Part shown: piece after piece, positions 1 to 64,000 of the stretch | How the letters are laid out: the number at the start of each line of letters is the position of its first letter | Numbering within the stretch: the first letter of the stretch is position 1 | Assembly: GCF_054482525.1 (NCBI RefSeq) | Contig: NZ_CM137006.1 | DNA length: 64,000 nucleotides | Reading direction: 5' to 3' (one strand) | Notes under the pieces: model-generated | The model's database searches: none | Told to the model about the DNA's origin: nothing | What the model saw: only the letters and a program-made list of their open reading frames with translations | Program-made: the position numbers and the translations under genes

Positions 1-96
1 TTTCCCGTTCGTTAACAAACAAGTGCGCCATCTCATATCCGCTCCTTGCGGAGGCTTACGTCTGCATGTCAGTTACTCATTAAAGGAATATCAGAA

Positions 97-630
97 ATGA
101 ACAATTCACCCTTACTCAACCATTACCAGGCCTGGCTGGATGATTTTACCCGCGTCAGTCTGTTCCACGGTTTATGCCAGAAGCACATCTCGCAGTGGCA
201 CAGGCTGGCGATAACCGCCTGCCCGATGCCAGGCAGTAGCGTAACAGAAGTCGTCATTCCACAGTGTCTGCTGCCGGTTACCCGCACCAGTCGACTGGGA
301 TCATGTACTGTCGCCCCCGGTCTGACTAAACACATCGATTATGCCCTTCTGCCCGGTGTGCTGCTCAGCGAATGTTATCGACTGGGGAAAAGTCGGCTGG
401 CAGACCAGTTACAGATGTTATTCCGGCTTAATGTACAGTCCGGTATGCGCCAGGCGCTGATCCTGCTGTGCTGGTGTGAGCTGGCAACAGGTAAGGATAT
501 GGAGGAATGGTATGCGCTGCATCTGCCACTGCCTGACACGCTGACGCAATGGTTGGCAGTAAAACAGCGGGCATACCGGGGACTGAAGACGCTGACTGAC
601 GGTTACATTCGTGCCACCCAGCCGATGTGA
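97..630 (+). CDS. hypothetical protein (island cargo, no domain recognised)
   Basis: Long ORF in six-frame track (46..630); ATG at 97 preceded by aggaa is the likely start. No motif recognised by eye. Confidence 0.35.
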   Translation: MNNSPLLNHYQAWLDDFTRVSLFHGLCQKHISQWHRLAITACPMPGSSVTEVVIPQCLLPVTRTSRLGSCTVAPGLTKHIDYALLPGVLLSECYRLGKSRLADQLQMLFRLNVQSGMRQALILLCWCELATGKDMEEWYALHLPLPDTLTQWLAVKQRAYRGLKTLTDGYIRATQPM

Positions 631-640
631 GGGACGGATA

Positions 641-1024
641 ATGCTGATACCAAAATGCTATATTGCACAGCGTAAAACCGGTGAGATTTTCGCTGTCAGC
701 CAACTGAATTCAGGCGATGAAGAGTGGTTCTGCCATCACTGCCAGTGCCCGTTGATTTTCCATTCCCCCACCATAACGTCACCGCCCTGGTTCGAACACG
801 ACATACTTCAGGGACAACCAGAAGCACTGTTGCAATGCCCCTATCTGGCCCCCGTCAATGCAAAGCCTTCAGCGGTGGCTAAGCTACAGCGCCTTCTGGC
901 ACAACTCCCACCGGTCATCACGACCACACAATGGCAATGTACCATGTGCGGCCTGTCATATTGCGGCGAGAAGTGCTGCCCTCAATGTAGAAAAGGGATA
1001 TATAGTCGGGAGATACGAATTTAG
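641..1024 (+). CDS. hypothetical Cys-rich protein (several CxxC-type pairs, possible zinc-binding)
   Basis: ORF 611..1024; ATG at 641 after gagggacgg. Translation contains CHHCQC, CTMC, CGEKCCPQC clusters. Confidence 0.35.
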   Translation: MLIPKCYIAQRKTGEIFAVSQLNSGDEEWFCHHCQCPLIFHSPTITSPPWFEHDILQGQPEALLQCPYLAPVNAKPSAVAKLQRLLAQLPPVITTTQWQCTMCGLSYCGEKCCPQCRKGIYSREIRI

Positions 1025-1351
1025 TGATACGTACCAGGCAATCATGGGATTGATTGGTACACCAGAAAGTTATTATATGGGGGCATATAACTTCGGAGTA
1101 AAAATCAATCACTTTCTATCATCCGGCCCCTGGTGCTTGTGGATTCGTAATTCATAAACCATGACGGGTTGGTAATATTAATTAACCAACTGATATATAA
1201 ACAATATTATCTCATTGTCACGCTCATATACGGTTACTCATACACGACAGCCTTAATTGCTGGCATCACCCTTTAAATCCTTAATCCCTTTAACAGCCCA
1301 TTGCGGGTAAGGCTTTGCCCTGCCCGTAATTTATTACCCAAGGAAAATTAT

Positions 1352-1963
1352 ATGTTTGACAATATCTGTCTCGATAGACGGCATGCACCATTCAACACCA
1401 CTTACCTACAGCGTATTCTACGCGTTATAGATAACGCGACTGCAGAGCATGCACGGACGATGGCAGTTCGGGTAGACCTGCGTCTTCCTGACAATATGCT
1501 CATTAACCGACAGGGCCTGATATCTCGTTTCATTGAATCCCTTGATGCAAAGATTGCAGCGCGCTACAGAAGTAAGTTGAAGCAGGGTAAACGAACATAT
1601 CCATGCCACCTTCGCGATGCCTGGGTTCGGGAGGTGGGTGAGATTAATCAGAAATCGCATTACCACATGGTGTTGTTCGTGAATAACGATACATTCAATG
1701 GGCTGGGGAGTTACAAAGAAGATGGGACGGGCCTGGCGTCCTTGATACGAGAGGCCTGGCTGAGTGCTTTACAGCTTAGTCACCGCCCAGAGCACTGGAC
1801 GCTAGCCCACTATCCCGATAATCCACTTTATTTTCTGGATATTAATTCCGCTGGCTACAAAGAGTCTTATGACCAACTGACGTTTCGGTTAAGTTATTTT
1901 GCGAAGGAACGCACCAAAGATTACAACAGGGAGGAACGTTCATTCGGATGTAGCCAGGGCTGA
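1352..1963 (+). CDS. YagK/YfjJ-family protein (inovirus Gp2-like domain common in CP4-type islands)
   Basis: ORF 1301..1963; ATG at 1352 after aaggaaaa. Translation (MFDNICLDRRHAPFNTTYLQRIL...) resembles YagK/YfjJ proteins as I recall them. Confidence 0.55.
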   Translation: MFDNICLDRRHAPFNTTYLQRILRVIDNATAEHARTMAVRVDLRLPDNMLINRQGLISRFIESLDAKIAARYRSKLKQGKRTYPCHLRDAWVREVGEINQKSHYHMVLFVNNDTFNGLGSYKEDGTGLASLIREAWLSALQLSHRPEHWTLAHYPDNPLYFLDINSAGYKESYDQLTFRLSYFAKERTKDYNREERSFGCSQG

Positions 1964-2753
1964 ATTCGGTACATCGTTTTGCTGGTGGCACTATATTTGC
2001 GCCACAACGCCATAGTGTGTCAACCACACCGCTATTCCCCTCACAATACCGTTAAACCATTCAACCACATGGCGTCAGTCTGCCCATCAAGGGCGGCTTA
2101 CACCTGCTTGCAGAAGTCGGATTATATTTGACGCCAACGACGGTAATAGTCGTTTGACGAGCGCCAGAACGGTACAGAAAGATATATAGTATCGTAGGCA
2201 GGCTTGATACCCCTGTTATCGTGCAGTCTTGGCACTGCGCTTGGTTCGGATACCATTACTAGGGCAAAAAGCACTGTGTGGTCTGTGGTATCGGGAAATA
2301 TAGCACGGAAGAATCAAACTGGCTGATGAATGACACCAGAGCGCCTGCGTGAGGTCCACCGTATTTCCTCCAACCAACACAGAGAAAAAATCATAATGAG
2401 CTACCACCAGTTAATCATCACAAATACAAAGTCGGCGGACAGTGCACGCATTCACCACGTATTACAGCAACCCGGATGGTTTCGAAATACAATTGGCAGC
2501 GTTGAAAGAGGTTGCATTGCAAATGGTTTTTTCAGTGATGACTGCCTGCAGTGACCTGTTTAAATGATCACTGTCACGTTATCTGGATTGCGCAGTTGCT
2601 TGGGTTGCAGTATGTCTCATCTTAGACTGTGTTGATGTTATTGTTGAGATCAGCACTCCGGCAGATGGCCAAATTCAGTAAACCACTTCAAAAGGCACAT
2701 TTATGCAACCTCATCAGCGGTGACCCGTAAAAATTGCAAATTAAGGAGCAATA

Positions 2754-4853
2754 ATGAACCGAGAGCAAGCCCAACAACTGCTGCAGACTGCTTTGGCTAA
2801 CCCTGCTGCTGAATTTCGTGATGGTCAGTGGGAAGCCATTGATGCATTGGTTAATCGTCGTCAGAAACTACTGGTTGTACAGCGTACCGGCTGGGGTAAG
2901 AGCTCGGTTTATTTTATTAGTACTAAAATCTTCCGTGACCGCGAGATGGGGCCTACGATTATTGTATCGCCACTGCTTGCATTAATGCGTAACCAGATTG
3001 ATTCAGCGCAGCGTTTGGGAATAGTTGCCGAAACAATGAATTCGGCTAATAGGGAGGATTGGCAGGCTGTAACTCAACGAATTCTCAATAACCAAATAGA
3101 CTGTTTGCTCATTTCCCCAGAGCGGCTAGCAAATGATACCTTTATTGAGACGGTCCTTCAGCCCATTGCCGATCGAATCGCCCTAATGGTAATTGACGAA
3201 GCACACTGTATTTCAGATTGGGGTCATGATTTTCGTCCTGATTATCGCCGTATCGTAAATATCCTTCGTCAATTGCCCGCCAACACCCCAGTACTAGGTA
3301 CGACTGCAACTGCCAATAACCGAGTTGTTGACGATATCCAAGCCCAGCTTGGGGATATACAAATCCACCGAGGTCCTCTTACTCGCGAAAGCCTCGCTCT
3401 GCATACAATGTCTTTACCCGATCAGGCATCTCGTTTAGCTTGGCTCGCCCAAGTTATTCCGATGCTACATGGAACAGGCATTATTTACGCATTAACAGTT
3501 CGTGATGCCGAGCAGGTGGCAGAATGGTTGAGCATGCACGGTATAGTTGCCATGGCATACCACGGTAGCATCGAGGCTGAAGGTTTTGAGAACAGCAATG
3601 CTTACCGTCAGTACTTAGAAGAATTGTTACTTAACAACCAGCTTAAGGTTTTAGTAGCAACGACCGCGTTGGGTATGGGTTATGATAAACCTGATTTAAG
3701 TTTTGTAATCCATTACCAAGCTCCGAGTTCAATTGTTGCATACTACCAGCAGGTGGGTCGGGCTGGGCGCGGTATTGCTCATGCAACAGGTGTACTGATG
3801 TCGGGGATAGAAGATAACGACATCCATGATTTTTTCCGTGATTCTGCATTTCCATCGGAGGATCAAGTTAACGATATTCTTCGAGTGTTGGAAAATAATG
3901 ATGGTCTATCACTCCGCAACATCGAGGAAAAAACTAACCTACGCCACGGCCAGATTGAGAAAGTACTTAAGTTACTGAGTGTAGAAAATCCAGCCCCCAT
4001 CATTAAAAATGAAAATCGTTGGGTTAGGACCACAGTTCGCTATCAAATGGATCATGCCCGAATTGCTCATTTGACAGGACAACGTATTCAGGAATGGGAA
4101 GAGGTTCAAGCGTACCTTACCGACACTGGATGCAAAATGGCATTTCTACGTCGTTCTCTGGACGATCTCGACCCAACTCCATGTGGTAAATGCTCGTCCT
4201 GTATTGGTCAACCAATTATAAATCAAATCATTGACCCTGCTTTGGTACATCGTGCAGGGACTTTCCTAAAACATGCAGAAATGCCGATTACTCCAAAAGC
4301 TCAGGTAGCAGCTAATGCTTTTTTGCAATATGGCTTCAGCGGCAATTTGCCACAGCAGATTAGAGCACAAGAAGGTCGAGTGTTGTCTCGCTGGGGAGAT
4401 GCTGGTTGGGGACGGTTAGTAGCCGATAATAAACGTGCAGATCACTTTGATGATGAGCTAGTGGTTGCTATGGCCGAGATGATTCAGCAGCGTTGGCAAC
4501 CGAATCCAGCGCCACAATGGGTATGCTGTGTACCTTCACGCAATCATGTACAATTAGTCCCTGATTTCGCTCGCCGCTTGGCGGCATGTTTGAGGTTGCC
4601 TTTTTTCAATGCCATCAGCAAGGTTAGAGATAACCAACCTCAAAAGGGGCAACAAAACCGTTTCCATCAATGCCGCAATCTGGACGGTGCTTTTGAGATA
4701 AATCAACCTCTACCTAACACACCGGTTCTACTTGTAGATGACATTGTAGATTCAGGCTGGACGTTAACTGTCATCGCAGCACTCCTACAACGCGCAGGTA
4801 GTGGTAAAGTATACCCTGTTGCACTTGCTTCATCTTCGGTAAAAGACTCATGA
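2754..4853 (+). CDS. RecQ-family helicase fused to a C-terminal phosphoribosyltransferase-like (ComF-like) domain; ShosT-like candidate
   Basis: 699 aa ORF. N-terminal RecQ motifs (FRDGQWEAI, TGWGKSSVY Walker A, DEAHCISDWGHDFRPDY); C-terminus has a PRTase-type motif (VLLVDDIVDSGWT). RBS aaggag upstream. Confidence 0.75.
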   Translation: MNREQAQQLLQTALANPAAEFRDGQWEAIDALVNRRQKLLVVQRTGWGKSSVYFISTKIFRDREMGPTIIVSPLLALMRNQIDSAQRLGIVAETMNSANREDWQAVTQRILNNQIDCLLISPERLANDTFIETVLQPIADRIALMVIDEAHCISDWGHDFRPDYRRIVNILRQLPANTPVLGTTATANNRVVDDIQAQLGDIQIHRGPLTRESLALHTMSLPDQASRLAWLAQVIPMLHGTGIIYALTVRDAEQVAEWLSMHGIVAMAYHGSIEAEGFENSNAYRQYLEELLLNNQLKVLVATTALGMGYDKPDLSFVIHYQAPSSIVAYYQQVGRAGRGIAHATGVLMSGIEDNDIHDFFRDSAFPSEDQVNDILRVLENNDGLSLRNIEEKTNLRHGQIEKVLKLLSVENPAPIIKNENRWVRTTVRYQMDHARIAHLTGQRIQEWEEVQAYLTDTGCKMAFLRRSLDDLDPTPCGKCSSCIGQPIINQIIDPALVHRAGTFLKHAEMPITPKAQVAANAFLQYGFSGNLPQQIRAQEGRVLSRWGDAGWGRLVADNKRADHFDDELVVAMAEMIQQRWQPNPAPQWVCCVPSRNHVQLVPDFARRLAACLRLPFFNAISKVRDNQPQKGQQNRFHQCRNLDGAFEINQPLPNTPVLLVDDIVDSGWTLTVIAALLQRAGSGKVYPVALASSSVKDS

Positions 4854-6175
4854 ATGTATCTAACTTATTGTCAAAAACAGCCCAGGCGACCTTACTTCTG
4901 ACTAGTTATTTTTCTAAAGCAACTAGCGAAAACGCCAAACCACTTTCCAACGCCGAATGGGGACGTTTTGCGCTATGGTTGAAAGAAAAAGCAGTTACGC
5001 CAGCTGACTTGTTGGACTCTGATCCTCAAACCTTACTGAATGGCTGGTACGACTCCCGTATCAGTACGGATCGGATCATTGAGTTGATGAATCGAGGACA
5101 TAGCCTCGCTTTGGCTATGGAGAAATGGCAACGGGCAGGCTTGTGGGTAGTGACACGTTCTGATCCAGAATATCCATGGAGATTAAAACATCGGCTTAAA
5201 ACAGACTCTCCCCCTGTTTTATTTGGCTGTGGCAATAAAGCCTTATTAAATAGAGGGGGATTGGCTGTCATTGGTTCTCGAAATGCCAATGCATCAGACC
5301 TTACTTTTACTGATCACATCGGCGTTAAAGCTGCGGACGAAAATATAGCTGTTGTATCTGGTGCTGCACGTGGAGTAGACGAAACAGCCATGTTAGGTGC
5401 AATGAGGCAAGGTGGAGTTGTAATCGGGATTTTGGCAGATAGCCTGTTAAAAGCTGCGACTAGTGCCAAATGGCGCAAGGGGCTTATGAATGACCATGTT
5501 GTGCTAATATCCCCTTTTTACCCTGAGGCTGGTTTCTATGCGGGAAATGCCATGGCTCGCAATAAATATATCTATTGCTTGTCGGATAGTGCATTGGTTA
5601 TTCATTCTGGTCGAAAAGGTGGAACAATTAGTGGGGCAGAGGAAAATCTTAAGAAAGGATGGGTGCCACTATGGGTCAATCCAACAACCGATCTAGATTC
5701 AGCTAATGCTGACTTAGTGAGCAAAGGGGGACATTGGTTGCCAAGTGATAGTAATGGCCTATCCATCGAGAATTTGCTTAAAAATAATGACAGATCAAAA
5801 ATGCAGTTAAAAGCAGAGCCCCAAGATCTTTTTTCAGAATTGTCGCATCCAGAATTAATTATTGGATCTGCAGAGAAATCGTCAACTCAAGCTCTCGAAA
5901 AAGATTGGACTGCTACTATTAATGAAGAAACTCCCAACCTAATAACTACGGAAAAAAAATTAGAGGAAAAAGAGTTAGATGTAAATCCTATAGACTTTTA
6001 TCTGCTATTCAGGACAGAATTACAGCGATTGGCCGAACATCCAATTACAGTAGATAGGTTGACAGAAGTCACTGGGTTGAATAAATCGCAAGTGCTTGAT
6101 TGGTTGAAACGTGCTGAACAAGATGGTTTGGTAAAAAAACTAAACCGTCCTACAAGATATCAATTAAATGAGTAG
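4850..6175 (+). CDS. DprA/Smf-like Rossmann-fold protein; ShosA-like candidate
   Basis: 441 aa ORF whose ATG overlaps the upstream stop (ATGA). DprA-type motifs: LAVIGSRNAN, VVSGAARGVDETAMLGA, ARNKYIYCLSDSALVIHSG. Confidence 0.7.
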   Translation: MNVSNLLSKTAQATLLLTSYFSKATSENAKPLSNAEWGRFALWLKEKAVTPADLLDSDPQTLLNGWYDSRISTDRIIELMNRGHSLALAMEKWQRAGLWVVTRSDPEYPWRLKHRLKTDSPPVLFGCGNKALLNRGGLAVIGSRNANASDLTFTDHIGVKAADENIAVVSGAARGVDETAMLGAMRQGGVVIGILADSLLKAATSAKWRKGLMNDHVVLISPFYPEAGFYAGNAMARNKYIYCLSDSALVIHSGRKGGTISGAEENLKKGWVPLWVNPTTDLDSANADLVSKGGHWLPSDSNGLSIENLLKNNDRSKMQLKAEPQDLFSELSHPELIIGSAEKSSTQALEKDWTATINEETPNLITTEKKLEEKELDVNPIDFYLLFRTELQRLAEHPITVDRLTEVTGLNKSQVLDWLKRAEQDGLVKKLNRPTRYQLNE

Positions 6176-6271
6176 TAACAGGCTTTAATGAAGCAACTAT
6201 AACCGGTTTGGCCTTAATGATTTTTAGTTAAGCTTGGGCATATAAAAGTTTAGAATTGATATAATGGTATT

Positions 6272-6302
6272 CAATTACATTAGTGTTGAGCTAATGTAAT
6301 TG
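6272..6302. terminator. hairpin between convergent genes (12-bp stem caattacattag / ctaatgtaattg, 7-nt loop)
   Basis: Inverted repeat read directly in the gap between the DprA-like gene end (6175) and the RelA/SpoT-like gene end (6357). Confidence 0.45.
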
Positions 6303-6356
6303 ATCCTGATTTAAATATCATCTATCAGAATTGAACAATTTTACATAGTTTATACT

Positions 6357-7346
6357 TTATGTCTTTCTTTCAAGTGCAACTCCTAGATCCGCTGCCATTT
6401 TTTGGATTAGCCTCCAATCTAGCGGCCATTCTTTTTCTAAAGTAGATCTCCGTCTTTTGATTAACCAGTAAACGAAAATAACAACGCTTTGTTCAAAGAA
6501 ACTACTCCCTTCTTTGCCATCCTGAATTAGTAGTTCGAGCTCAGGAGTCTCTTCTATAAATTGATGTAATCTTTCTATCGTATCGGGTTTGATCACTTCT
6601 TTAAATGTATCTAGAATTAATAAAGTCGATTTTTGATTGTTTGGTTTATTCTTTGTTAAAGCTATGTAGATATTATCTAAAGTTCGCTGAATTCCTGCGT
6701 AACCATCAGATGCTGCGTTAATTGCTTTCGATACTGAACAGAAAAAATCATCCGTAGTTTCTATTAACGCCATGCTTTTTGCTACAGTTCTATGTATATC
6801 TGGTTCAACTATAGTTTTTGCTTTATATATGGCATCATGAGTTAACTCGGCATAGGCATGTTGTAATAAAGATCTAACCTGTATCTCACATGGAATGCCT
6901 TGTTCAATGATAACTCCATTATAATCAAAGGATTCTTTTGCAGTTACTATAAAATGTACGGATTGATACGTGAAAATTAATGGTGTATTTAATCTTTCTT
7001 CTTCGTAGTGTCTTGATGTCTTATAATGCCATTTATTACTACTTTTTATTATTTCACATATTTCATCTATATCTGAAGTAAGTAAAACGACAAACCTGAT
7101 GCCAACTTTATCTTCAATCTCTTGGTAGGGGTTTTTGTATGATTTTTCTTTTCGATGAAAAGCTTTATCGATTAGAGATGTCTTTTCTTTTATTCTCGGT
7201 GTCGCAGGTTGCTTGAGAAAGCTATTGAGGTCCCGCTCTTTATTTTCTGAGAGTTCTTTGCAAATATTTGAGACGACAAAATCTCCCCATGCTTTATACA
7301 TGGGTAGTTCTTTTTCCCAAAGTTGCGAAAACTCTAATTCATTCAT
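6357..7346 (-). CDS. RelA/SpoT-domain nucleotidyltransferase (alarmone-synthetase-like, stand-alone)
   Basis: 329 aa ORF. Synthetase-domain motifs GIRFVVLL, YQSVHFIV, EIQVRSLLQHAYAELTHD; no hydrolase or TGS/ACT region seen. Start ATG 8 nt after upstream stop. Confidence 0.65.
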   Translation of the reverse strand: MNELEFSQLWEKELPMYKAWGDFVVSNICKELSENKERDLNSFLKQPATPRIKEKTSLIDKAFHRKEKSYKNPYQEIEDKVGIRFVVLLTSDIDEICEIIKSSNKWHYKTSRHYEEERLNTPLIFTYQSVHFIVTAKESFDYNGVIIEQGIPCEIQVRSLLQHAYAELTHDAIYKAKTIVEPDIHRTVAKSMALIETTDDFFCSVSKAINAASDGYAGIQRTLDNIYIALTKNKPNNQKSTLLILDTFKEVIKPDTIERLHQFIEETPELELLIQDGKEGSSFFEQSVVIFVYWLIKRRRSTLEKEWPLDWRLIQKMAADLGVALERKT

Positions 7347-7354
7347 TAATTAGC

Positions 7355-8446
7355 TCATTCCTGAAGGGTTATCTTGTCCTTGATGAGGATTGTTGTCCAC
7401 TCAGCAGGTTTACCATCTTTATCGAGTTCACCTATAGTAGATTCAATTACAATATGGCTTTTAAAAACTTCCGCAGGGGCTGTGATTTTTATATTTTTAC
7501 TAAAGTTAAGCTTTCTTGTTTTTAATTTGCTTTCAATATGCTCGTTGTCTCTTGTGAAAGAGGTTTGTGGTATACCAGATTCATGAGCATACTCAAGATA
7601 AAGATCCTTAATACTATCATCAAAAAATCTTTCAGCATAATCTTTAGCTGAAATTACATCCGATTTTTCATGTTTAAGATATGTAACTAATGCATTTTTA
7701 AGCACATTTTTCTTTTCCTCGCTGACATCCAATTCATTAAGAAATTCACTCGTTTTTTCATAGAAATTCTTTGTTGTGCGGGCACTTGTTTCTGGGTAAC
7801 CGCAACCTAAAAAATTTTGATAAAAATATTGTGCTGCAGCTTTACCATCCGACTTACTGATTTGATAGTCAGAAATCATCACATCCCAAGATTTATTAAG
7901 ATCAGTATTATCAAGAGAATTGGTTGATTGGAAAAAACCGGCAGTTTTATAAAGTTTTGTGGATGGTGTAAGTAATATTTCTTCAACGAATTTTAATGAT
8001 ATTTGGCCCGTTTTATCGTCGATTACTTTTTCATATGCACTATAAATATCAGCCTTGATAATTCCAATGAATTTTCTTTTATTTACACCATAGTCGCCAG
8101 AAAAGATTACTACAATTCCGCCTGGAATTGCTCGTCTTGTCTGCGCATCTGCCAGTTTATTAGCTATTGTGTAAGTCTCATCAATATAATCCTCTCCCTC
8201 TTTATCAATTAAAGTTGTAGCAATATAAGGAACATAATCTTTTCCATGCTCCTTTATTTGCATTTTTACGGCTTTAGAACCATCACCTAAAGCGTCGATT
8301 ACTCGTGATTTAAAACCTTGCAAGGCATCAGCATCAAATTTTATAAATGAAGAACCTCTTGTTGGTTCTATTTTGTTTCCTTCTTCGTCGCGCTGATGAA
8401 TTTGGTGGATAATTATTTTGTTAATATTCATTTTGCTGATATTCAT
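7355..8446 (-). CDS. NdpA/YejK-like (NA37 family) nucleoid-associated protein homologue
   Basis: 363 aa ORF. N-terminus IIIHQIHQRDEEG resembles the E. coli YejK IALHQLIKRDEQ region as I recall it. AT-rich. 17-nt gap to upstream gene. Confidence 0.55.
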   Translation of the reverse strand: MNISKMNINKIIIHQIHQRDEEGNKIEPTRGSSFIKFDADALQGFKSRVIDALGDGSKAVKMQIKEHGKDYVPYIATTLIDKEGEDYIDETYTIANKLADAQTRRAIPGGIVVIFSGDYGVNKRKFIGIIKADIYSAYEKVIDDKTGQISLKFVEEILLTPSTKLYKTAGFFQSTNSLDNTDLNKSWDVMISDYQISKSDGKAAAQYFYQNFLGCGYPETSARTTKNFYEKTSEFLNELDVSEEKKNVLKNALVTYLKHEKSDVISAKDYAERFFDDSIKDLYLEYAHESGIPQTSFTRDNEHIESKLKTRKLNFSKNIKITAPAEVFKSHIVIESTIGELDKDGKPAEWTTILIKDKITLQE

Positions 8447-8463
8447 TTCTGTGTAGTTCCATC

Positions 8464-8931
8464 TTATTGATTATCTGATTTTATATTTTTGCTTTCAATA
8501 TATTCTTTGTGAATATTATTCCATTCTTGACTGTCTTTTTCCCAAATAGATTTATATTCATCAAAAAGACTATCAATATCTGACTGGGTTACATCTTCTT
8601 TGGATTTTAAGTAATTAACTTTGTTTCTAAGTTGATACATGGCTAGCAAAGTAGCTTTTTGCCTAAACCATAATTTTTGATAATCAAATCTTGCAGTCCA
8701 CCCACTAACTAGAGTAAGACAGGCACTCACAATAAGAGCAGAATTTTTCTGTATTTTTTCATATCCAGATAAATCGAAGGCTAATATCAGTGTAGTAATA
8801 GTGCTCAAAAATATAGTCATGAAAAAAAATATTTTTAATTTTTTTTTATTCCATTTCGCCTTGCACTTTATTATGTTGATACTTTTATGGATTTCATCCA
8901 GTAAAAACTGTTGAGAAGATGTTATAGACAA
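8464..8931 (-). CDS. small membrane protein with two predicted transmembrane helices (SLATT-like topology, unverified)
   Basis: 155 aa ORF; hydrophobic stretches IFFFMTIFLSTITTLILAF and SALIVSACLTLVSGWTA. First codon is TTG; an internal ATG (MTIFL...) is an alternative start. Confidence 0.45.
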   Translation of the reverse strand: MSITSSQQFLLDEIHKSINIIKCKAKWNKKKLKIFFFMTIFLSTITTLILAFDLSGYEKIQKNSALIVSACLTLVSGWTARFDYQKLWFRQKATLLAMYQLRNKVNYLKSKEDVTQSDIDSLFDEYKSIWEKDSQEWNNIHKEYIESKNIKSDNQ

Positions 8932-8971
8932 TTATCTCACCTGAAATATTTTCACATTGGTAATAAAACTA

Positions 8972-9011
8972 CTCGCACTAACTGGTATGAGCTCATACCA
9001 GTTAGTGCGAG
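8972..9011. promoter_or_regulatory. perfect 40-bp palindrome (ctcgcactaactggtatgag / ctcataccagttagtgcgag) between integrase 3' end and the AT-rich operon
   Basis: Read directly; the two 20-nt arms are exact reverse complements centred on gagctc. A U-rich tract follows on the minus strand, so it may terminate the integrase transcript. Confidence 0.5.
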
Positions 9012-9175
9012 CATGGCTACCGCATTTGATGTGCTCAACAGCTTTGTATTGAGATACTTTTAACAATGTTGTATTTAACTAGCTGATACTATTAATTATA
9101 AATGAGAATCAGAGCAAAAACGAGCGGTAGGTAAGATATAGACCGAAAGCATATAAAACCATAAATATCAAATCA

Positions 9176-10378
9176 TTACACTACCGCATGTAAGATTCTA
9201 CGTACAGAGTGTAGATCAATCAAATAGTCTGAATACCACTGCATCATCTCTCTTCGCCCCTCCAGATATTGCGCATGGTTGTACGTCCCACGAATCGCAT
9301 TCTTATCGACATGCGCAAGCTGGGTTTCAATCCATGCCGTGTTGAACCCTTCCTCGTGCAAAATCGTACTCATCGTGTGACGGAAACTATGCCCCGTTAC
9401 CTTCCCCGTATACCCAATCCGTTTGAATACCTGATTAATACTCGCTTCACTCATCGTTTTACGTGGATCATTGCGCCCTGGGAACACCAAAGGATATTGC
9501 CCGGACATTACTTTGAGCTGTTGTACGATTTCTAGCGCTTGGGTAGAGAGGGGTACAAGATGGGGCCGTTTCATCTTCATACGCTCTGCAGGTATTTCCC
9601 ACACCGCTTTCTCAAGATCAAACTCACTCCAGAAAGCACCTCGAAGCTCGCCAGTACGAACTCCCGTAAGGATAAGCAGACGAGCGGCAAGAACAACTAA
9701 CGGGCTTCCTGTATAACCTGCGAGAGCTTTAAAGAAGTCTGGTAACTCCTCTACTGACAGGAAGGGATAATGCTTCGATTCATGCCCTGACATCGCGCTG
9801 GTTAGGTCCGCTGCAGGATTGTATTCCGCGCGACCTGTAACGATGGCATAACGAAAGACTTCGCTGCAGCGCTGGCGAACCTTCTTGGCCTTCTCTGTCG
9901 CGCCACGGCTTTCGATTCGACGCAGCACATTAAGCAGAACCAGCGGTTTGATTTCATTCACTGGCAGTTGGCCGATATAGGGGAAAATATCTTTATTGAA
10001 GGCTTCGATAATATCGGAGGCATAGCCTTCTGACCACCGGCTCACCTTAGTACCGTGCCACTCAAGCGCCACAGACTGGAACGTGTTGTTGAGCTGCACA
10101 TCGCGAACCAGCTTTTCTTCTTTCTTTGCGAAAGACGGGTCGATACCCTCGGCCAGCTTTTTCTTGGCTTCATCACGCAGAGCCCTCGCTTGTGCAAGGG
10201 AAACAGCCGGATAGACCCCAAAAGCCATACGCTTCTCTTTTCCATTGAAGCGATATTTCATTCGCCAGTATCGAGAACCAGAGGGAACGACTTCAAGATA
10301 CAAGCCAGCACCATCTGCCAGCTTATAGGCTTTCTCTTTGGGTTTAGCAGCGTCTACCTGTCGCGCATTAAGCTTCAT
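9176..10378 (-). CDS. int: P4-type tyrosine integrase (site-specific recombinase)
   Basis: ORF 9176..10417; likely start is the ATG at 10378 (MKLNARQVDAAKPKEKAYKLADGAGLYLEV...) with GGAG 9 nt upstream. Sits directly beside the tRNA-Thr 3' end. Confidence 0.85.
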   Translation of the reverse strand: MKLNARQVDAAKPKEKAYKLADGAGLYLEVVPSGSRYWRMKYRFNGKEKRMAFGVYPAVSLAQARALRDEAKKKLAEGIDPSFAKKEEKLVRDVQLNNTFQSVALEWHGTKVSRWSEGYASDIIEAFNKDIFPYIGQLPVNEIKPLVLLNVLRRIESRGATEKAKKVRQRCSEVFRYAIVTGRAEYNPAADLTSAMSGHESKHYPFLSVEELPDFFKALAGYTGSPLVVLAARLLILTGVRTGELRGAFWSEFDLEKAVWEIPAERMKMKRPHLVPLSTQALEIVQQLKVMSGQYPLVFPGRNDPRKTMSEASINQVFKRIGYTGKVTGHSFRHTMSTILHEEGFNTAWIETQLAHVDKNAIRGTYNHAQYLEGRREMMQWYSDYLIDLHSVRRILHAVV

Positions 10379-10541
10379 TGGGGGCATCTCCCTGGACCGA
10401 ACACAGAATGCCCCCACTTATGCCCCCAACTGCGACTTGATTTCGGTTGAGTCCAGTTGATAACAGGAGATAAGATACGGGCCAGAAACCGCAGTATACG
10501 GGCTTTTAGTTGATTTCGGTAGACTTGGGAAGAGTTTGAAA

Positions 10542-10617
10542 TGGTGCCGATAATAGGAGTCGAACCTACGACCTTCGCATTACGAATGCGCTGCTCTACC
10601 AACTGAGCTATATCGGC
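10542..10617 (-). tRNA. thrW: tRNA-Thr (anticodon CGU), thrW-like
   Basis: Reverse complement reads GCCGATATAGCTCAGTTGGTAGAGCAGCGCATTCGTAATGCGAAGGTCGTAGGTTCGACTCCTATTATCGGCACCA, 76 nt with CCA end and anticodon loop TTCGTAA. Confidence 0.9.
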
Positions 10618-10731
10618 CCTGAAAGGACATGTTCACGAACGTGAATCACGGTGGACAAGGTTAAAACTAACCGGGCGATGCGTCAATGGCCTTGTGAATC
10701 AAATGGCTACTTTTGCATCACCCGATTTTAT

Positions 10732-11985
10732 TTACGCACGAATGGTGTAATCACCAATGCCGATCCACTTGTAAGTGGTCAGCGCTTCCAGCCCCATTGG
10801 GCCACGCGCGTGGAGTTTTTGTGTGCTTACCGCCACTTCCGCGCCCAGTCCAAACTGGCCGCCGTCGGTAAAACGCGTAGAGGCGTTAACGTAAACAGCG
10901 GATGAATCTACTTCATTAACAAAACGCTGGGCGTTGCGCATATCGCGGGTCAGGATCGAATCGGAGTGTTGTGTGCCGTGTTCACGAATATGAGCGATGG
11001 CATCGTCAAGATCGCTGACGATTTTGACGTTCAAATCTAATGACAGAAACTCATCGTCATACTCTTCAGCTTTAACAGCAACCACCTTCGCGGGACCTGC
11101 CTGCAATTGCGTCAGTGCGGTAGCATCGGCGTGTAACGTCACACCGCTTTCAGCCATCTGTTTGCTTAACACAGGCAGGAAGCTATCGGCGATGTTTTTA
11201 TTCACCAGCAACGTTTCTACCGTATTACATGTGCTCGGACGCTGAGTTTTCGCGTTGACGATTACTTTCAGGGCTTCAGCGATCTCTGCACTTTCATCAA
11301 CGTAAATATGGCATACGCCTATACCGCCTGTGATCACCGGGATTGTCGACTGTTCGCGGCACAGCTTATGCAGGCCAGCGCCTCCACGCGGGATCAGCAT
11401 GTCGATGTATTTATCCATACGCAGCATTTCACTGACCAGCGCGCGGTCAGGATTATCAATCGCCTGTACTGCACCTGCCGGTAAACCACAAGAGTTCAGG
11501 GCGTCCTGAATCACCGCCACCGTTGCAGCGTTAGTGCGGCAGGTTTCTTTGCCACCACGCAGGATCACCGCGTTACCCGTTTTCAGGCACAGCGAAGCGA
11601 CATCAACCGTCACGTTCGGGCGCGCTTCATAAATCACGCCAATCACCCCCAGCGGTACGCGACGACGCTCCAGACGCAGACCGCTGTCCAGCACACTACC
11701 ATCAATCACCTGCCCCACCGGATCGGCGAGATTACACACCTGGCGCACATCGTCGGCGATGCCTTTCAGCCGTGCGGGCGTCAGTGCCAGACGGTCAAGC
11801 ATCGCTTCGCTAAGGCCATTGGCACGCGCGTCAGCAACATCCTGGGCGTTAGCGTTGAGGATGATTTCGCTTTGAGCTTCCAGTTCATCGGCGATTTTTT
11901 CCAGCACACGATTTTTTTCGCGGCTGGAGAGTTGCGCTAATTTATACGAGGCTTGCTTCGCGGCAATGCCCATTTGTTCCAGCAT
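10732..11985 (-). CDS. proA: gamma-glutamyl phosphate reductase
   Basis: 417 aa translation matches E. coli ProA as recalled ([19 protein letters not shown]...). Confidence 0.95.
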
Positions 11986-11996
11986 CGGCCTGCTCC

Positions 11997-13100
11997 TTAA
12001 CGGGTAATCATGTCATCACGGTGAACGGCAACCGGGCCGTATTCATATCCCAGTATTGCATCAATTTCTTGCGAGTGGTGTCCGGCAATGCGGCGTAATG
12101 CATCGCTGTTGTAACGACTGACGCCGTGGGCGATATCGCGACCTTCGAGGTTGCAAATGCGGATGACTTCACCACGCGAGAAATTGCCAGTCACGCTTTT
12201 AATACCTTTCGGCAACAGGGAGCTGCCGCGTTCAAGAATGGCGGCGGTTGCCCCTTCATCTACCGTGATTTCACCCGCAGGTGGTGCACCGAAAATCCAG
12301 CGTTTACGGTTTTCAAGCGGAGTCGCCTGGGCATGAAACAGCGTACCGACGGAAATGCCTTCCATCACATCACCAATAACGCCCGGCTTGCTGCCCGCGG
12401 CAATAATGGTGTCGATACCCGCACGGCAAGCCACGTCCGCGGCCTGCAATTTGGTACTCATGCCGCCAGTTCCGAGGCCTGAAACGCTGTCACCGGCAAT
12501 CGCGCGCAGTGCGTCATCAATGCCGTAAACATCTTTAATCAGTTCTGCCTGCGGATTGCTGCGCGGGTCAGCGGTATACAAACCTTTTTGATCGGTCAGC
12601 AGCAACAGTTTATCGGCACCCGCCAGAATCGCCGCCAGCGCAGAAAGGTTATCGTTATCGCCGACCTTAATCTCTGCAGTAGCGACAGCATCGTTCTCAT
12701 TGATCACCGGAACGATATTGTTATCGAGCAACGCACGCAGGGTGTCGCGGGCGTTCAGGAAGCGTTCACGGTCTTCCATATCAGCACGGGTCAGCAGCAT
12801 TTGCCCGACGTGAATGCCATAAATAGAAAACAGCTGTTCCCACAGTTGAATCAGTCGACTCTGCCCTACCGCCGCCAGCAGTTGTTTCGAGGCGATAGTC
12901 GCTGGCAGTTCCGGGTAACCCAGGTGCTCACGTCCGGCGGCGATCGCGCCCGACGTCACAATAACAATCCGATGCCCGGCGGCATGTAACTGCGCGCACT
13001 GGCGAACAAGTTCAACGATATGGGCACGGTTCAGACGGCGCGATCCGCCTGTTAGCACACTGGTGCCGAGTTTTACCACCAGCGTCTGGCTGTCACTCAT
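11997..13100 (-). CDS. proB: glutamate 5-kinase
   Basis: 367 aa translation matches E. coli ProB ([19 protein letters not shown]...). Confidence 0.95.
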
Positions 13101-13387
13101 GATTCTCTGCCATTCAATTTTAGGAAAAATGATATCAAACGAACGTTTTAGCAGGACTGTCGTCGGTTGCCAACCATCTGCGAGTAAAGCATGGTGTTTT
13201 GTTGCGCGGGATCAGCAAGCGTAGCGGCAGTTGTTTACGCTTTTATTACAGATTTAATAAATTACCACATTTTAAGAATATTATTAATCTGTAATATATC
13301 TTTAACAATCTCAGGTTAAAAACTTTCCTGTTTTCAACGGGACTCTCCCGCTGAATATTCGCGCGTTAATTAAAATCAGGAATGAAA

Positions 13388-14443
13388 ATGAAAAAGAGCA
13401 CTCTGGCATTAGTGGTGATGGGCATTGTGGCATCTGCATCCGTACAGGCCGCAGAAATATATAACAAAGACGGTAATAAACTGGATGTCTATGGCAAAGT
13501 TAAAGCCATGCATTATATGAGTGATAACGACAGTAAAGATGGCGACCAGAGTTATATCCGTTTTGGTTTTAAAGGCGAAACACAAATTAACGATCAACTG
13601 ACGGGTTATGGTCGTTGGGAAGCGGAGTTTGCCGGTAATAAAGCGGAGAGTGATACTGCACAGCAAAAAACGCGTCTCGCTTTTGCCGGGTTGAAATATA
13701 AAGATTTGGGTTCTTTCGATTATGGTCGTAACCTGGGCGCGCTGTATGACGTGGAAGCCTGGACCGATATGTTCCCGGAATTTGGTGGCGACTCCTCGGC
13801 GCAGACCGACAACTTTATGACCAAACGCGCCAGCGGTCTGGCTACTTACCGTAACACTGACTTTTTCGGCGTTATCGATGGTCTGAACTTAACCCTGCAA
13901 TATCAAGGGAAAAACGAAAACCGCGACGTTAAAAAGCAAAACGGCGATGGCTTCGGCACGTCATTGACATATGACTTCGGCGGCAGCGATTTCGCCATCA
14001 GTGGGGCCTATACCAACTCCGATCGCACCAACGAGCAGAACCTGCAAAGCCGTGGCACAGGCAAGCGTGCAGAAGCATGGGCAACAGGTCTGAAATACGA
14101 TGCCAATAATATTTATCTGGCAACTTTTTATTCTGAAACGCGTAAAATGACGCCAATCTCTGGCGGCTTTGCCAATAAGACACAGAACTTTGAAGCGGTC
14201 GCCCAATACCAGTTTGACTTTGGTCTGCGTCCGTCGCTGGGTTATGTCTTATCGAAAGGGAAAGATATTGAGGGCATCGGTGATGAAGATCTGGTTAATT
14301 ATATCGACGTCGGTGCTACGTATTATTTCAACAAAAATATGTCGGCATTTGTTGATTATAAAATAAACCAACTGGATAGCGATAATAAGCTGAACATCAA
14401 TAATGATGATATTGTCGCGGTTGGCATGACCTATCAGTTTTAA
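13388..14443 (+). CDS. phoE: outer membrane phosphoporin PhoE
   Basis: ORF 13382..14443; second ATG gives [21 protein letters not shown] signal peptide; porin C-terminus ...VGMTYQF. Confidence 0.95.
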
Positions 14444-14451
14444 TGGATATT

Positions 14452-14472
14452 GCCGGATGTGATGCATCCGGC
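14452..14472. terminator. hairpin between convergent phoE and crl (gccggatg / catccggc stem)
   Basis: Inverted repeat read directly in the 38-bp gap between the two convergent genes. Confidence 0.45.
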
Positions 14473-14481
14473 ACATTTCAC

Positions 14482-14940
<459 letters not shown>

Positions 14941-16185
14941 TTAACACAAACGTTTTTCGATCCAGTCTGTGATTTCCTGAAGACCTTTGTCAAAATTCCG
15001 ATACACCGGGTTAAATGGGATCTCTAATAATTTACCGTCAGCAGATGATGAGGTGATTAAGCGTGAGTCCTCTTCCGGGCTGAACGGATCGTTCTTCCAG
15101 TAGCCTGATAACATTGGCGTTGGGCAGCGACGCCCCAGCAATCCTTGCACTTTTAATGAATAACGATTCAGCTCCACGCGTAACGCTTCGTCGGAAGCAT
15201 CATGCATCCCCAAACGACTCGCCAGAACGTCAAGATACATTTCCGGCACCTGTTGCTGGCACTTAAAATCACTCAACAGGGTATGAACTACCGGACCAAG
15301 ACAGGCAACCGCTTTCAGACGCGGCGATTCAAGGTATGCCAGACGCACGGCAACGTTAGCGCCGAAACGGAAACCAAAGGCCGCGACGCGAGTATGATCT
15401 ACCCACGGTACGTTAGGCAGCGCCTTTAAGACGTGCTGATGCAACAGGCTGGAGTCCTGGGTGAGCTTCCATTTTGAAGAAAAGCCCACCGACGGCATAT
15501 CAATAGTCAGCATCGCAATGCCGCGCGGCGCAAAATAACGTTCATACAGGCTGTAATAGTCCGTCTGCATCGCATCCAGACCACCACACATTAATACTGT
15601 CGGGAACGGGCCATCGCCTTTCGGCATATGCAAAAAGCCGGTGATGGGCGCACCGCCGGGTACGGTAAACTCCATCTGCCGCATCGTGCCCGGCAGACGT
15701 TGGGCGGCCTCTTCATAGGCACGGTTTGACAAAGCCTGCGCTTGCTCGGCCAGATCATCTCCTTTCAGATGAGGATAGGCGGCAATGTTGTACAACGTAG
15801 CCGCATGCAACCAGTGACGACCACTGAGTTGCGGATCTTCTTCCGCACAGGCTTTTTGTTGCCACACCATCGCCTGGGTGGCCCACTCATAAATCCAGTT
15901 GCCGCCGCGGTAGCCAATTACCGTATCGTATAAATCATCGTCGGTACGTTCGGCATCGCTCATCACAATACGCGCCTGGACGTCGAGGATTTCACGTGGG
16001 TCAATGCCGCGCCAGATCCACATCAGACGGTTAATCATGCGATACCAGTGAGGGATGGTTTTACCATCAAGGGCCGACTGCACAGGCGGTTGTGCGCCGT
16101 GATTAAAGCGGCGAACTAGCGTCGAGGTTTCAGGATGTTTAAAGCGGGGTTTGAACAGGGTTTCGCTCAGGTTTGCCTGTGTCAT
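14941..16185 (-). CDS. frsA: esterase FrsA (fermentation/respiration switch protein)
   Basis: 414 aa translation matches FrsA; alpha/beta hydrolase region present. Confidence 0.9.
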
Positions 16186-16276
16186 GGATGCAGCCTCCAG
16201 AATACTTACTGGAAACTATTGTAACCTGCCTGAAGTTAAAAAGAACAACGCCCGGCAGTGCCAGGCGTTGAAAAGA

Positions 16277-16735
16277 TTAGCGACCGGAGATTGGCGGGAC
16301 GAATACGACGCCCATATCCCACGGCTGTTCGATCCAGGTATCTTGCGGGATATCAACAACATAATCATCAACCAGCGGGCGACCGGCCGGTTTTGCGAAG
16401 ATGGTGACAAAGTGCGCTTTTGGATACATTTCACGAATCGCAACCGCAGTACCACCGGTATCCACCAGGTCATCAATAACGATGAAGCCTTCGCCATCGC
16501 CTTCTGCACGTTTCAGCACTTTAAGCTCGCGCTGGTTGTCGTGATCGTAGCTGGAAATACAAACGGTATCGACATGACGAATACCCAGTTCACGCGCCAG
16601 TAACGCACCCGGTACCAGACCGCCACGGCTTACGGCAATAATGCCTTTCCATTGTTCAGAAGGCATCAGTCGGCTTGCGAGTTTACGTGCATGGATCTGC
16701 AACATGTCCCAGGTGACGATGTATTTTTCGCTCAT
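16277..16735 (-). CDS. gpt: xanthine-guanine phosphoribosyltransferase
   Basis: 152 aa translation matches Gpt ([51 protein letters not shown]...). Confidence 0.95.
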
Positions 16736-16995
16736 GTGAAGTGTCCCAGCCTGTTTATCTACGGCTTAAAAAGTGTTCGAGGGGAAAATAGGTTGCGCGA
16801 GATTATAGAGATCTGGCGCACTAAAAACCAGTATTTCACATGAGTCCGCGTCTTTTTACGCACTGCCTCTCCCTGACGCGGGATAAAGTGGTATTCTCAA
16901 ACATATCTCGCAAGCCTGTCTTGTGTTGACAACATTTTCTGCTAACCCTGTGACCTGCAATACTGTTTTGCGGGTGATCGACAAGGAGACTTAAC

Positions 16996-18453
16996 GTGTC
17001 TGAACTGTCTCAATTATCTCCACAGCCGCTGTGGGATATTTTTGCCAAAATCTGTTCTATTCCTCACCCGTCCTATCATGAAGAGCAACTCGCTGAATAC
17101 ATTGTTGGTTGGGCAAAAGAGAAAGGTTTCCATGTCGAACGCGATCAGGTAGGTAATATCCTGATTCGTAAACCTGCTACCGCAGGTATGGAAAATCGTA
17201 AACCGGTCGTCTTGCAGGCCCACCTCGATATGGTGCCGCAGAAAAATAACGACACCGTGCATGACTTCACTAAAGATCCTATCCAGCCTTATATTGATGG
17301 TGAATGGGTTAAAGCGCGCGGCACCACGCTGGGTGCGGATAACGGCATTGGTATGGCGTCTGCGCTGGCGGTTCTGGCTGACGAAAACGTGGTTCACGGC
17401 CCGCTGGAAGTGCTGCTGACCATGACCGAAGAAGCCGGTATGGACGGTGCTTTTGGCTTACAGAGCAACTGGTTGCAGGCTGATATTCTGATTAACACCG
17501 ACTCCGAAGAGGAAGGTGAAATCTACATGGGTTGCGCGGGGGGTATCGACTTCACCTCCAACCTGCATTTAGATCGTGAAGCGGTTCCAGCTGGTTTTGA
17601 AACCTTCAAGTTAACCTTAAAAGGTCTAAAAGGCGGTCACTCCGGCGGTGAAATCCACGTTGGCCTGGGTAATGCCAACAAACTGCTGGTGCGCTTCCTG
17701 GCGGGTCATGCGGAAGAGCTGGACCTGCGCCTTATCGATTTCAACGGTGGCACACTGCGTAACGCCATCCCGCGTGAAGCCTTTGCGACGATTGCTGTCG
17801 CAGCTGATAAAGTCGACGCACTGAAATCTCTGGTGAATACCTATCAGGAGATCCTGAAAAACGAGCTGGCAGAGAAAGAGAAAAATCTGGCATTGCTGCT
17901 GGACTCTGTTGCGAACGATAAAGCTGCCCTGATTGCGAAATCTCGCGATACCTTTATTCGTCTGCTGAACGCTACCCCGAACGGTGTGATCCGCAACTCC
18001 GACGTGGCAAAAGGTGTGGTCGAAACCTCCCTGAACGTCGGTGTGGTGACCATGACTGACAATAACGTAGAAATTCACTGCCTGATCCGTTCTCTGATCG
18101 ACAGCGGTAAAGACTACGTGGTGAGCATGCTGGATTCGCTGGGTAAACTGGCTGGCGCGAAAACCGAAGCGAAAGGCGCGTATCCAGGCTGGCAGCCGGA
18201 CGCTAATTCTCCGGTGATGCACCTGGTGCGTGAAACCTATCAGCGTCTGTTCAACAAGACGCCGAACATCCAGATTATCCACGCGGGCCTGGAATGTGGT
18301 CTGTTTAAAAAACCGTATCCGGAAATGGACATGGTTTCTATCGGGCCAACCATCACCGGTCCGCACTCTCCGGATGAGCAGGTTCATATCGAAAGCGTTG
18401 GTCATTACTGGACACTGCTGACTGAACTGCTGAAAGAAATTCCGGCGAAGTAA
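16996..18453 (+). CDS. pepD: cytosol non-specific dipeptidase (aminoacyl-histidine dipeptidase) PepD
   Basis: 485 aa, GTG start; translation matches PepD (MSELSQLSPQPLWDIFAKICSIPHPSYHEEQLAEYIVGW...). Confidence 0.95.
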   Translation: MSELSQLSPQPLWDIFAKICSIPHPSYHEEQLAEYIVGWAKEKGFHVERDQVGNILIRKPATAGMENRKPVVLQAHLDMVPQKNNDTVHDFTKDPIQPYIDGEWVKARGTTLGADNGIGMASALAVLADENVVHGPLEVLLTMTEEAGMDGAFGLQSNWLQADILINTDSEEEGEIYMGCAGGIDFTSNLHLDREAVPAGFETFKLTLKGLKGGHSGGEIHVGLGNANKLLVRFLAGHAEELDLRLIDFNGGTLRNAIPREAFATIAVAADKVDALKSLVNTYQEILKNELAEKEKNLALLLDSVANDKAALIAKSRDTFIRLLNATPNGVIRNSDVAKGVVETSLNVGVVTMTDNNVEIHCLIRSLIDSGKDYVVSMLDSLGKLAGAKTEAKGAYPGWQPDANSPVMHLVRETYQRLFNKTPNIQIIHAGLECGLFKKPYPEMDMVSIGPTITGPHSPDEQVHIESVGHYWTLLTELLKEIPAK

Positions 18454-18465
18454 TTATTTGATTTG

Positions 18466-18500
18466 CTGCCGGATGGCGTTTAATCGCCTTCCGGCAGTTT
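18466..18500 (+). terminator. GC-rich imperfect hairpin followed by TTT downstream of pepD
   Basis: ctgccggatggcg ... cgccttccggcag inverted repeat (one mismatch) then tttcat, read directly. Confidence 0.45.
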
Positions 18501-18509
18501 CATCCTTCA

Positions 18510-18898
18510 TTATCCTTCGATAAAAGCCATCCCTGTAAATGTCCGTCGCGGGTTGCCACGTTCAATTTGATGATGGAACATTCGCCACTGCGATTTCAGC
18601 GCCGCGCTATTTTCCTGTTGCTGTTGTTCCAGCTTCCAGGCAATCAGCAATCGCGCCAGCCGCTTGTTAGCATGCCCAGAAACCAGTTTTTGCGCCCATG
18701 ATGAGGCCGATACGGACTCGGACAAATCCACTGAATAGTGCCGCACCAACTTTCGCTTAATGCCCATGCGTTATCGCCATCCAGAGAAATCAGCGCCGAA
18801 CGCAGCGTGTCAGAGTAGCGGCCCGTTTCTGTTTCCAGCACCGTTACCGCGACGTCTTGCCGGGTAAAAACGGCCTGCGGAGAAGAACGCTGCGCCAA
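18510..18898 (-). pseudogene. prfH: peptide chain release factor H homologue remnant, split across two frames
   Basis: Two overlapping minus-strand ORFs (18510..18767 and 18644..18898) carry release-factor-like segments in different frames. Boundaries approximate. Confidence 0.45.
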
Positions 18899-19076
18899 TC
18901 GGGTAGCCGCGTCCGGGGTGTAAATCTGGCATCCCTACTACGCGCTGCATGTTGGGTAAATTTGCCGTGGTGTGTAATTGTTGGATCGCTAAACTCTCGA
19001 TCCACAGGCCATCAGATGCGATGGTAAATACCGCATCGGATAAGGGACGAATAGATTTGCCCATGTACCATCCCAT
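18810..19076 (-). pseudogene. ykfJ: RtcB-like RNA ligase N-terminal fragment (ykfJ-like remnant)
   Basis: 88 aa ORF containing an RtcB-type [18 protein letters not shown] motif; far too short for a full RtcB. Boundaries approximate. Confidence 0.4.
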
Positions 19077-19308
19077 TTATACTCGTCATACTTCAAGTTG
19101 CATGTACTGCGACTCGAATTATTTAGAGTATATAAATATAAAAATCAGGAAATGGCAGACGAATCCAGGGCAAGAAAAAAGAATTAATCCTGGAAAGGTC
19201 TGCAAAGAGTCATTGATAAAGGATTTGTCATGATTTACCTCCTTGCAGTTTGTGGAATAAGAAAACGCGCACATACCAGGCGGGTGTTATTTTCATTGCA
19301 AGCTGAAT

Positions 19309-19761
19309 TTAATGTTGCGGTTTATATCGCATAGAAAAATTAGTAAACCACGCTCCCCTGCATTCAACGCGCTGCTGCTTAACTGTCTGAAAACCATAAC
19401 GTTCAAAAAAGGGTTTTGCGGTTATGCTTGCGTCCACCGTAAGTTCGGATTCAGACTTAATCAAAGGTTTTAACAAAGCGCTGGCAACCCCACGGCGGGT
19501 GTATTCAGGGTCAACAAATAACATATCGATATAGTGTTCAATGCGGGAAATAAAACCAACCGGTTGTGCATTAATGATCGCAACCCATACTTGTGATTTC
19601 GCGAGTTTCTCCTTCCAGCGAGATTCGTCAATCTGCGCCCAGGCGGCAATTTGTTGTGGTGAATAATGCTGACTGGCGGTCATCGTAACCGCTCTAAGGA
19701 AAATAGCGCATAGTTGCTGAAAATCGCCAGGCTGATAGTTTCTTATTTGTATGTTATTCAT
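19309..19761 (-). CDS. yafP: GNAT-family acetyltransferase YafP
   Basis: 150 aa translation matches YafP; last gene of the dinB-yafNOP operon. Confidence 0.9.
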   Translation of the reverse strand: MNNIQIRNYQPGDFQQLCAIFLRAVTMTASQHYSPQQIAAWAQIDESRWKEKLAKSQVWVAIINAQPVGFISRIEHYIDMLFVDPEYTRRGVASALLKPLIKSESELTVDASITAKPFFERYGFQTVKQQRVECRGAWFTNFSMRYKPQH

Positions 19762-19770
19762 AATATAAAT

Positions 19771-20169
19771 TCAAAAACGCATGCGAAACGCTTCTGCCAT
19801 TTTCCCAATTTTATGCATTTGGTTGTTATCTCGAGCCAGTTTATGAGGTTCAGGTTTCAGAATGGCAATGAGCAACCATGCTTGCTCATCAAACGCACCC
19901 TGACAATATACCAAATGCGCTTCGTCATTCGTTCTGCTGAATTGGCGCAACTGTGGCGGAAATGGATTATTCACATTTGCCAGATGAATATGAGCAACTC
20001 GCTCAAATTTGATTAATGGCCAGGTAAACGAGTCGTCGTAGAGTGCATCGCGACCAAATATATCTGGCAAAACACCGTCACGCTTATAGGAAATAAAATC
20101 CGCCGTTAACGCATCAAGTTCCTCTGCTGTAAGTTGCAGGCAAATAAGTTTTGTTTTGAATACCCGCAT
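19771..20169 (-). CDS. yafO: YafO toxin (ribosome-dependent mRNA interferase)
   Basis: 132 aa translation matches YafO; adjacent to yafN. Confidence 0.9.
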   Translation of the reverse strand: MRVFKTKLICLQLTAEELDALTADFISYKRDGVLPDIFGRDALYDDSFTWPLIKFERVAHIHLANVNNPFPPQLRQFSRTNDEAHLVYCQGAFDEQAWLLIAILKPEPHKLARDNNQMHKIGKMAEAFRMRF

Positions 20170-20171
20170 CC

Positions 20172-20465
20172 TTATTCCTTAAAGTCATTGAAATCATCAT
20201 CCGTCATATCATTAAGATATTGTTCAGCGCGGCGTGTAATTTCCTCTAATCTTGCGGCACTCGGACGGAAGCGCGCCTTAACCAGTTTTTTCTCCTCTTG
20301 TTCAGCAAGCATGTCCATTAACGCTTCGAATGCGCTGGCACTTAAGAGATATCCTGCGGGGCGATTATTAGAAAGAACCGCAACTGGTTGATCAATAAAG
20401 TATTTAGCTGGGTTTTTACGTAACTCAGTGATATTGACCGATTTTTCAGCGAGAATTCGATGCAT
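20172..20465 (-). CDS. yafN: YafN antitoxin
   Basis: 97 aa translation matches YafN (MHRILAEKSVNITELRKNPAKYF...). Confidence 0.9.
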   Translation of the reverse strand: MHRILAEKSVNITELRKNPAKYFIDQPVAVLSNNRPAGYLLSASAFEALMDMLAEQEEKKLVKARFRPSAARLEEITRRAEQYLNDMTDDDFNDFKE

Positions 20466-20516
20466 ACAGTGATCCCCTCATAATAATGCACATCAGAATA
20501 GACATAATAGTATACA

Positions 20517-21572
20517 TCATAATCCCAGCACCAGTTGTCTTTCCATTTGAGGGTCAAGCAACGTCACATGCAGCCCCACCAGTCGCACACCGCGCCCGCC
20601 GCGGCGTTCATCCCAGGTTTTACGCGCGGTGGCGATTAGATCAGCTTTATTCAGCCGCGGCCAGACGTGCTCCTGAGTGGTTTGCTGAAAATCATCAAAC
20701 TTTAATTTCACCCCCTGGCGAGCAATCAGTAAATCAGGTTTCACCTTTGCCAGACGGCGTTCAAGTTCCGGATACAGCCGCTCGATAATCGCTTCACATT
20801 CAGACCAGTGATGAATATCTTCCGCCATCGTGCGTTCCACGCCGACGGATTTTCGCAACCGTTCGCTGTTAACATCGCGTTCGTCAATCCCCTGACTACG
20901 CTCCCACAAAATGCGGCCAAATTTGCCAAAGCGTTTAAGCAGCATCACCAGATCACACTTTTGTACATCACCGCAGGTCCGCAGCCCCATCGCTTCCAGT
21001 TTTGCCGCCGAGACTTTGCCGACGCCGGGGATTTTTGCCAGTGGTAAGGTTTGTAAAAATGCCGGAACTTCTGCCGGCGTAATCACAAACTGGCCGTTGG
21101 GTTTATTCATGTCGGAGGCGATTTTGGCGAGAAACTTTACTGGTGCCACGCCCGCAGACGCCGTCAGTTGCAGCTCGCTGAAAATCGTCTGGCGGATTTC
21201 CTGGGCGATGAGGGTCGCAGAACCGTGGCAATGGACGCTATCAGTGACATCGAGATAGGCTTCATCCAGTGACAACGGTTCAATACGCGAGGTGTAGCGC
21301 GAGAAGATTTCACGGATATGATTTGAGGCTTCTTTGTAGGCGTCAAAGCGCCCCGGAAGCAAGGTGAGATGTGGGCATAATTTGAGCGCCATCCCTGTCG
21401 GCATAGCGCTACGTACGCCAAATTTACGCGCGGGATAATTGGCGGTGCTGATCACCCCCCGACGTTCGCGGCTGCCGCCAATAGCAATAGGGATATCGCG
21501 CAGGGCGGGATTGTCGCGCATCTCCACCGCTGCGAAAAAGCAGTCCATATCCACATGAATGATTTTACGCAT
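20517..21572 (-). CDS. dinB: DNA polymerase IV (translesion polymerase)
   Basis: 351 aa translation matches DinB ([33 protein letters not shown]...). Confidence 0.95.
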
Positions 21573-21588
21573 TGCTCACCTCTCAACA

Positions 21589-21604
21589 CTGGTAAAGTAT
21601 ACAG
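21589..21604 (-). promoter_or_regulatory. LexA (SOS) box upstream of dinB: CTGTATACTTTACCAG
   Basis: Reverse complement of 21589..21604 gives a CTG-N10-CAG motif matching the LexA consensus, about 17 bp upstream of the dinB start. Confidence 0.8.
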
Positions 21605-21642
21605 TGATTTCAGGGTTTGAGAAATGCGTAAAGATTCAGCAT

Positions 21643-22430
21643 CTAGCGCGTTCGCTGCGAATGCACCTGCTGCTTATCCAGCTTTTGCACCAGCGGCTGC
21701 ACCACTTTATCCCCATGCTGACCAAAGTATTGATACAGCGTATCGGACGCACTTTTGGTCAGCACCATAATCTCAATGCGTCGGTTGCCCGCGCTTTGCG
21801 GATTTTTCGCGTCCAGCAGCATCTGGTCCGCCATCGCGCTCACCTGCATCACTTTATCTTCCGGCATTCCGGCCTCTTCCAGCACCCGACGAGCCGAAAG
21901 CGCGCGATCGCCCGAAAGGTTCCAGTTGTTGTAGATATTGTTTTTGTAGGCCATCGCATCGGTATGCCCGGTAATAATAATTTTGTTATCGAGCGAGTCG
22001 AACACTGGCGCGAGCTCCACCAGCAAAGTTTTAAAGAACGGCATAATCTGTGCGCTGCCGCGTTCAAACATATTGCGGTTCTGGTCATCTTTAATCAGCA
22101 CGCGCAGTCCCTGGGGAACAATCTCCATCTCCAGATTCGCTTCCATATGTGCATCACGGGCAATGGTGTTGATACTGGTCGCCAGCTCGCCAAGCTCAGT
22201 GGCTGATTTCTTCTTCAGCAGCGCCGTTTTCTCATTGACGTCACGCGCTTTTTTCTCCGTCTCTTCCGGCACCGCCACGGTGGCAGGTTTTGGCGGATGA
22301 GACGGGCTGATTTTATTTAACGGCGACAACCCGCCGCCATTGAAAATCGACTGCCCGTGCAGCGCGGCGATAATGCTTTCACGCTCGGATTTACTGACGC
22401 TGTTGACAATCAACTTTATCGTCGTCACCA
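21643..22430 (-). pseudogene. lafU: lateral flagellar MotB-like motor protein, 5'-truncated remnant
   Basis: ORF 21643..22533 has an OmpA-like MotB C-terminal domain but no N-terminal TM segment; 5' end overlaps lfhA remnant. Boundary approximate. Confidence 0.6.
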
Positions 22431-24112
22431 AAGGGGCCGAGCGTATTTCCGAGGTTTCTGCCCGCTTTACCTTAGACGCGATGCCCGGTAAACAGATGGC
22501 GATTGACGCCGATCTTAACGCTGGGTTGATCAACCAGGCGCAGGCGCAAACCCGGCGTAAAGATGTTGCCAGCGAGGCCGATTTCTACGGCGCGATGGAC
22601 GGGGCATCGAAGTTTGTGCGCGGGGACGCCATCGCCGGGATGATGATTCTGGCGATCAACCTGATCGGCGGCGTCTGTATCGGCATCTTCAAATACAACC
22701 TGAGCGCCGACGCCGCCTTCCAGCAGTATGTGCTGATGACCATCGGCGACGGGCTGGTGGCGCAGATCCCGTCCCTGCTGCTCTCCACCGCGGCGGCAAT
22801 TATCGTCACCCGCGTCAGCGACAATGGCGATATCGCCCATGACGTGCGCCACCAGCTGCTGGCAAGCCCGTCGGTGCTCTACACCGCCACCGGGATCATG
22901 TTTGTGCTGGCGGTGGTGCCGGGGATGCCGCATCTGCCATTTTTGCTGTTCAGCGCCCTGCTGGGTTTTACCGGCTGGCGGATGAGCAAACGCCCGCAGG
23001 CGGCGGAGGCGGAGGAGAAAAGCCTCGAAACGCTGACCCGCACCATCACCGAAACCAGCGAGCAACAGGTCAGTTGGGAGACTATTCCGCTGATCGAACC
23101 CATCAGTTTAAGCCTCGGTTACAAACTGGTGGCGCTGGTCGATAAAGCGCAGGGTAACCCACTCACCCAGCGTATTCGCGGCGTGCGGCAAGTGATATCC
23201 GACGGCAACGGCGTGCTGCTGCCGGAGATCCGTATTCGGGAAAACTTCCGCCTCAAGCCCAACCAGTACGCCATATTCATCAACGGCATTAAGGCCGATG
23301 AAGCGGATATTCCGGCGGATAAACTGATGGCCCTGCCCTCCAGCGAAACCTACGGCGAGATTGACGGCGTGCTGGGGAACGACCCGGCGTACGGGATGCC
23401 GGTCACCTGGATTCAGCCTGCGCAGAAAGCGAAGGCGCTGAATATGGGGTATCAGGTGATCGACAGCGCCAGCGTGATTGCCACCCATGTGAACAAGATT
23501 GTCCGCAGCTATATTCCTGATTTGTTTAACTATGACGATATTACTCAGCTGCATAACCGTTTGTCGTCGATGGCACCGCGACTGGCGGAAGATTTGAGCG
23601 CGGCGCTCAATTACAGCCAGTTGCTGAAAGTGTACCGCGCGCTGCTGACCGAAGGCGTTTCCCTGCGCGATATCGTCACTATCGCCACCGTGCTGGTCGC
23701 CAGTAGCACAGTGACCAAAGATCATATCCTGCTGGCGGCCGATGTGCGCCTGGCATTGCGGCGCAGCATTACCCATCCGTTCGTTCGCAAGCAGGAGCTG
23801 GCGGTGTATACGCTGAATAATGAACTGGAAAATCTGCTGACCAACGTGGTGAATCAGGCGCAACAGGGCGGGAAAGTGATGCTCGACAGCGTGCCGGTCG
23901 ATCCGAATATGCTCAACCAGTTCCAGAGTACGATGCCGCAGGTAAAAGAGCAGATGAAAGCGGCGGGGAAAGACCCGGTGCTGCTGGTGCCGCCGCAGTT
24001 GCGTCCTTTGCTGGCGCGTTATGCAAGGTTGTTTGCGCCGGGGTTGCATGTGCTGTCGTATAACGAAGTGCCGGACGAGCTGGAGTTGAAGATTATGGGG
24101 GCGTTGAGTTGA
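22400..24112 (+). pseudogene. lfhA: lateral flagellar export protein FlhA homologue, 5'-truncated remnant
   Basis: ORF 22340..24112; FlhA-like sequence begins around INFIVVTKGAERISEVSARFTLDAMPGKQMAIDADLNAG, so roughly the first 130 aa are missing. Boundary approximate. Confidence 0.6.
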
Positions 24113-24142
24113 TGGGGGAGACTATATAAGGTCTCGGACTGT

Positions 24143-24230
24143 CCCCTCGCCCCTTTGGGGAGAGGGTTAGGGTGAGGGGAAAGTGCGCGCTGAGTCCCTC
24201 ACCCCGGCCCTCTCCCCAAAGGGGCGAGGG
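24143..24230. repeat. inverted pair of a ~35-bp GC-rich palindromic unit (REP/BoxC-like intergenic repeat)
   Basis: 24143..24178 is the reverse complement of 24196..24230 apart from 2-3 nt; a related unit recurs at 26879..26916. Confidence 0.6.
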
Positions 24231-24273
24231 AGAAAAACGTGTACGACTTTAACTTTTTCGCAGTATTGCCGTC

Positions 24274-25032
24274 CTACAAAATCGTCTCTTCCGTCAAAAT
24301 CCTGCGCGCGCCTAAAAAATGATCCTGCCAGAAAGGTTCAGCTAACCGACTTACCCGAATGGTTTCCCCCGTGCGCGGCGACTCGATAAACTGACCGTCT
24401 CCCAGATACACGCCCATATGATCGGCAATCTCGCGGCTGTGGATATGGAAAAACAGCAAATCTCCCCGGCGCAGGTCGTTGTTCGCCACAATCGTTGCCC
24501 GATGGTAGTGATACATCTCATTGGCCGTGCGCGGGAGCTTCGCCTCGAGGATCTTGTTGTAGGCATAAAAAACCAACCCGCTACAGTCGAAGCCTTGATC
24601 GGGCCGCGTGCCGCCCCAGACGTAAGGCTTGCCAAGCTGCTGCTCCAGGCGGTAAATCGCCACTTCGGTGATGTTGTGTAGATGGTCGCTGCTTAAGAAA
24701 TGGTTGTTCTCCGCCAGCGCCTGCCAGCGTCTGTCACTTGCCTTGAGCGGCGCAGGAAACCATTCTGGATGCTGTTTTATCTGTTCGCGGTTGTGCTGGC
24801 GCAGCGCCTTTCTGCTTTCGGCATTGCCTTCCACAATATAGCTGGCCTGTTTTTTCAGATGGGTTTGGTACTGTTTTAATAAACGCGCACGGTTTTGCAT
24901 CCGCTGGCGGGCGGCGTAGCTGAAAGAGATATGTGATGTGGTGGCGCTGGCGAGTAAAGGGAGCAAAACGCATAACGAAAACACGCCTGGATGCAGAAAT
25001 CTGCCGAGCAAGAACGAAGACATGAAGGACAT
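24274..25032 (-). CDS. yafL: NlpC/P60-family peptidase YafL
   Basis: 252 aa with signal peptide and NlpC/P60 motifs (KPYVWGGTRPDQGFDCSGLVFYAY ... ADHMGVYLGDGQFIES). Confidence 0.85.
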   Translation of the reverse strand: MSFMSSFLLGRFLHPGVFSLCVLLPLLASATTSHISFSYAARQRMQNRARLLKQYQTHLKKQASYIVEGNAESRKALRQHNREQIKQHPEWFPAPLKASDRRWQALAENNHFLSSDHLHNITEVAIYRLEQQLGKPYVWGGTRPDQGFDCSGLVFYAYNKILEAKLPRTANEMYHYHRATIVANNDLRRGDLLFFHIHSREIADHMGVYLGDGQFIESPRTGETIRVSRLAEPFWQDHFLGARRILTEETIL

Positions 25033-25323
25033 AAACCGGCTGAATGAAGGTGAGAATTTTAAAAGACCAGAGGAGTAAACGGGATTATTAATTGCTTATT
25101 TGCATATTACTATTGAGGTTTCATAATCTTAGGAAATAAATGATACATGCGCTTTTCGGACTATTGAAAACTGCCCCTGTGCTAAATTTGTAAACCCTGC
25201 GCCGACAGGCTTGCGTAAAACTCTTTTGGTGATAATGTGAGCCTTCCCAATCCAGACTATTCCGATTTGGGATCCATTTTGCCGTCCTGGCGTGTGTAAC
25301 CGTTTTATCAAGGAATAAGCAGT

Positions 25324-26064
25324 ATGCGTAAAATCGCATTAATTCTTGCGATGTTGTTGATCCCGTGCGTTTCGTTTGCCGGTTTGCTGGGCAGCAGTAG
25401 CTCAACCACGCCAGTGAGCAAAGAGTATAAGCAGCAGTTGATGGGATCCCCTGTCTACATCCAGATCTTCAAGGAAGAACGTACGCTCGATCTCTACGTC
25501 AAAATGGGCGAGCAATATCAACTGCTCGACAGCTATAAAATCTGTAAATATTCCGGCGGCTTAGGGCCAAAACAGCGTCAGGGCGATTTCAAAAGCCCGG
25601 AAGGGTTTTATAGCGTCCAGCGTAATCAGTTAAAACCAGACAGCCGTTACTACAAAGCAATTAATATTGGATTCCCCAATGCCTATGACCGTGCGCATGG
25701 TTATGAAGGGAAATACCTGATGATCCACGGCGATTGTGTTTCCATCGGCTGCTACGCGATGACCAATCAGGGTATTGATGAGATCTTCCAGTTCGTTACT
25801 GGTGCGCTGGTGTTTGGTCAGCCGAGCGTGCAAGTGAGTATTTACCCGTTCCGCATGACCGACGCCAATATGAAGCGCCATAAGTATTCCAACTTTAAGG
25901 ACTTCTGGGAGCAACTGAAACCGGGCTACGACTACTTTGAGCAAACCCGTAAGCCACCGACCGTTTCTGTGGTCAATGGCCGTTACGTGGTCAGCAAGCC
26001 GTTAAGCCACGAAGTTGTGCAACCACAGCTGGCATCAAACTACACGCTCCCCGAGGCAAAATAA
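25324..26064 (+). CDS. yafK: L,D-transpeptidase-family periplasmic protein YafK
   Basis: 246 aa, signal peptide [19 protein letters not shown]; YkuD-type active-site region [14 protein letters not shown]. Confidence 0.9.
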
Positions 26065-26802
26065 GCGCCATTCGCCTGGCATAATCTTTTGCCAGGTTTC
26101 ATTGCCCGTCAGCGGCTGTGTCGCAATCACCGTGACCACATCATTCGGTGTGGTCTGCGAGCTGAAGTCGATTTCCACATCCTGATCCAGCAACGTTGCC
26201 ACGCCAAACGGCGCGCGGCGGGTGATCCAGTGTAAATTAGTCGAGCAATACGCCATTACATAGCGCCCGTCCGAAAGCAGCATGTTGAAAACGCCCTTCT
26301 GCCGCAGTTCATCCGCCAGTGAGGCGATATATTTAAACACTGCCGCCATGTTGCCCGGTGTGCGCGGGTAACGCTGCGTTAATTTATGCAGGAGCCAGCA
26401 GAAGGCTTTTTCGCTGTCGGTTTCACCGACCGGGCGGAAGTTGCCGGTTTCCAGTGATTTATAGCCCGTCAGTTGTCCGTTATGGGCATAAGTCCAGTTA
26501 CGCCCCCATAACTCGCGGGTAAACGGGTGAGTATTTTCCAGCGCCACCTCGCCCCGATTCGCCTGGCGAATATGAGCCACCACCGAACAGGATTTTATCG
26601 GGTAGTCCTGGACAAGTTTGGCGATGGGGGAATTAAAGCTGGGTTGTGGATCTTTAAATGTGCGACAGCCTTTACCTTCGTAAAAGGTGATGCCCCAGCC
26701 ATCTTTATGTGGCCCGGTTCCACCACCACGCTGTACAAGCCCGGTGAAACTAAAGCAGATATCGGTAGGGACGTTGGCGCTCATCCCGAGCAATTCGCAC
26801 AT
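26035..26802 (-). CDS. yafJ: class II glutamine amidotransferase YafJ
   Basis: ORF 26035..26817; likely start MCELLGMS at 26802 (N-terminal Cys nucleophile after Met). Confidence 0.9.
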
Positions 26803-26878
26803 GGGTAACCTCCACAACAGCGGGAGCGCATGGCCCCCGGCGAAGATTGATTAAAAAGTAAAAAGGTGCAGGCTGTTA

Positions 26879-26916
26879 CCCTCACCCCGGCCCTCTCCCT
26901 GAAAGAGAGAGGGAGA
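26879..26916. repeat. third copy of the GC-rich palindromic unit (ccctcaccccggccctctccc...)
   Basis: Shares the ccctcaccccggccctctccc core with the units at 24143-24230. Confidence 0.5.
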
Positions 26917-26923
26917 AAAGACC

Positions 26924-27502
26924 TTACTTAACCATCTCTTTTTCAATTAACTGGATCAGGATATGGATAACTTTAATGTGGATCTCCTGAATGCGGTCGG
27001 CATAACCAAAGTGCGGTACGCGAATTTCGATATCCGCTGTGCCAGCCATTTTACCGCCGTCTTTACCGGTCAGGGTGATCACTTTCATCCCCTTCTCACG
27101 CGCCGCCGCGATCGCTTTGATCACGTTTGCAGAGTTACCGGAGGTGGAGATCCCCAGCAGTACATCGCCTTCGCGACCTACCGCTTCAACGTAACGGGAG
27201 AAAATATCATTGAAACCAAAATCGTTACCGACGCAGGAAATATGACTAACGTCAGAAATGGCAATCGCCGGGTAGCCCGGACGGTTTTCACGGTAGCGAC
27301 CGGTCAACTCTTCAGCAAAGTGCATAGCGTCGCAATGGGAGCCGCCGTTGCCGCAGGAAAGCACTTTGCCACCGGCTTTAAAGCTGTCTGCTAACAGGAC
27401 CGCCGCGCGCTGAATGGCGTGAATATTGGCGTCATCTTTTAAAAAGTTAGCCAGCGTTTCCGCCGCTTCGTTCAGTTCGTTACGAATAAGATCCTGGTAC
27501 AT
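26924..27502 (-). CDS. gmhA: phosphoheptose isomerase GmhA
   Basis: ORF 26924..27664; GmhA-like sequence starts at [21 protein letters not shown] (192 aa), SIS domain. Confidence 0.95.
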
Positions 27503-27741
27503 GAGGATATCCTTCAGCATAAATGTAATAGACAAAATGCAGTGTACCGGATACCGCCAAAAGCGAGAAGTACGGGCAGGTGCTATGACCAGGACTTTTT
27601 GACCTGAAGTGCGGATAAAAACAGCAACAATGTGAGCTTTGTTGTAATTATATTGTAAACACATTGCTAAATGTTTTTACATCCACTACAACCATATCAT
27701 CACAAGTGGTCAGACCTCCTACAAGTAAGGGGCTTTTCGTT

Positions 27742-30186
27742 ATGATGATTTTGAGTATTCTCGCTACGGTTGTCCTGCTCGGCGCGTTGTTCTATCACCG
27801 CGTGAGCTTATTTATCAGCAGTCTGATTTTGCTCGCCTGGACAGCCGCCCTCGGCGTTGCTGGTCTGTGGTCGGCGTGGGTACTGGTGCCTCTGGCCATT
27901 ATCCTCGTGCCATTTAACTTTGCGCCTATGCGTAAGTCGATGATTTCCGCGCCGGTATTTCGCGGTTTCCGTAAGGTAATGCCGCCGATGTCGCGCACTG
28001 AGAAAGAAGCAATCGACGCAGGCACCACATGGTGGGAAGGCGATTTGTTCCAGGGCAAGCCGGACTGGAAAAAGCTGCATAACTATCCGCAGCCGCGCCT
28101 GACCGCAGAAGAGCAAGCGTTTCTCGACGGCCCGGTAGAAGAAGCCTGCCGGATGGCGAATGATTTCCAGATTACTCATGAGCTGGCTGATTTGCCGCCG
28201 GAGTTGTGGGCGTACCTTAAAGAGCATCGTTTCTTCGCGATGATCATCAAAAAAGAGTACGGCGGGCTGGAGTTCTCGGCTTATGCCCAGTCTCGCGTGC
28301 TGCAAAAACTCTCCGGCGTGAGCGGGATCCTGGCGATTACCGTCGGCGTGCCAAACTCATTAGGCCCGGGTGAGCTACTGCAACATTACGGCACTGACGA
28401 GCAGAAAGATCACTATCTGCCGCGTCTGGCGCGTGGTCAGGAAATCCCTTGCTTTGCACTGACCAGCCCGGAAGCGGGTTCCGATGCGGGCGCGATTCCG
28501 GATACCGGGATTGTCTGCATGGGTGAATGGCAGGGCCAGCAGGTGCTGGGAATGCGTCTGACCTGGAACAAACGCTACATTACGCTGGCACCGATTGCGA
28601 CTGTGCTTGGCCTGGCATTTAAACTCTCCGACCCGGAAAAACTGCTGGGTGGCGCAGAAGATTTAGGTATTACCTGTGCGCTGATCCCGACTACCACGCC
28701 GGGCGTGGAAATTGGTCGTCGCCACTTCCCGCTGAACGTACCGTTCCAGAACGGACCGACGCGAGGTAAAGATGTGTTCGTGCCGATCGATTACATCATC
28801 GGCGGGCCGAAAATGGCCGGGCAAGGCTGGCGGATGCTGGTGGAGTGCCTCTCGGTAGGCCGCGGCATCACCCTGCCTTCCAACTCAACCGGCGGCGTGA
28901 AATCGGTAGCGCTGGCAACGGGTGCGTATGCGCACATTCGCCGTCAGTTCAAAATTTCTATTGGTAAGATGGAAGGGATTGAAGAGCCGCTGGCGCGTAT
29001 TGCCGGTAATGCCTATGTGATGGATGCTGCGGCCTCGCTGATTACCTACGGCATTATGCTCGGTGAAAAACCTGCCGTGCTGTCGGCTATCGTTAAGTAT
29101 CACTGTACCCACCGCGGGCAGCAGTCGATTATTGATGCGATGGATATCACTGGTGGCAAAGGCATTATGCTCGGGCAGAGCAACTTCCTGGCGCGTGCTT
29201 ATCAGGGCGCGCCGATTGCCATCACCGTTGAAGGGGCTAACATTCTGACCCGCAGCATGATGATCTTCGGACAAGGAGCGATTCGTTGCCATCCGTACGT
29301 GCTGGAAGAGATGGAAGCGGCGAAGAACAATGACGTCAACGCGTTCGATAAACTGCTGTTCAAACATATCGGTCACGTCGGTAGCAACAAAGTTCGCAGC
29401 TTCTGGCTGGGCCTGACGCGCGGTTTAACCAGCAGCACGCCAACCGGTGATGCCACTAAACGCTACTATCAACACCTGAACCGCCTGAGCGCCAACCTCG
29501 CCCTGCTTTCTGATGTCTCGATGGCTGTGCTGGGCGGCAGCCTGAAACGTCGCGAGCGTATCTCGGCACGTCTGGGGGATATTTTAAGCCAGCTTTACCT
29601 CGCCTCTGCCGTTCTGAAGCGTTATGACGACGAAGGCCGTAATGAAGCCGATCTGCCGCTGGTGCACTGGGGCGTACAGGATGCGCTGTATCAGGCAGAA
29701 CAGGCGATGGACGATTTACTGCAAAACTTCCCGAACCGCGTGGTTGCCGGGCTGCTGAATGTGGTGATCTTCCCGACCGGACGTCATTATCTGGCACCTT
29801 CTGACAAGCTGGATCATAAGGTGGCGAAGATTTTACAAGTGCCGAACGCCACCCGTTCACGTATTGGTCGCGGTCAGTACCTGACGCCGAGCGAGCATAA
29901 CCCGGTTGGTTTACTGGAAGAGGCGCTGGTGGATGTGATTGCCGCCGACCCAATTCATCAGCGGATCTGTAAAGAGCTGGGTAAAAACCTGCCGTTTACC
30001 CGTCTGGATGAACTGGCGCATAACGCGCTGGCGAAGGGGCTGATTGATAAAGATGAAGCCGCTATTCTTGTGAAAGCTGAAGAAAGCCGTCTGCGCAGTA
30101 TTAATGTTGATGACTTTGATCCGGAAGAGCTTGCGACGAAGCCGGTAAAGTTGCCGGAGAAAGTGCGAAAAGTTGAAGCCGCGTAA
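27742..30186 (+). CDS. fadE: acyl-CoA dehydrogenase FadE
   Basis: ORF 27664..30186; FadE-like sequence starts at [24 protein letters not shown] (814 aa). Confidence 0.95.
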
Positions 30187-30195
30187 TTGAATAAC

Positions 30196-30219
30196 GGAGC
30201 CGAAAGGCTCCGTTTCTTT
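30196..30219. terminator. rho-independent terminator after fadE (ggagccgaaaggctcc hairpin + gtttcttt)
   Basis: Hairpin and T-run read directly; lies between convergent fadE and ivy. Confidence 0.65.
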
Positions 30220-30228
30220 ATCCGCTAA

Positions 30229-30702
30229 TTATTTAAAATTAAAGCCATCCGGATGGTTTTCCAGGCTGCCGGTCAACGCCGCGAACAGCACCGTTTTACG
30301 ATCAATCGAAAGCGCATCGTTCACATTCAACCAGGTGAGTTTCTCTTGCGATGTTTTCTCATCAATGGTCGAGAACAGCCCCGTCATCTGATTAGATTTC
30401 TCGGACCACATCACAGCGATACGTTGCGAGCCACAGTCATGCGGTTTGCACGCGCTCATAACCTGATACGTCTCATCTCCCAACGTTACGGTTTGTGCGG
30501 GAGTATAAGTACCGCCTTTCATCACCCATGCAGGTAGCTTATGCCCTTGCACCATCTGATTAAACGCAGCTTTGGTGGTTTCGCCCTTTGCAAGGCTGCT
30601 AATGGTTAAATCATCCTGCGCCATTGCACTGGTGGCGATGACCAGTGCGGCGACTGTCGTTATTGCCTTAAACATCATTCCTCCCGAGCTTATCCTGCCC
30701 AT
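30229..30702 (-). CDS. ivy: inhibitor of vertebrate lysozyme Ivy
   Basis: 157 aa translation matches Ivy (…MMFKAITTVAALVIATSAMAQDDLT…CKPHDCG…). Confidence 0.9.
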   Translation of the reverse strand: MGRISSGGMMFKAITTVAALVIATSAMAQDDLTISSLAKGETTKAAFNQMVQGHKLPAWVMKGGTYTPAQTVTLGDETYQVMSACKPHDCGSQRIAVMWSEKSNQMTGLFSTIDEKTSQEKLTWLNVNDALSIDRKTVLFAALTGSLENHPDGFNFK

Positions 30703-30855
30703 GTTATTAACCTCCTAAAGCCTGGCGATAACACGATAATTTGCAAATCAGATATTTCCAATATCAGCATTTGTTATCAATTTATTCTGCGCTAAGGCAA
30801 CTGCCTGATAAGGTGTTAAAGTTATAAAACCCTTCGCATAAAGGAGTTGTACACC

Positions 30856-31626
30856 GTGCCTGGTTTGAAGATTACGCTTTTGCAGCAACCACTGGTGTGG
30901 ATGGATGGTCCTGCCAACCTGCGCCATTTTGATCGTCAACTGGAAGGTATTACCGGACGCGATGTGATCGTTCTACCGGAGATGTTTACCAGCGGCTTTG
31001 CCATGGAAGCGGCAGCTTCGTCGCTAGCACAAGATGACGTAGTGAACTGGATGACAGCCAAAGCGCAGCAGTGCAATGCGCTGATTGCAGGCAGTGTTGC
31101 ATTACAAACGGAGTCTGGTTCGGTTAACCGCTTTTTGCTGGTTGAGCCGGGCGGCACGGTACATTTTTATGATAAGCGTCATCTGTTCCGCATGGCAGAT
31201 GAGCATCTGCATTATAAAGCGGGCAATGAGCGAGTGATTGTGGAATGGCGCGGCTGGCGTATTTTACCGCTGGTGTGCTACGACTTACGTTTTCCGGTGT
31301 GGTCGCGCAATCTCAACGATTATGACCTCGCCATCTACGTTGCCAACTGGCCTGCCCCGCGCTCTCTGCACTGGCAGGCATTGCTGACGGCCCGTGCGAT
31401 TGAGAATCAGGCGTATGTGGCGGGATGTAATCGCGTCGGCAGCGATGGCAACGGCTGCCATTATCGCGGTGACAGCCGGGTGATTAATCCACAAGGTGAG
31501 ATTATCGCTACTGCCGACGCTCATCAGGCAACGCGCATTGATGCGGAACTGTCGATGATGGCGTTGCGGGAGTATAGAGAAAAGTTTCCGGCATGGCGGG
31601 ATGCGGATGAGTTTAGGTTGTGGTGA
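30856..31626 (+). CDS. yafV: C-N hydrolase (omega-amidase) YafV
   Basis: ORF 30847..31626; YafV-like sequence begins at the GTG at 30856 (PGLKITLLQQPLVWMDGPANL...). Confidence 0.9.
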   Translation: MPGLKITLLQQPLVWMDGPANLRHFDRQLEGITGRDVIVLPEMFTSGFAMEAAASSLAQDDVVNWMTAKAQQCNALIAGSVALQTESGSVNRFLLVEPGGTVHFYDKRHLFRMADEHLHYKAGNERVIVEWRGWRILPLVCYDLRFPVWSRNLNDYDLAIYVANWPAPRSLHWQALLTARAIENQAYVAGCNRVGSDGNGCHYRGDSRVINPQGEIIATADAHQATRIDAELSMMALREYREKFPAWRDADEFRLW

Positions 31627-31664
31627 GTGGGTGTTGTGTTTAGGGGCGGGGTAAGACTACGGGT

Positions 31665-31721
31665 CAGGGCAAGATTACGAAAGCCCGCTCCCCGCAAGGA
31701 CTGATGCCAGGTAGTTTCTGT
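31665..31721. repeat. ~57-bp direct repeat copy 1 (duplicate of the H-repeat element 3' end)
   Basis: cagggcaagattacgaaagcccgctccccgcaaggactgatgccaggtagtttctgt recurs with 2 mismatches at 31798..31855. Confidence 0.7.
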
Positions 31722-31797
31722 GAGTCTGTTTACCATTCTGTGTAAATGCCTTTCTCAGAAGTGACCGTCAAGGCGGTCACCGAATTCGATAATAAAG

Positions 31798-31855
31798 CCA
31801 GGGCAAGATTACGAAAGCCCGCTCCCTGCAAGGACTGACGCCAGGTAGTTTCTGT
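31798..31855. repeat. ~57-bp direct repeat copy 2, overlapping the 3' end of the H-repeat transposase gene
   Basis: Near-identical to 31665..31721; overlaps the stop codon region of the ORF at 31809..32945. Confidence 0.7.
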
Positions 31856-32945
31856 CCATGGCTGCTTTTCGCATCTTACGTCTTAACCCTGCCTTGAATA
31901 CATTATCATTCGTTAAAATATTAATAGCGATGTGCCGTATCCCTGAAAATAATTCTGCGGCGTTTCCTCTTCTTATTTTGCAGTCGTCTTCATTCATTAC
32001 CACGTCCAGACGCCAGTGCAGCTTATTCTCCACGTGCCAGTGATTTCGGATCGCTGTGGCGAACTTTTCTGCGGTTAAATCAGCAGAACTGATATAATAT
32101 CTGACCGTCATTTCTGGCTCTTTCTTTTGTTCTGCTATTATTGACCGAAAGGAGACTGCCACGCATAATTTCTTCAGTCCTTTCCATTCAAACGTGAAAT
32201 CAATAAGTTCATCAGGGACATCGCAAACAATATGAAGACGGATTTCTTCTCTGCCGTGACTCTTTTCACTTATTTCGTAACTGTCATGCTCTGGATTATT
32301 TAATTCTTTCAGCGGAAATTTTCCATCAAAGGCTTTATTTAGTCGTCCCTGATTTCCTTTTACAGCGAATAAATAATCACCGCCCTGTTTTTGCATCTTC
32401 TCTGCAATATCTTTCTGGCAACCCATCGCATCAGTTGTGATGATTTTTCCTTTAATATCCAGCATCTTAAGAAGTTCAGGGATAGCTGTGATCTCATTGG
32501 ATTTCTCATCCGTCCTGATCTGTCCGATAACCAGACTGTGCATTGTTGAGAACGCACTAATGACATGAATCGCTCCCTTGCGGCGACTCTTGTCATAAGA
32601 ATGCCGGAGTGTTTTTCCATCAATTGCGATGACGTCTTTATCATCTGAAGTATGGCAATCTCGCATCCAGTTAATAAAGCACTCGTGAAATTTTGCAGGA
32701 CTGATACAGGATACAACTCTGGCGATGGTATCGTGAACAGGAATACCATTTTCAAAATCACCGTATTGTTTTAAAAAATCGAGATGTGTTTCCCCAAAAT
32801 CCTCTATATCTTCCCAACCTTCCGCACCCGAAATAACGGCACAAATAGTCAACAGTAGAATATCCGATAATTTATTTTCCACTTTCCAGCCTTGTCTGTA
32901 ATCGGGGATAATAGAAATATGTTCCATCAATTTTTTAAGCTCCAT
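31809..32945 (-). CDS. H-repeat-associated protein (ISAs1-family transposase, YhhI/YdcC-like)
   Basis: 378 aa translation resembles E. coli H-repeat proteins that accompany Rhs elements ([32 protein letters not shown]...). Confidence 0.8.
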
Positions 32946-33225
32946 TTTGTTCTCCTTAATTATGTAAGGAGTATTTGATCATGTATAAGCAATAAAAAAC
33001 AGCTTTAGGTAATGAGGAATATCTCAATTTTTAAACATAAAATGCGAATTACTTAGTACAAAAAAGCAGCGTTACGTGATCTTTCCCTGGTCCCTGTCCC
33101 GGATTGTAGTACCGGTGCCAGTTGTAGTGCAGTTCGGATTCGTCGTCATACTGCTAGCCCGGATGGCGGAGCAGTTGCTCTAGTCACTCAGAATATTGTA
33201 ATAGTGATAGAGTGCAGTGCCGGTT

Positions 33226-33624
33226 TCAATATCCTAACGCTGGTCTTTTGCCTGTATTAACTGATTTAGCTGGTTTGCTACATATTAATGCCTTCAGATT
33301 TTCCCTTTCCTTGTCTGTGATACTGTCGCAAACCCTACTAGCCCATTCTACTTCACTCTTCTCCAGGCATTCTATTTTCTTATTGCTCATTGTTCTAATG
33401 TTTGGTGTTGCATCTCCATTTAATAACATCCATGTTTCATTTTTCTTCATAAAACATCTTCCATTATGTTCAAAGATATTAGGTGTGAATATATTATCAG
33501 AATCCCATGTTACGACTTGCTCGAGGGCTATATTATCTTGATAGTCCATGCCAGCATTATAATAATCACAAGATATAATTATCATGGAAATAATTATCAC
33601 TAATATATTCCCAAGCATTTCCAT
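33226..33624 (-). CDS. hypothetical small protein with N-terminal hydrophobic signal/lipobox-like segment; candidate Rhs immunity protein
   Basis: 132 aa AT-rich ORF immediately downstream of the Rhs gene; N-terminus ILVIIISMIIISC. Confidence 0.35.
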   Translation of the reverse strand: MEMLGNILVIIISMIIISCDYYNAGMDYQDNIALEQVVTWDSDNIFTPNIFEHNGRCFMKKNETWMLLNGDATPNIRTMSNKKIECLEKSEVEWASRVCDSITDKERENLKALICSKPAKSVNTGKRPALGY

Positions 33625-33873
33625 TTACTTTACCTCTTGAAATTCAAATGGGAATCCAGTGAAAGGACCTTTAGGCATAATATATCTTTGATATCCATAA
33701 AGCTCACCGAGCACTTGTAGGCTTATAGGCGCATTTGTATTCATAGAGGGGTTGTTAAACCCGCACGCCTCAAAAATCATGTTCGTTCGGCTAAAACAAT
33801 TATTTAAAACAGGAAGAGGCCCGAGGTTAATAGTTTTTAGTTTTTTATTAAGGTCTATTGCCTTATTCATCAT
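33625..33873 (-). CDS. hypothetical small protein downstream of Rhs (candidate immunity or orphan toxin-tip fragment)
   Basis: 82 aa AT-rich ORF in the same frame as the Rhs gene, beginning 11 codons after its stop. Confidence 0.3.
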   Translation of the reverse strand: MMNKAIDLNKKLKTINLGPLPVLNNCFSRTNMIFEACGFNNPSMNTNAPISLQVLGELYGYQRYIMPKGPFTGFPFEFQEVK

Positions 33874-33906
33874 ACATTGTTCTTCTTCATCTGTTGTATC
33901 TATTAT

Positions 33907-36900
33907 TCAAATCCAGGTATCTCTGCGGGGTTGCATCTTTTTAAAATAATCAGAGACAGAGGCTCCCATCTCATCCCCAGTTCCCGAACTCATTAATCCA
34001 TATCGATTTGCCGCCGCAGCATGCCCAAAAGGATTATCAGGAACGGGGCCGTTACCTATTATCATAGTACTAAGCCCTAATGGATCAACGTGTTGCACTG
34101 GATTCAGCGGATATTGGTACAGATTCCATCCCCCCTTCAGCCCAATCGGGTCCTGGATGATATACCGCCCCTGCAACGGATCGTAGTACCGGTGACGGTT
34201 ATAATACAGCCCCGACTCCTCATCGTGTTGCTGCCCTGGCAGACGGTACGGCTGGTGCAGGTGATGCGGGTTTTCCTCATTCAGCAGGTTGCCCCATTCA
34301 TCATACTCCCCGCTCCACGCCGTATTTCCGTCTTCGCTGATGAGCGCCAGCGGCAGGCCCCGGTGGTCGCAGTGGTAAAGATGAACTTTTCGCGCCGGTG
34401 TGTATTCCGGCTCCACCTGTTTTTCCAGTTGCTCCACCGTCAGCCCGCACTGCGCAAGCCACGCCCGGCTTTCACTGCTCACGCGGTCTGCCCGGATTTC
34501 CCCCTCCAGCCTGTCCAGCAGCCGCACCAGTTCAGCCGGGAACACCACGCCGTGTCCGTCCTCGCTCCCTTCCTGCTGGAGCTTCTCCGCCAGGCTCCGC
34601 CGCTGCGTTTTCTCCCGCTCGCCGTTGTCTGTTTCGATGCGGATGAGCGGTGTGAAGCTTCCCGGCTCGTATACCGTCTGGATACGTGTGCTGTCGGTCT
34701 GCACCGTCGTCAGGTGGTCGCCGTCCCAGCCGTACCACGTCACCTCCGGTTTACGCGACAGCGACATCCACCCCGTCAGGTCACGCTCCCGCCGCCATAC
34801 CCGTTTCGCCATTCGCCGTCCCAGCGGGTCGTAGAGGTAGCGGCTCTCGACCAGTGGCTCTCCATGCTGTATCCGCGTGTAGAACACCAGGCGGTGCTGG
34901 CTGTCGTAGTGGTGGGTCCGCTCGTCGTCCGTCCGTATCACACCCGCCGGGATGCGGTCCGTCTTCTCCGTCAGCCTGCCGTATTCATCGTGGCGGTAGA
35001 CATAGTGCGCATCCTCCGCGATGCGGTTATCCGGCCACACTGTGAGTGTACTGTCCGGGTGCAGCTCCGGGTCCGGCAGCCGGTTGCCCGCCGGGTCCGT
35101 GGCATACGGGATGCGGATGTCCAGGTCCGGTGCGAGGGTGCGCACGCTCTCCAGCCTGCCCGTGGCGCTGTAGCCGTATTCCCGCGTCTGTCGCGGGCCG
35201 CTGATGCGCACCAGGTCGCCGTTGTCATTCCACCCGTAGTCACGGTCATACACCAGGCTGTTCAGGTGCTGACTCTGTAACTGACCTGCGGGGGTGTATG
35301 TGCTGGTCAGTTCATATGCGGAATTACTGCCTGCCATGCTGCCGAAGCTGCGCACCGTCTCACGGTGCAGCCTGTCCCGCGTATACTCGACCAGCGGCGT
35401 CCCGCCCAGCTTCATTCCCGCCAGGTAACCGCTGCCATACGTCAGCCACTCCACCGGCGGCAGGCTGTCCGGCGTGACGCGGTTTGCCAGCCCCTGTTCG
35501 TTGTATGCCTGTTTCGTCTCATGCTGCCACAGCAGTTCCCCCGTCTCCGGGTTCTTCACCGTCTGGCGCTCACTGGTCAGACGGCCTTTATCGTCATAGC
35601 CGTAGTGGACCGCCACACGGTGGCCTTCACTGGTATGGCTGAGGGTGGTTAACCACCCGTGCTCATCCTACTGCCACTGCTCTGCCGGGTCGCCGTTCAC
35701 CGTCCGGTGCGTGATGCGGTCTGCTTCATCGTAGTACCACTGCGTGACCTGCCCCTCATCCTCGCTGCGGATGAGCTGCCCTGTGGCGCTGTACCGGTAA
35801 CGCTGTGTCCTGCCATCAAAGCCGCGCTGCTCCGTCAGGCGGTCCAGCACATCGTAGGTAAATTCACTCCGGCTGCCGTTCTCGTTGGTCAGCACGGTGA
35901 TGCGCCCGGCAGCGTCATACCCCATGCTGCGCGTCAGCCCGCCTTCCGTCACACTCACCGGACGCCCGCGTTTATCATATGCGATGGTGCTGCGTTTACC
36001 GTCCGGTGATATCGTTGCTGTCAGGTCGCCTGCGGCACTGTACTCATAACGGGTTTCACGCCCCTGCGCATCCTTCTGCCCTGTCAGCCTGCCGCGGCTG
36101 TCATAGAGACTATAAATACTGAGACCTTCCTCCCGGTGAACGGCGATTTGTTGACCGTACCGGTCATACTCATACCGCGTCATGTACCCCGAGCAGTCCG
36201 TGAAGGTCCGAAGCTGACCGTACCGGTTTCGCGTTATTCTCCGCGTTACCCCGATTCCGTCTTCCACCGCGCCGGGCAGGCTACTGCGGGGGGGAGTCAT
36301 AAAACCAGCGCGTAATGTTACCGTTGCGCGAGGTCTCTTCTGCCAGTCGGCCCTGACGGTCATATTTCCGGCTGCTGCGTAAACCATCCGGATATGTCAC
36401 TGAAGTCAGTTGCAACTGGCTGTTATAGCCATACCGCACCGTCCTGCCGTCCGGCAGTATCACTGAAGTCAGCTTTCCAGACGCCATATGCAGCCGGTAC
36501 ACCGTCCGCCGCCCCGCCGCATCCGTCTGCGCCTTCAGCCTCCCCGCCTCATCATACTCGCTGCGGGTGATGCTCCCGTCCGCATGCTCCTTCTTCACCA
36601 CCCGCTTCAGGCCACCTTCGCCTTCCGTGTACAGCACCTCCCGCCGGTTCAGGCTGTCCGTGATGGTCACACGGTCCTGCCCGTACTCAAAGCGGTAGTC
36701 AAGTCCCTCCGGGTTGACCTGCTCCGTCACCCGACCGGTATCATCATACCGGTAGCGGCTCTCCGGCCTCCCTGCATAATGGTGCGCCACCATCCGCCCG
36801 GCGTGCTCCGCATCATAAGTAAACCCGCGCACCTGCGTCCCGCTGCGGTCATACACCGCCCGCAGTTCTCCGCTGGCCGTGTACGTGTAGCGCGCCAGCG

Positions 36901-37855
36901 GCGCAGTCGGCTGTTCATCCGGGTATGCCGGGTCGTGTGTCAGCCACACCGCCTCCAGCCGGATACCGTTATCGGCACCGTATTCTGTACCGGCGGGCAG
37001 CGTGTCGGGGAAAGCTGAAGAAGAGGAAGCAGAACGGGGACCTGCAGGGGAAGATAAAGACGTGGCGCGCTGTTTACGGAAGGCTTCCGCCCGCTGCGCC
37101 TGCGTGGTCAGCGCCAGGTGAAAACGACGGCCCGCGCCGTCCGTCACCCTGGTGATTTCGCCAGCCAGTTCGCCTGCGGCCTCGCGGTGGAAAGCCAGTG
37201 AAAGCCCGAAACCGTCCACCACGCCCGTCAGCACCCGGTATGCAGGCGGCTCCGGCGGCAGCACTTCGTCCGCCTCCGGCACCCGCTCCGGCCAGCCGAG
37301 TATCCACCACGGCCCCTGAAGGCTGTTTGCCGCCAGGTACACATGCGGACTCAGGCGAACATCTTCCGGCAGCACCTGCCAGAGCGCGCTTAGCGGCTGC
37401 GAACTGTGCTGCTCCGCCACCCCGCCCCGCGCCAGCCAGAACGACTCACTGCGGCTGTAACTTATCTCGCCGGGAAACAGGGGTTCAAAGTGAATACTCC
37501 TGCCGCCACTGTCGTTGAGTATCAGGCCTTCATCGCGTATCTGTAAGCGGATATCGAAGGGGGCTTTCCAGCCGGGACCAAACACCCCCACCGGCGCGGG
37601 TGTCCTGGTTCGGTAGCTGCTGTAAGCGCGAGAAAGAATAAACGGCAGCGGGCCGGGCAGCGCAAGGTCCGTCTCGCCCGGCAGCACCTTCGCACCCAGT
37701 AGCGGGTTCACCGGGTTAGCATAGGTAATCCCTCCCGGACACACCGAGCAGGCCACTCCTGTCGGCGCACCTATCAGCCCCCCTGCTGAACCCTGCACAA
37801 TATCCAGTCCCTTGCGGGTCATGTCACCCTGCCGCGCCGCCGGTTTTCCGCTCAT
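33907..37855 (-). pseudogene. rhs: PAAR-Rhs family protein (T6SS effector type), disrupted by a +1 frameshift and an in-frame TAG
   Basis: Three consecutive ORFs (36281..37855, 35668..36387, 33907..35616) tile one Rhs protein: PAAR-like N-terminus, YD repeats, DPIGL core end. Frameshift at the G7 run 36288..36294; in-frame TAG at 35665..35667. Confidence 0.8.
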
Positions 37856-37931
37856 GGTTTATTCCTTTTCTTTTACCTTACATGTCCATACAAATAGTTA
37901 CCTATACTGTCTTTGAATATTGCCCTACCAT

Positions 37932-38381
37932 TTAAAGCCCACCTATTTCTTGCGACAGAAAAGGGATTTCTTTTTTAATCCAATCTATCATTTCATTTTT
38001 TTCAAAACATACGTTAATGCCATTCACACTTCCACATTCACCAAAACCATCAAAATAAATTTCACATTTATTATTTTTATTCGAAACAATGTCAACCCCC
38101 CATCTTATATCGTTATTCCCCTCCTTCCTGAAATACTTCATTTGCAATAAATCAATTATCTCACCAGCATAAAAATCGCTAACCCCATTCACCACCACTT
38201 TATGTTTGTATATTCTCTTGAGACCTTCCTTGCTAAGCGGGGTTAAGGTGGTAACATATGCTGGAAGATTAATTATTTCTATCGTTTTCACACTATCTAT
38301 TCCACACAATTCATTCACTCGCCCCATCCCCAATACCGAAGCAGAAAATAGAGACAATAAAACCATCAAATATTTCATCAT
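37932..38381 (-). CDS. putative secreted immunity protein for the upstream Rhs toxin
   Basis: 149 aa ORF 12 bp downstream of the Rhs C-terminal domain; signal peptide MMKYLMVLLSLFSASVLG; AT-rich. Confidence 0.45.
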   Translation of the reverse strand: MMKYLMVLLSLFSASVLGMGRVNELCGIDSVKTIEIINLPAYVTTLTPLSKEGLKRIYKHKVVVNGVSDFYAGEIIDLLQMKYFRKEGNNDIRWGVDIVSNKNNKCEIYFDGFGECGSVNGINVCFEKNEMIDWIKKEIPFLSQEIGGL

Positions 38382-38393
38382 AAAAAAATATCA

Positions 38394-41300
38394 CTATTCT
38401 GGCGTGCCATTTATTGTTGCCGTCTGCGTTGGTGTATTCACACGATAATACACTCCATTATATGCTGTTCTGGTACACTCACCTAAAGTTTTCGCCGCAT
38501 GCTGTTCAATTAAAGTGATAACTCTCGCCTCTTCTTTATTTTTATATTGTTCATCCGCACGTCTCACAAGCCCCATATAACCATCCTTATCAATAAGATA
38601 TAAGTGCGCATGAGCAAACTCATGCCCCAAACCTAATGCAGGTGATTGTGATTTCGATTTTAAATCAGTTGAACAAAATAAAGCCGCCTTACCATTCCAA
38701 TATATAGTCATTTTATCCGGGTCAAATCTAACGTCGGTTTCATCAATATACTCTATCTTTATGGTTTCTTCAGAGCTTGATAAAAAATCTATAGCTTCTT
38801 TCATTCGTGAATCTTGTTTTAAATACTCAACAGCCTGATTAAAATCACTTGGATCACCGTTAACATGGAATTTTAAACCCAAAGAATCTATAAACCGAAC
38901 AGGGTTTAATGGATATTTATACAGATTCCATTCACCTCTTAGCCCGATTGGATCCTGGGTGATATACCTTCCCTGTAGCGGGTCATAGTACCGGTTCCGG
39001 TTATAGTACAGTCCTGATTCCTCATCATGCTGCTGCCCCGGCAGACGGTATGGCTGGTGCAGGTGATGCGGGTTCTCCTCATTCAGCAGGTTGCCTCATT
39101 CATCATATTCCCCACGCCATTCCGTTGCTCCTTCGGTACTGATGAGCGCCAGCGGCAGCCCCCGGTGGTCACAGTGATAAAGATGAATTTTTCGCTCAGG
39201 TAAATAAACCGGCTCTATCTGTGCCGCCAGCCGCTCCACCGTCAGCCCGCACTGTGCCAGCCACTGGCGGCTTTCACTGCTCACGCGGTCTGCCCGGATT
39301 TCCCCCTCCAGCCTGTCCAGCATCCTCACAAGTTCTGCCGGGAACACCACACCGTGGCCGTCCTCGCTTCCTTCCTGCTGCAACTTCTCCGCCAGGCTCC
39401 GCCGCTGCGTTTTCTCCCGCTCGCCGTTGTCTGTTTCGATGCGGATGAGTGGTGTGAAGCTTCCCGGCTCGTATACCGTCTGGATCCGGCTCTGTTGTGT
39501 CTGTATCGTCGTCAGCCTGTCACCGTCCCAGCCGTACCACGTTACCTCCGGTTTACGCGACAGCGACATCCACCCCGTCAGGTCACGTACCCGCCGCCAC
39601 ACCCGTTTACCCGTCCGGCGGCCCAGCGGGTCGTAGAGGTAGCGGCTCTCCACCTGCGGCTCGCCATGCTGTATCCGCGTGTAGAACACCAGGCGGTGCT
39701 GGCTGTCGTAGTGGTGGGTCCGCTCGTCGTCCGTCCGTATCACACCCGCCGGGATGCGGTCCGTCTTCTCCGTCAGCCTGCCGTATTCATCGTGGCGGTA
39801 GACATAGTGCGCATCCTCCGCGATGCGGTTATCCGGCCACACTGTGAGTGTACTGTCCGGGTGCAGCTCCGGGTCCGGCAGCCGGTTGCCCGCCGGGTCC
39901 GTGGCATACGGGATGCGGATGTCCAGGTCCGGTGCGAGGGTGCGCACGCTCTCCAGCCTGCCCGTGGCGCTGTAGCCGTATTCCCGCGTCTGTCGCGGGC
40001 CGCTGATGCGCACCAGGTCGCCGTTGTCATTCCACCCGTAGTCACGGTCATACACCAGGCTGTTCAGGTGCTGACTCTGTAACTGACCTGCGGGGGTGTA
40101 TGTGCTGGTCAGTTCATATGCGGAATTACTGCCTGCCATGCTGCCGAAGCTGCGCACCGTCTCACGGTGCAGCCTGTCCCGCGTATACTCGACCAGCGGC
40201 GTCCCGCCCAGCTTCATTCCCGCCAGGTAACCGCTGCCATACGTCAGCCACTCCACCGGCGGCAGGCTGTCCGGCGTGACGCGGTTTGCCAGCCCCTGCT
40301 CGTTGTATGCGTGTTTCGTCTCATGCTGCCACAGCAGTTCCCCCGTCTCCGGGTTCTCCACCGTCTGGCGTTCGCCGGTCAGGCGGCCTTTATCGTCATA
40401 GCCATAGTGGACGGCAACACGGTGGCCTTCGCTCAGGTGGCTGATTTCTCTCAGCCAGCCGTGGCCATCATACTGCCACTGCTCTGCCGGTTCGCCGTTC
40501 ACCGTGCGGTGAGTGATACGGTCCGATTCATCGTAGTACCAGAGGATGACAAGCCCCTCATCTTCACTCTGCGTGAGTTTTCCGGTCAGGTCATAATGAT
40601 AACGTTGCGTCCGCCCGTCAAAGCCGCCCTGCTGTACCAGGCGGTCCAGCGCATCGTAGCTGAAGTCGCTGTGACTGCCGTTCTCGTTGGTCAGGCTGAT
40701 GACACGTCCTGCCGCGTCATACTCCATACTGCGCGTCAGCCCGCCCTGCGTGGTGCTGACCGCCTTTCCCCACGCATCGTACTGTGTCTCGCTCCGGTTG
40801 CCGTCCGGGGTGATAACGGCAGTCAGGTCGCCTGCGGCGTTGTATTCATACCGCGTTTCACGGCCCTGTGCGTCTTTCACCGAGGTTAACCGGCCACGGT
40901 TGTCATAGCGGCGGTAAAGGCTGATGCCTTCCTCGCGGTGGACCGCCGTCATCTGGCCGAAGCGGTCATACTCATAGCGGGTCTGGTAGCCCGAGCAGTC
41001 GGTGAACGCCAGCAACTGACCGTAGCGGCTCCAGGTCATCTGCCGGGTGCTGCCCGTCGCATCTGTTGTCGTGGCCGGTAATTCACTGTGCGGATTATCA
41101 TAAGCATACCGGATGACGTCCCCACTGCGCGATGTCTCCGATACCAGCCTGTCCCGCTCATCATACGCCCGGCGGCTCTCCAGCCCGTCCGGGTACACCA
41201 CCGCCGTCACCAGGTTCCCGTCGTTATAGTAAAATTTCGTCTCCCGCCCGTCCGGCGTGGTGATGTCCGTGATGTCGCCTGACACCACATTCAGACCGTA

Positions 41301-42641
41301 CTCTGTCCGCCGTCCCGCCGCGTCCGTCTGCGCCGTAAGCCGCCCCACCGGGTCATACCCGCTGCGCGTGACGCTGCCGTCCGCCAGTTCTTTTTTCACC
41401 ACCCGCTTCAGCCCGGCCCCGCCTTCTGTATGCAGCACCTCACGCCGGTTCAGGCTGTCCGTGACGGTGATGCGGTCCTGCTCATACTGGTAGCGGTAAC
41501 TCAGGCCTGCCGGGTTCAGCTGCTCCACCACCCGCCCCGCATCGTCGTAGCGGTAGCGCATCTCCGGCCTTCCCGCGTAACGGTGCGCCACCATCCGGCC
41601 CGGGTGCTGCGCGTCATACGTGAAAGCGCGCACCTGCGTATTGCTGCGGTCATATACCGCCAGCAGTTCACCGGCTTCCGTATACGTGTACCGCACCAGT
41701 GGCGCACCGGGCAGGCTCTCCGGGTATGCCGGGTCGTGCATCAGCCACACCGCCGAAAGACGGATGCCCCTGTCGGGGCCGTATTCGGTACCGGGCAGTG
41801 TGTCGGGGAACGCTGAGGCTGAGAGAGGGCGGGAACGGTCAGAAGAAGATAGCGAAGAGGTGCGGGCCTCTTCCGCACGCTGCGCCTGCGTGGTCAGCAC
41901 CAGACGGAACTCCCGCCCGGCACCGTCCGTCACGCCGGTGATTTCCCCGGCCAGGTCACCGGCGGCCTCACGCCGGTACGTCAGCGTCCGCCCGAAGCGG
42001 TCCGCCAGCCCGGTAAGCACCCGGTACGGCGGCAGCGGCGCTGGCAGTACGTCCTCAGCACCCGGCACCCGCTCTGACCACCCCAGTATCCACCACGGTC
42101 CCTGTGCGCTGTTGGTCGCCAGGTAAAGATGCGGGCTTAACCGGATATCCGGCGGCAGCGACGCCCACAGCCGTGCCAGCGTGTGGCCGTCCGGCTGCGC
42201 TGCCTTACCACCGCGAACCAGCCACATTGACTCGCTGCGGCTGTACACCGCCTCCCCCGGCAGCAGCGGCTCAAGGTGAATGCTCCGCCCGCCGTTGTCG
42301 TTGAGTATCAGTCCGTCATCACGTAGCTGTAAGCGGATATCAGAAGGCGCTTTCCAGCCGGGGCCAAAAATCCCCACCGGCGCAGGCGTCTTCGTCCGGT
42401 AGCTGCTGTAGGTGCGGGAGAGAATGAACGGCAGCGGGCCGGGCAGCGCAAGGTCCGTCTCGCCGGGCAGCACCTTCGCCCCCAGCAGCGGATTTACCGG
42501 GTTGCCCGAAGTCATCCCGCCCGGACACACCGAGCACGCCACGCCGGTGGGCGCGCCAATTCTTACACCTGCCGAACCCTGGACAATGGGACCGCCATAC
42601 TGAGTCATATCTCCCTGACGCGCCGCTGGTTTTCCGCTCAT
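38394..42641 (-). pseudogene. rhs: PAAR-Rhs family T6SS effector with HExxH (zinc-metallopeptidase-like) C-terminal domain; frame interrupted by in-frame TGA
   Basis: Main ORF 39096..42641 (1181 aa) ends at a TGA where the paralogue has TGG (Trp); the same frame continues through the DPIGL core end into a C-terminal domain containing [10 protein letters not shown]. Confidence 0.75.
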
Positions 42642-42707
42642 GATTCAATTCCTTCTTCTGTTTATTTTTAATGCTTGTTTGTTACTGAATACCGAACAGG
42701 TACGGGA

Positions 42708-44816
42708 TCAGTACTCTCTCATATCCGGCGTATCCTGCTTTTCATCAGGGGTCTTCGGTGGGGATTTCGAGGCTGCACAGTTCCAGTTAATCAACAGTGA
42801 GTCACCATTAACCTGCTCCTTACCCTGCAAATGAATTTTTGTGCCGTTGAGAAAAATTTGTCCGTCCTTAGTCAGCACCAGCCTTGCCTTACCACAGCAG
42901 AGTTCCAGATGCTCACCGCCGGAGTAAATCGCGGTCTGCCCGGTATCATCCTTTTTCGTTTTACCAACGGTGAAGGTAACGTTATTTCCGACTTTGACGT
43001 CATAACCCAGCCCGACCATCAACGATTTATGCAAACCGATCTGCGAGGACTGCATCAGGGCCACCGAGGTGTTCATAATGCCACCTACCGTCGTCTGATA
43101 CGCCACGCCCACAGTCAGCGCACGAACAAGTCCAATCGTTTCCACCTGAACAGAGCCCACTTTAATGATCTGGTTACTGCCCACCGTCTCTATCTGGTTA
43201 ACACCCACCGTCTGTATCTGATTGTTGGTAACCGCAATCATCTGATTGTTGCCAATGGTCTCAGCATGGTTGTTTATCACATCCGTGGTGCGGTTATTCA
43301 GCACCTCGGTGTTCATGTTCTTCTGCGCGTGGATGTAGACCTGTTCTTTCCCTGTCGCATCGTCAAACTTCAGTTCATTAAACCCGCTGCCCTTATAGGT
43401 TTTCGAACGAATGGTCATCTGCGTCTTTGTTCCCGGCAGGCTGCCGGGGGTGCGGTTTTCCTGGTGGTAGGTACGCCCCATAATAATCGGCTGGTCCGGA
43501 TCGCCGTTGAGGAAGTCCACAATGACTTCCTGACCCACACGCGGTATCGCCAGGTTGCCAAAGCCGGTGCCTGCCCACGCCTGTGCCACACGGATCCAGC
43601 ATGAACTGTCCTGGTTTGACGGGTTATAGCGGTCCCAGTTAAATTTCACCCGCACGCGGCCATGTTCATCACAGAAGATTTCTTCTCCTGCCGGTCCCGT
43701 CACGACGGCGCTCTGCGGGCCGTCCACCAGCGGTTTCAGCAACGGCTGTGGCCGCCATGTTCTGTCTGCCGGTATTACCGCAAAGTGGTTATTCAGCGTG
43801 GTACCTGAACCCCTGCGTCCCGGCACCGCCTGCGGCTGCTCGCCGTGCAGTTCACTTGCCACCACCTGCCATTCCCGGTTCAGGTTCGCCTGCGGATGCC
43901 CCGTCAGCGCAATTCGCCGTCCCGGCCATATCTCCGGCGAACGGCTTGTTCCGCGCGCCACTTCTGCGTTGTTTCGCCAGCCATCCATCTGCCAGCAGGC
44001 AAAGTTCTGCCCGTGGGCACCCTTGAAACGTCCGGGGTAGTCATACACTTCATACTGTGTGCGCTGGTAATCCTGGTGCTGGCCTTCCTGATCAAAACGC
44101 CCTGCCCAGCCGGGTCGTTTAAAGGTGTAGTCTTTGGTCACCACGGAAGATGGGCGGATTTGTGCGCTGTAGAGGAACTGGCTGATGCATAGGGTGCTCA
44201 CCTCGGTACGGGTGTTCGGATTCCAGGGGATCTCAAAGGACTCCGGCAGATAACGCACGGTGTCGCACAGGACCAGGCTCTGGTCGGTACTTTTTTGCGC
44301 GTGCTCCTCATAAAAGAAGATGCCTTCCTCCGCCGCCATCCGGCACAGGAAATCGTAATCGGTTTCGCCGTACTGGACACAAAACTCACGGGAAGGATGC
44401 GGCTCGCTGAACAGCGGACTCCACTCGGTCACCCCGTTTTCTTTCAGGATCGTCGCGAGTATGCTTTCGATGTCCTCATTCTGGAAGATACGGAAGTTCT
44501 GGCGCAGCCCTGTGCGCCACAGCGGTGGGCACACCTTCATGCTGTACAGCATCTGGTTTTTGTCGTTCTCCCCCAGTTCAAACCAGGTCACCACACCTTT
44601 CACCCGGCGCTGTACGTCATCGCCCTGCCATACCGTCAGGTAGGCCATTTTGTCCAGCACCTGCGCAAATTCAAGGGAGAGAAACTGCTGGCTGACCAGA
44701 GAGAGATCGAGGGAAAAGAGCGAAGAGAGTGACTGGTTCAGATGAAAGGAGACCACCGCAAACGCGTCCGGTGGCAGGCCGTCCACTTCCAGCGTGAAAC
44801 GTAATCCGGTTGACAT
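42708..44816 (-). CDS. vgrG: type VI secretion spike protein VgrG (TssI)
   Basis: 702 aa with VgrG-type gp27/gp5-like layout; immediately upstream of the Rhs gene. Confidence 0.9.
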   Translation of the reverse strand: MSTGLRFTLEVDGLPPDAFAVVSFHLNQSLSSLFSLDLSLVSQQFLSLEFAQVLDKMAYLTVWQGDDVQRRVKGVVTWFELGENDKNQMLYSMKVCPPLWRTGLRQNFRIFQNEDIESILATILKENGVTEWSPLFSEPHPSREFCVQYGETDYDFLCRMAAEEGIFFYEEHAQKSTDQSLVLCDTVRYLPESFEIPWNPNTRTEVSTLCISQFLYSAQIRPSSVVTKDYTFKRPGWAGRFDQEGQHQDYQRTQYEVYDYPGRFKGAHGQNFACWQMDGWRNNAEVARGTSRSPEIWPGRRIALTGHPQANLNREWQVVASELHGEQPQAVPGRRGSGTTLNNHFAVIPADRTWRPQPLLKPLVDGPQSAVVTGPAGEEIFCDEHGRVRVKFNWDRYNPSNQDSSCWIRVAQAWAGTGFGNLAIPRVGQEVIVDFLNGDPDQPIIMGRTYHQENRTPGSLPGTKTQMTIRSKTYKGSGFNELKFDDATGKEQVYIHAQKNMNTEVLNNRTTDVINNHAETIGNNQMIAVTNNQIQTVGVNQIETVGSNQIIKVGSVQVETIGLVRALTVGVAYQTTVGGIMNTSVALMQSSQIGLHKSLMVGLGYDVKVGNNVTFTVGKTKKDDTGQTAIYSGGEHLELCCGKARLVLTKDGQIFLNGTKIHLQGKEQVNGDSLLINWNCAASKSPPKTPDEKQDTPDMREY

Positions 44817-45025
44817 AGCAACCTCCGGGTTTAAGGAAAAACAGACAGTTCGCTGTTAAAGCGGCTGTAACAGTACAGTGTTACGCTTGCGTTCAGGCAC
44901 GCTACCGCCGAAGTTTCCGGCATCCGCCATCTCCCGTGAACGTAACCCCTTACTGACAACCTTTCTTTTTACGGCGTAATACAAAAACAGCATCCGGCCT
45001 AATAGCCGGATGCTGTTGGCTTAAC

Positions 45026-45544
45026 TTATGCTTCCAGCGGTGCGCGCCAGTCGTCGGCACCGGAGGTGCCAGACTTGACGTGTTCCCACTCTATTTTGCG
45101 GTAGGCCAGTGAAACTTCGAGCAACTGGGTGAACTCGCGTTTCGCCGGATCCTGGCAATGCGGCATATGCAGTTTCATATCGACAATCGTCGAATCGGTC
45201 AGGCGGGTGGTGAAATAATGCTCCTGTTTGCCTTCCACAGAGGTACGCCACCAGTGAAGTTCAGTGGTTGGCAGCATTTCGCCGGAGGCCAGTGCGTTGT
45301 ACATCAGCGGAACAGCTTTGTTCAGCGCCACGGTAAAAATGAACGGCTTGTGAGCACGCTGACCCGCAGGCTGGCCGGACTGAGGATCGGTCGGGACAGT
45401 AACGTTATGCAGGAATTCCTGCACCAGCATCTCGTCTTCGTGCCCCTGCACATAGATGTTGCCGACAGAATCAGCGGTAAATGCACCTGCAGTAATATTT
45501 CCCTGGGTCTGACCTGTGATGGAGATATAACACGGTGTTGGCAT
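45026..45544 (-). CDS. hcp: type VI secretion tube protein Hcp (TssD)
   Basis: 172 aa translation with typical Hcp sequence (MPTPCYISITGQTQGNITAGAFTADSVGNIYVQGHEDEMLVQEF...). Confidence 0.9.
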   Translation of the reverse strand: MPTPCYISITGQTQGNITAGAFTADSVGNIYVQGHEDEMLVQEFLHNVTVPTDPQSGQPAGQRAHKPFIFTVALNKAVPLMYNALASGEMLPTTELHWWRTSVEGKQEHYFTTRLTDSTIVDMKLHMPHCQDPAKREFTQLLEVSLAYRKIEWEHVKSGTSGADDWRAPLEA

Positions 45545-46240
45545 TTGTAAACTCCTTGTTAACGTGGTTAATTACTACTTACAATGACCTGCCGTTAATC
45601 CCAGACAGGCAGATGCAGCTCACTTCACGGAACCGCATCATTTTTCAGTATTTTTTACATACAAACCGAGCTAGAATTTACGGTTGTCGTAAAAACTATT
45701 TTTAAAATCATTAAATCTCTTATTCAGCAATAAGTTAATAATATATATCTGGATAACCATACCCAACTATTCAAAGTCCGTATTGCCTCCATAAAATGGC
45801 CAAAGCTGAATCATGAATAAATATTGTATTTATCCTTTCTGAATTATCATTTTGATAATTTTTGAGATATTCCTTAAAAATACCCACTTAATCAATCACA
45901 AAACAAATATATAAACAAGCAATCATCAGATTAGCTTATGTTTAATGAAATTATTGTATAATTCAATAAGTTACATAAAAGCTCTATATTTAAATTATTG
46001 CCATAATACACCTGACGCGAATTGCACAGGTTCACACAATCTATTTAACGCTTGCAGAATACCCCTCTTTACGATCGATAAAAAGTCCTTTTCTTATTTA
46101 TTTTGAAGCGTAGAATGCGGGGTGATGAAGGAGTGGTGATTTTATTTTCACCGCCATTATGGCGGCATTGCCGATATTTTTTTGCGGTACAAATATGCCG
46201 TGTTCATGGCCTGTACGAGATAACATGACGGATCACTTTT
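45545..46240. promoter_or_regulatory. AT-rich divergent hcp / tssB control region with a Fur-box-like motif near 45841-45860
   Basis: About 700 bp without convincing ORFs between divergent hcp and tssB; gaattatcattttgataatt resembles the Fur consensus. Confidence 0.35.
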
Positions 46241-46741
46241 ATGAGCAAAAAATTTGAAGGCAGCGTCGCGCCTCGCGAGCGTATAAATATATCCTATGTC
46301 CCGAAGACGGACGGCCAGACGGCTGAAGTAGAGCTTCCGCTTAACATGCTCGTTGTCGGCGATACCGGAAATACGCAGGAGACATCCCCACTGGATGAAC
46401 GTCAGGCAGTTTCCGTTAACAAGCACAATTTCGGTGCAGTAATGGCTGAAGCAGCCATTGGCCTCAATTTTACCGTCCCCGCCACGCTGAAGGGAAGCAC
46501 AACGGACGATGAACTGAATGTGGCGCTGAATATCAAGTCACTGGATGATTTTTCACCGGACAGCGTGGCCCGGCAGGTTCCGGAAGTGAATAAATTGCTG
46601 GAACTGCGTGAAGCACTGACTGCGCTGAAGGGGCCGATGGGCAACCTTCCGGCATTCCGTACCCAGCTCCAGGCATTGCTGGAAAATGAGGAGTCCCGCG
46701 AGCAGTTGCTTAAAGAAATCGGCCAGGTGAGTGGGAAATAA
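46241..46741 (+). CDS. tssB: T6SS contractile sheath small subunit TssB (VipA)
   Basis: 166 aa translation typical of TssB (MSKKFEGSVAPRERINISYVPKTDGQTAEVELPLNMLVVGD...). Confidence 0.9.
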   Translation: MSKKFEGSVAPRERINISYVPKTDGQTAEVELPLNMLVVGDTGNTQETSPLDERQAVSVNKHNFGAVMAEAAIGLNFTVPATLKGSTTDDELNVALNIKSLDDFSPDSVARQVPEVNKLLELREALTALKGPMGNLPAFRTQLQALLENEESREQLLKEIGQVSGK

Positions 46742-46775
46742 CCACCACTATTTCATTAAACAGGGTTATCCAGAC

Positions 46776-46982
46776 ATGGCGGCACACAAAAATATCTCCG
46801 GGAAACACCCCCTCTCTGACGAAGACATTTTGCAGGCGGTTTACCGGGTATGTTTCAGCCCGTCCGGTGAAATCAACCGGGATGGCGTGGATGCGCTGAT
46901 TACAACACTGGATCGCCGTATCAGTGATCTATTGGATGAGATTATCCATCTTTGTGAGTTTCAGCAGAGCGCGCCGTACTGA
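46776..46982 (+). CDS. hypothetical small protein between tssB and tssC (coding status uncertain)
   Basis: ORF 46731..46982 with an internal ATG at 46776; occupies an unusually long tssB-tssC spacer. No domain recognised. Confidence 0.25.
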   Translation: MAAHKNISGKHPLSDEDILQAVYRVCFSPSGEINRDGVDALITTLDRRISDLLDEIIHLCEFQQSAPY

Positions 46983-47050
46983 CGGCGCGTACTTCACTGA
47001 CGGCGAAAACCCGGTTTCAGAAACACAGCTAAAACAGAAGGATTTTCAGT

Positions 47051-48526
47051 ATGTCTTTACAGGAAGAGGAACTCGTTTCCAGTCATGCCGGGCAGACTGA
47101 TCAGGCGTCGTCGCTGCTTGATCAAATCATGGCACAGACCCGTATTCAGCCCGGTTCGGAAGGTTATGACGTTGCCCGCCAGGGTGTGACAGCCTTTATT
47201 GCCAGCATCCTGCAATCCACTGCATCTGCCGAACCGGTCAATAAACTGGCCGTGGACAGCATGATTGCAGATATAGATGAACGCATCAGCCGCCAGATGG
47301 ATGTCATCATCCATGCGCCTGCCTTTCAGCAGGTCGAGTCGTTCTGGCGCTCACTGAAAACCATGGTGGATCGCGTTGATTTCCGTGAAAACATCAAGGT
47401 CAACGTGCTTCATGTCACGAAGCAGGAACTTCTGGAAGACTTTGAATTTGCCCCAGAAATTATTCAGTCCGGATTTTATAAACACGTTTATTCGTCCGGA
47501 TTCGGACAGTTTGGTGGTGAACCCATCGCTGCCGTGCTGGGCGCTTATGAGTTCAAAAATACCGCTCCTGACATGAAACTGCTGCAATACGTCAGTGCCG
47601 TGGGCGCAATGGCGCACGCACCGTTCCTCTCCTCCGTTTCCCCGGAGTTTATGGGGCTGAACTCGTGGACCGAACTGCCTAATATCAAAGATCTTTATGC
47701 CATCTTTGAAGGTCCGGCCTACACCAAATGGCGCGCCCTGCGTGACTCGGAAGATTCGCGCTATTTAGGGCTTACGGCACCCCGCTTCCTGCTTCGCCAG
47801 CCTTATTCACCAACAGATAACCCTGTTAAGAACTTTAACTATCACGAAGATGTCAGCCGGAACCACGAAGATTATCTGTGGGGTAATACGGCCTGGATGC
47901 TGGCGTGCAATGTCGCAGACAGTTTTGCCAAATACCGCTGGTGTCCAAATATCATCGGTCCGCAAAGCGGCGGCGCAGTGAAAGATCTGCCGGTGCATCT
48001 GTTCGAAACGATGGGTCAGATTCAGGCCAAAATCCCAACCGAGGTGCTGGTCACCGATCGCCGCGAATTTGAACTGGCTGAAGAGGGTTTTATCACCCTT
48101 ACCATGCGTAAAGACTCTGATAATGCAGCCTTTTTCTCTGCAAACTCGGTACAAAAACCGAAGCACTTTCCGGGCAAAGACGCAGAAACCAACTATAAGT
48201 TGGGTACGCAGCTTCCTTATCTCTTCATCATCAATCGGTTAGCGCACTACATCAAGGTGTTGCAGCGTGAACAACTGGGGTCATGGAAAGAAAGGAGCGA
48301 CTTAGAGAGGGAGCTTAATACCTGGATCCGTCAGTATGTTGCCGACCAGGAAAACCCGCCTGCGGACGTGCGCAGCCGCAAGCCTCTGCGTGCTGCCAGA
48401 GTTGAGGTTATGGATGTGGAAGGCGAACCCGGCTGGTACCAGGTCGCGCTGAGCGTGCGGCCCCATTTTAAATTTATGGGGGCAAACTTTGAGCTATCCC
48501 TGGTTGGCCGGTTAGACAGGGAGTAA
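47051..48526 (+). CDS. tssC: T6SS contractile sheath large subunit TssC (VipB)
   Basis: 491 aa translation typical of TssC. Confidence 0.9.
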   Translation: MSLQEEELVSSHAGQTDQASSLLDQIMAQTRIQPGSEGYDVARQGVTAFIASILQSTASAEPVNKLAVDSMIADIDERISRQMDVIIHAPAFQQVESFWRSLKTMVDRVDFRENIKVNVLHVTKQELLEDFEFAPEIIQSGFYKHVYSSGFGQFGGEPIAAVLGAYEFKNTAPDMKLLQYVSAVGAMAHAPFLSSVSPEFMGLNSWTELPNIKDLYAIFEGPAYTKWRALRDSEDSRYLGLTAPRFLLRQPYSPTDNPVKNFNYHEDVSRNHEDYLWGNTAWMLACNVADSFAKYRWCPNIIGPQSGGAVKDLPVHLFETMGQIQAKIPTEVLVTDRREFELAEEGFITLTMRKDSDNAAFFSANSVQKPKHFPGKDAETNYKLGTQLPYLFIINRLAHYIKVLQREQLGSWKERSDLERELNTWIRQYVADQENPPADVRSRKPLRAARVEVMDVEGEPGWYQVALSVRPHFKFMGANFELSLVGRLDRE

Positions 48527-48532
48527 CACGCC

Positions 48533-48946
48533 ATGATACCGGATCGGGAAAGAACCACAGGTTCTCTTTTTGAGCGTATGGAAGCCTCACCGGCCAGAAA
48601 CTGGCAAGGAAGCAGTATTCATGCGCTCAGGCAGTCCATTCGCCAGAACCTGCGAAACATTCTTAATACCCGGTCCGGTAGTTGCCGGGGTGCGCCTGAA
48701 CTGGGCATTGATGAACCTGCAGGGGCTGAAAACTTCCGCGAATCAATGAGTCTGGCCATCGCGCAATGTATAGAACGCTATGAACCCCGGATCTCACACG
48801 CTGAAGTGCAGGCTGTGGTTTCATCCGCCGCCAGCCCGCTGGATATGACGTTTCATATTACAGCCAGGGTGACATTTAACGAAACGCATGAAGTGCTTGA
48901 ATTTGATATGGCACCGAATGGCAGCCAGCATTATCGGGTGGACTGA
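48533..48946 (+). CDS. tssE: T6SS baseplate protein TssE (gp25-like)
   Basis: 137 aa with gp25-like motif region (LRQSIRQNLRNILNTRSGSC). Confidence 0.85.
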   Translation: MIPDRERTTGSLFERMEASPARNWQGSSIHALRQSIRQNLRNILNTRSGSCRGAPELGIDEPAGAENFRESMSLAIAQCIERYEPRISHAEVQAVVSSAASPLDMTFHITARVTFNETHEVLEFDMAPNGSQHYRVD

Positions 48947-48949
48947 CAG

Positions 48950-50800
48950 ATGGAATTTGAAGAACGCTATTTCCGGGAAGAACTCGATTACCTGCGCCAG
49001 CTCAGCAAGCTGCTGGCAACGGAAAAACCCCATCTTGCCCGCTTCCTGGCCGAAAAAGATGCGGATCCGGATATTGAACGCCTGCTGGAAGGCGTGGCTT
49101 TTCTTACCGGCAATCTCCGCCAGAAAATTGAGGATGAATTCCCAGAACTGACGCACGGGCTTATTAAGATGCTCTGGCCTAATTACCTGCGTCCGGTTCC
49201 GGCAATGACCCTTATTGAATATACGCCGGATATGGATAAGTCTTCTGTGCCGGTGTTAATCCCCCGTAATGAGCAGTTTACAACCAAAGCCGGGGAAATC
49301 AGAGTCGATGAAGTGCTGCCCTCCGATGCTAAAAAGGAGGAGCCGCCTCCCTGTACCTTCACCCTCTGCCGGGATATCTGGCTGCTGCCCGTTCGCCTGG
49401 AGCAGATTGAAAACCGCAGTACGACCCGTAATGGTGTTATCAACATCACCTTTTCGGTCGCACCGGGAACGGACTTCCGCACGCTGGATCTGAACAAACT
49501 TCGCTTCTGGCTCGGCAATGACGACAACTATACCCGTGACCAGCTTTATTTATGGTTCTGTGAATACTTGCAGGGTGCCGACCTGACTGTGGGTGAACAG
49601 CATATTCGCCTGCCTGAGTTTATGCTGAAAGCTGTCGGTTTTGAGCCGCAGGATGCCATGCTGCCCTGGCCGAAAAACCTCCACAGCGGCTACCGGATCC
49701 TTCAGGAGTATTTCTGTTACCCGGATGCGTTTCTCTTTTTTGATCTTTGTGGTTGCCCGGCGTTGCCTGACGGATTGCAGGCTGAATCCTTTACCCTGCA
49801 ACTGCGTTTTTCGCGCCCATTGCCCGTGGACATCCGGCTGCGCCGCGATTCTCTGCGCCTGTATTGCGCACCTGCCATTAATTTATTTATCCACCATGCA
49901 GAAGCCATCACGCTGGACAACCGGCGGGCAGACTATCCGCTGGTTCCCAGCCGCCACTATCCGGAACATTACGATGTCTTTTCCGTTAACGGCGTGGTGA
50001 GCCAGGTGCAGGATATGTTCAGGAAAAAAGATCTGGGGCGTCCTGTTTCGACGCAGGCCGCGCGCCAGTGGCCTGCCTTTGAAAGTTTCAGCCATCAGAT
50101 GGAATACAGCCGGAAGCGGGAAGTGGTGTACTGGCATCACCGGACCAAAACATCCCTGTTCCATCGCGGCTTTGATCATACCCTTGCTTTTATACATGCT
50201 GATGGCAGTTATCCGTCAGACGAATCGCTGCTCAGTAATGAAGTGGTTTCGGTATCGCTGACCTGTACCAACCGTGAGCTTCCGTCACAAATTCGTTCCG
50301 GCGATATCACCGGCACAACCGGTAAAAATGCGGCTGTTGCTTCATTTCGCAACATTACCCGCCCGACGCAACCGCTCTGGCCGGTCATTGATGGCAGCCT
50401 GCACTGGTCCCTGCTCTCCGCCATGAACCTGAATTATCTGTCATTACTGGATACGGACGCGCTGAAGCAGGTCATCGCCAACTTTGATCGCCACGCAATC
50501 CATCATCCGCAGACGGCGCGGCTGTCACAACAAAAGCTGGATGCCATTGAGCGTCTGGAGACCCGCCCTGTCGATCGCCTGTTTACGGGCATTCCCGTCC
50601 GGGGGCTGGCCTCCACGCTGTATCTGCACCCGGAGCCGTTTGTCTGTGAAGGGGAAATGTATCTGCTTGGTACGGTGCTTTCGCATTTTCTGTCGCTGTA
50701 CGCCAGCGTTAACTCATTCCACATGCTGACCGTTGTGAACACAGAAAGCCAGGAGACATGGAAATGGACGGAAAGAACCGGGCAGCATCCTCTTATCTGA
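48950..50800 (+). CDS. tssF: T6SS baseplate protein TssF
   Basis: 616 aa translation typical of TssF. Confidence 0.85.
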   Translation: MEFEERYFREELDYLRQLSKLLATEKPHLARFLAEKDADPDIERLLEGVAFLTGNLRQKIEDEFPELTHGLIKMLWPNYLRPVPAMTLIEYTPDMDKSSVPVLIPRNEQFTTKAGEIRVDEVLPSDAKKEEPPPCTFTLCRDIWLLPVRLEQIENRSTTRNGVINITFSVAPGTDFRTLDLNKLRFWLGNDDNYTRDQLYLWFCEYLQGADLTVGEQHIRLPEFMLKAVGFEPQDAMLPWPKNLHSGYRILQEYFCYPDAFLFFDLCGCPALPDGLQAESFTLQLRFSRPLPVDIRLRRDSLRLYCAPAINLFIHHAEAITLDNRRADYPLVPSRHYPEHYDVFSVNGVVSQVQDMFRKKDLGRPVSTQAARQWPAFESFSHQMEYSRKREVVYWHHRTKTSLFHRGFDHTLAFIHADGSYPSDESLLSNEVVSVSLTCTNRELPSQIRSGDITGTTGKNAAVASFRNITRPTQPLWPVIDGSLHWSLLSAMNLNYLSLLDTDALKQVIANFDRHAIHHPQTARLSQQKLDAIERLETRPVDRLFTGIPVRGLASTLYLHPEPFVCEGEMYLLGTVLSHFLSLYASVNSFHMLTVVNTESQETWKWTERTGQHPLI

Positions 50801-51846
50801 GTCCGGGAAATCCCCCGGCAGATAAAGAGCAGAATGATCCGCTGGCACAGGTTTTTCATAACGCCTGCTCTTACAATTTTTTTGCCATGGCGGAGCTGTT
50901 GCACCGCCTGGCACAGGGTGAAAAGGGGACGCTGGAATTATCCCTGCGCGACGATCCGGCACAGGAAACCCTGCGTTTCAGCGCCGATGCCAGCCTTGCG
51001 TTTCCCCTGAGTGATATCAGTGCGCTGAAACGGGATACGTCAGGGTCATTCAGGATGACCACCACCTTTATGGGGTTACAGGGGAGCCAGTCGCCTCTCC
51101 CCGGTTATTACCTCGATCACCTGGCCTGGAAAGCGGTACATGAACAAAGTCCGGTAGGTGATTTTCTGGATATGTTCAGCCACCGCCTGACCCAGTTTGT
51201 CTGGCATATCTGGCGTAAGTACCGCTATCACATCAGTTTTCGTAACGGCGGTGTGGATGCGTTCTCGCAGCGCATGTACTCCCTTGTCGGGCTGGGCCAC
51301 CGCCACCTTCGCGATAAGCTGGCGATTAATCACAGCAAAATGCTGGCGTATTCCGGGATCCTGGCAAATCCGGGACGATCCCCGGAAATCATCTGCGGTC
51401 TGGTGTCCCACTGCTTTGATTTGTCAGACGTGATGCTGCAAAACTGGCAACGTCGCAAGGTGGATATTGAACCGGATCAGCAAAATAGCCTGGGGAGCTA
51501 TTCACTTAAAAATGGCGAAAAACTGGCAGGAAGATCGGTACTGGGCAACTTTGTTCTGGGTACACGGGTGCCCGATCTCAGCGGAAAATTCCAGCTCAGT
51601 ATTACCAGCCTGACCCGAAAACAGTTCCTCTCTTTTCTGCCGTCCGGCGAAAACTTCCTGCCACTGACGATGTTTGTGTCCTTCATCCTGCGCGATCAGC
51701 TTGCCTGGGACTTACATCTGGGGCTGGCGCCGGAGCAGGTGGGCGCAATGCGCCTGGGCGATAACAAAAGTGCGCTGCTGGGCTGGACCAGCTTCCTCGG
51801 CACACCGGAAGAACGACCCTCAGTCACCATCAGGGTACGGTCGTAA
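50764..51846 (+). CDS. tssG: T6SS baseplate protein TssG
   Basis: ORF 50758..51846 overlapping the tssF end; second ATG at 50764 has better RBS spacing. Contains YNFFAMAELLHRL. Confidence 0.8.
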   Translation: MDGKNRAASSYLSPGNPPADKEQNDPLAQVFHNACSYNFFAMAELLHRLAQGEKGTLELSLRDDPAQETLRFSADASLAFPLSDISALKRDTSGSFRMTTTFMGLQGSQSPLPGYYLDHLAWKAVHEQSPVGDFLDMFSHRLTQFVWHIWRKYRYHISFRNGGVDAFSQRMYSLVGLGHRHLRDKLAINHSKMLAYSGILANPGRSPEIICGLVSHCFDLSDVMLQNWQRRKVDIEPDQQNSLGSYSLKNGEKLAGRSVLGNFVLGTRVPDLSGKFQLSITSLTRKQFLSFLPSGENFLPLTMFVSFILRDQLAWDLHLGLAPEQVGAMRLGDNKSALLGWTSFLGTPEERPSVTIRVRS

Positions 51847-52210
51847 ATTATGATAATCACGGAGCAGAATATGCCGGAAGAGAAACTACAGACGCTTTCA
51901 TTGCAGGTCATTAACGGCAGTGAGCTGGAAAGCGGGCGGGCGGCGCGCTGTCTGTTCACACAGCAGGGAAATGTCGGCCATGGCCCCGAATGCCACTGGT
52001 CGGTACAGGATCGTCAGCAGAGCATTCCGGCTCAGGCTTTTACCGTTATCCTGCACGATGGCACATTTTGTCTGCGCCCGCAGACGGCACAACTGTGGCT
52101 GAACCAGGCAAAAGTCACAGCAACATCAGACCTGATACAGCTGCGCCAGGGCGATGAGATCCAGATAGGGCGTCTGATGGTGAGGGTTCATCTGAACCGG
52201 GGAGATATCC

Positions 52211-53549
52211 CATAAGCGCTAACTTAAGGGTTGAACCATCTGAAGAATGCGACGCCTCGGTGCCTCGTTAAGACGATGCCTCGCGTTCTTCAATTGCGTT
52301 TTGTAGGCTGTCAGGGATACTGTCCCACGAATGGCCACCTGTAAGCTCCAGATGACCATTTTTGTTATTCTCCACAACGAGTTAGTTCTTCTTTTCGGAT
52401 CCGGCACTTCTGGGGGGGAAATCCAGCGATGGCTGGATTATGTCGTCAATTAAAAATGCGGCGAGTAGATTAGCAAATATCCACGCTTTCGCGAGTTCAG
52501 GTTCCTTTGCACGCAAAGCATCCAGGTGCAGCAAACTTTTGAGCCGCTTAAAAGCCAGTTCAATTTGCCATCGCAGACGGTAACAATCAGCCACTTGCTC
52601 TGCTGAATATTCATCTTCCGGTAATGATGTTAGCAATAGCACATGGCCCGCTGCTTCCAGCGTTTCCGCCTGAACTACTCGTCCTTTTCGACGATTCTCG
52701 CTGAGCAGTCGGGTTTTACTGATTAATGCTTTTTCGGGAGGAAGTGATACGGCAATGAGACGTGCCGGAAAGGGAGCTCCGGCTTTTTTATTACCTGAAT
52801 TGCCTATCATTACAGTGGTTTCACCGTTCTTACCGCAATCCAGCCCGCGCAGAAAACCCATCATGTCAAAGCGCATTCCTTCTGCAGTTAACCAGCGCAA
52901 TCCTCGCCAGTGAACCCGGACGATATAATCAGCTTCTCCAAAAGCAAGTGAGCGGATACATTCGGGACGCGAACCGAATCCCCGGTCAGCAATGCGTATC
53001 TCGTCTGCCGTTTGCGCAAATCGGTCCAGCCGTTCAGCGTCTCTGCTGTCGGTTAGCTCAAAATCAGTGAACTGACAGGTATGAGGATCATATCCCATAT
53101 GTAGTCGCCATTCAGCGCTGCCGCCCCCGGGCGCACTGATTGCTGTTCCATCGACAAGACGCAATCTCTTTCCGCTTGTACAACCCGTAACTGCGGCGCG
53201 TACAGCAAGTGTTTGTGCGGCAAGTATGCCAAACCAGTCGGCGGCATTCCGCAGCCGCTTCAGGAGAGCCACGTCAGATAATGTTGCAACGTCATGGAGC
53301 TGAGCCCATGCAGTGACTTCACGTAATGACATCCCCCCGGGGCCGTAAGCCAGCCCCAGACGTAGCAGAGTTGCAGCATCACGAATTTCGCGGCGGCGGG
53401 TTAGAGCCCCGGCATTACGTGCCGAAGTATCCAGTTCTTCGGGCTTACCAATATGGGCCAGAATTGCTGACCAGTTATCGTGAGAGTAATTCATCGGCAC
53501 GTTAAATCATATCAGGCGTAATACCACAACCCTTAAGTTAGCGCTTATG
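52211..53549 (-). mobile_element. IS186 (IS4 family) insertion sequence
   Basis: ~23-bp terminal inverted repeats (cataagcgctaacttaagggttg at 52211-52233, exact reverse complement at 53527-53549), flanking 11-12 bp duplication ggagatatccc, target of form GGGG-N6-CCCC. Confidence 0.85.
52382..53494 (-). CDS. IS186 transposase (DDE, IS4 family)
   Basis: ORF 52382..53500; translation from the ATG at 53494 (MNYSHDNWSAILAHIGKPEELDTSARNAGALTRRRE...) matches IS186 transposase as recalled. Confidence 0.85.
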   Translation of the reverse strand: MNYSHDNWSAILAHIGKPEELDTSARNAGALTRRREIRDAATLLRLGLAYGPGGMSLREVTAWAQLHDVATLSDVALLKRLRNAADWFGILAAQTLAVRAAVTGCTSGKRLRLVDGTAISAPGGGSAEWRLHMGYDPHTCQFTDFELTDSRDAERLDRFAQTADEIRIADRGFGSRPECIRSLAFGEADYIVRVHWRGLRWLTAEGMRFDMMGFLRGLDCGKNGETTVMIGNSGNKKAGAPFPARLIAVSLPPEKALISKTRLLSENRRKGRVVQAETLEAAGHVLLLTSLPEDEYSAEQVADCYRLRWQIELAFKRLKSLLHLDALRAKEPELAKAWIFANLLAAFLIDDIIQPSLDFPPRSAGSEKKN

Positions 53550-54496
53550 GGAGATATCCCCCATTACGATGAGGAAATGGCCACTCCCGAAACCATCGTC
53601 ACCAATCGCGATATGCTCACGGATACCCTGCTGTCAACGGAGGGTGCGCCACACTATCCGGGAATGACTCACCGGCATCAGCTTGCAGACACCGTGGTAA
53701 ACGGTTTTTCTGCCGATCCACTCCAGGCACTTCAGTCCGAAAGCCTGATTACCACGGGCGATCCGCTTTCAGGCATTGCGGCTGTCCGGCCATCGGCACC
53801 GCTGTCCGATCCGGCAAGTAATGGGGGGATCAATACGCCGTTTATGAATCTGCCGCCCATTTATGCCAGCCCCGGCGATCGTAATGATGACGTCTCTGTG
53901 GCAGAAATGGCGCAACGCCACCTTGCGGTCACCCCCTTACTGCGCGGTCTCGGCGGTTCGCTTACCGTGAGCAATTCCGACGATGCGGATGATTTTCTGG
54001 AAGAGGCCGGACGCACGTTACAGGCCGCAATAAAAGGTCTGCTCGATTTGCAGCAACAGCGTAACAGCCTCTCAGACAAACATTTGCGCCCGCTGGAAGA
54101 TAACCCGCTGCGCCTGAACATGGATTACGCCACCGCGCTCGACGTGATGTTTGCCGAAGGTAAAAGTCCGGTACATCTGGCGGCTCCCGCCGCTGTCAGT
54201 GAAAGCCTGCGCAATGTCCGCCACCACGAAGAAGCTAACCGGGCAGCGATTGTGGAGTCGCTTCGTGTCCTGCTGGATGCTTTCTCACCACAAAATCTGC
54301 TGCGCCGCTTTGTGCAGTACCGCCGCAGCCATGAACTGCGCCAGCCGCTGGATGATGCCGGAGCATGGCAAATGTACAGCCATTATTACGAAGAACTGGC
54401 CTCCGATCGCCAGCAGGGGTTTGAGATGCTGTTTAACGAGGTCTACGCCCAGGTCTATGACCGGGTGCTTCGTGAAAAACAGCGGGAGCCGGAAGC

Positions 54497-55021
54497 ATGA
54501 ACAGGAAGGCGTTTCTGGCCTGCGTGCTGATGTGCGTCATATTAACCGGCTGCGAAACGGCGAAAAAAATCAGCGAGGTGATCAAAAACCCGGATATCCA
54601 GGTCGGGAGCCTGAAGGAGCAACCTTCGGAAATAACCGTCACCCTGCTGACCGAACCGGACACCAATACCAATGCGGAGGGTGAATCAGCCGCCGTGGAT
54701 GTGCAACTGGTGTACCTGACTGACGACTCAAAATTGCTGGCAGCCGACTATGACCAGATAGCCAGTACGCCGCTACCGGATGTGCTGGGTAAAAACTATA
54801 TCGACCACCAGGATTTCAACCTGTTGCCGGACACCATCAAAACCCTGCCGCCGGTAAAGCTGGATGAGAAAACGCAGTTTATTGGTGTCGTGGCCTATTT
54901 CTCCGATGACCAGGCCACTGAATGGAAACAAATCGAGACGGTGGAAGGAACCGGCCACCATTACCGCCTGCTGGTGCATGTACGTCAAAGCAGCATCGAA
55001 ATGAAAAAAGAGGATGAATAA
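54497..55021 (+). CDS. tssJ: T6SS outer-membrane lipoprotein TssJ
   Basis: 174 aa with lipoprotein signal (ILTGC lipobox). Confidence 0.8.
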   Translation: MNRKAFLACVLMCVILTGCETAKKISEVIKNPDIQVGSLKEQPSEITVTLLTEPDTNTNAEGESAAVDVQLVYLTDDSKLLAADYDQIASTPLPDVLGKNYIDHQDFNLLPDTIKTLPPVKLDEKTQFIGVVAYFSDDQATEWKQIETVEGTGHHYRLLVHVRQSSIEMKKEDE

Positions 55022-55023
55022 TT

Positions 55024-56355
55024 ATGGCAACCACCCGCAACAAGGTGATGTGGCAGGAAGGGATGCTGATGCGCCCACACCACTTCCAGCAACAGCAGCG
55101 TTACAACGACTACCTGGATAACCAGCGTTTCCGGGCCATGAATGATTTATCCTGGGGATTTACCGAACTCACCCTCAACAATGAACTGCTGGCGCAGGGT
55201 AAGATCATGATTGACAGCGCGTCAGGCACACTGCCCGACGGCACCGTCTTTTCTATCCCCGACCAGGACGCACTGCCCGATCCGCTGCACCCGCAACATT
55301 TTCCGGACGAAAGAAGCCGCAATATTTACCTCGCTCTGCCGGTCGCCAGTGATGTGAGAAATGAAATCAGCGACGGGCGGCGAATCGGGCGTTACCGGCT
55401 GAATTATGCCGATGTCCGGGATCTGCATTCAGAAGAAGGTGACGCGCGAACACTGACGCTGGGTCAACTGACGCCGCGCATTATGAGCGGTGCAGAAGAT
55501 ATGAGCGCCTATATTACGCTCCCGCTTTGCCGTATCAGCGATCGCCATGCCGACGGCTCCCTGACGCTGGATGACGATTTTATCCCCTCCTGCCAGAATA
55601 TTCAGGTCAGTAAGAAACTGCGTGTTTATCTCAAAGAGGTACAGGGGGCCATTGGCGGACGGGCAAGCGATCTGGCAAACCGCATTGGCTCTCCGGCGCA
55701 GAGCGGCATCGCGGATGTGGCGGAATTTATGATGTTGCAGTTACTTAACCGTAACCAGACCCGGTTTACCCATCGCGCTCGTCGATCCCAGCTCCACCCG
55801 GAAGATTTCTACCTTGATCTTGCCGGGTTGCTGGGTGAACTGATGACCTTTACCGAGCCGTCGCGCCTGCCCTGCCCGCTTGATGTGTATGATCATCATG
55901 ACCTGACCAAAACATTTAAAACGCTGTTACCGGAAGTCAAACGGGCGCTGCATACCGTACTGTCGCCAAGAGCCGTTAATCTGCCGCTGCATCTGCGTGA
56001 CGGTATCAGGCAGGCCGATATTCATGACACAGAACTGCTGCAATCTGCCACCTTTGTGCTGGCCGTGGCGGCAAACATGCCGGTCGATCAGATCCAGCGC
56101 CAGTTTATCCAGCAGTCGAAAATTTCCTCGCCGGAAAAAATCCGCAATATGGTCAGTGTGCAGATACCCGGCATTCCATTGCGTGCCCTGATGGTGGCTC
56201 CCCGCCAGCTTCCTTACCATTCCGGGTTCAGCTATTTCGAACTCGACAAAAGCGGCCAGGCCTGGGCTGAAATAGCTGCCGCCGGGGCCGTTGCACTGCA
56301 TGTCTCCGGCAGTTTTCCGGACCTGAATATGCAACTGTGGGCGATAAGAGGGTAA
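55024..56355 (+). CDS. tssK: T6SS baseplate protein TssK
   Basis: 443 aa; N-terminus VMWQEGMLMRPHHFQQQ typical of TssK. Confidence 0.85.
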   Translation: MATTRNKVMWQEGMLMRPHHFQQQQRYNDYLDNQRFRAMNDLSWGFTELTLNNELLAQGKIMIDSASGTLPDGTVFSIPDQDALPDPLHPQHFPDERSRNIYLALPVASDVRNEISDGRRIGRYRLNYADVRDLHSEEGDARTLTLGQLTPRIMSGAEDMSAYITLPLCRISDRHADGSLTLDDDFIPSCQNIQVSKKLRVYLKEVQGAIGGRASDLANRIGSPAQSGIADVAEFMMLQLLNRNQTRFTHRARRSQLHPEDFYLDLAGLLGELMTFTEPSRLPCPLDVYDHHDLTKTFKTLLPEVKRALHTVLSPRAVNLPLHLRDGIRQADIHDTELLQSATFVLAVAANMPVDQIQRQFIQQSKISSPEKIRNMVSVQIPGIPLRALMVAPRQLPYHSGFSYFELDKSGQAWAEIAAAGAVALHVSGSFPDLNMQLWAIRG

Positions 56356-56359
56356 GACG

Positions 56360-57121
56360 ATGGATGAGGAGTCACTGTCTCTGCCACCATTTATCGGACA
56401 CGACGAAAAAGGCCAGCGCGACTACCATCTCGCGCTTCGTGGCAACAGCCTGAATCCGATGATCGACGCAGCCACGCCGCTCCTCGGTATGGTGATGCGC
56501 CTTTCAACCATGAACAGCCAGACGATGCCGGAGCATCTTTTTGCTCAGGTGGTGACGGATGTTCAGGCCGTGGAGCAACTGCTTCAGGAGCAGGGCTACG
56601 AACCGGGCGTGATTATCTCGTTTCGCTACATCCTCTGCACGTTTATTGATGAAGCGGCGCTCGGTAACGGCTGGTCGAACAAGAACGAGTGGATCAAGCA
56701 GTCATTGCTGGTCCATTTCCACAACGAAGCCTGGGGTGGAGAGAAAGTTTTCATCCTGCTGGAGCGCCTGATCCGTGAACCCAAACGTTACCAGGATCTG
56801 CTGGAATTTCTCTGGCTCTGTTTTTCTCTGGGATTTCGCGGGCGCTACAAAGTGGCAGCACAGGATCAGGGGGAATTTGAGCAGATCTACCGCCGCCTGT
56901 ACCACGTCCTGCATAAACTACGCGGCGATGCCCCTTTCCCGCTGTTACACAAGGACAAAAAAACCCAGGGCGGGCGTTATCAGCTCATCAGTCGCCTGAC
57001 CATTAAACATATTTTTTGTGGTGGCGTTGTCGTGCTGGCGTTGTTTTACCTGTTCTATCTGTTGCGGCTGGACAGCCAGACGCAGGACATCCTGCACCAG
57101 CTAAACAAATTACTTCGATAA
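56360..57121 (+). CDS. tssL: T6SS membrane complex protein TssL (DotU/IcmH-like)
   Basis: 253 aa with C-terminal TM segment (VVVLALFYLFYLL). Confidence 0.8.
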   Translation: MDEESLSLPPFIGHDEKGQRDYHLALRGNSLNPMIDAATPLLGMVMRLSTMNSQTMPEHLFAQVVTDVQAVEQLLQEQGYEPGVIISFRYILCTFIDEAALGNGWSNKNEWIKQSLLVHFHNEAWGGEKVFILLERLIREPKRYQDLLEFLWLCFSLGFRGRYKVAAQDQGEFEQIYRRLYHVLHKLRGDAPFPLLHKDKKTQGGRYQLISRLTIKHIFCGGVVVLALFYLFYLLRLDSQTQDILHQLNKLLR

Positions 57122-57129
57122 GGACGTTT

Positions 57130-59913
57130 ATGATCCAGATTGATCTTCCCACGCTGGTAAAACGGCTTAACCTGTTCTCCCGCCAGGCGCTGGAGATGGC
57201 CGCCTCTGAATGTATGAGCCAGCAGGCAGCGGAAATTACCGTCAGCCATGTGCTTATTCAGATGCTCGCCATGCCACGCAGCGACCTGCGGGTTATTACC
57301 CGCCAGGGCGATATTGGCATGGAAGAGTTGCGCCAGGCGCTGACGGTGGAGAACTACACAACTGCCCGTTCTGCGGACAGCTACCCGGCATTTTCCCCGA
57401 TGCTGGTTGAGTGGCTGAAAGAGGGCTGGCTGCTGGCGTCGGCTGAGATGCAGCACAGCGAATTGCGTGGCGGCGTGTTGCTGCTGGCCCTGCTGCATTC
57501 GCCGCTGCGTTATATACCGCCTGCTGCCGCCCGGTTGTTGACCGGCATTAACCGTGACCGTCTGCAACAGGACTTTGTACAGTGGACACAGGAGTCGGCG
57601 GAATCAGTCGTGCCGGATGCAGACGGTAAAGTCGCAGGCACACTGACGGACGCTGCTGACACCCTGCTTGCCCGCTACGCCAAAAACATGACCGCAGACG
57701 CCCGTAACGGCAGGCTTGACCCGGTACTGTGCCGCGACCACGAAATCGACCTGATGATCGACATTCTCTGCCGCCGCCGCAAGAACAACCCGGTGGTGGT
57801 GGGCGAAGCAGGCGTGGGTAAAAGTGCCTTAATCGAAGGGCTGGCGCTGCGCATCGTGGCAGGCCAGGTGCCGGACAAACTGAAAAACACCGATATCATG
57901 ACCCTTGACCTGGGCGCATTGCAGGCCGGGGCGTCGGTGAAGGGCGAATTCGAAAAACGCTTCAAGGGGCTGATGGCGGAGGTCATTTCCTCTCCGGTGC
58001 CGGTCATTCTGTTTATTGACGAAGCACATACCCTGATTGGCGCGGGCAACCAGCAGGGCGGGCTGGATATCTCCAACCTGCTCAAACCGGCGCTGGCGCG
58101 CGGCGAACTGAAAACCATCGCCGCCACCACCTGGAGCGAATACAAAAAATACTTCGAGAAAGATGCCGCCCTGTCGCGCCGCTTCCAGCTGGTGAAGGTC
58201 AGCGAACCCAACGCCGCCGAAGCCACCATTATTCTGCGTGGTCTGTCGGCGGTCTATGAACAGTCTCACGGCGTGCTGATTGATGATGACGCCTTGCAGG
58301 CCGCAGCAACGCTGAGCGAACGTTATCTCTCCGGGCGTCAGTTGCCGGACAAAGCCATTGATGTGCTGGATACCGCCTGCGCCCGCGTCGCCATTAACCT
58401 TTCCTCGCCGCCGAAGCAAATCTCGGCGCTGACCACTCTGAGCCACCAGCAGGAGGCGGAAATTCGCCAGCTTGAGCGCGAGCTTCGCATCGGGCTGCGT
58501 ACCAACACCTCACGGATGACCGAGGTGCTGGTGCAGTACGATGAAACGCTGACGGCGCTGGATGAACTGGAAGCGGCCTGGCATCAGCAGCAGGCGCTGG
58601 TCCGGGAGATTATCGCGCTGCGCCAGCAGTTGCTGGGCGTGGCAGAAGACGATGCGGCGTCGTTGCCGGACGCAGATGCCGCGGAGGATACGCCGCCAGA
58701 GTCAGAGTCAGAGTCAGAGTCAGAGTCAGAACAGGATAATACCGGTGCCGTACCGGCTGATGAGGCCGACAGAGAACAGCCGGAAGAGACCGCTGAAACA
58801 GTTTCCCCGGTACAGCGGCTGGCCCAGCTCACTGCCGAACTGGACGCCCTGCATAACGACCGGTTGCTGGTCTCCCCGCACGTCGATAAAAAACAGATTG
58901 CGGCGGTGATTGCCGAATGGACCGGCGTGCCGCTCAACCGCCTGTCGCAGAATGAAATGTCGGTCATCACCGACCTGCCGAAATGGCTGGGCGACACCAT
59001 CAAAGGCCAAGACCTGGCGATTGCCAGCCTGCATAAGCATCTACTGACCGCACGCGCCGACCTGCGTCGTCCGGGACGCCCGCTCGGTGCGTTCCTGCTG
59101 GCTGGCCCCAGCGGTGTGGGTAAAACCGAAACCGTCCTGCAACTGGCAGAGCTGCTCTACGGCGGTCGCCAGTACCTGACCACCATCAATATGTCCGAGT
59201 TCCAGGAGAAACACACCGTCTCGCGGCTGATTGGCTCCCCTCCGGGCTATGTCGGCTATGGCGAAGGCGGCGTACTGACCGAAGCGATCCGCCAGAAACC
59301 CTACTCGGTGGTGCTGCTCGATGAAGTGGAAAAAGCGCACCCGGATGTCCTCAACCTGTTCTACCAGGCGTTCGACAAGGGCGAGATGGCAGACGGCGAA
59401 GGCCGCCTGATTGACTGTAAAAACATCGTTTTCTTCCTCACCTCCAACCTTGGTTATCAGGTGATTGTCGAACACGCCGATGACCCGGAAACCATGCAGG
59501 AAGCCCTCTATCCGGTGCTGGCGGACTTCTTTAAACCTGCCTTGCTGGCGCGCATGGAAGTGGTGCCTTACATGCCGCTGTCGAAAGAGACGCTCGCTAC
59601 CATTATTGCCGGGAAACTGGCCCGCCTGGATAACGTGCTGCGCAGCCGCTTTGGCGCGGACGTGATTATTGAGCCGGAAGTGACGGACGAAATCATGAGC
59701 CGTGTCACCCGCGCTGAAAACGGCGCAAGGATGCTCGAATCGGTCATCGATGGCGACATGCTACCGCCGCTCTCGCTGCTGCTGTTGCAGAAAATGGCGG
59801 CTAACACGGCGATTGCCCGGATTCGGTTGTCGGCGGTGGACGACGCATTTACGGCAGACGTGGAAGATGCTCAGAACGACGAGTCCGTCACAAAGGATGA
59901 AACGGTTTTATGA
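57130..59913 (+). CDS. clpV: T6SS AAA+ ATPase ClpV (TssH)
   Basis: ORF 57016..59913; ATG at 57130 gives a Clp/Hsp100-type protein with two Walker A motifs (GEAGVGKSAL, GPSGVGKTET). Confidence 0.9.
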   Translation: MIQIDLPTLVKRLNLFSRQALEMAASECMSQQAAEITVSHVLIQMLAMPRSDLRVITRQGDIGMEELRQALTVENYTTARSADSYPAFSPMLVEWLKEGWLLASAEMQHSELRGGVLLLALLHSPLRYIPPAAARLLTGINRDRLQQDFVQWTQESAESVVPDADGKVAGTLTDAADTLLARYAKNMTADARNGRLDPVLCRDHEIDLMIDILCRRRKNNPVVVGEAGVGKSALIEGLALRIVAGQVPDKLKNTDIMTLDLGALQAGASVKGEFEKRFKGLMAEVISSPVPVILFIDEAHTLIGAGNQQGGLDISNLLKPALARGELKTIAATTWSEYKKYFEKDAALSRRFQLVKVSEPNAAEATIILRGLSAVYEQSHGVLIDDDALQAAATLSERYLSGRQLPDKAIDVLDTACARVAINLSSPPKQISALTTLSHQQEAEIRQLERELRIGLRTNTSRMTEVLVQYDETLTALDELEAAWHQQQALVREIIALRQQLLGVAEDDAASLPDADAAEDTPPESESESESESEQDNTGAVPADEADREQPEETAETVSPVQRLAQLTAELDALHNDRLLVSPHVDKKQIAAVIAEWTGVPLNRLSQNEMSVITDLPKWLGDTIKGQDLAIASLHKHLLTARADLRRPGRPLGAFLLAGPSGVGKTETVLQLAELLYGGRQYLTTINMSEFQEKHTVSRLIGSPPGYVGYGEGGVLTEAIRQKPYSVVLLDEVEKAHPDVLNLFYQAFDKGEMADGEGRLIDCKNIVFFLTSNLGYQVIVEHADDPETMQEALYPVLADFFKPALLARMEVVPYMPLSKETLATIIAGKLARLDNVLRSRFGADVIIEPEVTDEIMSRVTRAENGARMLESVIDGDMLPPLSLLLLQKMAANTAIARIRLSAVDDAFTADVEDAQNDESVTKDETVL
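58699..58728 (+). repeat. in-frame hexanucleotide tandem repeat (gagtca)x5 encoding (Glu-Ser)5 inside clpV
   Basis: Five exact gagtca units read directly; translated as ESESESESES in the ClpV inter-domain region. Confidence 0.8.
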
Positions 59914-60653
59914 GCAGGTTGCGCGTTTTCCGGCAGACAGGATGGTTTATCGCGGGCCTGATGACGGGCTTACCCGCCACTGCCGCGCCCGCAGAAACAT
60001 CGTCAATGGCCGGTGTGGCGGTCGCCGTCGCCACCACGACCCCGCCGGATGCGACAGCCACGTTACAGGCCATGCAGTCCTGTCGGCGGGAGTCCGCGGC
60101 GCTGGAGCGGCTTGACTGCTATGACCGCCTGCTGGCACCGCTGTCCCCGTCAGGGTTTGACGGGGCGCTGGTCAAAGCCGGTTTTGTGGGCGAGGCCTGG
60201 ACCCGCGCCACAGAGCAGGAAAAACGCCGCGAGGGCAACACCACAGAACTGCTGGTGACGCAGGTGCCGGGGGAGCGCCCGACGGTGGTGATAACCACCC
60301 CGGCTATCGGCCATGTTCCGCCGCGCCCGGTGCTGATGTTCAGTTGCGTGGACAATATCACCCGGATGCAGGTGGCGCTGATGCCCCCTCTGGATGTCCA
60401 TGATATCGCCGTCACTCTGAATGCCGACAGCCGGGCATTGCGTAGCCACTGGTTTGTGCGCGAGAACGGCACCCTGCTGGAGTCCAGCCGGGGGCTGTCC
60501 GGGATTGATGAAATTAAGCAACTGTTCGGCGCAAAAACGCTGACAGTGGATACCGGCGCAGATAACGCCGCAGGAAAGCTGACCTTTAACATTGACGGGC
60601 TGGCAAGGGCGATTGCCCCCCTGCGCGATGCCTGCCACTGGGCGGGAGAATAA
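59910..60653 (+). CDS. T6SS-associated secreted protein (VasI-like by position; family unverified)
   Basis: 247 aa with N-terminal signal-like segment; start overlaps clpV stop; sits between clpV and tssA as VasI does in Vibrio-type clusters. Confidence 0.45.
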   Translation: MSRLRVFRQTGWFIAGLMTGLPATAAPAETSSMAGVAVAVATTTPPDATATLQAMQSCRRESAALERLDCYDRLLAPLSPSGFDGALVKAGFVGEAWTRATEQEKRREGNTTELLVTQVPGERPTVVITTPAIGHVPPRPVLMFSCVDNITRMQVALMPPLDVHDIAVTLNADSRALRSHWFVRENGTLLESSRGLSGIDEIKQLFGAKTLTVDTGADNAAGKLTFNIDGLARAIAPLRDACHWAGE

Positions 60654-60657
60654 AAAT

Positions 60658-62073
60658 ATGGCAATGGACTTACGCGATCCGAATGTCTGGATGTCGCACC
60701 TGATGGAAAATCTGCAGGAAGAGAAACTGGCATCGGCGCTGAAAGATGACACCCCGGACTGGGAATATATCGACGGCGAAATCGTCAAGCTGGGGTCACT
60801 GGCCCACAGCCAACTGGATATCCCGGAACTCCAGCGCCGGGGGCTGGTCCTTCTGGCTTCGGAGAGTAAGGATTTTCGTCTGCTGGCGCATCTGCTGAGA
60901 ACCCTGCAACACGCCGGTGATCCTCATCTCGCATTGCGCCTGCTGGCGCTGTATGTGGAGCATTACTGGGTGGTGGCCGCGCCGCAGAATATGGCGCATA
61001 AAAAACGCTTTGCCAGCCAGGTCATTAAACGCTTTGCAACAGGTATTGAAGGCTTTTCACAGAACGCAGCCACAGCGCAGCGCGATGCGCTATTAGGTGA
61101 ACTGGCGAAACTGGCGCAGTGCTGGCAGTCACATAACGCCCCGGAACTGGCACAGGCTACTGATGATCTTTTTGCCCTGTACCAGCGTGCGTTTAACCGT
61201 GCGGTACCGGCTCCTGTCCCCACTCTGGCGGCCTCCGGTAGTTCACCACAGACCACCACCACGTCTGAAAGCGGCGTGACGCAAACCAGTACTCCGGCTC
61301 CACAGATCGCCATCGACAGTCACGACGACAAAGCCTGGCGCGACACGCTGTTAAAAGTGGCGGCCATTTTATGTGAACGCCAACCGGACTCGCCGCAGGG
61401 CTATCGCCTGCGCCGCTATGCCCTGTGGCAATCCATCACCAGTACGCCCCAGGCAGAAAGCGATGGACGAACCCCACTGGCCGCGGTCTCCGCCGATATG
61501 GTTGCAGATTACCATGCTCAGCTCGGTAGTGCCGATATGGCGCTGTGGCAGCAGGTGGAAAAAAGCGTATTGCTGGCACCCTACTGGCTGGACGGTCACT
61601 GCATTTCTGCACAGACGGCGCACCGTCTTGGCTATACCGCCGCGGCCGATGCCATCCGCGATGAAGTCGTTTCCTTTCTTGGCCGTCTGCCCGCTCTTGC
61701 CGATCTTCTCTTTAACGACCGCACACCGTTTGTTTCAGAAAAAACTAAGCAGTGGCTTGCGTCTCAGGCTGGCAACCCGGCAGCTCCGGTCATACAGGCG
61801 AGTAATGAAGATATTCAAGCTGCGCGAGCGTGTTTTGATGAACATGGGCTGGAGGCCGCCTTACGGTATCTAAACACTTTGCCCGATGGTGACCCTCGCA
61901 ACCAGTTTCATCGCCAGTATTTTAGTGCGCAGCTTATGGAAGAGGCGGGACTGATACAGCTTGCACAGCAGCAGTACCGAATGCTGTTCAGGTTGGCTGG
62001 AGAAATGATGGTTATTGACTGGGAGCCGTCTTTACTTACGCAGCTCGAACAAAAATTCACGGCAGAATACTAA
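60658..62073 (+). CDS. tssA: T6SS protein TssA (ImpA-family, VasJ-like)
   Basis: ORF 60592..62073; ATG at 60658 (MAMDLRDPNVWMSHL...); position directly upstream of tssM. Confidence 0.65.
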   Translation: MAMDLRDPNVWMSHLMENLQEEKLASALKDDTPDWEYIDGEIVKLGSLAHSQLDIPELQRRGLVLLASESKDFRLLAHLLRTLQHAGDPHLALRLLALYVEHYWVVAAPQNMAHKKRFASQVIKRFATGIEGFSQNAATAQRDALLGELAKLAQCWQSHNAPELAQATDDLFALYQRAFNRAVPAPVPTLAASGSSPQTTTTSESGVTQTSTPAPQIAIDSHDDKAWRDTLLKVAAILCERQPDSPQGYRLRRYALWQSITSTPQAESDGRTPLAAVSADMVADYHAQLGSADMALWQQVEKSVLLAPYWLDGHCISAQTAHRLGYTAAADAIRDEVVSFLGRLPALADLLFNDRTPFVSEKTKQWLASQAGNPAAPVIQASNEDIQAARACFDEHGLEAALRYLNTLPDGDPRNQFHRQYFSAQLMEEAGLIQLAQQQYRMLFRLAGEMMVIDWEPSLLTQLEQKFTAEY

Positions 62074-62091
62074 GCGATAACAGGAGTTTGT

Positions 62092-64000
62092 GTGTTCAAA
62101 TTACCAACCCCGCAACTCTTCAGCGGACTCAAATCAGCCCTTCGGCCAGCCATGCCCAGGTTTAAAGTCTCCGCGTTCTGGCTGCTGATTCTGGCGTGGA
62201 TTTTTCTGCTGGTATGGATCTGGTGGAAAGGCCCGGCCTGGACACTGCATGAAGAGCAGTGGCTCAAGCCACTGGCGAACCGCTGGCTGGCCACGGCAGC
62301 GTGGGGTATTGTTGCCCTGATATGGCTTATTGTCAGGGTGATGAAGCGCCTGCAACAGCTTGAAAAACAGCAAAAACAACAGCGCGAGGAAGCCATTGAT
62401 CCGCTCAGTGTGGAACTGAACGCCCAGCAGCGTTACCTCGACCGCTGGCTGCTGCGCCTGCAACGCCATCTCGACAACCGCCGTTTCCTGTGGCAATTGC
62501 CGTGGTATATGGTCATCGGTCCGGCGGGCAGTGGCAAAACGACACTGCTGCGTGAGGGTTTTCCGTCAGACATTATTTATGCCCCGGAGGGCGCGCGCGG
62601 CGCAGAACAACGCCTGTACCTCACGCCCCATGTCGGTAAACAGGCTGTGATCTTTGATATCGATGGCACACTCTGTGCCCCCGCTGATGCGGATATCCTG
62701 CATCGCCGTCTGTGGGAACATGCCCTCGGCTGGCTGAAGGAAAAGCGCGCGCGCCAGCCGCTGAATGGGATTATTCTGACACTCGATTTACCCGATCTGC
62801 TGACCGCAGACAAACGCCGCCACGAGCATCTGTTACAGACGCTACGCAGCCGCTTGCAGGATATACGCCAGCATCTTCACTGCCAGTTACCGGTTTACGT
62901 GGTACTGACCCGGCTTGATTTATTGCAGGGTTTTGCCGCCCTGTTTCAGTCACTGAACAGACAGGATCGCGATGCGATTCTGGGCGTCACGTTCACCCGC
63001 CGTGCCCATGAAAATGATGACTGGCGAACAGAGTTGAATGCTTTCTGGCAGACATGGGTGGATCGAATGAATCTGGCGTTGCCGGATCTGATGGTCGGAC
63101 AGAGCCACGCCCGTGCGTCTTTATTTAGTTTTTCCCGCCAGATGCAGGGAAGCCGTGAACCGCTGGTATCACTGCTTGAGGGTCTGCTTGACGGCGAAAA
63201 TATGAACGTGATGCTGCGTGGCGTCTATCTCACCTCTTCGCTTCAGCGCGGACAGATGGATGATATTTTCACCCAGTCTGCCGCCCGCCAGTACCGGCTG
63301 GGCAATAACCCACTGGCGTCCTGGCCCCTGGTGGACACCGCGCCCTATTTCACCCGCAGCCTGTTCCCGCAGGCATTACTCGCAGAGCCTAATCTGGCAA
63401 CAGAGAGCCGCGCCTGGCTGATGCGTTCCCGTCGCCGCCTGACGGTTTTCTCTGCCACAGGCGGCGTGGCGGCACTGCTGCTCATTGCCGGCTGGCATCA
63501 CTATTACAACGGTAACTATCAGTCCGGCATCACCGTGCTTAAGCAGGCAAAAGCCTTTATGGATGTACCGCCTCCGCAGGGGGAAGATGACTATGGCAAC
63601 CTGCAACTGCCGCTGCTGAACCCGGTACGCGATGCCACTCTGGCCTACGGTGACTGGGGCGACCGCAGCCGCCTTGCGGAGATGGGATTATATCAGGGGC
63701 GACGCATCGGGCCTTATGTGGAACGGACCTACATGCAACTGCTGGAGCAACGCTATCTTCCGTCGCTGTTTAACGGGCTGGTCAAAGAGATGAACGCCGC
63801 GCCACCGGAGAGTGAGGAAAAACTCGCCGTGCTGCGCGTGATGCGAATGCTGGAGGATAAGAGCGGACGTAACAATGAGGTGGTGAAGCAGTATATGGCA
63901 AAACGCTGGAGCGAAAAGTTCCACGGCCAGCGCGATATCCAGGCGCAACTGATGTCCCATCTTGACTACGCGCTGGCTCACACAGACTGGCATGCAGAGC
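62092..64000 (+). CDS. tssM: T6SS membrane complex protein TssM (IcmF-like), 3'-partial at window end
   Basis: Not in the ORF track (no stop in window). GTG at 62092 after caggag; my translation gives N-terminal TM helices and Walker A VIGPAGSGKTTLL. Confidence 0.8.
   Translation, partial: MFKLPTPQLFSGLKSALRPAMPRFKVSAFWLLILAWIFLLVWIWWKGPAWTLHEEQWLKPLANRWLATAAWGIVALIWLIVRVMKRLQQLEKQQKQQREEAIDPLSVELNAQQRYLDRWLLRLQRHLDNRRFLWQLPWYMVIGPAGSGKTTLLREGFPSDIIYAPEGARGAEQRLYLTPHVGKQAVIFDIDGTLCAPADADILHRRLWEHALGWLKEKRARQPLNGIILTLDLPDLLTADKRRHEHLLQTLRSRLQDIRQHLHCQLPVYVVLTRLDLLQGFAALFQSLNRQDRDAILGVTFTRRAHENDDWRTELNAFWQTWVDRMNLALPDLMVGQSHARASLFSFSRQMQGSREPLVSLLEGLLDGENMNVMLRGVYLTSSLQRGQMDDIFTQSAARQYRLGNNPLASWPLVDTAPYFTRSLFPQALLAEPNLATESRAWLMRSRRRLTVFSATGGVAALLLIAGWHHYYNGNYQSGITVLKQAKAFMDVPPPQGEDDYGNLQLPLLNPVRDATLAYGDWGDRSRLAEMGLYQGRRIGPYVERTYMQLLEQRYLPSLFNGLVKEMNAAPPESEEKLAVLRVMRMLEDKSGRNNEVVKQYMAKRWSEKFHGQRDIQAQLMSHLDYALAHTDWHAE

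Follow-up and report, generated by a model that had tools for sequence, protein, structure and literature searches.

Gene order and annotation of the locus

The window, by which we mean the whole stretch of 64,000 nucleotides analysed (RefSeq assembly GCF_054482525.1, contig NZ_CM137006.1), contains the genes gpt (minus strand), pepD (plus strand, 16996-18453), the remnant of an rtcB-prfH pair (minus strand), yafP (minus strand, 19309-19761), yafO, yafN and dinB, in that order. The remnant pair occupies 18510-19076 between pepD and yafP, with the prfH stop codon at 18510-18512 and the upstream ATG of an 88-aa ORF at 19076. A sequence-only reading had placed here a degraded rtcB-prfH pair, consisting of a short RtcB-like N-terminal fragment followed by release-factor-H-like sequence split over two frames. 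All of these pieces were found on the minus strand, with similarities far beyond chance, and they are homologous to, and syntenic with, the intact operon of E. coli W. In E. coli W, a gene for a 379-aa RtcB family protein lies between yafP and pepD, its end overlapping the start of a 204-aa prfH that forms one unbroken ORF of 204 codons. A tblastn search with the intact E. coli W proteins located three pieces only, and no further rtcB2 or prfH copy, in the 64-kb window.

Strain 1190 of E. coli (NZ_CP023386) matched a 921-bp query (18400-19320) at 100% identity, and the query found a match in 5,418 of 5,426 complete E. coli genomes. RefSeq (PGAP) labels this region of strain 1190 as a pseudogene of peptide chain release factor H ("frameshifted; incomplete; missing N-terminus") and, over the span corresponding to the rtcB remnant (rtcB'), as an incomplete pseudogene of an "RNA ligase RtcB family protein". 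Located between dinB and yafP at 19771-20465, the yafN-yafO toxin-antitoxin pair occurs in the window, in strain 1190 and in K-12, but is missing from E. coli W and APEC O78, whose yafP and dinB overlap directly. Between the convergent pepD and prfH remnant (prfH'), positions 18454-18509 hold a GC-rich inverted repeat, CTGCCGGATGGCG...CGCCTTCCGGCAG, which looks like a shared bidirectional terminator and was not reported by a simple terminator scan.

The rtcB2 remnant

The first piece, of the ykfJ type, comprises RtcB2 codons 1-69 (18858-19064, minus strand), as delimited by NCBIfam, tblastn and the RefSeq annotation. It lies within the 88-aa ORF 18810-19076, which includes the 14-residue motif singled out in the sequence-only reading and has an in-frame upstream ATG at 19076, codons being counted here from the ATG at 19064. 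Homology to the RtcB2 family was evident from matches to NCBIfam NF007153 (positions 1-69 of 379, E 3.1e-30), TIGR03073 "release_rtcB" (E 2.7e-28) and, weakly, the Pfam RtcB family PF01139 (positions 1-38 of 426, E 3.6e-5), and from 94% identity to residues 1-69 of E. coli W RtcB2 in tblastn. None of this amounts to a full-length match: the NF007153 score was 105.4 bits against a curated cutoff of 407, and the PF01139 score, 23.6 bits, fell below the cutoff of 27. The allele lacks 310 of the 379 RtcB2 residues. Beyond codon 69, a three-frame translation showed that the ORF continues into a tail of 15 residues (18810-18857, minus strand), which represents prfH DNA translated out of frame, since the length of the deletion that created the junction, 1027 bp, is not a multiple of three (3 x 342 + 1); reading stops 15 codons past the junction, at 18810.

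Within rtcB', four substitutions are clustered in the 7 bp from 18873 to 18879 (sense CTCCGCAGGCC versus CTCTGTTGGTC), changing RtcB' Val64 to Ala. Among five haplotypes compared, this cluster was found in the window alone. Such a pattern is typical of an unconstrained pseudogene or of a small conversion tract.

The prfH remnant

The prfH sequence is retained as two fragments in different reading frames. Fragment A (18676-18857, minus strand; RQDVAV...NWFLG, within ORF 18644-18898) corresponds to a portion of the decoding-side domain, from PrfH residue 33 (partial) through residue 94, and has no start codon of its own; its extent was fixed by TIGR03072 and by codon mapping against E. coli W prfH. 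Fragment B (18510-18671, minus strand; HANKRL...FIEG*, within ORF 18510-18767) corresponds to residues 152-204 and the TAA stop, as determined with TIGR03072 and tblastn, and shows 95% identity to residues 149-204 of E. coli W PrfH. Both belong to the PrfH (RF-H) family, matching TIGR03072 at positions 32-93 of 200 (E 5.5e-26) and 150-200 of 200 (E 8.8e-15), respectively, so that the earlier description of a release-factor-H-like sequence in two frames was borne out. Positions 1-31 and 94-149 of the model are missing from the remnant, and the two fragments reached 91.3 and 54.8 bits where the cutoff is 166.65, with no single ORF of about 200 aa exceeding it. Pfam gave no match to the translations of the two ORFs, since out-of-frame sequence surrounds the short homologous parts, which NCBIfam recognised once the fragments had been trimmed.

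Two deletions relative to the intact operon

The alignment to an intact locus that had been proposed as a check was carried out by BLAST and junction comparison, with the window and the K-12-like strain 4FA (which has K-12 coordinates) set against E. coli W. Two deletions and no others emerged, one of 1027 bp and one of 169 bp; the latter accounts for the two prfH frames.

Deletion 1 has its junction at 18857-18864 on the minus strand, with the break at 18858/18857, as judged from the junction sequences of the window, the K-12-like strain and E. coli W. The breakpoint lies inside an imperfect 7-bp microhomology, of which the left copy in the intact allele is TCCGGCA and the right copy CCCGACA, while the window has CCCGGCA (sense strand). 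The deletion takes out RtcB2 residues 70-379, the stop/start overlap and PrfH residues 1-32. Since the rtcB stop codon, the prfH start codon and their overlap were all in the 1027 bp, the window no longer has a two-gene operon with overlapping stop and start codons and keeps only the gene order and synteny of that layout. Direct inspection showed the same junction position in the K-12-like, APEC O78 and XD35 alleles, of which an exact-string test for the junction passed over APEC O78 and XD35 owing to SNPs in the microhomology box. The box (18858-18864) is indeed polymorphic among deletion alleles: K-12 shares CCCGGCA with the window, APEC O78 has TCCGGCA and XD35 has CCCGACA. Each variant base is that of one or the other parental copy in the intact allele. 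This polymorphism could result from later SNPs, from heteroduplex resolution or from two or more separate deletions at this repeat.

Deletion 2 is marked by a single remaining GCAT at 18672-18675 (minus strand), located from the junction sequences and codon arithmetic; the intact and K-12 alleles carry two direct copies of GCAT 169 bp apart. It takes out PrfH residues 95-151, including the GGQ at 120-122, and shifts the frame because 169 = 3 x 56 + 1. K-12 does not have this deletion, which we observed only on the background of deletion 1 in three double-deleted alleles, those of the window, the 100% identical strain 1190 and APEC O78.

These junctions suggest a two-step path of decay. In the first step, the 1027-bp deletion would have arisen at the imperfect 7-bp microhomology, joining RtcB2 codon 69 to PrfH codon 33 in a different frame; in the second, a later 169-bp deletion between the two GCAT tetranucleotides would have cost PrfH its GGQ peptidyl-hydrolase motif and changed the reading frame. 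The parts left at the end of such a path would be able neither to ligate RNA nor to hydrolyse peptidyl-tRNA. Both the order of the deletions and a microhomology-mediated mechanism are what we infer from the junctions and from the alleles compared.

Relation to known alleles

The window resembles the ykfJ/prfH pseudogene pair of K-12 (b0235/b0236; Pel et al. 1992; Baranov et al. 2006, PMC1586002) in having the site order yafP - rtcB' - prfH' - pepD, the same 1027-bp deletion and junction, the same 69 RtcB codons and the same out-of-frame rtcB' tail. It differs from K-12 in having the extra 169-bp deletion (loss of PrfH residues 95-151 with GGQ, and a shifted frame), in lacking a 72-bp ERIC core upstream and in about 2.3% substitutions. 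A deletion of about 1000 nt in K-12 and O157:H7 was described by Baranov et al. (2006; PMC1586002) and is deletion 1 of the present work; it was also noted by Tian et al. (2022; PMC9304027). The pseudogene pair is already known and annotated, and the 169-bp deletion, itself common and flagged by PGAP, is the sole increment over K-12. The sequence-only reading was silent both on the identity with the K-12 ykfJ/prfH locus (PMC1586002) and on the 169-bp deletion as the one step beyond the K-12 state.

Compared with the intact RtcB2-PrfH module of E. coli ATCC 25922, CFT073 and W, the window locus is orthologous and syntenic, and its fragments share about 94-95% protein identity with those of W, but it lacks PrfH residues 1-32 and 95-151, the prfH start codon and translational coupling. 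As for the other double-deleted alleles, that of strain 1190 (NZ_CP023386) showed no difference from the window over the 921 bp, whereas that of APEC O78 (NC_020163) has the 72-bp ERIC core and lacks yafN-yafO.

Frequency of the deletions in E. coli

The frequency of each deletion was assessed in 5,426 complete E. coli genomes, a set biased to laboratory and clinical strains. The 1027-bp segment was present, at a coverage of at least 80%, in 2,675 of these genomes, while the 921-bp query was covered in one place, as is possible only with deletion 1, in 2,672. A 44-nt probe for the junction of deletion 2, of which either flank alone is too short to seed a match, matched 658 genomes, and 670 of the 5,426 had no match whatever to the 169-bp segment. 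Alleles of intact length thus make up about 49%, alleles with the 1027-bp deletion only about 37%, and alleles with both deletions about 12%, or about one in eight, the nesting having been checked on examples. These counts amount to a rapid survey of a defence system that is polymorphic for presence and absence.

Probable loss of function and alternative explanations

The role of the intact pair in ribosome/RNA repair, which the sequence-only reading had given as thought to operate in other bacteria, has been established experimentally (Tian et al. 2022, PMC9304027; Maviza et al. 2022, PMC9223846). In strains with the intact module, ribosomes with 16S rRNA cleaved between A1493 and G1494 receive PrfH in their A site; its peptide release activity is limited to ribosomes cleaved by colicin E3 or CdiA-CT, and once the peptide is released RtcB2 reseals the 16S rRNA of the freed 30S subunit (PMC9304027). 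The mutations used to inactivate the two proteins were RtcB2 H294N and PrfH Q122E (PMC9304027). The codons for both residues are missing here: in the E. coli W proteins, position 294 of RtcB2 is a histidine within the lost segment 70-379, and position 122 of PrfH is the glutamine of the GGQ inside the 169-bp deletion. Lacking RtcB2 His294, the GGQ, the prfH start codon and translational coupling, the window allele cannot work like the intact module. Release of peptides by PrfH' on ribosomes cleaved between A1493 and G1494 is predicted to be negative, since GGQ is absent.

Strain BW25113, which carries deletion 1 only, is sensitive to colicin E3 unless complemented with intact genes, and knockouts of its truncated operon had no colicin E3 phenotype in the assays done (PMC9223846). 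The window allele is more degraded than that of BW25113, and a non-functional relic is therefore the best-supported reading. The locus also has the features of a unitary pseudogene: it is syntenic with the intact operon of E. coli W, it carries two deletions and a frameshift, and it has lost the start codon as well as catalytic residues. We consider it very probable, at roughly 0.95, that the E. coli rtcB2-prfH ribosome-repair operon survives at 18510-19076 only as a twice-deleted relic without function. The strain is accordingly predicted, from its sequence, to be without RtcB2-PrfH defence against colicin E3 and CdiA-CT ribotoxins, and would be sensitive to colicin E3 like K-12. The locus offers a textbook case of stepwise gene decay where the function was worked out in 2022, and is of little importance in itself.

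The near-even split between intact and deleted alleles may conceivably reflect balancing or antagonistic selection rather than neutral loss, for example if RtcB2-PrfH carried a cost when colicin E3-type toxins are absent; alternatively, the 88-aa RtcB' peptide might have a residual role. We regard either as very unlikely. More doubtful still is the proposal that the remnant has acquired a new function, either as a YkfJ-like peptide of 88 aa (RtcB residues 1-69 plus the novel tail of 15 aa) or as an RNA of the locus under selection. The 88-aa rtcB' ORF is open in the window and in K-12-type alleles and kept in many strains, and might therefore yield a small product, and the remnant has been retained, not wholly lost, in about half of E. 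coli genomes. Codon changes in rtcB', however, are about equally nonsynonymous and synonymous, being 3 and 3 relative to K-12 and 4 and 6 relative to W, compared with 2 and 38 in the neighbouring pepD relative to K-12; small as these counts are, constraint on rtcB' looks relaxed. In addition, decay continues, with the second deletion in 12% of genomes and the four-substitution cluster at 18873-18879, and the K-12 version, when expressed, went to inclusion bodies according to a reviewer of PMC1586002; the BW25113 knockouts, as noted above, were without phenotype. The promoter scan found no sigma-70-like promoter in 18380-19330, and no Rfam family passed its threshold in the remnant, the matches at E<=1 being a chance snoRNA match and a sub-threshold isrH match upstream. 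The remnant probably has no residual function. The terminator scan of 18380-19330 gave two terminator-like matches, no more than in shuffled sequences.

Another way to account for the two prfH frames would be programmed ribosomal frameshifting as in prfB (RF2), by which a full PrfH would still be made. PrfH is a paralogue of RF2 (TIGR00020 match, E 3.4e-26), and a +1 frameshift is established in RF2 expression (see also PMC1586002). The alignment nevertheless refutes this explanation, which we hold to be extremely unlikely: the change of frame coincides exactly with the 169-bp deletion relative to the intact and K-12 alleles, with loss of GGQ, the 32 N-terminal codons and start codon of prfH are gone, and prfH of E. 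coli W is uninterrupted. Least credible of all is a sequencing or assembly artefact of one genome. Single-genome frameshifts often are homopolymer errors, but the lesion here is a clean 169-bp deletion and not a 1-nt indel, and the population data refute an artefact: 658 independent complete genomes share the exact junction, and the 169-bp segment has no match at all in 670. The twice-deleted relic thus remains the preferred reading of the locus.

The repeat upstream of rtcB'

Just upstream of the rtcB' start, alignment revealed a short-form ERIC/IRU-like repeat (19078-19132, minus strand). A partial match to the Rfam family isrH, a Salmonella Hfq-binding sRNA, was found at 19076-19142 on the minus strand (model positions 151-218 of 280, E 2.6e-5), its score of 26.8 bits lying below the gathering threshold of 45; since it overlaps the ERIC-like repeat, this match probably represents a shared repeat and not an sRNA gene. 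In K-12, K-12-like strains and APEC O78, the extra 72-bp ERIC core is located between the positions corresponding to 19114 and 19115, whereas the window, E. coli W and XD35 are without it. The 72-bp insert matches the ERIC1R and ERIC2 primer sequences at 21 of 22 positions each. The two deletion junctions, together with the long or short form of this repeat, provide easy markers for the typing of E. coli lineages. Alleles with the 1027-bp deletion show every one of the four possible pairings of ERIC core (present or absent) and 169-bp deletion (present or absent), which implies either recombination inside a stretch of about 450 bp or that the core has been gained or lost repeatedly.

Follow-up and report, generated by a model that had tools for sequence, protein, structure and literature searches.

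The region between positions 21643 and 24112 of the window (the whole 64,000-nt stretch of DNA analyzed here) was shown to be a K-12-type deletion allele of the Flag-2 (lateral flagella) locus. The same join, exact to the nucleotide, is common to no fewer than seven lineages of enterobacteria, and the scar is unlike a decaying one-off relic, which the first-pass annotation of this DNA had not foreseen. A one-off accident does not explain an identical join in many lineages together with remnants that have not decayed. The features of the locus are as follows:

20517-21572, minus strand: dinB, flanking gene on the lafU side and context marker of the locus
21643-22411, minus strand: lafU' remnant, equivalent to 9014-9782 of the intact locus L001 (96% identity, no gaps)
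21643-22428, minus strand: chimeric 261-aa 'LafU' ORF with a GTG start, five codons antisense of lfhA, then LafU residues 53-307
22340-24112, plus strand: mechanical 590-aa ORF with a TTG start, 23 codons antisense of lafU, in frame with LfhA residues 131-697
22409-22411: deletion junction, ATC, a 3-nt overlap common to both parents (three-way alignment)
22409-24112, plus strand: lfhA' remnant, equivalent to 45910-47613 of L001 (96.5% identity, no gaps)
24274-25032, minus strand: yafL (NlpC/P60 peptidase), flanking gene on the lfhA side

When the window was aligned with the intact Flag-2 locus of strain EC10 (L001), both genes were found to be truncated relative to their intact orthologues, and neither was full length. 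Positions 21400-22411 are collinear with dinB-lafU and positions 22409-24115 with lfhA of this locus, and the two alignments overlap only at ATC. Sequence derived from lafU runs up to 22411 and that derived from lfhA starts at 22409, with lafU' and lfhA', the outward-pointing genes at the two ends of the cluster, both lacking their 5' parts and joined head to head. The first-pass annotation had placed the junction at about 22400-22430, with a minus-strand lafU ending at 21643 and a plus-strand lfhA ending at 24112; strands and ends were all correct, and the three-way alignment narrowed the join to three nucleotides. The ORF listing likewise contains a minus-strand and a plus-strand frame with these ends, which overlap around 22340-22533. 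Everything between nt 155 of lafU and nt 390 of lfhA is missing, that is, the whole cluster of 35-36 kb and about 40 genes (36,130 bp relative to L001 and 35,268 bp relative to L012), and no Flag-2 gene lies between the two fragments in the window. A degenerate pattern of the junction occurred once in the window and in 0 of 100 shuffles. The view that nothing was deleted, and that the ORFs are full-length, naturally short motB and flhA paralogues, can appeal to the open frames and nothing more; it is already refuted by the alignments, in which the two ORFs are directly collinear with the 3' portions of the intact genes, and we give it virtually no credence.

Intact lafU, a lateral-flagellar MotB-like stator gene, encodes 307 aa. 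The scar allele has lost 155 nt (residues 1-52); what remains is codons 53-307 with the stop, preceded by the final base of codon 52. The loss took away the start codon, the N-terminal cytoplasmic tail, and the transmembrane (TM) helix with Asp39, in agreement with the earlier description of a MotB-like gene without its N-terminal TM region. Pfam recognizes MotB_plug and OmpA in intact LafU; in the remnant, the OmpA-like peptidoglycan-binding domain alone is kept (approximately 21790-22071, PF00691, E = 1.3e-14), with no MotB_plug or TM region. Intact lfhA, the lateral-flagellar FlhA (FHIPEP export-gate) gene, encodes 697 aa. Here, codons 131-697 and the stop remain, and the estimate of roughly 130 missing residues proved to be exact, since 390 nt or 130 codons are gone, including the N-terminal TM helices, the start codon, and the operon promoter. 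The remnant matches positions 99-656 of the 657-position FHIPEP profile, compared with 1-656 for intact LfhA, indicating that the plus-strand product lacks its N-terminal part. As the remnants have neither start codons, operon promoters, nor N-terminal membrane segments, no stator or export gate can be built from them.

The 261-aa 'LafU' is annotated as an intact protein by RefSeq/PGAP (strain SCU-102, 100% identical to the window), and its protein cluster, P0028, has 6,260 member sequences. We regard this ORF as an annotation by-product of the junction. Direct reading of the sequence revealed that sense and antisense wobble positions coincide at the chimeric ORF, and this accounts for the long antisense extensions. 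The upstream extension of the 590-aa ORF is not conserved in other genera. The annotation artefact is widespread: RefSeq presents the 261-aa 'LafU' of thousands of E. coli genomes as intact.

The first-pass annotation had taken the deletion to be of the K-12 type. Indeed, E. coli K-12 MG1655 carries the identical junction, with the join ...GTTGACAATCAACTTTAT..., and aligns with the window in a single stretch (19107-24107) that has one gap far from the junction and none across it. In MG1655, both pieces are annotated as pseudogenes, lfhA (b0229) and lafU (b0230). The two scars agree in genes, orientation, place (dinB ... yafL), and junction, to the nucleotide; they differ in that the alleles are approximately 4% diverged and that the window lacks rayT and dinJ-yafQ beside the scar. 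The Flag-2 deletion scar fhiA/mbhA (lfhA/lafU) of E. coli K-12 was reportedly the subject of work by Ren et al. in 2005 (J Bacteriol 187:1430). The fhiA-mbhA (lfhA'-lafU') scar of K-12 is described, in summary of Ren et al. 2005, in excerpts of two further papers (PMC6993521, PMC3032704). The scar itself is thus already known and is the published one. In their excerpted form, De Maayer et al. 2020 (PMC6993521) describe the flag-2 deleted state for 531 Enterobacterales strains, and Carter et al. 2024 (PMC11420993) describe it for E. albertii. In these accounts, as far as excerpted, truncated lfhA and lafU mark the loss of the cluster, as they do here, and the species concerned also have intact loci, but the loss is described as an en bloc deletion between direct repeats. 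The excerpts of PMC6993521 and PMC11420993 contain no statement of a junction that is nucleotide-identical across genera or of undecayed remnants; these two features, as well as lineage-specific flanks that are alike in scar and intact alleles, were not found in the published accounts in their excerpted form.

The identical junction, without indels, was present in seven other scar-bearing E. coli. Among 5,426 complete E. coli genomes, 4,071 are contiguous across the junction, and the scar is the majority state of the species (~75% of complete genomes). The ends of an intact cluster were detected in approximately 1,311 (lafT/lafU-5') and 1,290 (lfhB/lfhA-5') of the 5,426 genomes, and about 24% of E. 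coli have 35-36 kb of flagellar genes between lafU and lfhA. Within ST131, strains SE15 and JJ1886 differ only by the cluster, their flanks being identical up to the junction at 6559/6559 and 4809/4810 positions. The close relatives ECOR29 and MY732 also have clean flanks and differ only by the cluster. Imported flanks were sought in both pairs and none were seen. Clean flanks of this kind fit both de novo loss and exchange between near-identical strains.

Only one clearly independent deletion was found. Strain WB61 (NZ_CP020025.1) also has a 5'-truncated lafU joined to a 5'-truncated lfhA, but at a different junction, with 72 nt more of lafU and approximately 64-73 nt less of lfhA. The microhomology at this junction is 7-9 bp, (G)ATGCCCGG, and is better than that of the K-12-type join. 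Variants like WB61 are rare, as only 13 of 1,324 matching genomes carry just a part of the lafT/lafU-5' probe.

Homologous junctions with the core AT were found in E. albertii, Citrobacter sp. MGH106 and C. amalonaticus (two deep Citrobacter lineages), Kluyvera ascorbata, Atlantibacter subterranea, the lineage L032, and two Cedecea-like genomes. Only a core of 2-3 nt (AT/ATC) is constant across lineages, the overlap being AT alone in Atlantibacter compared with ATC in E. coli. An NlpC/P60 gene adjoins the scar in every lineage examined, and the genes neighboring the locus differ from lineage to lineage. Both the scar and the intact state occur within E. coli, E. albertii, K. ascorbata, C. amalonaticus, Atlantibacter, and Cedecea.

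The sequence around the junction is specific to the lineage and not to the state of the locus. Over 60 nt on each side, scar and intact alleles of the same species differ at 0-1 positions in E. coli, K. ascorbata, and Atlantibacter (small samples with one to three alleles per class; the lfhA side was compared in E. coli and Atlantibacter only), whereas between lineages the two flanks differ at 8-31 and 7-13 positions, some of them 1-4 nt from the junction. A full-length LfhA of K. ascorbata matching at more than 93% was not found in a protein search clustered at 90% identity. Farther from the junction, several sites in K. ascorbata do separate scar from intact alleles. A common core haplotype, which would be the trace of horizontal spread of one scar, was not seen between genera, with differences as close as 1-4 nt to the junction.

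We also assessed whether the remnants decay. Nine E. coli scar alleles contain no stop or indel and have a dN/dS of 0.03-0.04, and scar-only singletons in lfhA' comprise 5 non-synonymous and 59 synonymous changes. Alignment of lfhA' from four genera gave a length of exactly 567 codons in each, with a dN/dS of 0.02-0.06; between genera, dN/dS is 0.02-0.10, at dS values of 1-2, which are saturated. The exception is the type strain of E. albertii, in which lfhA' is frameshifted. Barring this strain, the open frames and low dN/dS contradict the picture of a decaying pseudogene pair.

These values could mean that the truncated genes are functional, encoding a periplasm-less OmpA-domain protein and an FlhA-like protein shortened at its N-terminus, both under purifying selection of their own, which would keep even an old scar from decaying. 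In favor of this view, the frames are open in E. coli, Citrobacter, Kluyvera, Atlantibacter, and the Cedecea-like genomes, and PGAP calls the 261-aa LafU as a CDS. However, start codon, promoter, and essential membrane segments are lost from both genes, and a promoter scan for the remnants gave nothing convincing (four weak sites versus 1.8 ± 1.2 expected). The called starts vary, from a TTG far upstream in E. coli to a GTG within lfhA in Kluyvera and in Citrobacter, the latter also having a stop just upstream of lfhA'. Further, the E. albertii type strain bears the frameshift, a different truncation is tolerated in WB61, the long antisense extensions are explained by the coinciding wobble positions, and the same-species identity of scar and intact alleles beside the junction is left unexplained. 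We therefore consider functional remnants improbable.

How the join was made was judged from the break regions themselves. Extended homology was rejected as a cause of the deletion, with a local alignment of ±150 nt scoring 11 compared with 9.9 ± 1.3 for shuffles; in register, 15 of 25 bases match. Because the overlap is only ATC (AT in Atlantibacter), extended similarity is missing, and no recombinase domain was found in the eight cluster ORFs scanned, we infer that the join is illegitimate, probably made by end-joining or slippage with a 2-3 nt overlap, and not by homologous or recombinase-mediated recombination. The E. coli lafU break lies in the loop of a hairpin with a 9-bp stem (13 such hairpins in 38.6 kb, 0.43% of positions), and the lfhA break lies within a 12-bp palindrome, TGATGATCATCA. 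Atlantibacter and three intact alleles of E. coli retain both elements; the lafU hairpin is broken in K. ascorbata despite the same junction. A hairpin/palindrome hot spot was dropped on account of K. ascorbata and is retained only as a weak lead.

A site-specific mechanism would have Flag-2 as an excisable and integrable island, with a recombinase acting at att-like sites in lafU and lfhA, the scar as the empty attB, and a 2-nt AT core, as for serine recombinases. This would account for the precise, lineage-independent junction with its constant AT core, for the clean presence/absence differences between near-identical strains, and for the position of the E. coli breaks in a hairpin loop and a palindrome. 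On the other hand, the annotations of four intact loci include no recombinase gene in or beside the cluster, and Pfam detected no recombinase domain in eight cluster ORFs, mainly without specific flagellar annotation, two of which gave no Pfam hit at all. The neighbors of the locus differ between lineages, dyad-symmetric sites do not appear to be conserved (the hairpin fails in K. ascorbata), and no circular form or attP-type junction is known. RayT, encoded beside lfhA, was dropped as a candidate recombinase because it is absent from the window and from other genera. An excisable island is accordingly very improbable in our estimation.

We propose instead that intact loci already resident in the genome gave rise to the same join more than once, in three or more of the species tested and probably in at least seven lineages, a proposal that we consider about evenly poised between right and wrong. 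The junction would in that case be a hot spot at which the cluster is precisely lost. Closely related strains would then pass on the scar or the intact cluster by ordinary homologous recombination, with the two remnants serving as homology arms. Each scar would be young, and for this reason the remnants would still look like constrained genes. Homology between scar and intact alleles ends at the junction, so standard homologous recombination presumably cannot exchange the zone adjoining it. We put forward more tentatively, with slightly less than even confidence, that the same excision of a 35-40 kb cluster took place independently in Escherichia, Citrobacter, Kluyvera, Atlantibacter, and the Cedecea-like genomes, which implies a conserved sequence- or structure-directed mechanism. 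Scar alleles would then be continually regenerated from intact ones, and an entire flagellar system would by such a mechanism be precisely lost, or lost and regained.

Several points speak against recurrence. We know of no mechanism that hits the same pair of nucleotides, 35-36 kb apart, with an overlap of 2-3 nt. WB61, with its other junction and better microhomology, shows the behavior expected of random events. The broken lafU hairpin of K. ascorbata also counts against recurrence, as do the small samples of same-species alleles and the K. ascorbata sites farther out that separate scar from intact alleles. The ST131 literature, in the excerpts at hand, reads presence or absence of the cluster as a gain of Flag-2, which fits exchange by homologous recombination.

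The main rival of recurrence is a single ancient deletion that preceded the divergence of Escherichia, Citrobacter, Kluyvera, Atlantibacter, and Cedecea and was kept as a presence/absence polymorphism, for example because selection on a costly surface organelle depends on niche or frequency. Exchange with conspecific intact alleles would keep the remnants fresh, and homologous recombination would swap scar and cluster. A single origin predicts the identical junction seen throughout; the independent deletion in WB61 has another junction, both states coexist within six taxa from E. coli to Cedecea, and a Flag-2 'insertion' has been inferred within ST131. Yet the polymorphism would have had to outlast a long series of speciation events. 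Scar and intact alleles would also have had to exchange sequence to within 1-4 nt of the junction, without homology on the far side, and standard double-crossover conversion presumably cannot reach that close. In addition, with ~75% of E. coli scarred, some neutral decay is expected and none was seen. Overall, we hold a single ancient deletion to be rather unlikely.

Trans-species polymorphisms are known for surface-structure loci, such as the O-antigen clusters common to E. coli and Salmonella. Flag-2 resembles them in that alternative states of a surface organelle coexist in related species and are exchanged via conserved flanks, but its alternative state is an empty site, joined internally at one fixed point, and not another set of genes.

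Taken alone, the scar is a textbook E. coli pseudogene pair, a routine result confirming that the window comes from a Flag-2-negative strain. The population pattern is of wider interest: in no fewer than three of the species tested (E. coli, K. ascorbata, and A. subterranea), some strains have the cluster and others lack it, always with a single shared junction; the flanks are species-specific yet common to both states, and the leftover halves evolve like working genes. Either reading would be of interest, whether the locus is a hot spot of precise loss or a very old balanced presence/absence polymorphism kept homogeneous as far as the breakpoint. Available strains and public genomes would allow the two to be tested, and each has a bearing on how bacterial populations turn costly surface organelles on and off.

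The interval between dinB and yafL contains two ORFs, which overlap mechanically around 22340-22533 according to the ORF listing and the sequence. The genes at the scar are the following:

20517-21572, minus strand: dinB, neighbour of the scar on the lafU side (ORF listing)
ending at 21643, minus strand: ORF of lafU', the 5'-truncated lafU (ORF listing and sequence)
ending at 24112, plus strand: ORF of lfhA', the 5'-truncated lfhA (ORF listing and sequence)
24274-25032, minus strand: yafL, neighbour of the scar on the lfhA side (ORF listing)

An OmpA-like domain was the sole Pfam match of the minus-strand product, and the plus-strand product matched FHIPEP at profile positions 99-656 of 657. 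E. coli SCU-102, which is 100% identical to the window over the whole stretch, carries a 261-aa 'LafU' CDS and an FlhA pseudogene 'missing N-terminus' in its RefSeq annotation. The 261-aa ORF (21643-22428, minus strand) spans the junction and takes its GTG start and initial codons from the antisense strand of lfhA. PGAP/RefSeq treats it as intact under the name 'putative lateral flagellar export/assembly protein LafU', and the protein cluster comprises 6,260 member sequences. The intact-LafU call on this ORF is a systematic annotation artefact.

The first-pass annotation had described a MotB-like gene without its N-terminal TM region and a FlhA-like gene without roughly its first 130 aa, meeting at about 22400-22430 through a K-12-type deletion of the lateral-flagellar Flag-2 cluster. 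The window was aligned to the intact Flag-2 locus of strain EC10 (L001), in which about 40 flagellar genes lie between lafU (9014-9937, 307 aa) and lfhA (45520-47613, 697 aa). The dinB-lafU part of this locus is collinear with 21400-22411 and lfhA with 22409-24115, so that the two alignments share only ATC (22409-22411). This places the junction within the range proposed and confirms both truncations. Relative to EC10, 36,130 bp are missing from the window; relative to strain MY732, 35,268 bp. lafU' has lost 155 nt, corresponding to residues 1-52, which comprise the basic tail at the N-terminus and the membrane helix ...WKVAFADFTLAMMALFMTLW; the helix carries Asp39, which in this family corresponds to the proton-binding Asp of MotB. 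Because these residues are deleted, the MotB_plug Pfam match of intact LafU is gone from the remnant. lfhA' has lost exactly 390 nt (130 codons), including the first transmembrane helices. Since lafU and lfhA are the last genes of outward-reading operons, both remnants have also lost their promoters, and a promoter consensus scan of the remnants gave nothing convincing.

The comparison with K-12 was correct as well: the alignment to MG1655 is uninterrupted across the junction, with the same join, and the pieces are annotated there as the pseudogenes lfhA (b0229) and lafU (b0230). Seven more genomes with the scar, chosen to cover the range of identities, have both pieces at the same offsets and free of indels. 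Of 5,426 complete E. coli genomes, 4,071 are contiguous across the junction, while the lafT/lafU-5' end of the cluster is present in about 1,311 and the lfhB/lfhA-5' end in about 1,290. The scar is the common state of E. coli. PMC6993521 and PMC3032704 credit Ren et al. 2005 with describing it in E. coli and Shigella, and PMC11420993 describes it in E. albertii. For ST131 strain S250, fragment sizes of 'about 1700 bp' and '769 bp' were given (PMC5369007), and a 'flag-2 deleted' state is described for 531 Enterobacterales strains (PMC6993521). The feature in the window is thus real, rightly interpreted and already known.

The remnants (21643-24112) are about 96% identical to K-12, and dinB, yafN, yafO and yafP are 97.3-99.0% identical. 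In lafU, the first 69 nt beside the junction are invariant in 12 of 12 E. coli alleles. Between lfhA' and yafL lies a GC-rich palindromic intergenic repeat (24125-24250, …CCCCTCGCCCCTTTGGGGAGAGGGTTAGGGTGAGGGG…), which looks like a BoxC-type repeat. Parts of it are present in many copies per genome (a query including it hit 6 places in the median and at most 15), one exact 39-nt copy is found on a plasmid, and copies also occur in intergenic regions inside intact Flag-2 (L001, about 24000-24130 and 31340-31490). In the region 24113-25323, the window strain lacks two elements of the K-12 locus (L003): rayT, a REP-associated transposase gene, between lfhA' and yafL, and, between yafL and dpaA, the toxin-antitoxin pair dinJ-yafQ. 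In other strains hicAB occupies the rayT position, which makes the lfhA-distal border variable. Close by, at about 18510-19064, there is another scar resembling that of K-12, where prfH is frameshifted and N-terminally truncated and only a fragment of the RtcB-family ligase gene is left, corresponding to the K-12 ykfJ/prfH pseudogenes; both genes are intact in EC10, MY732, ECOR29, SE15 and JJ1886.

The junction was searched for in one genome per prokaryotic species with a pattern degenerate at every wobble position, which matched E. coli, E. albertii, Citrobacter sp. MGH106, Kluyvera ascorbata and two MAG contigs. The latter ('Clostridiales bacterium', L016; 'Collinsella sp.', L017), whose E. 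coli scar is about 95% identical to the window, are most likely mis-binned E. coli DNA. Protein searches returned truncated LafU or LfhA alongside full-length forms in the same species or genera, and the homologous join was seen in the DNA of C. amalonaticus, Atlantibacter subterranea, one further lineage (L032) and two Cedecea-like genomes. All of these have the LafU break between residues 52/53 and the LfhA break between residues 130/131, with the core AT(C/T); in Atlantibacter, compared with conspecific intact lafU and lfhA, the two parts overlap by AT only. The chromosomal neighbours vary by lineage. An NlpC/P60 (yafL-like) peptidase gene flanks the locus or scar, at its lfhA or its lafU end, in Escherichia, Citrobacter, Kluyvera, Atlantibacter, L032 and the Cedecea-like genomes (L023-L026, L031-L035), even where all other neighbours differ, and may therefore belong to the Flag-2 module.

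Within E. coli, scar alleles are about 5% divergent among themselves and do not group apart from intact ones. All three intact strains sampled, drawn from an evenly spaced match list, have a scar-bearing counterpart whose lfhA part differs by <1 per 1000. ST131 strains SE15 (scar) and JJ1886 (intact) have identical flanks (6559/6559 and 4809/4810) right up to the junction, and the close relatives ECOR29 and MY732 similarly differ only by the cluster. Over 60 nt to each side of the join, scar and intact alleles of one species show 0-1 differences; this covers both sides in E. coli and Atlantibacter and the lafU side in K. ascorbata. Comparisons between lineages give 8-31 differences on the lafU side and 7-13 on the lfhA side, and some of these lie as close as 1-4 nt to the junction. 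Since homology between scar and intact alleles stops at the junction, variants close to it should not be movable between classes by ordinary double-crossover recombination, and events that flip the state would carry the donor's junction-proximal sequence along. Had one ancient deletion persisted as a polymorphism, it should thus have left class-specific differences beside the junction; none were seen in the same-species comparisons of E. coli, K. ascorbata and Atlantibacter, and we consider this origin possible but rather doubtful. Their absence favours scars formed from resident intact alleles after the lineages split, that is, the same join arising repeatedly; an unusual conversion ending exactly at the junction would be an alternative.

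Several observations count against such recurrent, precise loss, to which we give about an even chance. No mechanism was found: the lafU and lfhA break points share no extended similarity, no recombinase was found in the annotations of four intact loci or among eight cluster ORFs scanned with Pfam, and an E. coli hairpin (lafU side) and palindrome (lfhA side) are suggestive but only partly conserved. An excisable island is very improbable. The one clearly independent deletion found, in E. coli WB61 (L020, NZ_CP020025.1, 2572-2579), has a different junction, with 72 nt more lafU and about 64-73 nt less lfhA than the K-12-type, joined at a 7-9 bp microhomology, (G)ATGCCCGG; random events would normally be expected to behave in this way. 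The ST131 polymorphism has also been read as a Flag-2 gain (PMC5369007).

The remnants do not resemble old pseudogenes. Across 2.47 kb, no stops or indels occur in nine E. coli scar alleles, with dN/dS of 0.04 (lafU') and 0.03 (lfhA'), equally low among intact alleles; dS of both genes within E. coli is high (0.13-0.22) in both classes. Scar-only variants are overwhelmingly synonymous (lfhA' singletons: 5 non-synonymous, 59 synonymous). lfhA' has exactly 567 codons in E. coli, two Citrobacter lineages and Kluyvera; in comparisons between these, its dS is 1-2.2 and its dN/dS 0.02-0.055, and lafU' has dN/dS of 0.05-0.10. The only decayed remnant among all scars examined is lfhA' of the E. albertii type strain NBRC 107761 (L014), split into two ORFs by a frameshift (about 4660-4732), with lafU' still open. 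That the remnants are functional is improbable in our estimate.

The cross-genus pattern was not found stated in the literature surveyed; part of it may already appear in Ren et al. 2005. What is added to the known scar is an identical junction across genera, species-specific flanks common to both states and remnants without decay, a combination that is probably unexpected to a specialist and can be tested at low cost.

Follow-up and report, generated by a model that had tools for sequence, protein, structure and literature searches.

An inverted BoxC pair at the rayT position and a yafL-dpaA spacer free of dinJ-yafQ beside the Flag-2 scar of an Escherichia coli chromosome

In Escherichia coli K-12, REP sequences and the transposase gene rayT lie between the Flag-2 remnant lfhA' and yafL, and the toxin–antitoxin pair dinJ-yafQ follows yafL. 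A 64,000-nucleotide stretch of contig NZ_CM137006.1 (assembly GCF_054482525.1; hereafter the window, meaning the whole stretch analysed) holds a GC-rich palindromic repeat at the first of these places and a short spacer at the second. What is this repeat, and do the two apparent absences share one history? The initial annotation, which relied on an assumed K-12 gene order, considered rayT and dinJ-yafQ absent and the palindrome to have been left at the rayT position.

Gene order and the segments replaced relative to K-12

The assumed order is borne out by the annotation of K-12 MC4100, which reads lfhA' - REPs - rayT - REPs - yafL - dinJ - yafQ - dpaA - yafJ - three REPs - lpcA, and by direct alignment of the window to K-12. 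Outside yafL the alignment consists of colinear blocks with 97-98.6% identity, separated by three replaced segments, and the gene content differs as had been claimed. At the lfhA-yafL site, 896 bp of K-12 (four REPs, rayT, two REPs) stand against 161 bp in the window; at the yafL-dpaA site, 838 bp (the yafL 5' end, a promoter region and dinJ-yafQ) against 232 bp (24952-25183); at the yafJ-gmhA site, 151 bp with three REPs against 66 bp. The features of the window in this region are as follows.

22394-24112, plus strand: lfhA' (Flag-2 flhA), an N-terminally truncated pseudogene, placed from the SCU-102 annotation by an offset of 4099; open reading frame 22340-24112
24113-24273: lfhA'-yafL spacer, 161 bp, rare allele with the full BoxC pair; its K-12 counterpart is an 896-bp BIME-rayT-BIME cassette
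24144-24178, plus strand: BoxC/TMECO unit of type A (TTA second loop), CCCTCGCCCC TTT GGGGAGAGGG TTA GGGTGAGGG, a regular-expression match to the published consensus
24196-24230, minus strand: BoxC/TMECO unit of type B (second loop CCG) in the opposite orientation to unit 1, the two forming a palindrome with 35-bp arms
24269-24277: CCGTCCTAC; the REP beside yafL in K-12, E. albertii and Escherichia sp. E1V33 ends in the same 9 nt
24274-25032, minus strand: yafL (C40 peptidase), open reading frame; RefSeq start at 25023; N-terminus of ancestral type
25033-25323: yafL-dpaA spacer, 291 bp, ancestral "empty" allele
25324-26064, plus strand: dpaA (yafK/ldtF)
26035-26802, minus strand: yafJ
26863-26919, minus strand: single, degenerate BoxC element in the yafJ-gmhA spacer, with its triple-block core at 26879-26913; K-12 has three REPs there
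26924-27502, minus strand: gmhA (lpcA), separated from yafJ by a 121-bp spacer

Both absences are real. Proteins RayT, DinJ, YafQ, HicA and HicB gave no tblastn match within the 64-kb window. A chimeric megablast query, composed of lfhA sequence and the reverse-complemented rayT and dinJ-yafQ, found a single place on each of the chromosomes of strains PCN033, SCU-102, 19KM1776 and 18KM2445; the lfhA segment is identical in all four, and the identical allele was confirmed in the first three. Thus rayT and dinJ-yafQ are absent from these four chromosomes at megablast sensitivity, plasmids and highly divergent homologues lying outside the reach of the search. The yafL-dpaA spacer contains no adjacent dinJ/yafQ open reading frames, and at 291 bp, close to the ~290 bp estimated initially, it has no room for the 542 bp of dinJ-yafQ.

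The closest genome to the window is that of E. coli SCU-102, with 99.92% identity across 41 kb, while a 1.5-kb window probe finds a 100% match in PCN033. The window and PCN033 differ in their flagellar surroundings: the window carries dinB, lafU and the truncated lfhA' of a K-12-type Flag-2 deletion scar, whereas PCN033 has an intact Flag-2 locus. The scar (21643-24112), in which lafU overlaps the truncated lfhA', is the same as in K-12, and the 3' end of lfhA' reads ...GGGGCGTTGAGTTGA in the 3'-end comparison. Spacers with the full BoxC pair also adjoin an intact Flag-2 flhA in PCN033, O158:H23 CFIAFB20140388 and VCSW7, the first being identical to that of the window and the other two having one or two differences. 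Since the BoxC spacer occurs beside both scarred and intact Flag-2, the spacer allele is uncoupled from the Flag-2 deletion.

Further variation surrounds this region. An island at tRNA-Thr (thrW; ~4100-10620), which looks like a defence-type island, encodes according to the SCU-102 annotation an integrase, a SLATT-domain protein, a nucleoid-associated protein, a GTP pyrophosphokinase, DprA and a RecQ-family helicase; the matching position in K-12 is occupied by the CP4-6 prophage. Downstream of yafV (~31800-45300), the same annotation places a partly decayed T6SS/Rhs cluster in the order ISAs1 transposase, Rhs core proteins (one frameshifted), vgrG with an internal stop, and hcp. The yafL gene itself is unusually divergent from that of K-12 (about 93.8-93.9% identity). 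Its portion at 24274-24951 is polymorphic, with E. coli alleles up to ~6% divergent that cluster independently of the spacer allele type, a pattern that suggests mosaic recombination.

The repeat as a BoxC pair

An inverted pair of ~35-bp GC-rich units had been described from the sequence, and its arms, 24144-24178 and 24196-24230, are indeed of 35 nt, with 91% complementarity between them and a 17-nt gap. As single-stranded DNA the pair is predicted to fold into a Watson-Crick hairpin of -43.4 kcal/mol (z = -8.8). The BoxC, or PIT, element was reportedly described by Bachellier et al. in 1999 and Hoyne et al. in 2000, and to our knowledge no cellular function of BoxC units has been demonstrated. 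The consensus of the BoxC/PIT/TMECO family, CCCTCNCCC-N3-6-GGGNGAGGG-N3-GGGNGAGGG, was published together with the definition of types A and B (Holder et al., 2015; PMC4666352). Each of the two units fits it exactly, the first (24144-24178) on the plus and the second (24196-24230) on the minus strand, and unit 1 with the next G (24144-24179) is the same as the type A oligonucleotide that follows from the control sequence of that study (PMC4666352). The third unit, also pointed out in the initial annotation, was located between yafJ and gmhA at 26879-26913 on the minus strand. It has one mismatch in block 1, where a G>A change gives CCCTCTCTC, a form shared with PCN033 and absent from the other eight sequenced alleles, and it fits only the two-purine-block pattern. 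The relation between the two sites extends over 57 nt (24180-24236 against 26863-26919; 81% identity). All three units are intergenic, and the core motif was matched 3 times across the 64 kb, where 100 shuffles predict 0.

A census of the repeat family gave about 20 places per chromosome: 21 in SCU-102, 24 in PCN033, 21-25 in nine strains with a 100%-identical allele, and a species median of 18. This is consistent with the numbers published for MG1655, where 23 BoxC/TMECO units lie dispersed in intergenic positions at 18 loci (PMC4666352); the lfhA-yafL site is not one of these 18 because K-12 has REPs there. The window pair shares with the family its three-block consensus, the A and B loops, the intergenic location, the tandem-inverted arrangement, a number of ~20 loci per genome and small internal deletions after which a hairpin persists; nothing essential differs, the third unit being one base off the consensus. 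Judged by its sequence, the window repeat is a BoxC/PIT/TMECO element, neither a REP nor a rayT remnant, and the initial wording that it was "left" at the rayT position does not hold, as it fits the BoxC consensus and not the Y or Z REPs that flank rayT.

The BoxC pair and the BIMEs of K-12 are both GC-rich extragenic palindromes between convergent genes, and the pair might be regarded as a selected functional element, e.g., one that stabilises 3' ends or terminates transcription in both directions between lfhA' and yafL and took the place of the REPs. Such a role would suit its location between convergent 3' ends, where other strains have REPs and Citrobacter a simple terminator hairpin, as well as its very stable predicted fold and the perfect 10-bp hairpin kept by collapsed derivatives. 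However, neither strand has a T-run after the hairpin, the terminator/promoter consensus scan made no call at the pair, and lfhA' is a pseudogene. PIT/BoxC elements had neither promoter nor terminator activity in published tests (PMC4666352), and we consider a selected function unlikely. What is known of the family concerns structure and variability: type A and B TMECO oligonucleotides form an intramolecular purine-motif triplex in vitro by CD and NMR, and the elements lie in regions of raised inter-strain variability (PMC4666352). An Rfam scan of 20-30 kb returned only sub-threshold miRNA-like matches to the long hairpin and no family.

The pair is itself unstable. A 10-nt direct repeat occurs in it, with copies GGGGAGAGGG and GGGGCGAGGG at a distance of 64 bp, and two derivatives that have lost 64 bp, CCCTCGCCCCTTTGGGGCGAGGG and CCCTCGCCCCTTTGGGGAGAGGG (the latter with ...GGGGAGAGGG), differ at the diagnostic A/C position of these repeats, which indicates at least two independent slippage deletions. 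Each collapsed allele keeps a perfect 10-bp hairpin. Parsimony and the repeat structure point to the full pair as the source and the collapsed hairpin as the product. Palindromic TMECO pairs are known to lose small parts while keeping the hairpin (PMC4666352), and the collapse of the lfhA-yafL pair in other strains fits this behaviour described by Holder et al. The single yafJ-lpcA unit also varies: in strains 7/2 (locus 3514-3628) and 31B22CPO057 (7251-7365), GGGAGAGGGAGAAAAG is shortened by 6 bp to GGGAGAAAAG, so that here too a BoxC unit has lost a few nucleotides by repeat-mediated deletion.

Alleles of the three sites and their polarity

Four kinds of lfhA-yafL spacer occur in the sampled genomes: BIME-rayT-BIME, REP-only, hicAB and BoxC. 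The REP-only alleles are 152 or 274 bp long and have an odd number of REPs, the outcome to be expected of recombination between the directly repeated Z-type REPs flanking rayT. The BoxC alleles comprise the full pair (161 bp) and a 97-bp form without the inner 64 bp. In a census of 5,426 complete E. coli genomes, 3,575 have rayT, 1,480 have hicAB at the rayT site and 127 have a BoxC-derived allele, while the remaining ~244 genomes are assigned to "REP-only or other" by subtraction, the classes being assumed mutually exclusive. At a coverage of at least 80%, the full pair is counted in 21 genomes, and the collapsed-allele query finds 126, these 21 among them. About 105 of the 5,426 thus have the 64-bp internal deletion, and the collapsed form is ~5 times commoner than the full pair. 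Of the same 5,426 genomes, 3,340 have dinJ-yafQ. The configuration of the window, a full pair with an empty yafL-dpaA spacer, occurs in 19 genomes, and the collapsed form with an empty spacer in 20.

The same spacer can instead hold the hicAB allele (e.g., in E. coli O103:H2 12009). Its lfhA 3' end and the 7 nt with which its spacer begins (TGGGGGA) are also those of the BoxC allele, and its yafL is the closest to that of the window (97.3%). The two differ in that hicAB is a 788-bp toxin–antitoxin insert with its own terminator and a TAA stop of yafL, besides being far commoner. Partial coverage only of the hicAB allele was recorded in ~110 genomes. In E. coli 7/2 (locus 497-984) a hicB-only derivative was seen, with hicA deleted and a different sequence after the lfhA stop.

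The census gave 329 genomes, of 5,426, with the BoxC allele that the window has at yafJ-gmhA. This allele accompanies a BoxC-type lfhA-yafL allele in six of seven further genomes that carry the latter, in PCN033 and in the window; one hicB-only strain also has it. The exception, E. coli NRZ14408 with a collapsed BoxC allele, carries at yafJ-lpcA a REP interrupted by IS1397 (locus 5140-5400). IS1397 inserts specifically into REP palindromic units.

E. coli genomes without RAYT have been described (PMC8049555), and dinJ-yafQ is confined to the EB1A lineage and phylogroup F, which acquired it (PMC6896753). The window feature is a rare combination (~0.4% of genomes) of individually common, already described polymorphisms.

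The polarity of these states was examined with a DpaA scan of one genome per species, which gave 80 loci. All four representatives of other Escherichia (E. albertii, E1V33, MOD1-EC7003 and SCPM-O-B-8794) have RayT between LfhA and YafL and REPs at yafJ-gmhA; none of the four has BoxC in the lfhA-yafL spacer. This argues that rayT reached the lfhA-yafL site early in the history of Escherichia, that its loss here was secondary, by replacement, and that BoxC is derived at both sites. At the second site, both the yafL-dpaA spacer of the window and its YafL N-terminus can be aligned over their full length to E. albertii, E1V33 and SCPM-O-B-8794, whereas K-12 has an unrelated substitute of ~840 bp (a new yafL 5' end and dinJ-yafQ) for window positions 24952-25183. 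The state free of dinJ-yafQ is thus ancestral, in agreement with the published acquisition (PMC6896753). Of the two absences noted initially, both stand, while a common history does not: one is a secondary loss and the other an original state. The polarity is based on four species representatives in a recombining genus, and an old balanced polymorphism, instead of derived states, retains some small probability.

Several side observations belong to this comparison. Most Citrobacter with Flag-2 lack both rayT and dinJ-yafQ, and their lfhA-yafL spacer of 43-44 bp contains a simple hairpin. In species without Flag-2, yafL is also missing and dinB adjoins dpaA. In Lelliottia and Enterobacter species lacking both Flag-2 and yafL, BoxC-type units lie just downstream of dinB (at 4571-4591, 4394-4602 and 4593-4668 of the three respective loci), so BoxC occupies the same neighbourhood in other genera. 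The yafL of SCPM-O-B-8794 is 89% identical to that of the window and clusters with E. albertii, and this strain may be a non-coli Escherichia species. The yafJ-gmhA spacer of Escherichia sp. MOD1-EC7003 reaches 800 bp (locus 7480-8279) and contains ~16 alternating REPs, against three in K-12 and one in SCPM-O-B-8794.

These data bear on the proposal that the BoxC-pair spacer is ancestral in E. coli, with rayT and its BIMEs, or hicAB, inserted later in other strains and nothing lost here. It would agree with the ancestral yafL-dpaA spacer retained by the same haplotype, with Citrobacter, which lacks rayT at the site, and with the left junction: the lfhA end ...GAGTTGA is followed in the window by TGGGGGA, an arrangement common to a hicAB allele and in part (as far as TGGG) to E1V33, whereas in K-12-type alleles a REP overlaps the lfhA stop. 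However, rayT is present in the four Escherichia outside the E. coli lineage, including E1V33 with its ancestral lfhA end, the BoxC allele is as rare as the census indicates, and the Citrobacter hairpin is simple, different and not BoxC. An ancestral BoxC spacer is therefore quite improbable.

The location of BoxC precisely at two ancestral REP/BIME sites raises a further possibility, namely that BoxC spreads by targeting or replacing REP sites, e.g., after loss of RayT. If true, it would give the first handle on the movement of an orphan repeat family. A second locus considered as a case of BoxC replacing REP was gcvP-ygfF of K-12, and it lent the idea no support, as the alternative allele there is a larger missing region and not a REP swap. 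K-12 (locus 631-897) has a BoxC pair after gcvP, followed by ygfF; the pair is missing in ~2,400 genomes, and in the two pair-less genomes examined (loci 972-1137) gcvP lies directly beside bglA, which places the BoxC pair at the edge of a larger presence/absence segment. We give targeting of REP sites little credence.

Junctions of the BoxC spacer and the preferred reading

The window spacer occupies the same lfhA-yafL position as the REP/BIME-2 - rayT (yafM) - BIME-2 cassette of K-12 (Nunvar et al., 2010; PMC2817692). It has no sequence relationship to that cassette: neither GTAG-headed units (Y or Z2) nor a transposase gene occur in it. Searches for the REP Y consensus (up to three mismatches) and for Y/Z tail motifs (up to two) gave no match anywhere in the window, against 9 and 4 in the K-12 region. 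Five "Ycore" matches with up to two mismatches were obtained in the window and set aside: they lack a REP tail, lie outside the region and are likely due to chance. A BoxC unit beside rayT was found in none of the eight rayT-bearing alleles examined. The flanks of the spacer outside BoxC (24120-24143 and 24237-24268) match nothing in the other alleles or in the 80 enterobacterial loci. At the right junction, the sequence CCGTC|CTAC recurs in the REP tail found in K-12, E. albertii and E1V33 (junction comparison and blastn-short). The CCGTC, the 5 nt that lie beyond the overlapped TAG stop of yafL, may be a REP remnant, which is suggestive only.

That the palindrome itself is the footprint of a rayT cassette, i.e., degenerate REPs after RayT- or REP-mediated excision, would accord with its place exactly at the K-12 cassette position, with this CCGTC and with the existence of true excision products, but the reading is largely refuted and very improbable, since the repeat matches the BoxC consensus and resembles neither Y nor Z REPs (no REP motif in the window spacers at 2-3 mismatches), belongs to a family found at ~20 unrelated sites with one unit replacing REPs at yafJ-gmhA too, and differs from genuine rayT deletions, which are REP-only.

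The data are very probably explained by one haplotype of a known hypervariable stretch beside the E. coli Flag-2 scar, with three variable intergenic sites in 2.8 kb. In the proposed course of events, the old BIME-rayT-BIME cassette at lfhA-yafL would have been replaced wholesale by a 161-bp segment with an inverted BoxC pair as its core. At yafL-dpaA the original spacer would have remained uninterrupted, dinJ-yafQ never having been inserted, and at yafJ-gmhA the REPs would have given way to a single BoxC unit. Slippage between the 10-nt direct repeats would then repeatedly remove the inner 64 bp and leave a plain 10-bp hairpin. The anatomy, family identity, allele frequencies, outgroup polarity and two deletion products have been documented above; the route of replacement might have been illegitimate recombination, or the import of a divergent haplotype by homologous recombination.

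For the strain, the absence of RayT implies that its REP sequences should be immobile, and it presumably lacks the YafQ toxin and with it the DinJ-YafQ toxin–antitoxin system. The literature already covers E. coli without RAYT, the patchy occurrence of dinJ-yafQ and the instability of BoxC sites, and the finding has little importance beyond strain annotation, where the repeat is to be identified as BoxC and not as a REP remnant. It does offer a clean natural example of a BoxC palindrome collapsed by repeat-mediated deletion at least twice, and the choice among rayT, hicAB and BoxC at one spacer is a convenient haplotype marker in a recombining region.

Follow-up and report, generated by a model that had tools for sequence, protein, structure and literature searches.

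Insertion-sequence remnants probably stacked by nested insertion at the yafV-side end of the aspV T6SS/Rhs island of Escherichia coli

The window analysed here (the whole stretch of 64,000 nt) is part of an E. coli chromosome, and the 1,701 nt around the repeat described below share 99.9% identity with strain PCN033. The genes are, in this order, fadE (plus strand), ivy (minus strand), yafV (plus strand, Table 1) and an ORF of 378 aa (minus strand, 31809-32945), which is followed by two small ORFs and then by Rhs genes and the genes encoding VgrG, Hcp, TssC and ClpV. This region is where the aspV-linked T6SS/Rhs island of E. coli ends on its yafV side. The aspV gene was absent from the 64 kb, where the sole tRNA gene was a tRNA-Thr, presumably thrW; we take aspV to be the tRNA gene of the opposite island end, beyond the window. 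Both a T6SS at aspV (PMC2808357) and an Rhs element within the b0215-b0221 interval (PMC3032704) have been described.

Table 1. Features at and around the yafV-side end of the island (positions in the window)
Feature	Position	Strand	Remarks
tRNA-Thr, anticodon CGT	10542-10617	-	Only tRNA gene in the window
yafV (2-oxoglutaramate amidase)	30856-31626	+	PCN033 RefSeq annotation; NF007757, 547 bits (NCBIfam)
Core/island breakpoint	31613-31614		Comparison with genomes where yafV adjoins aspV
Island-side segment: last 4 codons and stop of yafV, ~22 nt more	31614-31648	+	Kept wherever the island is present
Vestige of older 'native' H-rpt right end, 13 nt, GGGTAAGACTACG	31649-31661	+	Matches H-rpt tip nt 3-15
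GGT	31662-31664		Between the 13-nt vestige and copy 1
Repeat copy 1, orphan terminal 57 nt (IRR end) of ISEc1/H-rpt	31665-31721	-	Starts at tip CAGGG
IS1414-like (IS256-family) terminal 77-nt stump	31722-31798	-	72-75/77 nt identity to IS256-family ends
Palindrome GTGACCGTCAAGGCGGTCAC, 20 nt	31761-31780		Within last 13 codons of IS1414-like transposase
Intact ISEc1 (H-rpt, ISAs1 family), 1,291 bp	31799-33089	-	Terminal inverted repeats and transposase ORF
IRR of ISEc1	31799-31822		
Repeat copy 2	31799-31855	-	Terminal 57 nt of intact ISEc1
IRL of ISEc1	33066-33089		

A direct repeat of 57 nt is present downstream of yafV, and exactly two copies of it (copy 1 and copy 2) were found by a repeat finder and by a mismatch-tolerant pattern search. 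The copies are identical at 55 of 57 positions (mismatches at 31693, C/T, and 31705, T/C), their limits are sharp at both sides, and the number of repeat matches expected by chance was 0.00 (100 dinucleotide-preserving shuffles). The initial annotation had reported a duplicated sequence of about 57 bp with its copies 133 bp apart. The duplication is real, with two copies found and none in the shuffles, and the close spacing stands, but the exact figure has to be corrected: the copies lie 134 nt apart from start to start, with 77 nt in between. Since the same junctions recur in 36 independent complete genomes, an assembly artefact was excluded.

The 57 nt of copy 2 form the end of an intact ISEc1, the classical H-repeat (H-rpt). 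The evidence for this comes from the CAGGG inverted repeats of the element, its ISAs1-family transposase and the coincidence of its span with that of the copies at ydcC and yhhI. The element is bounded by imperfect inverted repeats (31799 CAGGGCAAGATTACG... and, at the other end, the reverse complement of ...CGTGATCTTTCCCTG 33089), which agree at 18 of 24 positions and each have CAGGG as their first letters. The 378-aa ORF, whose TAA stop codon is located at 31809-31811, encodes an ISAs1-family transposase (NCBIfam NF033564, 412.8 bits with a cut-off of 70 bits, profile positions 1-314 of 314). The ISEc1 copies at the unrelated loci ydcC and yhhI cover exactly the same span with 95-97% identity and are annotated as 'ISAs1-like element ISEc1'. 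Of the 57 nt of copy 2, 10 nt are the non-coding tip and 47 nt are the end of the transposase gene with its stop codon, which confirms the overlap with the 3' end of the H-repeat transposase gene that had been proposed for the second copy. Neither a target-site duplication nor a direct repeat was detected around the intact ISEc1 (CGATAATAAAGC vs GTCCCTGTCCCG); later recombination could have erased an ISEc1 target duplication, and the left flank differs between alleles.

Copy 1 does not belong to the core DNA but is an orphaned IS tip. ISEc1 copies from other loci align to copy 1 as well as to copy 2, unrelated copies of ISEc1 (e.g. ydcC) terminate in the same sequence as the repeat, and copy 1 is missing both from the type I alleles described below and from the alleles with an empty site. 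The exact start of copy 1 at an IS tip and the identical sequence of other ISEc1 ends bear out the earlier suggestion that it is the remnant of another copy of the H-repeat. The opposite possibility, that copy 1 is a core sequence present in genomes devoid of the island, was contradicted by 757 genomes with neither the island nor an H-repeat at the yafV site, all of which also lack copy 1. The 13-nt vestige that precedes copy 1 exactly matches H-rpt tip nt 3-15 of the common type I allele (strain K_EC180), and in strain SCU-301 the same vestige stands before an uninterrupted ISEc1. Compared with the common allele, the window carries GGT and has lost AGAGTCAGGG. Taken together, the vestige, copy 1 and copy 2 are three nested H-rpt right ends within ~210 nt.

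The 77-nt spacer between the two copies is the right-end stump of an IS1414-like element, as follows from its identity to the ends of such elements, its start at an IS tip and its identical transposase C-terminus. IS1414 is an IS256-family element that carries astA, the gene of EAST1. The stump is made up of 33 nt of the non-coding end plus 44 nt comprising the last 13 codons and the stop codon (31755-31757) of the transposase gene. Its identity to the ends of four IS256-family/IS1414 elements, including those at loci L006, L012 and L013, is given in Table 1, and the transposase of L006 belongs to the IS256 family (NF033543, 406 bits). The spacer also matches 2,035 plasmid records, under or beside genes annotated as IS256-family/IS1414 transposase, and many E. 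coli genome records; the RefSeq label over the spacer matches is 'IS256-like element IS1414 family transposase'. The plasmid locus L013 contains a 1,315-bp IS1414 with an 8-bp target duplication (TTCTGGAT) on both sides. The tip of this element, GAGCCTGT, aligns with GAGTCTGT at 31722, which places the start of the spacer at an IS tip, and the minus-strand translation of the spacer (FIIEFGDRLDGHF, followed by the stop codon) is the C-terminus of the L013 IS1414 transposase. The spacer is not a complete element, one end and 13 codons being what remains of it. The short palindrome noticed previously between the copies is present; it encodes G-D-R-L-D-G-H and lies in the part of the IS1414 transposase gene that codes for the C-terminus. 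IS1414 fragments decayed to many different lengths have been reported to be widespread in E. coli (PMC12585946); the inverted repeats and target sites of IS1414 and the locus analysed here are not described in that study.

A further question is whether the repeat fixes the island boundary just downstream of yafV, as the initial annotation had stated. Among 5,426 complete E. coli genomes, 757 have an empty site in which yafV lies 98 bp from the tRNA-Asp gene aspV and the island is lacking. Homology between the window and these genomes ends at ...GATGAGTT (31606-31613). This point precedes the yafV stop codon by 13 nt and copy 1 by 51 nt, and the matches of island-bearing genomes to an empty-site query stop at the same breakpoint. 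Beyond this point the window reads T-AGG-TTG-TGG-TGA (F-R-L-W-stop), whereas the empty allele reads C-ACA-TTT-CGT-TAG (F-T-F-R-stop). The final 13 nt of yafV, the last core gene before the island, are island-side sequence, and the island end supplies the last four codons, i.e. the C-terminus, of this gene. The rough position given for the boundary was therefore right, but the exact edge is located inside yafV; the repeat lies just inside the island and does not define its edge, which the earlier claim had misplaced by ~50 nt. The outermost H-rpt tip is found ~35 nt inside the island-side DNA.

Most island-bearing E. coli genomes match the window to ~31651, and the island-side segment together with an H-rpt tip is also present in E. 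albertii, E. whittamii, Escherichia sp. E1V33 and Escherichia sp. MOD1-EC7003. In a scan of genome contigs, aspV was found within 600 bp of yafV at 19 of 120 yafV loci, which belong to Leclercia, Kluyvera, Pseudocitrobacter, Silvania, Trabulsiella and others. Because the adjacency of yafV and aspV recurs in other genera, the empty arrangement looks ancestral. The yafV relatives of other genera also vary at their last codons.

Several alleles were distinguished at this site. In allele I, which is common and is represented by K-12 and K_EC180, yafV is followed by ...GGGGAGAGT and then by the H-rpt tip, which runs straight into a single 'native' H-rpt end. Allele V (SCU-301 and 2014C-3075) contains the 13-nt vestige, GGT and an uninterrupted intact ISEc1. 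In strain LHM10-1, 40 nt of H-rpt tip are followed by a full-length IS256-family element of 1,313 bp. Allele IV (strain 5283 and, in total, ~151 genomes, obtained as 187 minus 36) consists of the vestige, GGT, 23 nt of ISEc1 tip, a 389-nt IS1414 stump and ISEc1. Allele II, present in 33 genomes, contains the native 57-nt tip, the 77-nt stump and ISEc1, and allele III, which is that of the window and was found in PCN033, SCU-102 and 19KM1776, contains the vestige, GGT, the 57-nt end, the 77-nt stump and ISEc1. The architecture shared by types II and III (hereafter 57/77/IS) is present in 36 of the 5,426 genomes, once in each genome and nowhere else.

In the three allele III genomes, the 60 nt proximal to yafV are as in the alleles with the 389-bp stump, and the 57/77/IS junctions are as in the other 33 genomes; such a mosaic needs an extra recombination event. 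Every joint at the site is flush with an IS tip. Three allele classes differ in where the IS1414-type tip joins the H-rpt end, at nt 23, 40 or 57 and hence in steps of 17 nt; the joints between tip and H-rpt were located at L003 2266-2290, L012 3465-3510 and window 31700-31730. These steps could reflect independent insertions, nested adjacent deletions or a coincidence.

The order of the pieces inward from yafV is thus the 13-nt vestige, 57 nt of ISEc1, 77 nt of the IS1414-like element, and the intact ISEc1; the tip of the latter (copy 2) abuts the IS1414 stump flush at nt 77. Each piece was identified with its exact limits, and related alleles occupy the same site. We conclude, with a probability of about 0.88, that the repeat belongs to a stack of IS scars which originated by nested insertion at the yafV-side end of the aspV T6SS/Rhs island. 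Nothing indicates a function of its own for this stack.

The order of events we infer as follows. A complete ISEc1 would once have resided at the position of copy 1, and type V alleles show that a complete ISEc1 can occupy this position. An IS1414-like element would then have integrated in this ISEc1 at a distance of 57 nt from the tip; in LHM10-1 an IS256-family element has entered this same H-rpt end. Subsequently, a second ISEc1 in the same orientation would have been placed inside IS1414 by a transposase-type event, with its tip at nt 77. The remaining ~1.24 kb of IS1414 and the body of the old ISEc1 would have been lost; the simplest route would be homologous (RecA-type) recombination between both ISEc1 copies, which are in direct orientation. 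No intermediate with the junction between the 57-nt end and IS1414 and more than 77 nt of IS1414 was found in the 5,426 genomes, and hence we can only infer the last step. According to PMC3032704, transposition of H-rpt has not been observed experimentally, so that the flush ISEc1 junctions are the sole sign of a transposase-type event; flush ends argue for the action of a transposase and against template-driven repair.

A recombination breakpoint that would prove insertion plus recombination was sought by comparing the SNPs of six ISEc1 copies. A patch at IS nt 161-668 separates the window allele from the other 57/77/IS alleles. Between the ISEc1 of the window and that of type II (strain 1190), nt 1-160 are identical, 23 of the 24 differences are located in nt 161-668 (window ~31959-32466) and a single difference is found in nt 669-1291. 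The clustering of these differences suggests gene conversion from another H-rpt copy, and this conversion patch was not decisive for the breakpoint.

An alternative explanation is that the intact ISEc1 first lay beyond IS1414, and that adjacent deletions mediated by ISEc1 from its IRR tip ate into IS1414, leaving 389 nt in one lineage and 77 nt in another. This would proceed by intramolecular transposition and would require neither a separate insertion nor homologous recombination. The 77-nt and the 389-nt stumps both end flush at the ISEc1 tip, which is the signature of such deletions, and the joint of the H-rpt stump varies (nt 23, 40 and 57) while being always flush to the IS1414 tip, a pattern expected from adjacent deletions. 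However, the ancestor required, with two ISEc1 ends flanking IS1414, was not seen in the 5,426 genomes, and 4 of the first 16 nt are different between the 77- and 389-nt stumps, suggesting that they are not simple derivatives of one IS1414 copy. We consider this explanation rather unlikely, and the route of insertion plus recombination is favoured over it. By either kind of event, insertion or adjacent deletion, the ISEc1 tips that lie flush at nt 77 and 389 of IS1414 and the three nested right ends may be footprints of real ISEc1/H-rpt transposase activity, acting repeatedly at the same spot, a tentative proposal to which we give slightly less than even odds.

The remaining explanations are far less credible. 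Two direct repeats with a short spacer resemble a local tandem duplication of a 134-bp unit, produced inside one H-repeat end by replication slippage or unequal crossing-over, but the 77 nt are foreign to ISEc1, whose canonical form has 1,291 bp and a single tip, and duplication of local sequence cannot create an IS256-family spacer, which makes this origin highly improbable. Equally hard to sustain is the idea that the 77 nt are a small non-autonomous, MITE-like element whose insertion duplicated 57 nt of target. A short piece that bears a palindrome and lies between direct repeats is superficially like an insertion with target duplication; however, the piece holds only one IS end and 44 nt of the 3' end of a transposase gene, the target duplication of IS1414 is 8 bp, versions of 389 nt and of full length (1,313 bp) are present in the same H-rpt end of other strains, and the 57/77/IS arrangement occurs once per genome and never elsewhere.

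Copy 1 and the palindrome might also be taken for a core intergenic or regulatory sequence of yafV, such as a terminator, given that they are located 39-155 nt downstream of its stop codon and that the palindrome can fold into a hairpin whose stem has 7-8 bp. This can be practically discarded, since most yafV-bearing genomes lack both, among them the 757 with an empty site and those with the common type I alleles (K-12 included), one arm of the palindrome is variable among IS copies, and neither terminator- nor promoter-like sites were detected by a scan of 31500-32000, nor any Rfam match in 31300-33300 at a permissive threshold. The palindrome was rejected as a terminator because it is transposase coding sequence and no terminator-like site was detected, and a regulatory hairpin was rejected because the fold of the 77-nt spacer was no better than that of shuffled sequences (z = -1.48).

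All parts of the nested-insertion structure come from described families, namely ISEc1/H-rpt (ISAs1), IS1414 (IS256) and the aspV island. Features of this kind are already known, and IS copies that are nested or truncated are common. Like the ISEc1/H-rpt copies ydcC and yhhI of K-12, the element of the window has 1,291 bp, CAGGG inverted repeats and a 378-aa transposase, and it is likewise placed downstream of an Rhs core and its tips. K-12 contains a truncated H-rpt, 'yafF', beside yafV at the same site. Unlike in other ISEc1/H-rpt copies, here the resident tip is severed by another IS with a second complete tip behind it, and two (arguably three) right ends follow in direct order within 210 nt. 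The spacer shares with IS1414 the right end, the start of the tip and 13 C-terminal residues, whereas it differs in having only 77 nt and in being devoid of astA, of a second end and of a target duplication. The aspV T6SS/Rhs island is situated between aspV and yafV, its genes for Rhs, VgrG, Hcp, TssC and ClpV being contained in the window, and an empty aspV-yafV site exists, as for tRNA-associated islands; here, the yafV-side edge is not at an IS repeat but 13 nt inside the yafV frame.

The value of these results lies mainly in annotation, i.e. in the limits of the intact ISEc1, the orphan tip and the IS1414 stump that RefSeq leaves unannotated, and in a corrected yafV-side edge for the aspV T6SS/Rhs island, now placed within the yafV reading frame. 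The allele series, with its 57/77/IS scar in 36 of 5,426 genomes, could serve as a lineage marker. The site also gives an indirect sign of H-rpt ends moved by transposase-type events, which is mildly interesting in view of the previous report on H-rpt (PMC3032704).

With regard to the other side of the element, the Rhs core gene that adjoins ISEc1 (33907-37855, minus strand) is broken into at least two ORFs, and its counterpart in PCN033 is annotated by RefSeq as frameshifted. A second, longer Rhs ORF (39096-42641) is located downstream of vgrG (42708-44816). The DNA at the IRL side of ISEc1 (from 33090 onward; compared at L002, L003, L015 and L137) is wholly different between allele types, the differences being other small ORFs and other Rhs tips. 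This indicates that the H-rpt is situated at the join of a conserved yafV-side stub and a variable Rhs-tip region.

Follow-up and report, generated by a model that had tools for sequence, protein, structure and literature searches.

A decayed Rhs toxin/immunity cassette that retains its immunity gene in Escherichia coli

A described system that resembles the toxin considered here is Tox-Act1, a Salmonella SPI-6 T6SS effector (STox_15) with a permuted NlpC/P60 core and catalytic residues H43 and C151 (PLoS Biol 2026, PMC12994826). Tox-Act1 is toxic in the periplasm only, where it cleaves PG and PE to lysolipids, and it is neutralised by Imm-Act1, an immunity protein with two TM helices (PMC12994826). 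The same study placed DUF4105/Lnb as the sister clade of Tox-Act1, detected phospholipase activity for TseH, and included Rhs- and PAAR-fused forms in its tables of Tox-Act1 homologues; an E. coli Rhs described as “RHS+DUF4105” (QMP79959.1) was assigned to the DUF4105b clade (PMC12994826). In Zhang et al. 2012 (PMC3482391) only the canonical Tox-NlpC/P60, with the order C, H, D, and Tox-PL1 are named, and in the papers on E. coli strain PCN033 the Rhs genes appear as candidate effectors only.

The present study analyzes a cassette at the 3′ end of an Rhs gene in 64,000 nucleotides of E. coli DNA (RefSeq assembly GCF_054482525.1, contig NZ_CM137006.1), a stretch referred to below as the window. 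A preliminary description made from the sequence had reported an Rhs tip of about 54 residues after the DPLGL motif, followed by two AT-rich ORFs, one of 82 aa in the Rhs frame and one of 132 aa, and had proposed that this might be a displaced orphan tip, a small toxin with two immunity candidates, or a degraded cassette. Coordinates and G+C content confirm the arrangement itself, and the feature is an ordinary decayed Rhs toxin/immunity cassette in which the immunity gene has been retained.

A broken Rhs gene with a split tip

The window carries gmhA, fadE, ivy and yafV at 26.9–31.6 kb and, beyond an ISAs1/H-repeat transposase gene, two tandem Rhs genes on the minus strand, downstream of vgrG, hcp and a T6SS cluster. 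With the aspV/yafV island of strain PCN033 it shares 99.7% identity. The cassette under study forms the 3′ terminus of the Rhs gene nearer to yafV, the second of the two, and all of its features lie on the minus strand. Another Rhs and immunity pair is located upstream of the cassette in the same island. The features of the second Rhs element are as follows.

33625–37855, minus strand: ancestral coding sequence of the second (yafV-proximal) Rhs gene, now a pseudogene (ORF list and mapped lesions)
36281–37855, 35668–36387, 33907–35616 and 33625–33873, minus strand: ORF pieces of the broken Rhs gene (ORF list)
36288–36294, minus strand: run of seven C with a +1 insertion that shifts the Rhs frame, the first lesion (six C in a 97.7%-identical relative)
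35668–35670, minus strand: in-frame TAG in the Rhs core, the second lesion (TAT in PCN033 and in the intact allele at the rhsE locus)
34072–34086, minus strand: DPLGL, the conserved end of the core and boundary to the variable C-terminal toxin (translation and G+C drop)
33628–34071, minus strand: ancestral 148-codon toxin domain, with His17 at 34021–34023 and Cys92 at 33796–33798
33907–33909, minus strand: TGA stop where the ancestral codon was TGG, Trp55 of the toxin domain; the third lesion (alignment with two intact alleles)
33625–33873, minus strand: the “82-aa ORF”, residues 67–148 of the toxin domain opened by an internal Met-Met (in the Rhs frame and collinear with the C-terminus of intact Rhs proteins)
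33226–33624, minus strand: cognate immunity gene, 132 aa, a predicted inner-membrane lipoprotein (always after the toxin; lipobox)
33075–33225, minus strand: orphan remnant of an Rhs core end (...QYDDESELHYNWHRYYNPGQG...), interrupted by stop codons and truncated by the IS element (translation and BLAST)
31809–32945, minus strand: ISAs1-family (H-repeat) transposase gene closing the Rhs element (378-aa ORF; annotated as an ISAs1 family transposase in PCN033)

The Rhs core is complete from its own ATG at 37855 and is split over three ORF pieces; PGAP labels the near-identical copy in PCN033 “RHS element core protein, frameshifted”. With six C in place of seven at the first lesion the two ORF pieces fuse as ...WFYDSPRSSLPGAVEDG, and with all three lesions repaired the reading is continuous over about 1409 codons. 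Two of the lesions are not confined to the window: the 61-mer containing the TAG has exact matches in 32 complete genomes, and the TAG and TGA alleles each recur in some 32–33 sequenced genomes. The Rhs gene is a pseudogene with three disabling lesions, namely a frameshift, a TAG and a TGA, which bears out the reading of the feature as a degraded cassette. At DPLGL the G+C content drops from 0.63, the value of the Rhs core, to 0.40 over the tip, and the 132-aa ORF has 0.34.

After DPLGL there are exactly 54 codons (33910–34071, STMIIG...RRDTWI) and then the TGA at 33907–33909. Eleven stop-free codons (33874–33906) lie between this TGA and the ATG of the 82-aa ORF, which is preceded only by a weak Shine-Dalgarno-like stretch. 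The 132-aa ORF begins directly after the TAA of the 82-aa ORF (TAAATG), with N-terminus MEMLGNILVIIISMIIISC, so that the absence of gaps noted previously holds for this junction but not for the one between the TGA and the 82-aa ATG. Base-by-base alignment with two intact alleles, 99.8% and 98.7% identical, shows TGG in both where the window has TGA, and among the three aligned sequences this is the only difference that creates a stop or an indel. Only two differences separate the window from the 99.8%-identical allele, the change of TGG to TGA at 33907 and a K6N substitution in the 132-aa protein. TGG is found in strains 2013C-4282, ACN002 and 50579417, where the Rhs coding sequence of 1406–1409 aa stops exactly at the start of the immunity gene and is followed by one small gene only.

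The 850 bp that run from the end of the core through the 132-aa ORF were found in 542–566 of 5426 complete E. coli genomes, always beside an Rhs core, and the layout is not a product of chance; in the majority of these genomes a single “hypothetical protein” is annotated beneath the match. A 61-mer centred on the stop matched exactly (TGA) in 33 genomes and with one mismatch in 528, each genome having one copy and never more, and the genomes with the TGA allele had no second copy of the toxin. Given TGG in the intact alleles and read-through to the immunity start, the stub, the linker and the 82-aa ORF were therefore once a single domain. We are highly confident that these parts, of 54, 11 and 82 codons, go back to one ancestral C-terminal domain of 148 residues that a nonsense mutation at Trp55 has cut, in what is now a pseudogene. 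The tip looks short because of this TGG to TGA mutation; in intact TGG alleles it has 148 residues, and the impression of an unusually short toxin reflects the TGA-cut copy alone. For annotation, a single pseudogene should replace the two present entries, the 82-aa “hypothetical protein” (WP_000981126.1) and the “short” Rhs.

The decay left a 54-residue stub and an in-frame 82-codon ORF when TGG at Trp55 became TGA. Because the stop at codon 55 parts His17, which is in the stub, from Cys92, which is in the 82-aa piece, neither fragment can be catalytic, and with the +1 frameshift and the TAG upstream in the same gene no toxin can be made.

An alternative explanation is that the 82-aa ORF is a real independent gene, for example a second immunity gene or an adaptor, which would make the cassette a small toxin accompanied by two accessory genes. 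The ORF is open, starts with ATG and abuts the immunity gene, and PGAP calls it a hypothetical protein in the TGA-allele genomes. It is nevertheless in the Rhs frame and collinear with residues 67–148 of the intact alleles, lacks a convincing Shine-Dalgarno sequence, carries the invariant predicted catalytic Cys and completes a single compact fold; it is absent as a separate ORF from about 528 genomes and exists only in the lineage with the nonsense mutation. Frame, collinearity, the genomes that read through and the presence of Cys92 together dispose of a second immunity gene, leaving a single one, and we consider an independent 82-aa gene very improbable. Scarcely more credible is a displaced orphan tip, that is, a silent spare module downstream of the main Rhs gene. 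Rhs loci commonly store orphan modules, the island has the further Rhs and immunity pair upstream, and a true orphan remnant does exist at 33075–33225, where the sequence reads ...QYDDESELHYNWHRYYNP..., the end of another Rhs core. That remnant is separate from the cassette, however, and what lies directly upstream of the cassette is a full-length though broken Rhs gene, annotated as a frameshifted pseudogene, with its own start and some 1409 codons once repaired. Least probable of all is that the TGA reflects sequencing or assembly error, or is read as Trp, so that full-length toxin is still made. Tryptophan tRNA of E. coli can misread UGA at low frequency, and read-through would restore the ancestral Trp, but the identical TGA allele is present in 33 independently finished genomes, and read-through alone would not rescue a gene that also has a frameshift and a TAG upstream. 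The evidence is in favor of a decayed cassette on its own Rhs gene.

The same cassette on another Rhs core

Whether the cassette is attached to other Rhs genes had been posed as a question, and the answer is that it is. In 2013C-4282, ACN002 and 50579417 the intact cassette is at another locus, the rhsE position (yncH-vgrG-rhs ... pptA-yddH-nhoA), on a different core. Between the two loci the cassette is 99.8% identical, whereas the Rhs cores are only about 60–90% identical. Compared with the Rhs at the rhsE locus, the stretch running from about 34157 through the immunity gene is 100% identical; the value is 88–100% over the preceding 1.5 kb and 57–86% further upstream. The remnant (33075–33225) likewise matches, at 100% identity, the 151 nt found after the immunity gene in 2013C-4282 at the rhsE locus, and at both loci an ISAs1 element comes after the remnant. 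The module of tip, immunity gene, remnant and IS is therefore common to different Rhs cores, which is what Rhs cassette exchange would lead one to expect.

Toxin domain, immunity protein and probable target

There were no meaningful Pfam matches for the stub, the 82-aa ORF, the 132-aa ORF or the joined tip, Lnb_N being absent even at E≤1, and no meaningful NCBIfam match for the toxin or the immunity protein. A word-indexed homology search recovered only a narrow enterobacterial family for toxin and immunity protein alike, the close toxin homologues being confined to a few enterobacteria that include Salmonella and Citrobacter. Reaching the wider toxin family needed an exhaustive profile search, which returned 353 cluster representatives, 193 of them at E≤1e-10. 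Many representatives are carried on Rhs/YD-repeat proteins of up to 2489 aa, and of the 147 that cover both the His and the Cys motifs, 112 have the domain ending no more than 40 residues from the C-terminus of the protein. One profile match, P0041, has 175 aa, the length of the listed Alistipes protein CCX52983.1, and occurs on metagenome scaffolds only; the accessions of the window proteins were not found in the supplements of PMC12994826.

Conservation across 148 sequences is concentrated in a few residues: Asn13 and Cys92 (100%), His17 (99.3%), Gly16, Gly25, Gly30 and Arg50 (99% each), Ser28 (97%) and Pro115 (96%). The spacing between His and Cys is 60–90 residues across the family and 75 in the E. 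coli domain. AlphaFold2, run with an 88-sequence alignment, folded the 148 residues as a single compact domain (pLDDT 91.9, pTM 0.87) in which, as in papain-like enzymes, a helix begins with Cys92 and a strand begins with His17. The domain thus combines a papain-like fold with His before Cys in the sequence, the two features of a permuted NlpC/P60 protein, and neither the canonical Tox-NlpC/P60 (C, H, D) nor Tox-PL1 fits this order. Comparison of the toxin domain with other proteins gave the following figures, which carry no label: 10.5 for E. coli YiiX, 9.8 for the V. cholerae T6SS effector TseH, 9.0 for a B. cereus YiiX-like peptidase, 7.7 for the MARTX RID acyltransferase, 5.1 for PPPDE and 4.7 for PLAAT4. 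Foldseek against the PDB gave no significant match (best E 0.23). A first profile compared with PDB sequences gave matches dominated by Rhs core ends included in the alignment, and a domain-only profile (alignment A6) found no solved relative among PDB sequences, for which reason the link to YiiX and TseH is one of fold level only. Among 88 relatives, Pfam Lnb_N/DUF4105 matched 15 (best E 4.7e-7) and PPPDE matched three, most of these matches falling under the gathering score; where coordinates were checked, in two relatives with weak matches (E 0.02 and 0.04), Lnb_N spans the region of the catalytic Cys. On the strength of the model, the intact domain is a putative circularly permuted NlpC/P60 (papain-like) cysteine hydrolase, in what appears to be one structural assemblage with YaeF/YiiX, LRAT, TseH, DUF4105/Lnb and Tox-Act1.

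The 132-aa protein is the predicted cognate immunity protein. Its gene always follows the toxin, its Shine-Dalgarno sequence (AAGAGG, 33633–33638, a good match) lies inside the end of the toxin gene, and toxin and immunity homologues are adjacent in Citrobacter farmeri; for the Salmonella homologues the longest contig is 93,527 bp for both, which suggests one contig. The possibility raised beforehand that the small ORFs would have no homologues next to Rhs genes did not hold, as homologues of both stand beside Rhs in E. coli, Salmonella and Citrobacter. The N-terminus, previously described as lipoprotein-like, has a lipobox IISC with Cys19 at 33568–33570 and Asp20 at +2 (I-I-S-C19-D20). In eight immunity homologues, down to 57% identity, the lipobox I-[ITV]-S-Cys19, Asp20 and four further Cys are invariant, and the Citrobacter relative has L-V-A-C followed by D. 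By the E. coli sorting rule of Lol avoidance, Asp at +2 holds a lipoprotein in the inner membrane. From the lipobox Cys and this Asp the 132-aa protein is predicted to be an inner-membrane lipoprotein, and its extra Cys are compatible with a periplasmic, disulfide-bonded immunity protein. The window allele has lost the sole positive charge of the n-region of the signal peptide through K6N, and because no other positive charge is present there its export efficiency is uncertain.

Further relatives show a similar pattern. In all seven with readable downstream DNA (Citrobacter, Solimonas and five metagenomic or MAG-derived contigs) the next ORF after the toxin encodes a lipoprotein, a signal- or TM-anchored protein, or a small two-TM protein, the last being found beside the toxin in two distant relatives. 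A lipoprotein immunity protein and envelope-located neighbours therefore support a target in the periplasm or membrane, and such neighbours together with the permuted core favor lipid over peptidoglycan. That the target of the intact toxin is a periplasmic lipid seems to us somewhat more probable than the contrary. Upon T6SS delivery the toxin's site of action would be the periplasm and its substrates most likely membrane phospholipids or other acyl-lipids, and the 132-aa lipoprotein on the inner membrane would block it. Alternatively, the toxin may cleave peptidoglycan as an amidase or endopeptidase, in the manner of the canonical Tse1/Tae-type NlpC/P60 effectors of the T6SS. The fold belongs to the NlpC/P60 superfamily, and a predicted periplasmic immunity protein would also suit Tae/Tai pairs. 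In addition, TseH was first proposed as a cell-wall hydrolase, and a YiiX-clade homologue in the S3 table of PMC12994826 is named “putative peptidoglycan peptidase” (PMC12994826). We consider a peptidoglycan target unlikely, though far from negligible, and it would leave the pseudogene reading unaffected.

About one in ten E. coli genomes carries a live copy of the toxin, and the immunity gene, which is still intact in the window, is probably still useful and may be under continued selection. An Rhs gene disarmed by three lesions next to a kept immunity gene is the pattern expected where live toxin still circulates (about 10% of genomes). Taken as a whole, and offered tentatively since we put it at slightly less than an even chance, the intact tip in about 10% of E. 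coli genomes could be an Rhs-delivered, periplasm-acting, lipid-directed toxin of the permuted NlpC/P60 kind, with a new type of immunity protein, an inner-membrane, disulfide-rich lipoprotein. Its clade would be a large one carried on Rhs proteins, with at least 350 clusters at 50% identity, separate from Tox-Act1/Imm-Act1 and lacking a Pfam model, and in the TGA lineage the immunity gene would persist as a stand-alone shield against kin that remain armed.

Comparison with described systems

The cassette does not overturn current understanding. For work on the T6SS, the intact allele is a candidate E. coli member of the lipid-targeting permuted NlpC/P60 toxins, a class recognised only recently, located on an Rhs with a lipoprotein immunity protein, and may be a convenient system for learning how Rhs-encapsulated toxins get to a periplasmic or membrane target.

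The toxin and Tox-Act1 share an association with the T6SS, an antibacterial role, a permuted NlpC/P60 core and a His...Cys dyad (the last three by prediction for the E. coli domain), both are without a direct Pfam match and are remotely similar to DUF4105 and TseH, and both have an envelope-located immunity protein, again by prediction in E. coli. There are also clear differences. Tox-Act1 is a stand-alone cargo effector whereas the domain here is a C-terminal Rhs tip; the His-Cys spacing is 108 in Tox-Act1 (H43/C151) against 75; and the window copy of the E. coli toxin is a pseudogene. The immunity proteins are of different types, with two TM helices in Imm-Act1 and an Asp+2 lipoprotein with one signal peptide in E. 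coli.

Other members of the assemblage differ as well. TseH, which with TsiH forms the Vibrio cholerae T6SS pair (PDB 6v98), has 7% sequence identity to the toxin domain and no profile-level match, and is a free-standing effector whereas the toxin domain is an Rhs tip. Proteins of the YiiX/YaeF group (Peptidase_C92, PDB 2if6 and 3kw0) are 9–13% identical to the toxin domain, which has no Pfam Peptidase_C92 match, and they are of housekeeping or unknown function and not toxins. DUF4105/Lnb_N (PF13387), the lipoprotein N-acyltransferase of Bacteroides, matches the 15 of 88 toxin relatives noted above but not the E. coli domain, and Lnb is a biosynthetic membrane enzyme and not a toxin.

The classical E. 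coli Rhs element consists of core, DPxGL, tip, immunity gene, orphan fragments and H-repeat/ISAs1, and all of its parts are present in the window in canonical order and with the G+C drop. The tip and immunity module is found here and also on a different Rhs core, at the rhsE locus beside vgrG. Most characterised Rhs tips are cytoplasmic toxins, such as nucleases and ADP-ribosyltransferases (PMC12994826), whereas the tip described here is predicted to act in the periplasm.

Truncation of the vgrG-proximal Rhs gene

The Rhs gene nearer vgrG, here Rhs1, is interrupted in its conserved EYDEWGN motif, which reads EYDE*GN in the window through a TGG to TGA change.

38394-42656, minus strand: Rhs1, vgrG-proximal Rhs gene
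39096-39098, minus strand: TGA nonsense codon in Rhs1, TGG in PCN033
about 38394-38900, minus strand: AT-rich Rhs1 toxin tip
37932-38381, minus strand: 149-aa ORF 3' of Rhs1, with a typical secretory signal peptide at its N-terminus

The stop divides Rhs1 into an N-terminal ORF of 1181 aa and a C-terminal ORF of 162 aa, and the counterpart in E. coli PCN033 retains TGG at this position and encodes an intact protein of 1420 aa. The TGA was found in none of 5426 complete genomes and is hence private to the window's strain. Like the yafV-proximal Rhs, Rhs1 is cut by a TGG to TGA nonsense mutation, so both Rhs effectors of the island are inactive in this strain.

Compared with PCN033, Rhs1 also has some 12 clustered substitutions accompanied by a 9-nt in-frame deletion (41823-41877, minus strand) and, separately, a 6-nt in-frame deletion at 39716 (minus strand), a pattern suggestive of gene conversion over a short tract between copies of Rhs.

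Immunity proteins of the two Rhs genes

The immunity partner of Rhs1 is predicted to be periplasmic also, because the 149-aa ORF opens with a secretory signal peptide (MMKYLMVLLSLFSASVLG). In the cassette of the yafV-proximal Rhs, the immunity gene next to the TGA-bearing toxin carries a substitution in its signal peptide.

33607-33609, minus strand: K6N, codon 6 of the immunity gene

K6N turns MEMLGK into MEMLGN and removes the sole positive charge of the n-region, where Lys is found in the common allele, WP_000425544.1, whose cluster counts 672 members; the substitution might lower export or lipidation of the immunity protein.

Toxin relatives at other loci

L002 7489-8811: ltrA, group II intron reverse transcriptase/maturase, rhsE locus of E. 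coli 2013C-4282
L004 10480-10950: ankyrin-repeat protein after the toxin relative, Solimonas sp. K1W22B-7

At the 2013C-4282 rhsE locus, which carries an intact toxin allele, ltrA is inserted with an orphan Rhs remnant on one side and an ISAs1 element on the other. The distant toxin relative in Solimonas sp. K1W22B-7 is carried on a 2489-aa teneurin-like/NHL/YD protein, and the ankyrin-repeat protein there, with a lipoprotein-type signal (…FWGC-SSD), would be an unusual and apparently periplasmic immunity candidate.

Follow-up and report, generated by a model that had tools for sequence, protein, structure and literature searches.

The second Rhs toxin gene of a tandem T6SS-linked element in E. 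coli is very probably a lineage-fixed pseudogene with three shared point lesions

The window analysed here is a 64-kb stretch of E. coli DNA in which a second full-length Rhs toxin gene, rhs2, follows the first within a tandem element (vgrG-rhs1-imm-rhs2-imm-ISAs1) that adjoins a T6SS cluster. Judging from its sequence, rhs2 is very probably a genuine pseudogene fixed in its lineage. Comparison with intact relatives shows three independent point lesions predicted to disable the gene, namely C6 to C7, TAT to TAG and TGG to TGA. An earlier note on this DNA had reported the first two and had left real pseudogenisation, a phase-variable switch and a sequencing artefact as possible causes; the first option is borne out by the same lesions in 32-33 genomes and by the pseudogene label assigned by PGAP. 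The broken allele itself is already known, as RefSeq annotates rhs2 as a pseudogene, and the third lesion is new here.

Results

Layout of the locus

On the minus strand, the locus runs in the order hcp, vgrG, rhs1, an immunity-like ORF, rhs2, a second immunity-like ORF, an rhs scrap and ISAs1 (Table 1). Linkage of rhs2 to the T6SS is evident from hcp, vgrG, tssB/C/E/F and tagH, all of which lie within the window; tagH is split by an IS186-like element. The literature consulted is not consistent in its naming of such E. coli clusters. The rhs scrap is the remnant of an older displaced tip. The only tRNA detected by ARAGORN, tRNA-Thr at 10542-10617, is far from rhs2. A search of 30000-46500 against Rfam at gathering thresholds gave no match, and a scan for promoters and terminators revealed nothing specific to rhs2.

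Table 1 Coordinates of the features in and around rhs2
Feature	Position	Strand	Basis or remark
hcp	45026..45544	-	TIGR03344 match
vgrG	42708..44816	-	TIGR03361 match
rhs1, first Rhs gene after vgrG	38394..42641	-	tip with HExxH motif
149-aa ORF, candidate immunity gene for rhs1	37932..38381	-	signal-peptide-like N-terminus
rhs2 probable pseudogene, full ancestral extent	33625..37855	-	set by aligning the intact orthologous tips of L012 and L013
lesion 1, G7 run (C7 on the coding strand), +1 frameshift	36288..36294	-	ancestral state G6
lesion 2, in-frame TAG for Tyr (TAT)	35668..35670	-	comparison with relatives
lesion 3, TGA for Trp (TGG) in the C-terminal toxin domain	33907..33909	-	orthologue comparison
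severed tail of the rhs2 toxin domain	33625..33906	-	in frame with the rhs2 C-terminus
intact 132-aa ORF, candidate immunity gene for the rhs2 toxin	33226..33624	-	ATG abuts the toxin TAA
vestigial rhs core scrap QYDDESELHYNWHRYYNPGQG	33091..33153	-	72% nucleotide identity to the end of the rhs2 core
ISAs1-family transposase (H-repeat), closes the Rhs element	31809..32945	-	

The rhs2 gene and its protein

The gene measures 4231 nt, or 4230 nt once the extra base is removed. Its ATG (37855-37853) and the AAGGAA Shine-Dalgarno-like motif upstream are both intact. The three ORFs previously described as tiling 33907-37855 were recovered on the minus strand, at 36281..37855 (524 aa), 35668..36387 (239 aa) and 33907..35616 (569 aa); up to the ancestral end, three lesions leave four tiling ORFs. 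When repaired, the protein matches the NCBIfam model RHS_core (NF041261) from end to end over model positions 1-1261, with 2589 bits against a curated cut-off of 2000 bits. It also contains six stretches of YD repeats (TIGR01643) and the Rhs-associated core (TIGR03696) at residues 1184-1261, where the translation reads DPIGL...DPLGL. With one frameshift and two nonsense codons, rhs2 lacks the uninterrupted frame of a functional RHS member, and its predicted product would be at most a 524-aa N-terminal fragment without the toxin.

The earlier note had called the protein PAAR-Rhs. A Pfam search of residues 1-259 identified DUF6531 at residues 47-123 (E = 6e-19) and returned no match to PAAR (PF05488), even at E <= 10, so that this label finds no support in Pfam; as a plain string of residues, P-A-A-R stands at positions 5-8. 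A sequence search of the PDB with rhs2 retrieved Rhs shells only, those of Tse5 and RhsA. The start of the shell fragment of Tse5 of P. aeruginosa (8cp6) aligns with residues 48-145 of rhs2 (PVNP(L/M)LG(A/S)K..., E = 5e-15). For both solved effectors, Tse5 and RhsA of P. protegens (7q97), the likeness is a sequence relationship confined to the N-terminal plug region, and it has no bearing on whether rhs2 is a pseudogene.

Three lesions interrupt the frame

We determined population counts as exact and near matches in a set of 5,426 complete E. coli genomes, each assembled independently. The G7 run and its +1 frameshift were confirmed: exactly seven G stand on the plus strand (36288-36294), and orthologues have G6 and an open frame. 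Only one other G/C run in the window reaches a length of 7 or more. Removal of one base from C7 gives ...WFYDSPRSSLPGAVEDG..., a translation colinear with that of intact C6 relatives, as had been proposed. The 81-mer containing G7 matches exactly in 33 of the 5,426 genomes, and 56 of the 57 other sampled matches to it span 80 nt, one base shorter; intact-type sequence at the run occurs in about 876 genomes. The primary Rhs after vgrG in TUM1886 (WP_264831625.1) lies at the same island and shares this core segment, there with G6; over the 81 nt surrounding the run, nothing but a one-base gap separates it from the window (98.8%). The 33 carriers of G7 share one haplotype around the run, and no variation in tract length was seen among them, L001-L007 being read directly. 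One carrier, 23CRST032 (L002), has an additional single-base deletion 40 nt upstream of the run, which may be a sequencing error.

The TAG in place of a Tyr codon is real, with TAT in relatives, and it lies at 35668-35670, 3 nt away from the position first given (35665-35667). The identical TAG is present in 32 of the 5,426 genomes, and a sense codon occupies the same context in about 2,200. Strain PCN033 lacks the TAG and keeps the TGA of the third lesion. It differs from the rhs2 of the window at 27 sites, between gene positions 2188 and 2359, and at all of them it has the rhs1 sequence. This is a gene-conversion tract from rhs1, and the TAG is lost with it.

The third lesion had been missed, because position 33907 was taken as the end of rhs2, and PGAP likewise treats the TGA there as the natural stop. 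Intact orthologues have TGG (Trp) at this codon, so the TGA within the toxin domain arose by nonsense mutation; in the ancestral state, the ORF reads on in frame to 33625 and ends at TAA, 33627-33625. The TGA is shared by 33 of the 5,426 genomes, and 528 have the TGG version. The segment beyond the TGA is continuous with the toxin in the intact 1406-aa genes of L012 and L013, which identifies the RefSeq '82-aa hypothetical protein' WP_000981126.1 (ORF 33625-33873), by sequence, as the severed tail of the rhs2 toxin. The same toxin tip is found in WP_105267598.1 and WP_000014719.1 (2013C-4282 and ACN001); over the last ~450 nt, rhs2 and 2013C-4282 are 99-100% identical apart from TGG versus TGA. 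The intact orthologues are open frames of 1499 and 1406 aa, and rhs2 is a mosaic of both types, broken three times.

Toxin tips, candidate immunity genes and rhs1

The rhs2 tip extends about 147 aa beyond DPLGL, and the 132-aa ORF follows directly at its stop, an arrangement conserved beside intact genes. This candidate immunity ORF is identical in L001-L006 and one aa off the copy beside the intact toxin in L012. Searches against Pfam and NCBIfam returned no significant family for the reconstructed rhs2 tip, the rhs1 tip or the 149-aa candidate immunity ORF of rhs1, and no family match for the 132-aa ORF.

The rhs1 gene, whose 3' core is almost identical to that of rhs2, had served the earlier note as an intact reference paralogue. 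It is itself broken by an in-frame TGA at 39096-39098, where all relatives have TGG (Trp); this TGA was found in no other database genome.

Carriers and spread of the broken allele

Comparison of the allele across related strains, as had been suggested, yielded the same G7, TAG and TGA in 32-33 genomes and intact states in hundreds, with C6, TAT and TGG at the three sites in the intact relatives L008-L013. The carriers come from many laboratories, hosts and countries, and in each carrier inspected RefSeq/PGAP labels rhs2 a pseudogene, 'frameshifted; internal stop'. These data show that the three lesions travel together as one haplotype in about 33 genomes, whether by inheritance or by recombination. 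The carriers are not one clone: the flanks of the window differ from those of strain 1190 by 1-4% per 500 nt, and the rhs2 block by about 0.08%. The low divergence of rhs2 across diverged backgrounds could mean that the allele spread horizontally not long ago, instead of decaying neutrally over a long time. In strain 19KM1831, the allele with G7 and TAG is found elsewhere on the chromosome (ansP...vgrG-rhs-rhs2-ydcC-pptA). We rejected an inversion between rhs loci as the source of this copy, because both flanks of the locus are in native order.

The second-position copy of strain N3 keeps G6 and TAT but is shifted out of frame at gene position 267, where G5 has become G4, and has a different stop. 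This copy was inactivated independently, which fits relaxed selection. Frameshifts of other strains in the same rhs family also fall within G/C runs.

Discussion

We infer from sequence that rhs2 is neither expressed nor functional. Being redundant with the vgrG-proximal rhs1, it would have drifted under relaxed selection, and the frameshift may have arisen by polymerase slippage on one of the many short G/C runs in the GC-rich rhs core. The retained immunity gene of rhs2 would still shield the cell from kin attacking with the intact toxin.

Long-read sequencing often produces homopolymer indels, and the deletion in 23CRST032 is possibly such a case, so one might suppose that the gene is in truth intact, with G6 and TAT. 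Yet G7, TAG and TGA reappear unchanged in 32-33 complete genomes that were produced independently, in many laboratories and from many hosts and countries. This excludes an assembly error, and we give this option a probability close to nil. A phase-variable switch, in which slippage between G6 (ON) and G7 (OFF) toggles toxin expression, would agree with a frameshift lying within a homopolymer and with G6 alleles of otherwise identical flanks in other strains. We nevertheless consider it highly improbable, because the tract is constant at G7 in all 33 carriers despite the 1-4% divergence of their flanks and because two stops lie downstream: a G6 revertant would still terminate at the TAG and the TGA, and PCN033, without the TAG, still has the TGA. 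The hundreds of G6 genomes are stable too, and where E. coli is proficient in mismatch repair, 7 nt make a short tract for slipped-strand switching. In poly-G/C contingency loci of Neisseria, Haemophilus and Campylobacter, as in rhs2, the length of a coding homopolymer sets the reading frame; unlike in those loci, rhs2 shows no tract polymorphism among carriers, its ON length is not open and its tract is short. The frame might also be restored at low level if ribosomes underwent programmed +1 frameshifting at UCC-CCC-C or if transcription slipped on C7. CCC-C is known as shift-prone, and a +1 slip on it yields exactly the ancestral ...DSPRSSL.... But the shift site is not conserved, orthologues having C6 in frame; no Shine-Dalgarno-like stimulator lies just upstream of the run, no stop or rare codon directly follows the slippery codon, and the restored frame meets two in-frame stops. 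Recoding thus deserves hardly any credence.

Two further proposals concern what a dead rhs2 might still do. The gene could be kept as a recombination partner that swaps core and tip segments with rhs1 and other rhs loci and so feeds toxin diversification, a role that is compatible with a pseudogene and that we regard as unlikely. The gene-conversion tract of PCN033, the near-identical 3' cores, the presence of the array at two chromosomal loci, and the intact rhs2 tip at the vgrG-rhs locus adjoining ydcC-pptA-yddH in more than 500 genomes all speak for it. However, repeats recombine irrespective of selection, no case was found of rhs2 sequence transferred into an expressed gene, and the rhs2 toxin tip is itself broken. 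With start codon and Shine-Dalgarno-like motif intact, a truncated product could be made. It is very unlikely that this 524-aa fragment, which comprises the N-terminus that binds the tip, the DUF6531 plug region and a portion of the shell, would be loaded on VgrG, capping it without a toxin and thereby permitting or modulating T6SS firing; if true, this would explain the near-unchanged haplotype in diverged strains and at two loci.

Decay of rhs2 as a pseudogene has precedents. E. coli clade I Rhs elements evolve by C-terminal displacement that leaves pseudogenes and relics, and rhs pseudogenes, relics and displaced copies decaying by frameshifts and premature stops are documented in Enterobacteriaceae (Jackson et al. 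2009, PMC2935791). Like clade I elements of the RhsA-H type, rhs2 has a full RHS_core, YD repeats and the Rhs-associated core, an AT-rich variable tip followed by a small ORF, a core scrap and ISAs1 downstream, and vgrG and hcp upstream; like displaced clade I copies, it has decayed by a frameshift and premature stops. Unlike 5'-truncated orphan tips, this second gene is complete, with a start codon and an N-terminus of its own, and unlike in the clade I description, the primary copy rhs1 is also interrupted in the window strain.

The result has little import beyond annotation: the disruptions are real and inherited, and the gene model is corrected to three lesions rather than two, with WP_000981126.1 as the toxin tail. 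Taken together, the rhs2 lesions, the rhs1 stop and the insertion in tagH suggest that this T6SS locus has lost its Rhs weapons and kept the immunity genes. Loss of weapons with retained defence is the expected pattern for polymorphic toxin systems.

rhs2 is interrupted by one frameshift and two in-frame stops

The second Rhs toxin gene (rhs2) is tiled by three minus-strand ORFs across 33907-37855. As the earlier note had claimed, its frame is shifted at a homopolymer, which reads exactly seven G on the plus strand and C7 on the coding strand (...TAT GAC TCC CCC CCG CAG TAG). The only other G/C run of at least seven in the 64-kb window (52412-52418) lies inside an insertion sequence in tagH. 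With one base removed, the gene indeed reads ...RWFYDSPRSSLPGAVEDG... again, in a single 1316-codon frame broken by just one stop; this is the TAG described earlier, which had been placed one codon off, at 35665-35667. With these corrections the original observation is confirmed.

Coordinates of the features, with genome counts for 81-mers centred on the rhs2 lesions
Feature	Coordinates	Strand	Length	Genomes matching 81-mer	Exact (lesion shared)	Other matches
rhs2 ORF	36281-37855	minus	524 aa			
rhs2 ORF	35668-36387	minus	239 aa			
rhs2 ORF	33907-35616	minus	569 aa			
rhs2 G7 run	36288-36294			909	33	~876
rhs2 TAG	35668-35670			2,455	32	2,198 at 95-99% identity
rhs2 TGA	33907-33909			561	33	528 at 95-99% identity
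ORF after rhs2	33226-33624		132 aa			
rhs core end scrap	33091-33153	minus				
rhs1 TGA	39096-39098	minus				
IS4-family (IS186-like) element	~52212-53549					
Transposase of this element	52382-53500	minus				
tagH parts	51850-52215 and 53547-54500		121 aa and 317 aa			

The repaired Rhs2 scores 2589 bits against RHS_core (NF041261; cut-off 2000; model positions 1-1261), and also carries YD repeats, an Rhs-associated core and, by Pfam, DUF6531 at residues 47-123. Pfam detected no PAAR domain in it, even at E <= 10, so nothing beyond the literal string KPAARQGD supports the "PAAR" label attached to the gene earlier.

A third lesion emerged at the variable C-terminal toxin region (tip). The tip and the two downstream ORFs (33226-34130) are present in 566 genomes, most of which have a single hypothetical protein after the Rhs gene, versus two ORFs in the window. 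Strains 2013C-4282 and ACN001 have an unbroken Rhs gene of 4221 nt (1406 aa) that extends directly to the 132-aa ORF, and the alignment reads ...RRDTWIWIIDTTDEEEQ... there versus ...RRDTWI*IIDTTDEEEQ... in the window. Since TGG has become TGA in the same frame, the ancestral gene spans 33625-37855, and the "82-aa hypothetical protein" at 33625-33873 (WP_000981126.1 in RefSeq) is the toxin domain's tail. Directly after the true TAA of rhs2 begins the 132-aa ORF, a candidate immunity gene; it is undamaged, and the copy adjoining an intact toxin differs from it by 1 aa. Neither the tip (~147 aa) nor this ORF matched any Pfam or NCBIfam family. Between the ORF and ISAs1 lies a degenerate rhs core end, QYDDESELHYNWHRYYNPGQG, left over from a tip displaced earlier.

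The lesions are shared by diverse strains, are not artefactual and are very unlikely to be programmed

When 33600-38000 was compared by megablast with 5,426 complete E. coli genomes, at least 31 records among the matches listed aligned over the full length at 99.4% identity or higher. We then used the 81-mers as queries, for which any single difference lowers identity below 99%. The G7, TAG and TGA recur exactly in 33, 32 and 33 genomes, from dogs, chickens, humans, a marsupial, seawater and lake water in Europe, Asia and the Americas, which excludes an assembly artefact, one of the origins suggested earlier. Of 57 evenly sampled non-exact matches at the G run, 56 span 80 nt, that is, one base fewer. 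Among loci fetched from other strains and read directly, L001-L007 have G7 and L008-L011 have G6, while TAG is found in L001-L004, L006 and L007, and TAT in L005 and L008-L011. PGAP labels the gene "frameshifted; internal stop" in all carriers examined except PCN033 (L005), where the label is just "frameshifted".

Carriers do not form one clone: between the window and strain 1190, yafL-fadE-yafV differ by 1-4% per 500 nt, and the 6.5-kb rhs2 block differs at ~5 positions. A phase-variable switch at the G run, the second origin proposed earlier, is very unlikely, because the tract is constant and the stops persist: despite these diverged flanks no carrier has a tract length other than G7, a G6 revertant would still stop at the TAG and TGA, and PCN033, which lacks the TAG, still has the TGA. 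Recoding at the C7 run would bring back the ancestral peptide through a +1 slip on CCC-C; yet in orthologues the run is an in-frame C6, the sequence at the run shows no stimulatory context, and both stops would remain, making this very unlikely too. In 23CRST032 (L002), a single-base deletion at gene position 1522 (window 36334; GAGACC to GAG-CC), 40 nt upstream of the C7 run, would restore the frame after 13 altered codons, leaving TAG and TGA in place; the deletion may reflect either compensation or an error in sequencing. The remaining option raised earlier, real pseudogenisation, is supported by the sharing of the lesions among 32-33 genomes and by the PGAP pseudogene label.

Damage in neighbouring genes

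The vgrG-proximal gene rhs1 (38394-42641, minus strand), previously taken as an intact paralogue, itself contains an in-frame TGA in place of Trp TGG (...GEYDEWGN...). This stop falls shortly ahead of the DPxGL region, so that this region and the tip with its HExxH motif are cut off. None of the 5,426 complete genomes shares it; the 38 closest, among the matches listed, are each one position apart from the window over the 81-mer, and all four loci read directly (L001, L006, L007, L008) have TGG. This TGA is therefore either private to the strain or an error in the window sequence. In strain 1190 (L001) a deletion of ~600 nt (~20320-20350, corresponding to window 41940-42515) removes the rhs1 5' end, so that its rhs1 is damaged differently from that of the window's strain; PGAP labels it "missing N-terminus", a label that it also gives to rhs1 in the relatives L002-L004. 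Separately, a CACTAC repeat (...THHY(HY)DSQ...) differs between alleles by 6 nt in frame, at 35040-35045 (rhs2 ~2942) and ~39707 in rhs1; both window genes have the short form and several relatives the long form.

RefSeq gives the order in strain 1190 as fadE, ivy, yafV, ISAs1 transposase, two "hypothetical proteins", an "RHS element core protein" pseudogene, a hypothetical protein, a second RHS core protein, vgrG, hcp, tssB, tssC, tssE and tssF. VgrG and Hcp were confirmed in the window by NCBIfam. The T6SS FHA gene tagH is split by the IS186-like element, with a target duplication of ~GGAGATATCC; exactly this junction recurs in six other genomes, and a seventh matches it at 96.9%. Loss of the T6SS through deletion and IS insertion is documented in E. 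coli lineages (PMC10711316).

Decay and movement of the rhs array

In strain N3 the gene at this second position still has the ancestral G6 and TAT and is inactivated in a different way: a G5 run at gene position 267 has shrunk to G4, and there is a further stop. At least two independent losses of the second copy have thus occurred, as relaxed selection predicts. Frameshifts in the primary copies of relatives likewise sit in short runs of G (G4 to G5 in WP3-W18-ESBL-08, G6 to G5 in strain 222), some of which could be sequencing errors. In TUM1886 the primary Rhs after vgrG is intact (1499 aa), with G6 in the common core segment, and rhs2 of the window combines, as a mosaic, this core type with a tip found intact beside ydcC-pptA-yddH in other strains.

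All 27 differences between PCN033 and the window's rhs2 fall at gene positions 2188-2359 (window ~35497-35668), and each is identical to rhs1, TAT replacing the TAG; the segment is a tract acquired by gene conversion from the adjacent paralogue. In 19KM1831 (L014, 10874-23870) an rhs1-imm-rhs2 array with the same G7 and TAG allele and a different rhs2 tip occupies a second chromosomal locus, ansP...vgrG-rhs-imm-rhs2-imm-ydcC-pptA-yddH. Its flanks are in native order, and therefore the array, lesions included, has moved between rhs loci.

We consider it highly probable that rhs2, a displaced and redundant copy of an Rhs toxin gene, decayed through replication slippage and two nonsense mutations, that it is inherited and recombined as a single haplotype, and that its immunity gene has been retained. 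On the sequence evidence, rhs2 is predicted to be silent and non-functional. These findings agree with rhs evolution as published (PMC2935791), which features copies in tandem, displacement of C-termini, and common pseudogenes and relics degraded by frameshifts and premature stops. Public records already carry the pseudogene annotation, and such a feature is ordinary at rhs loci.
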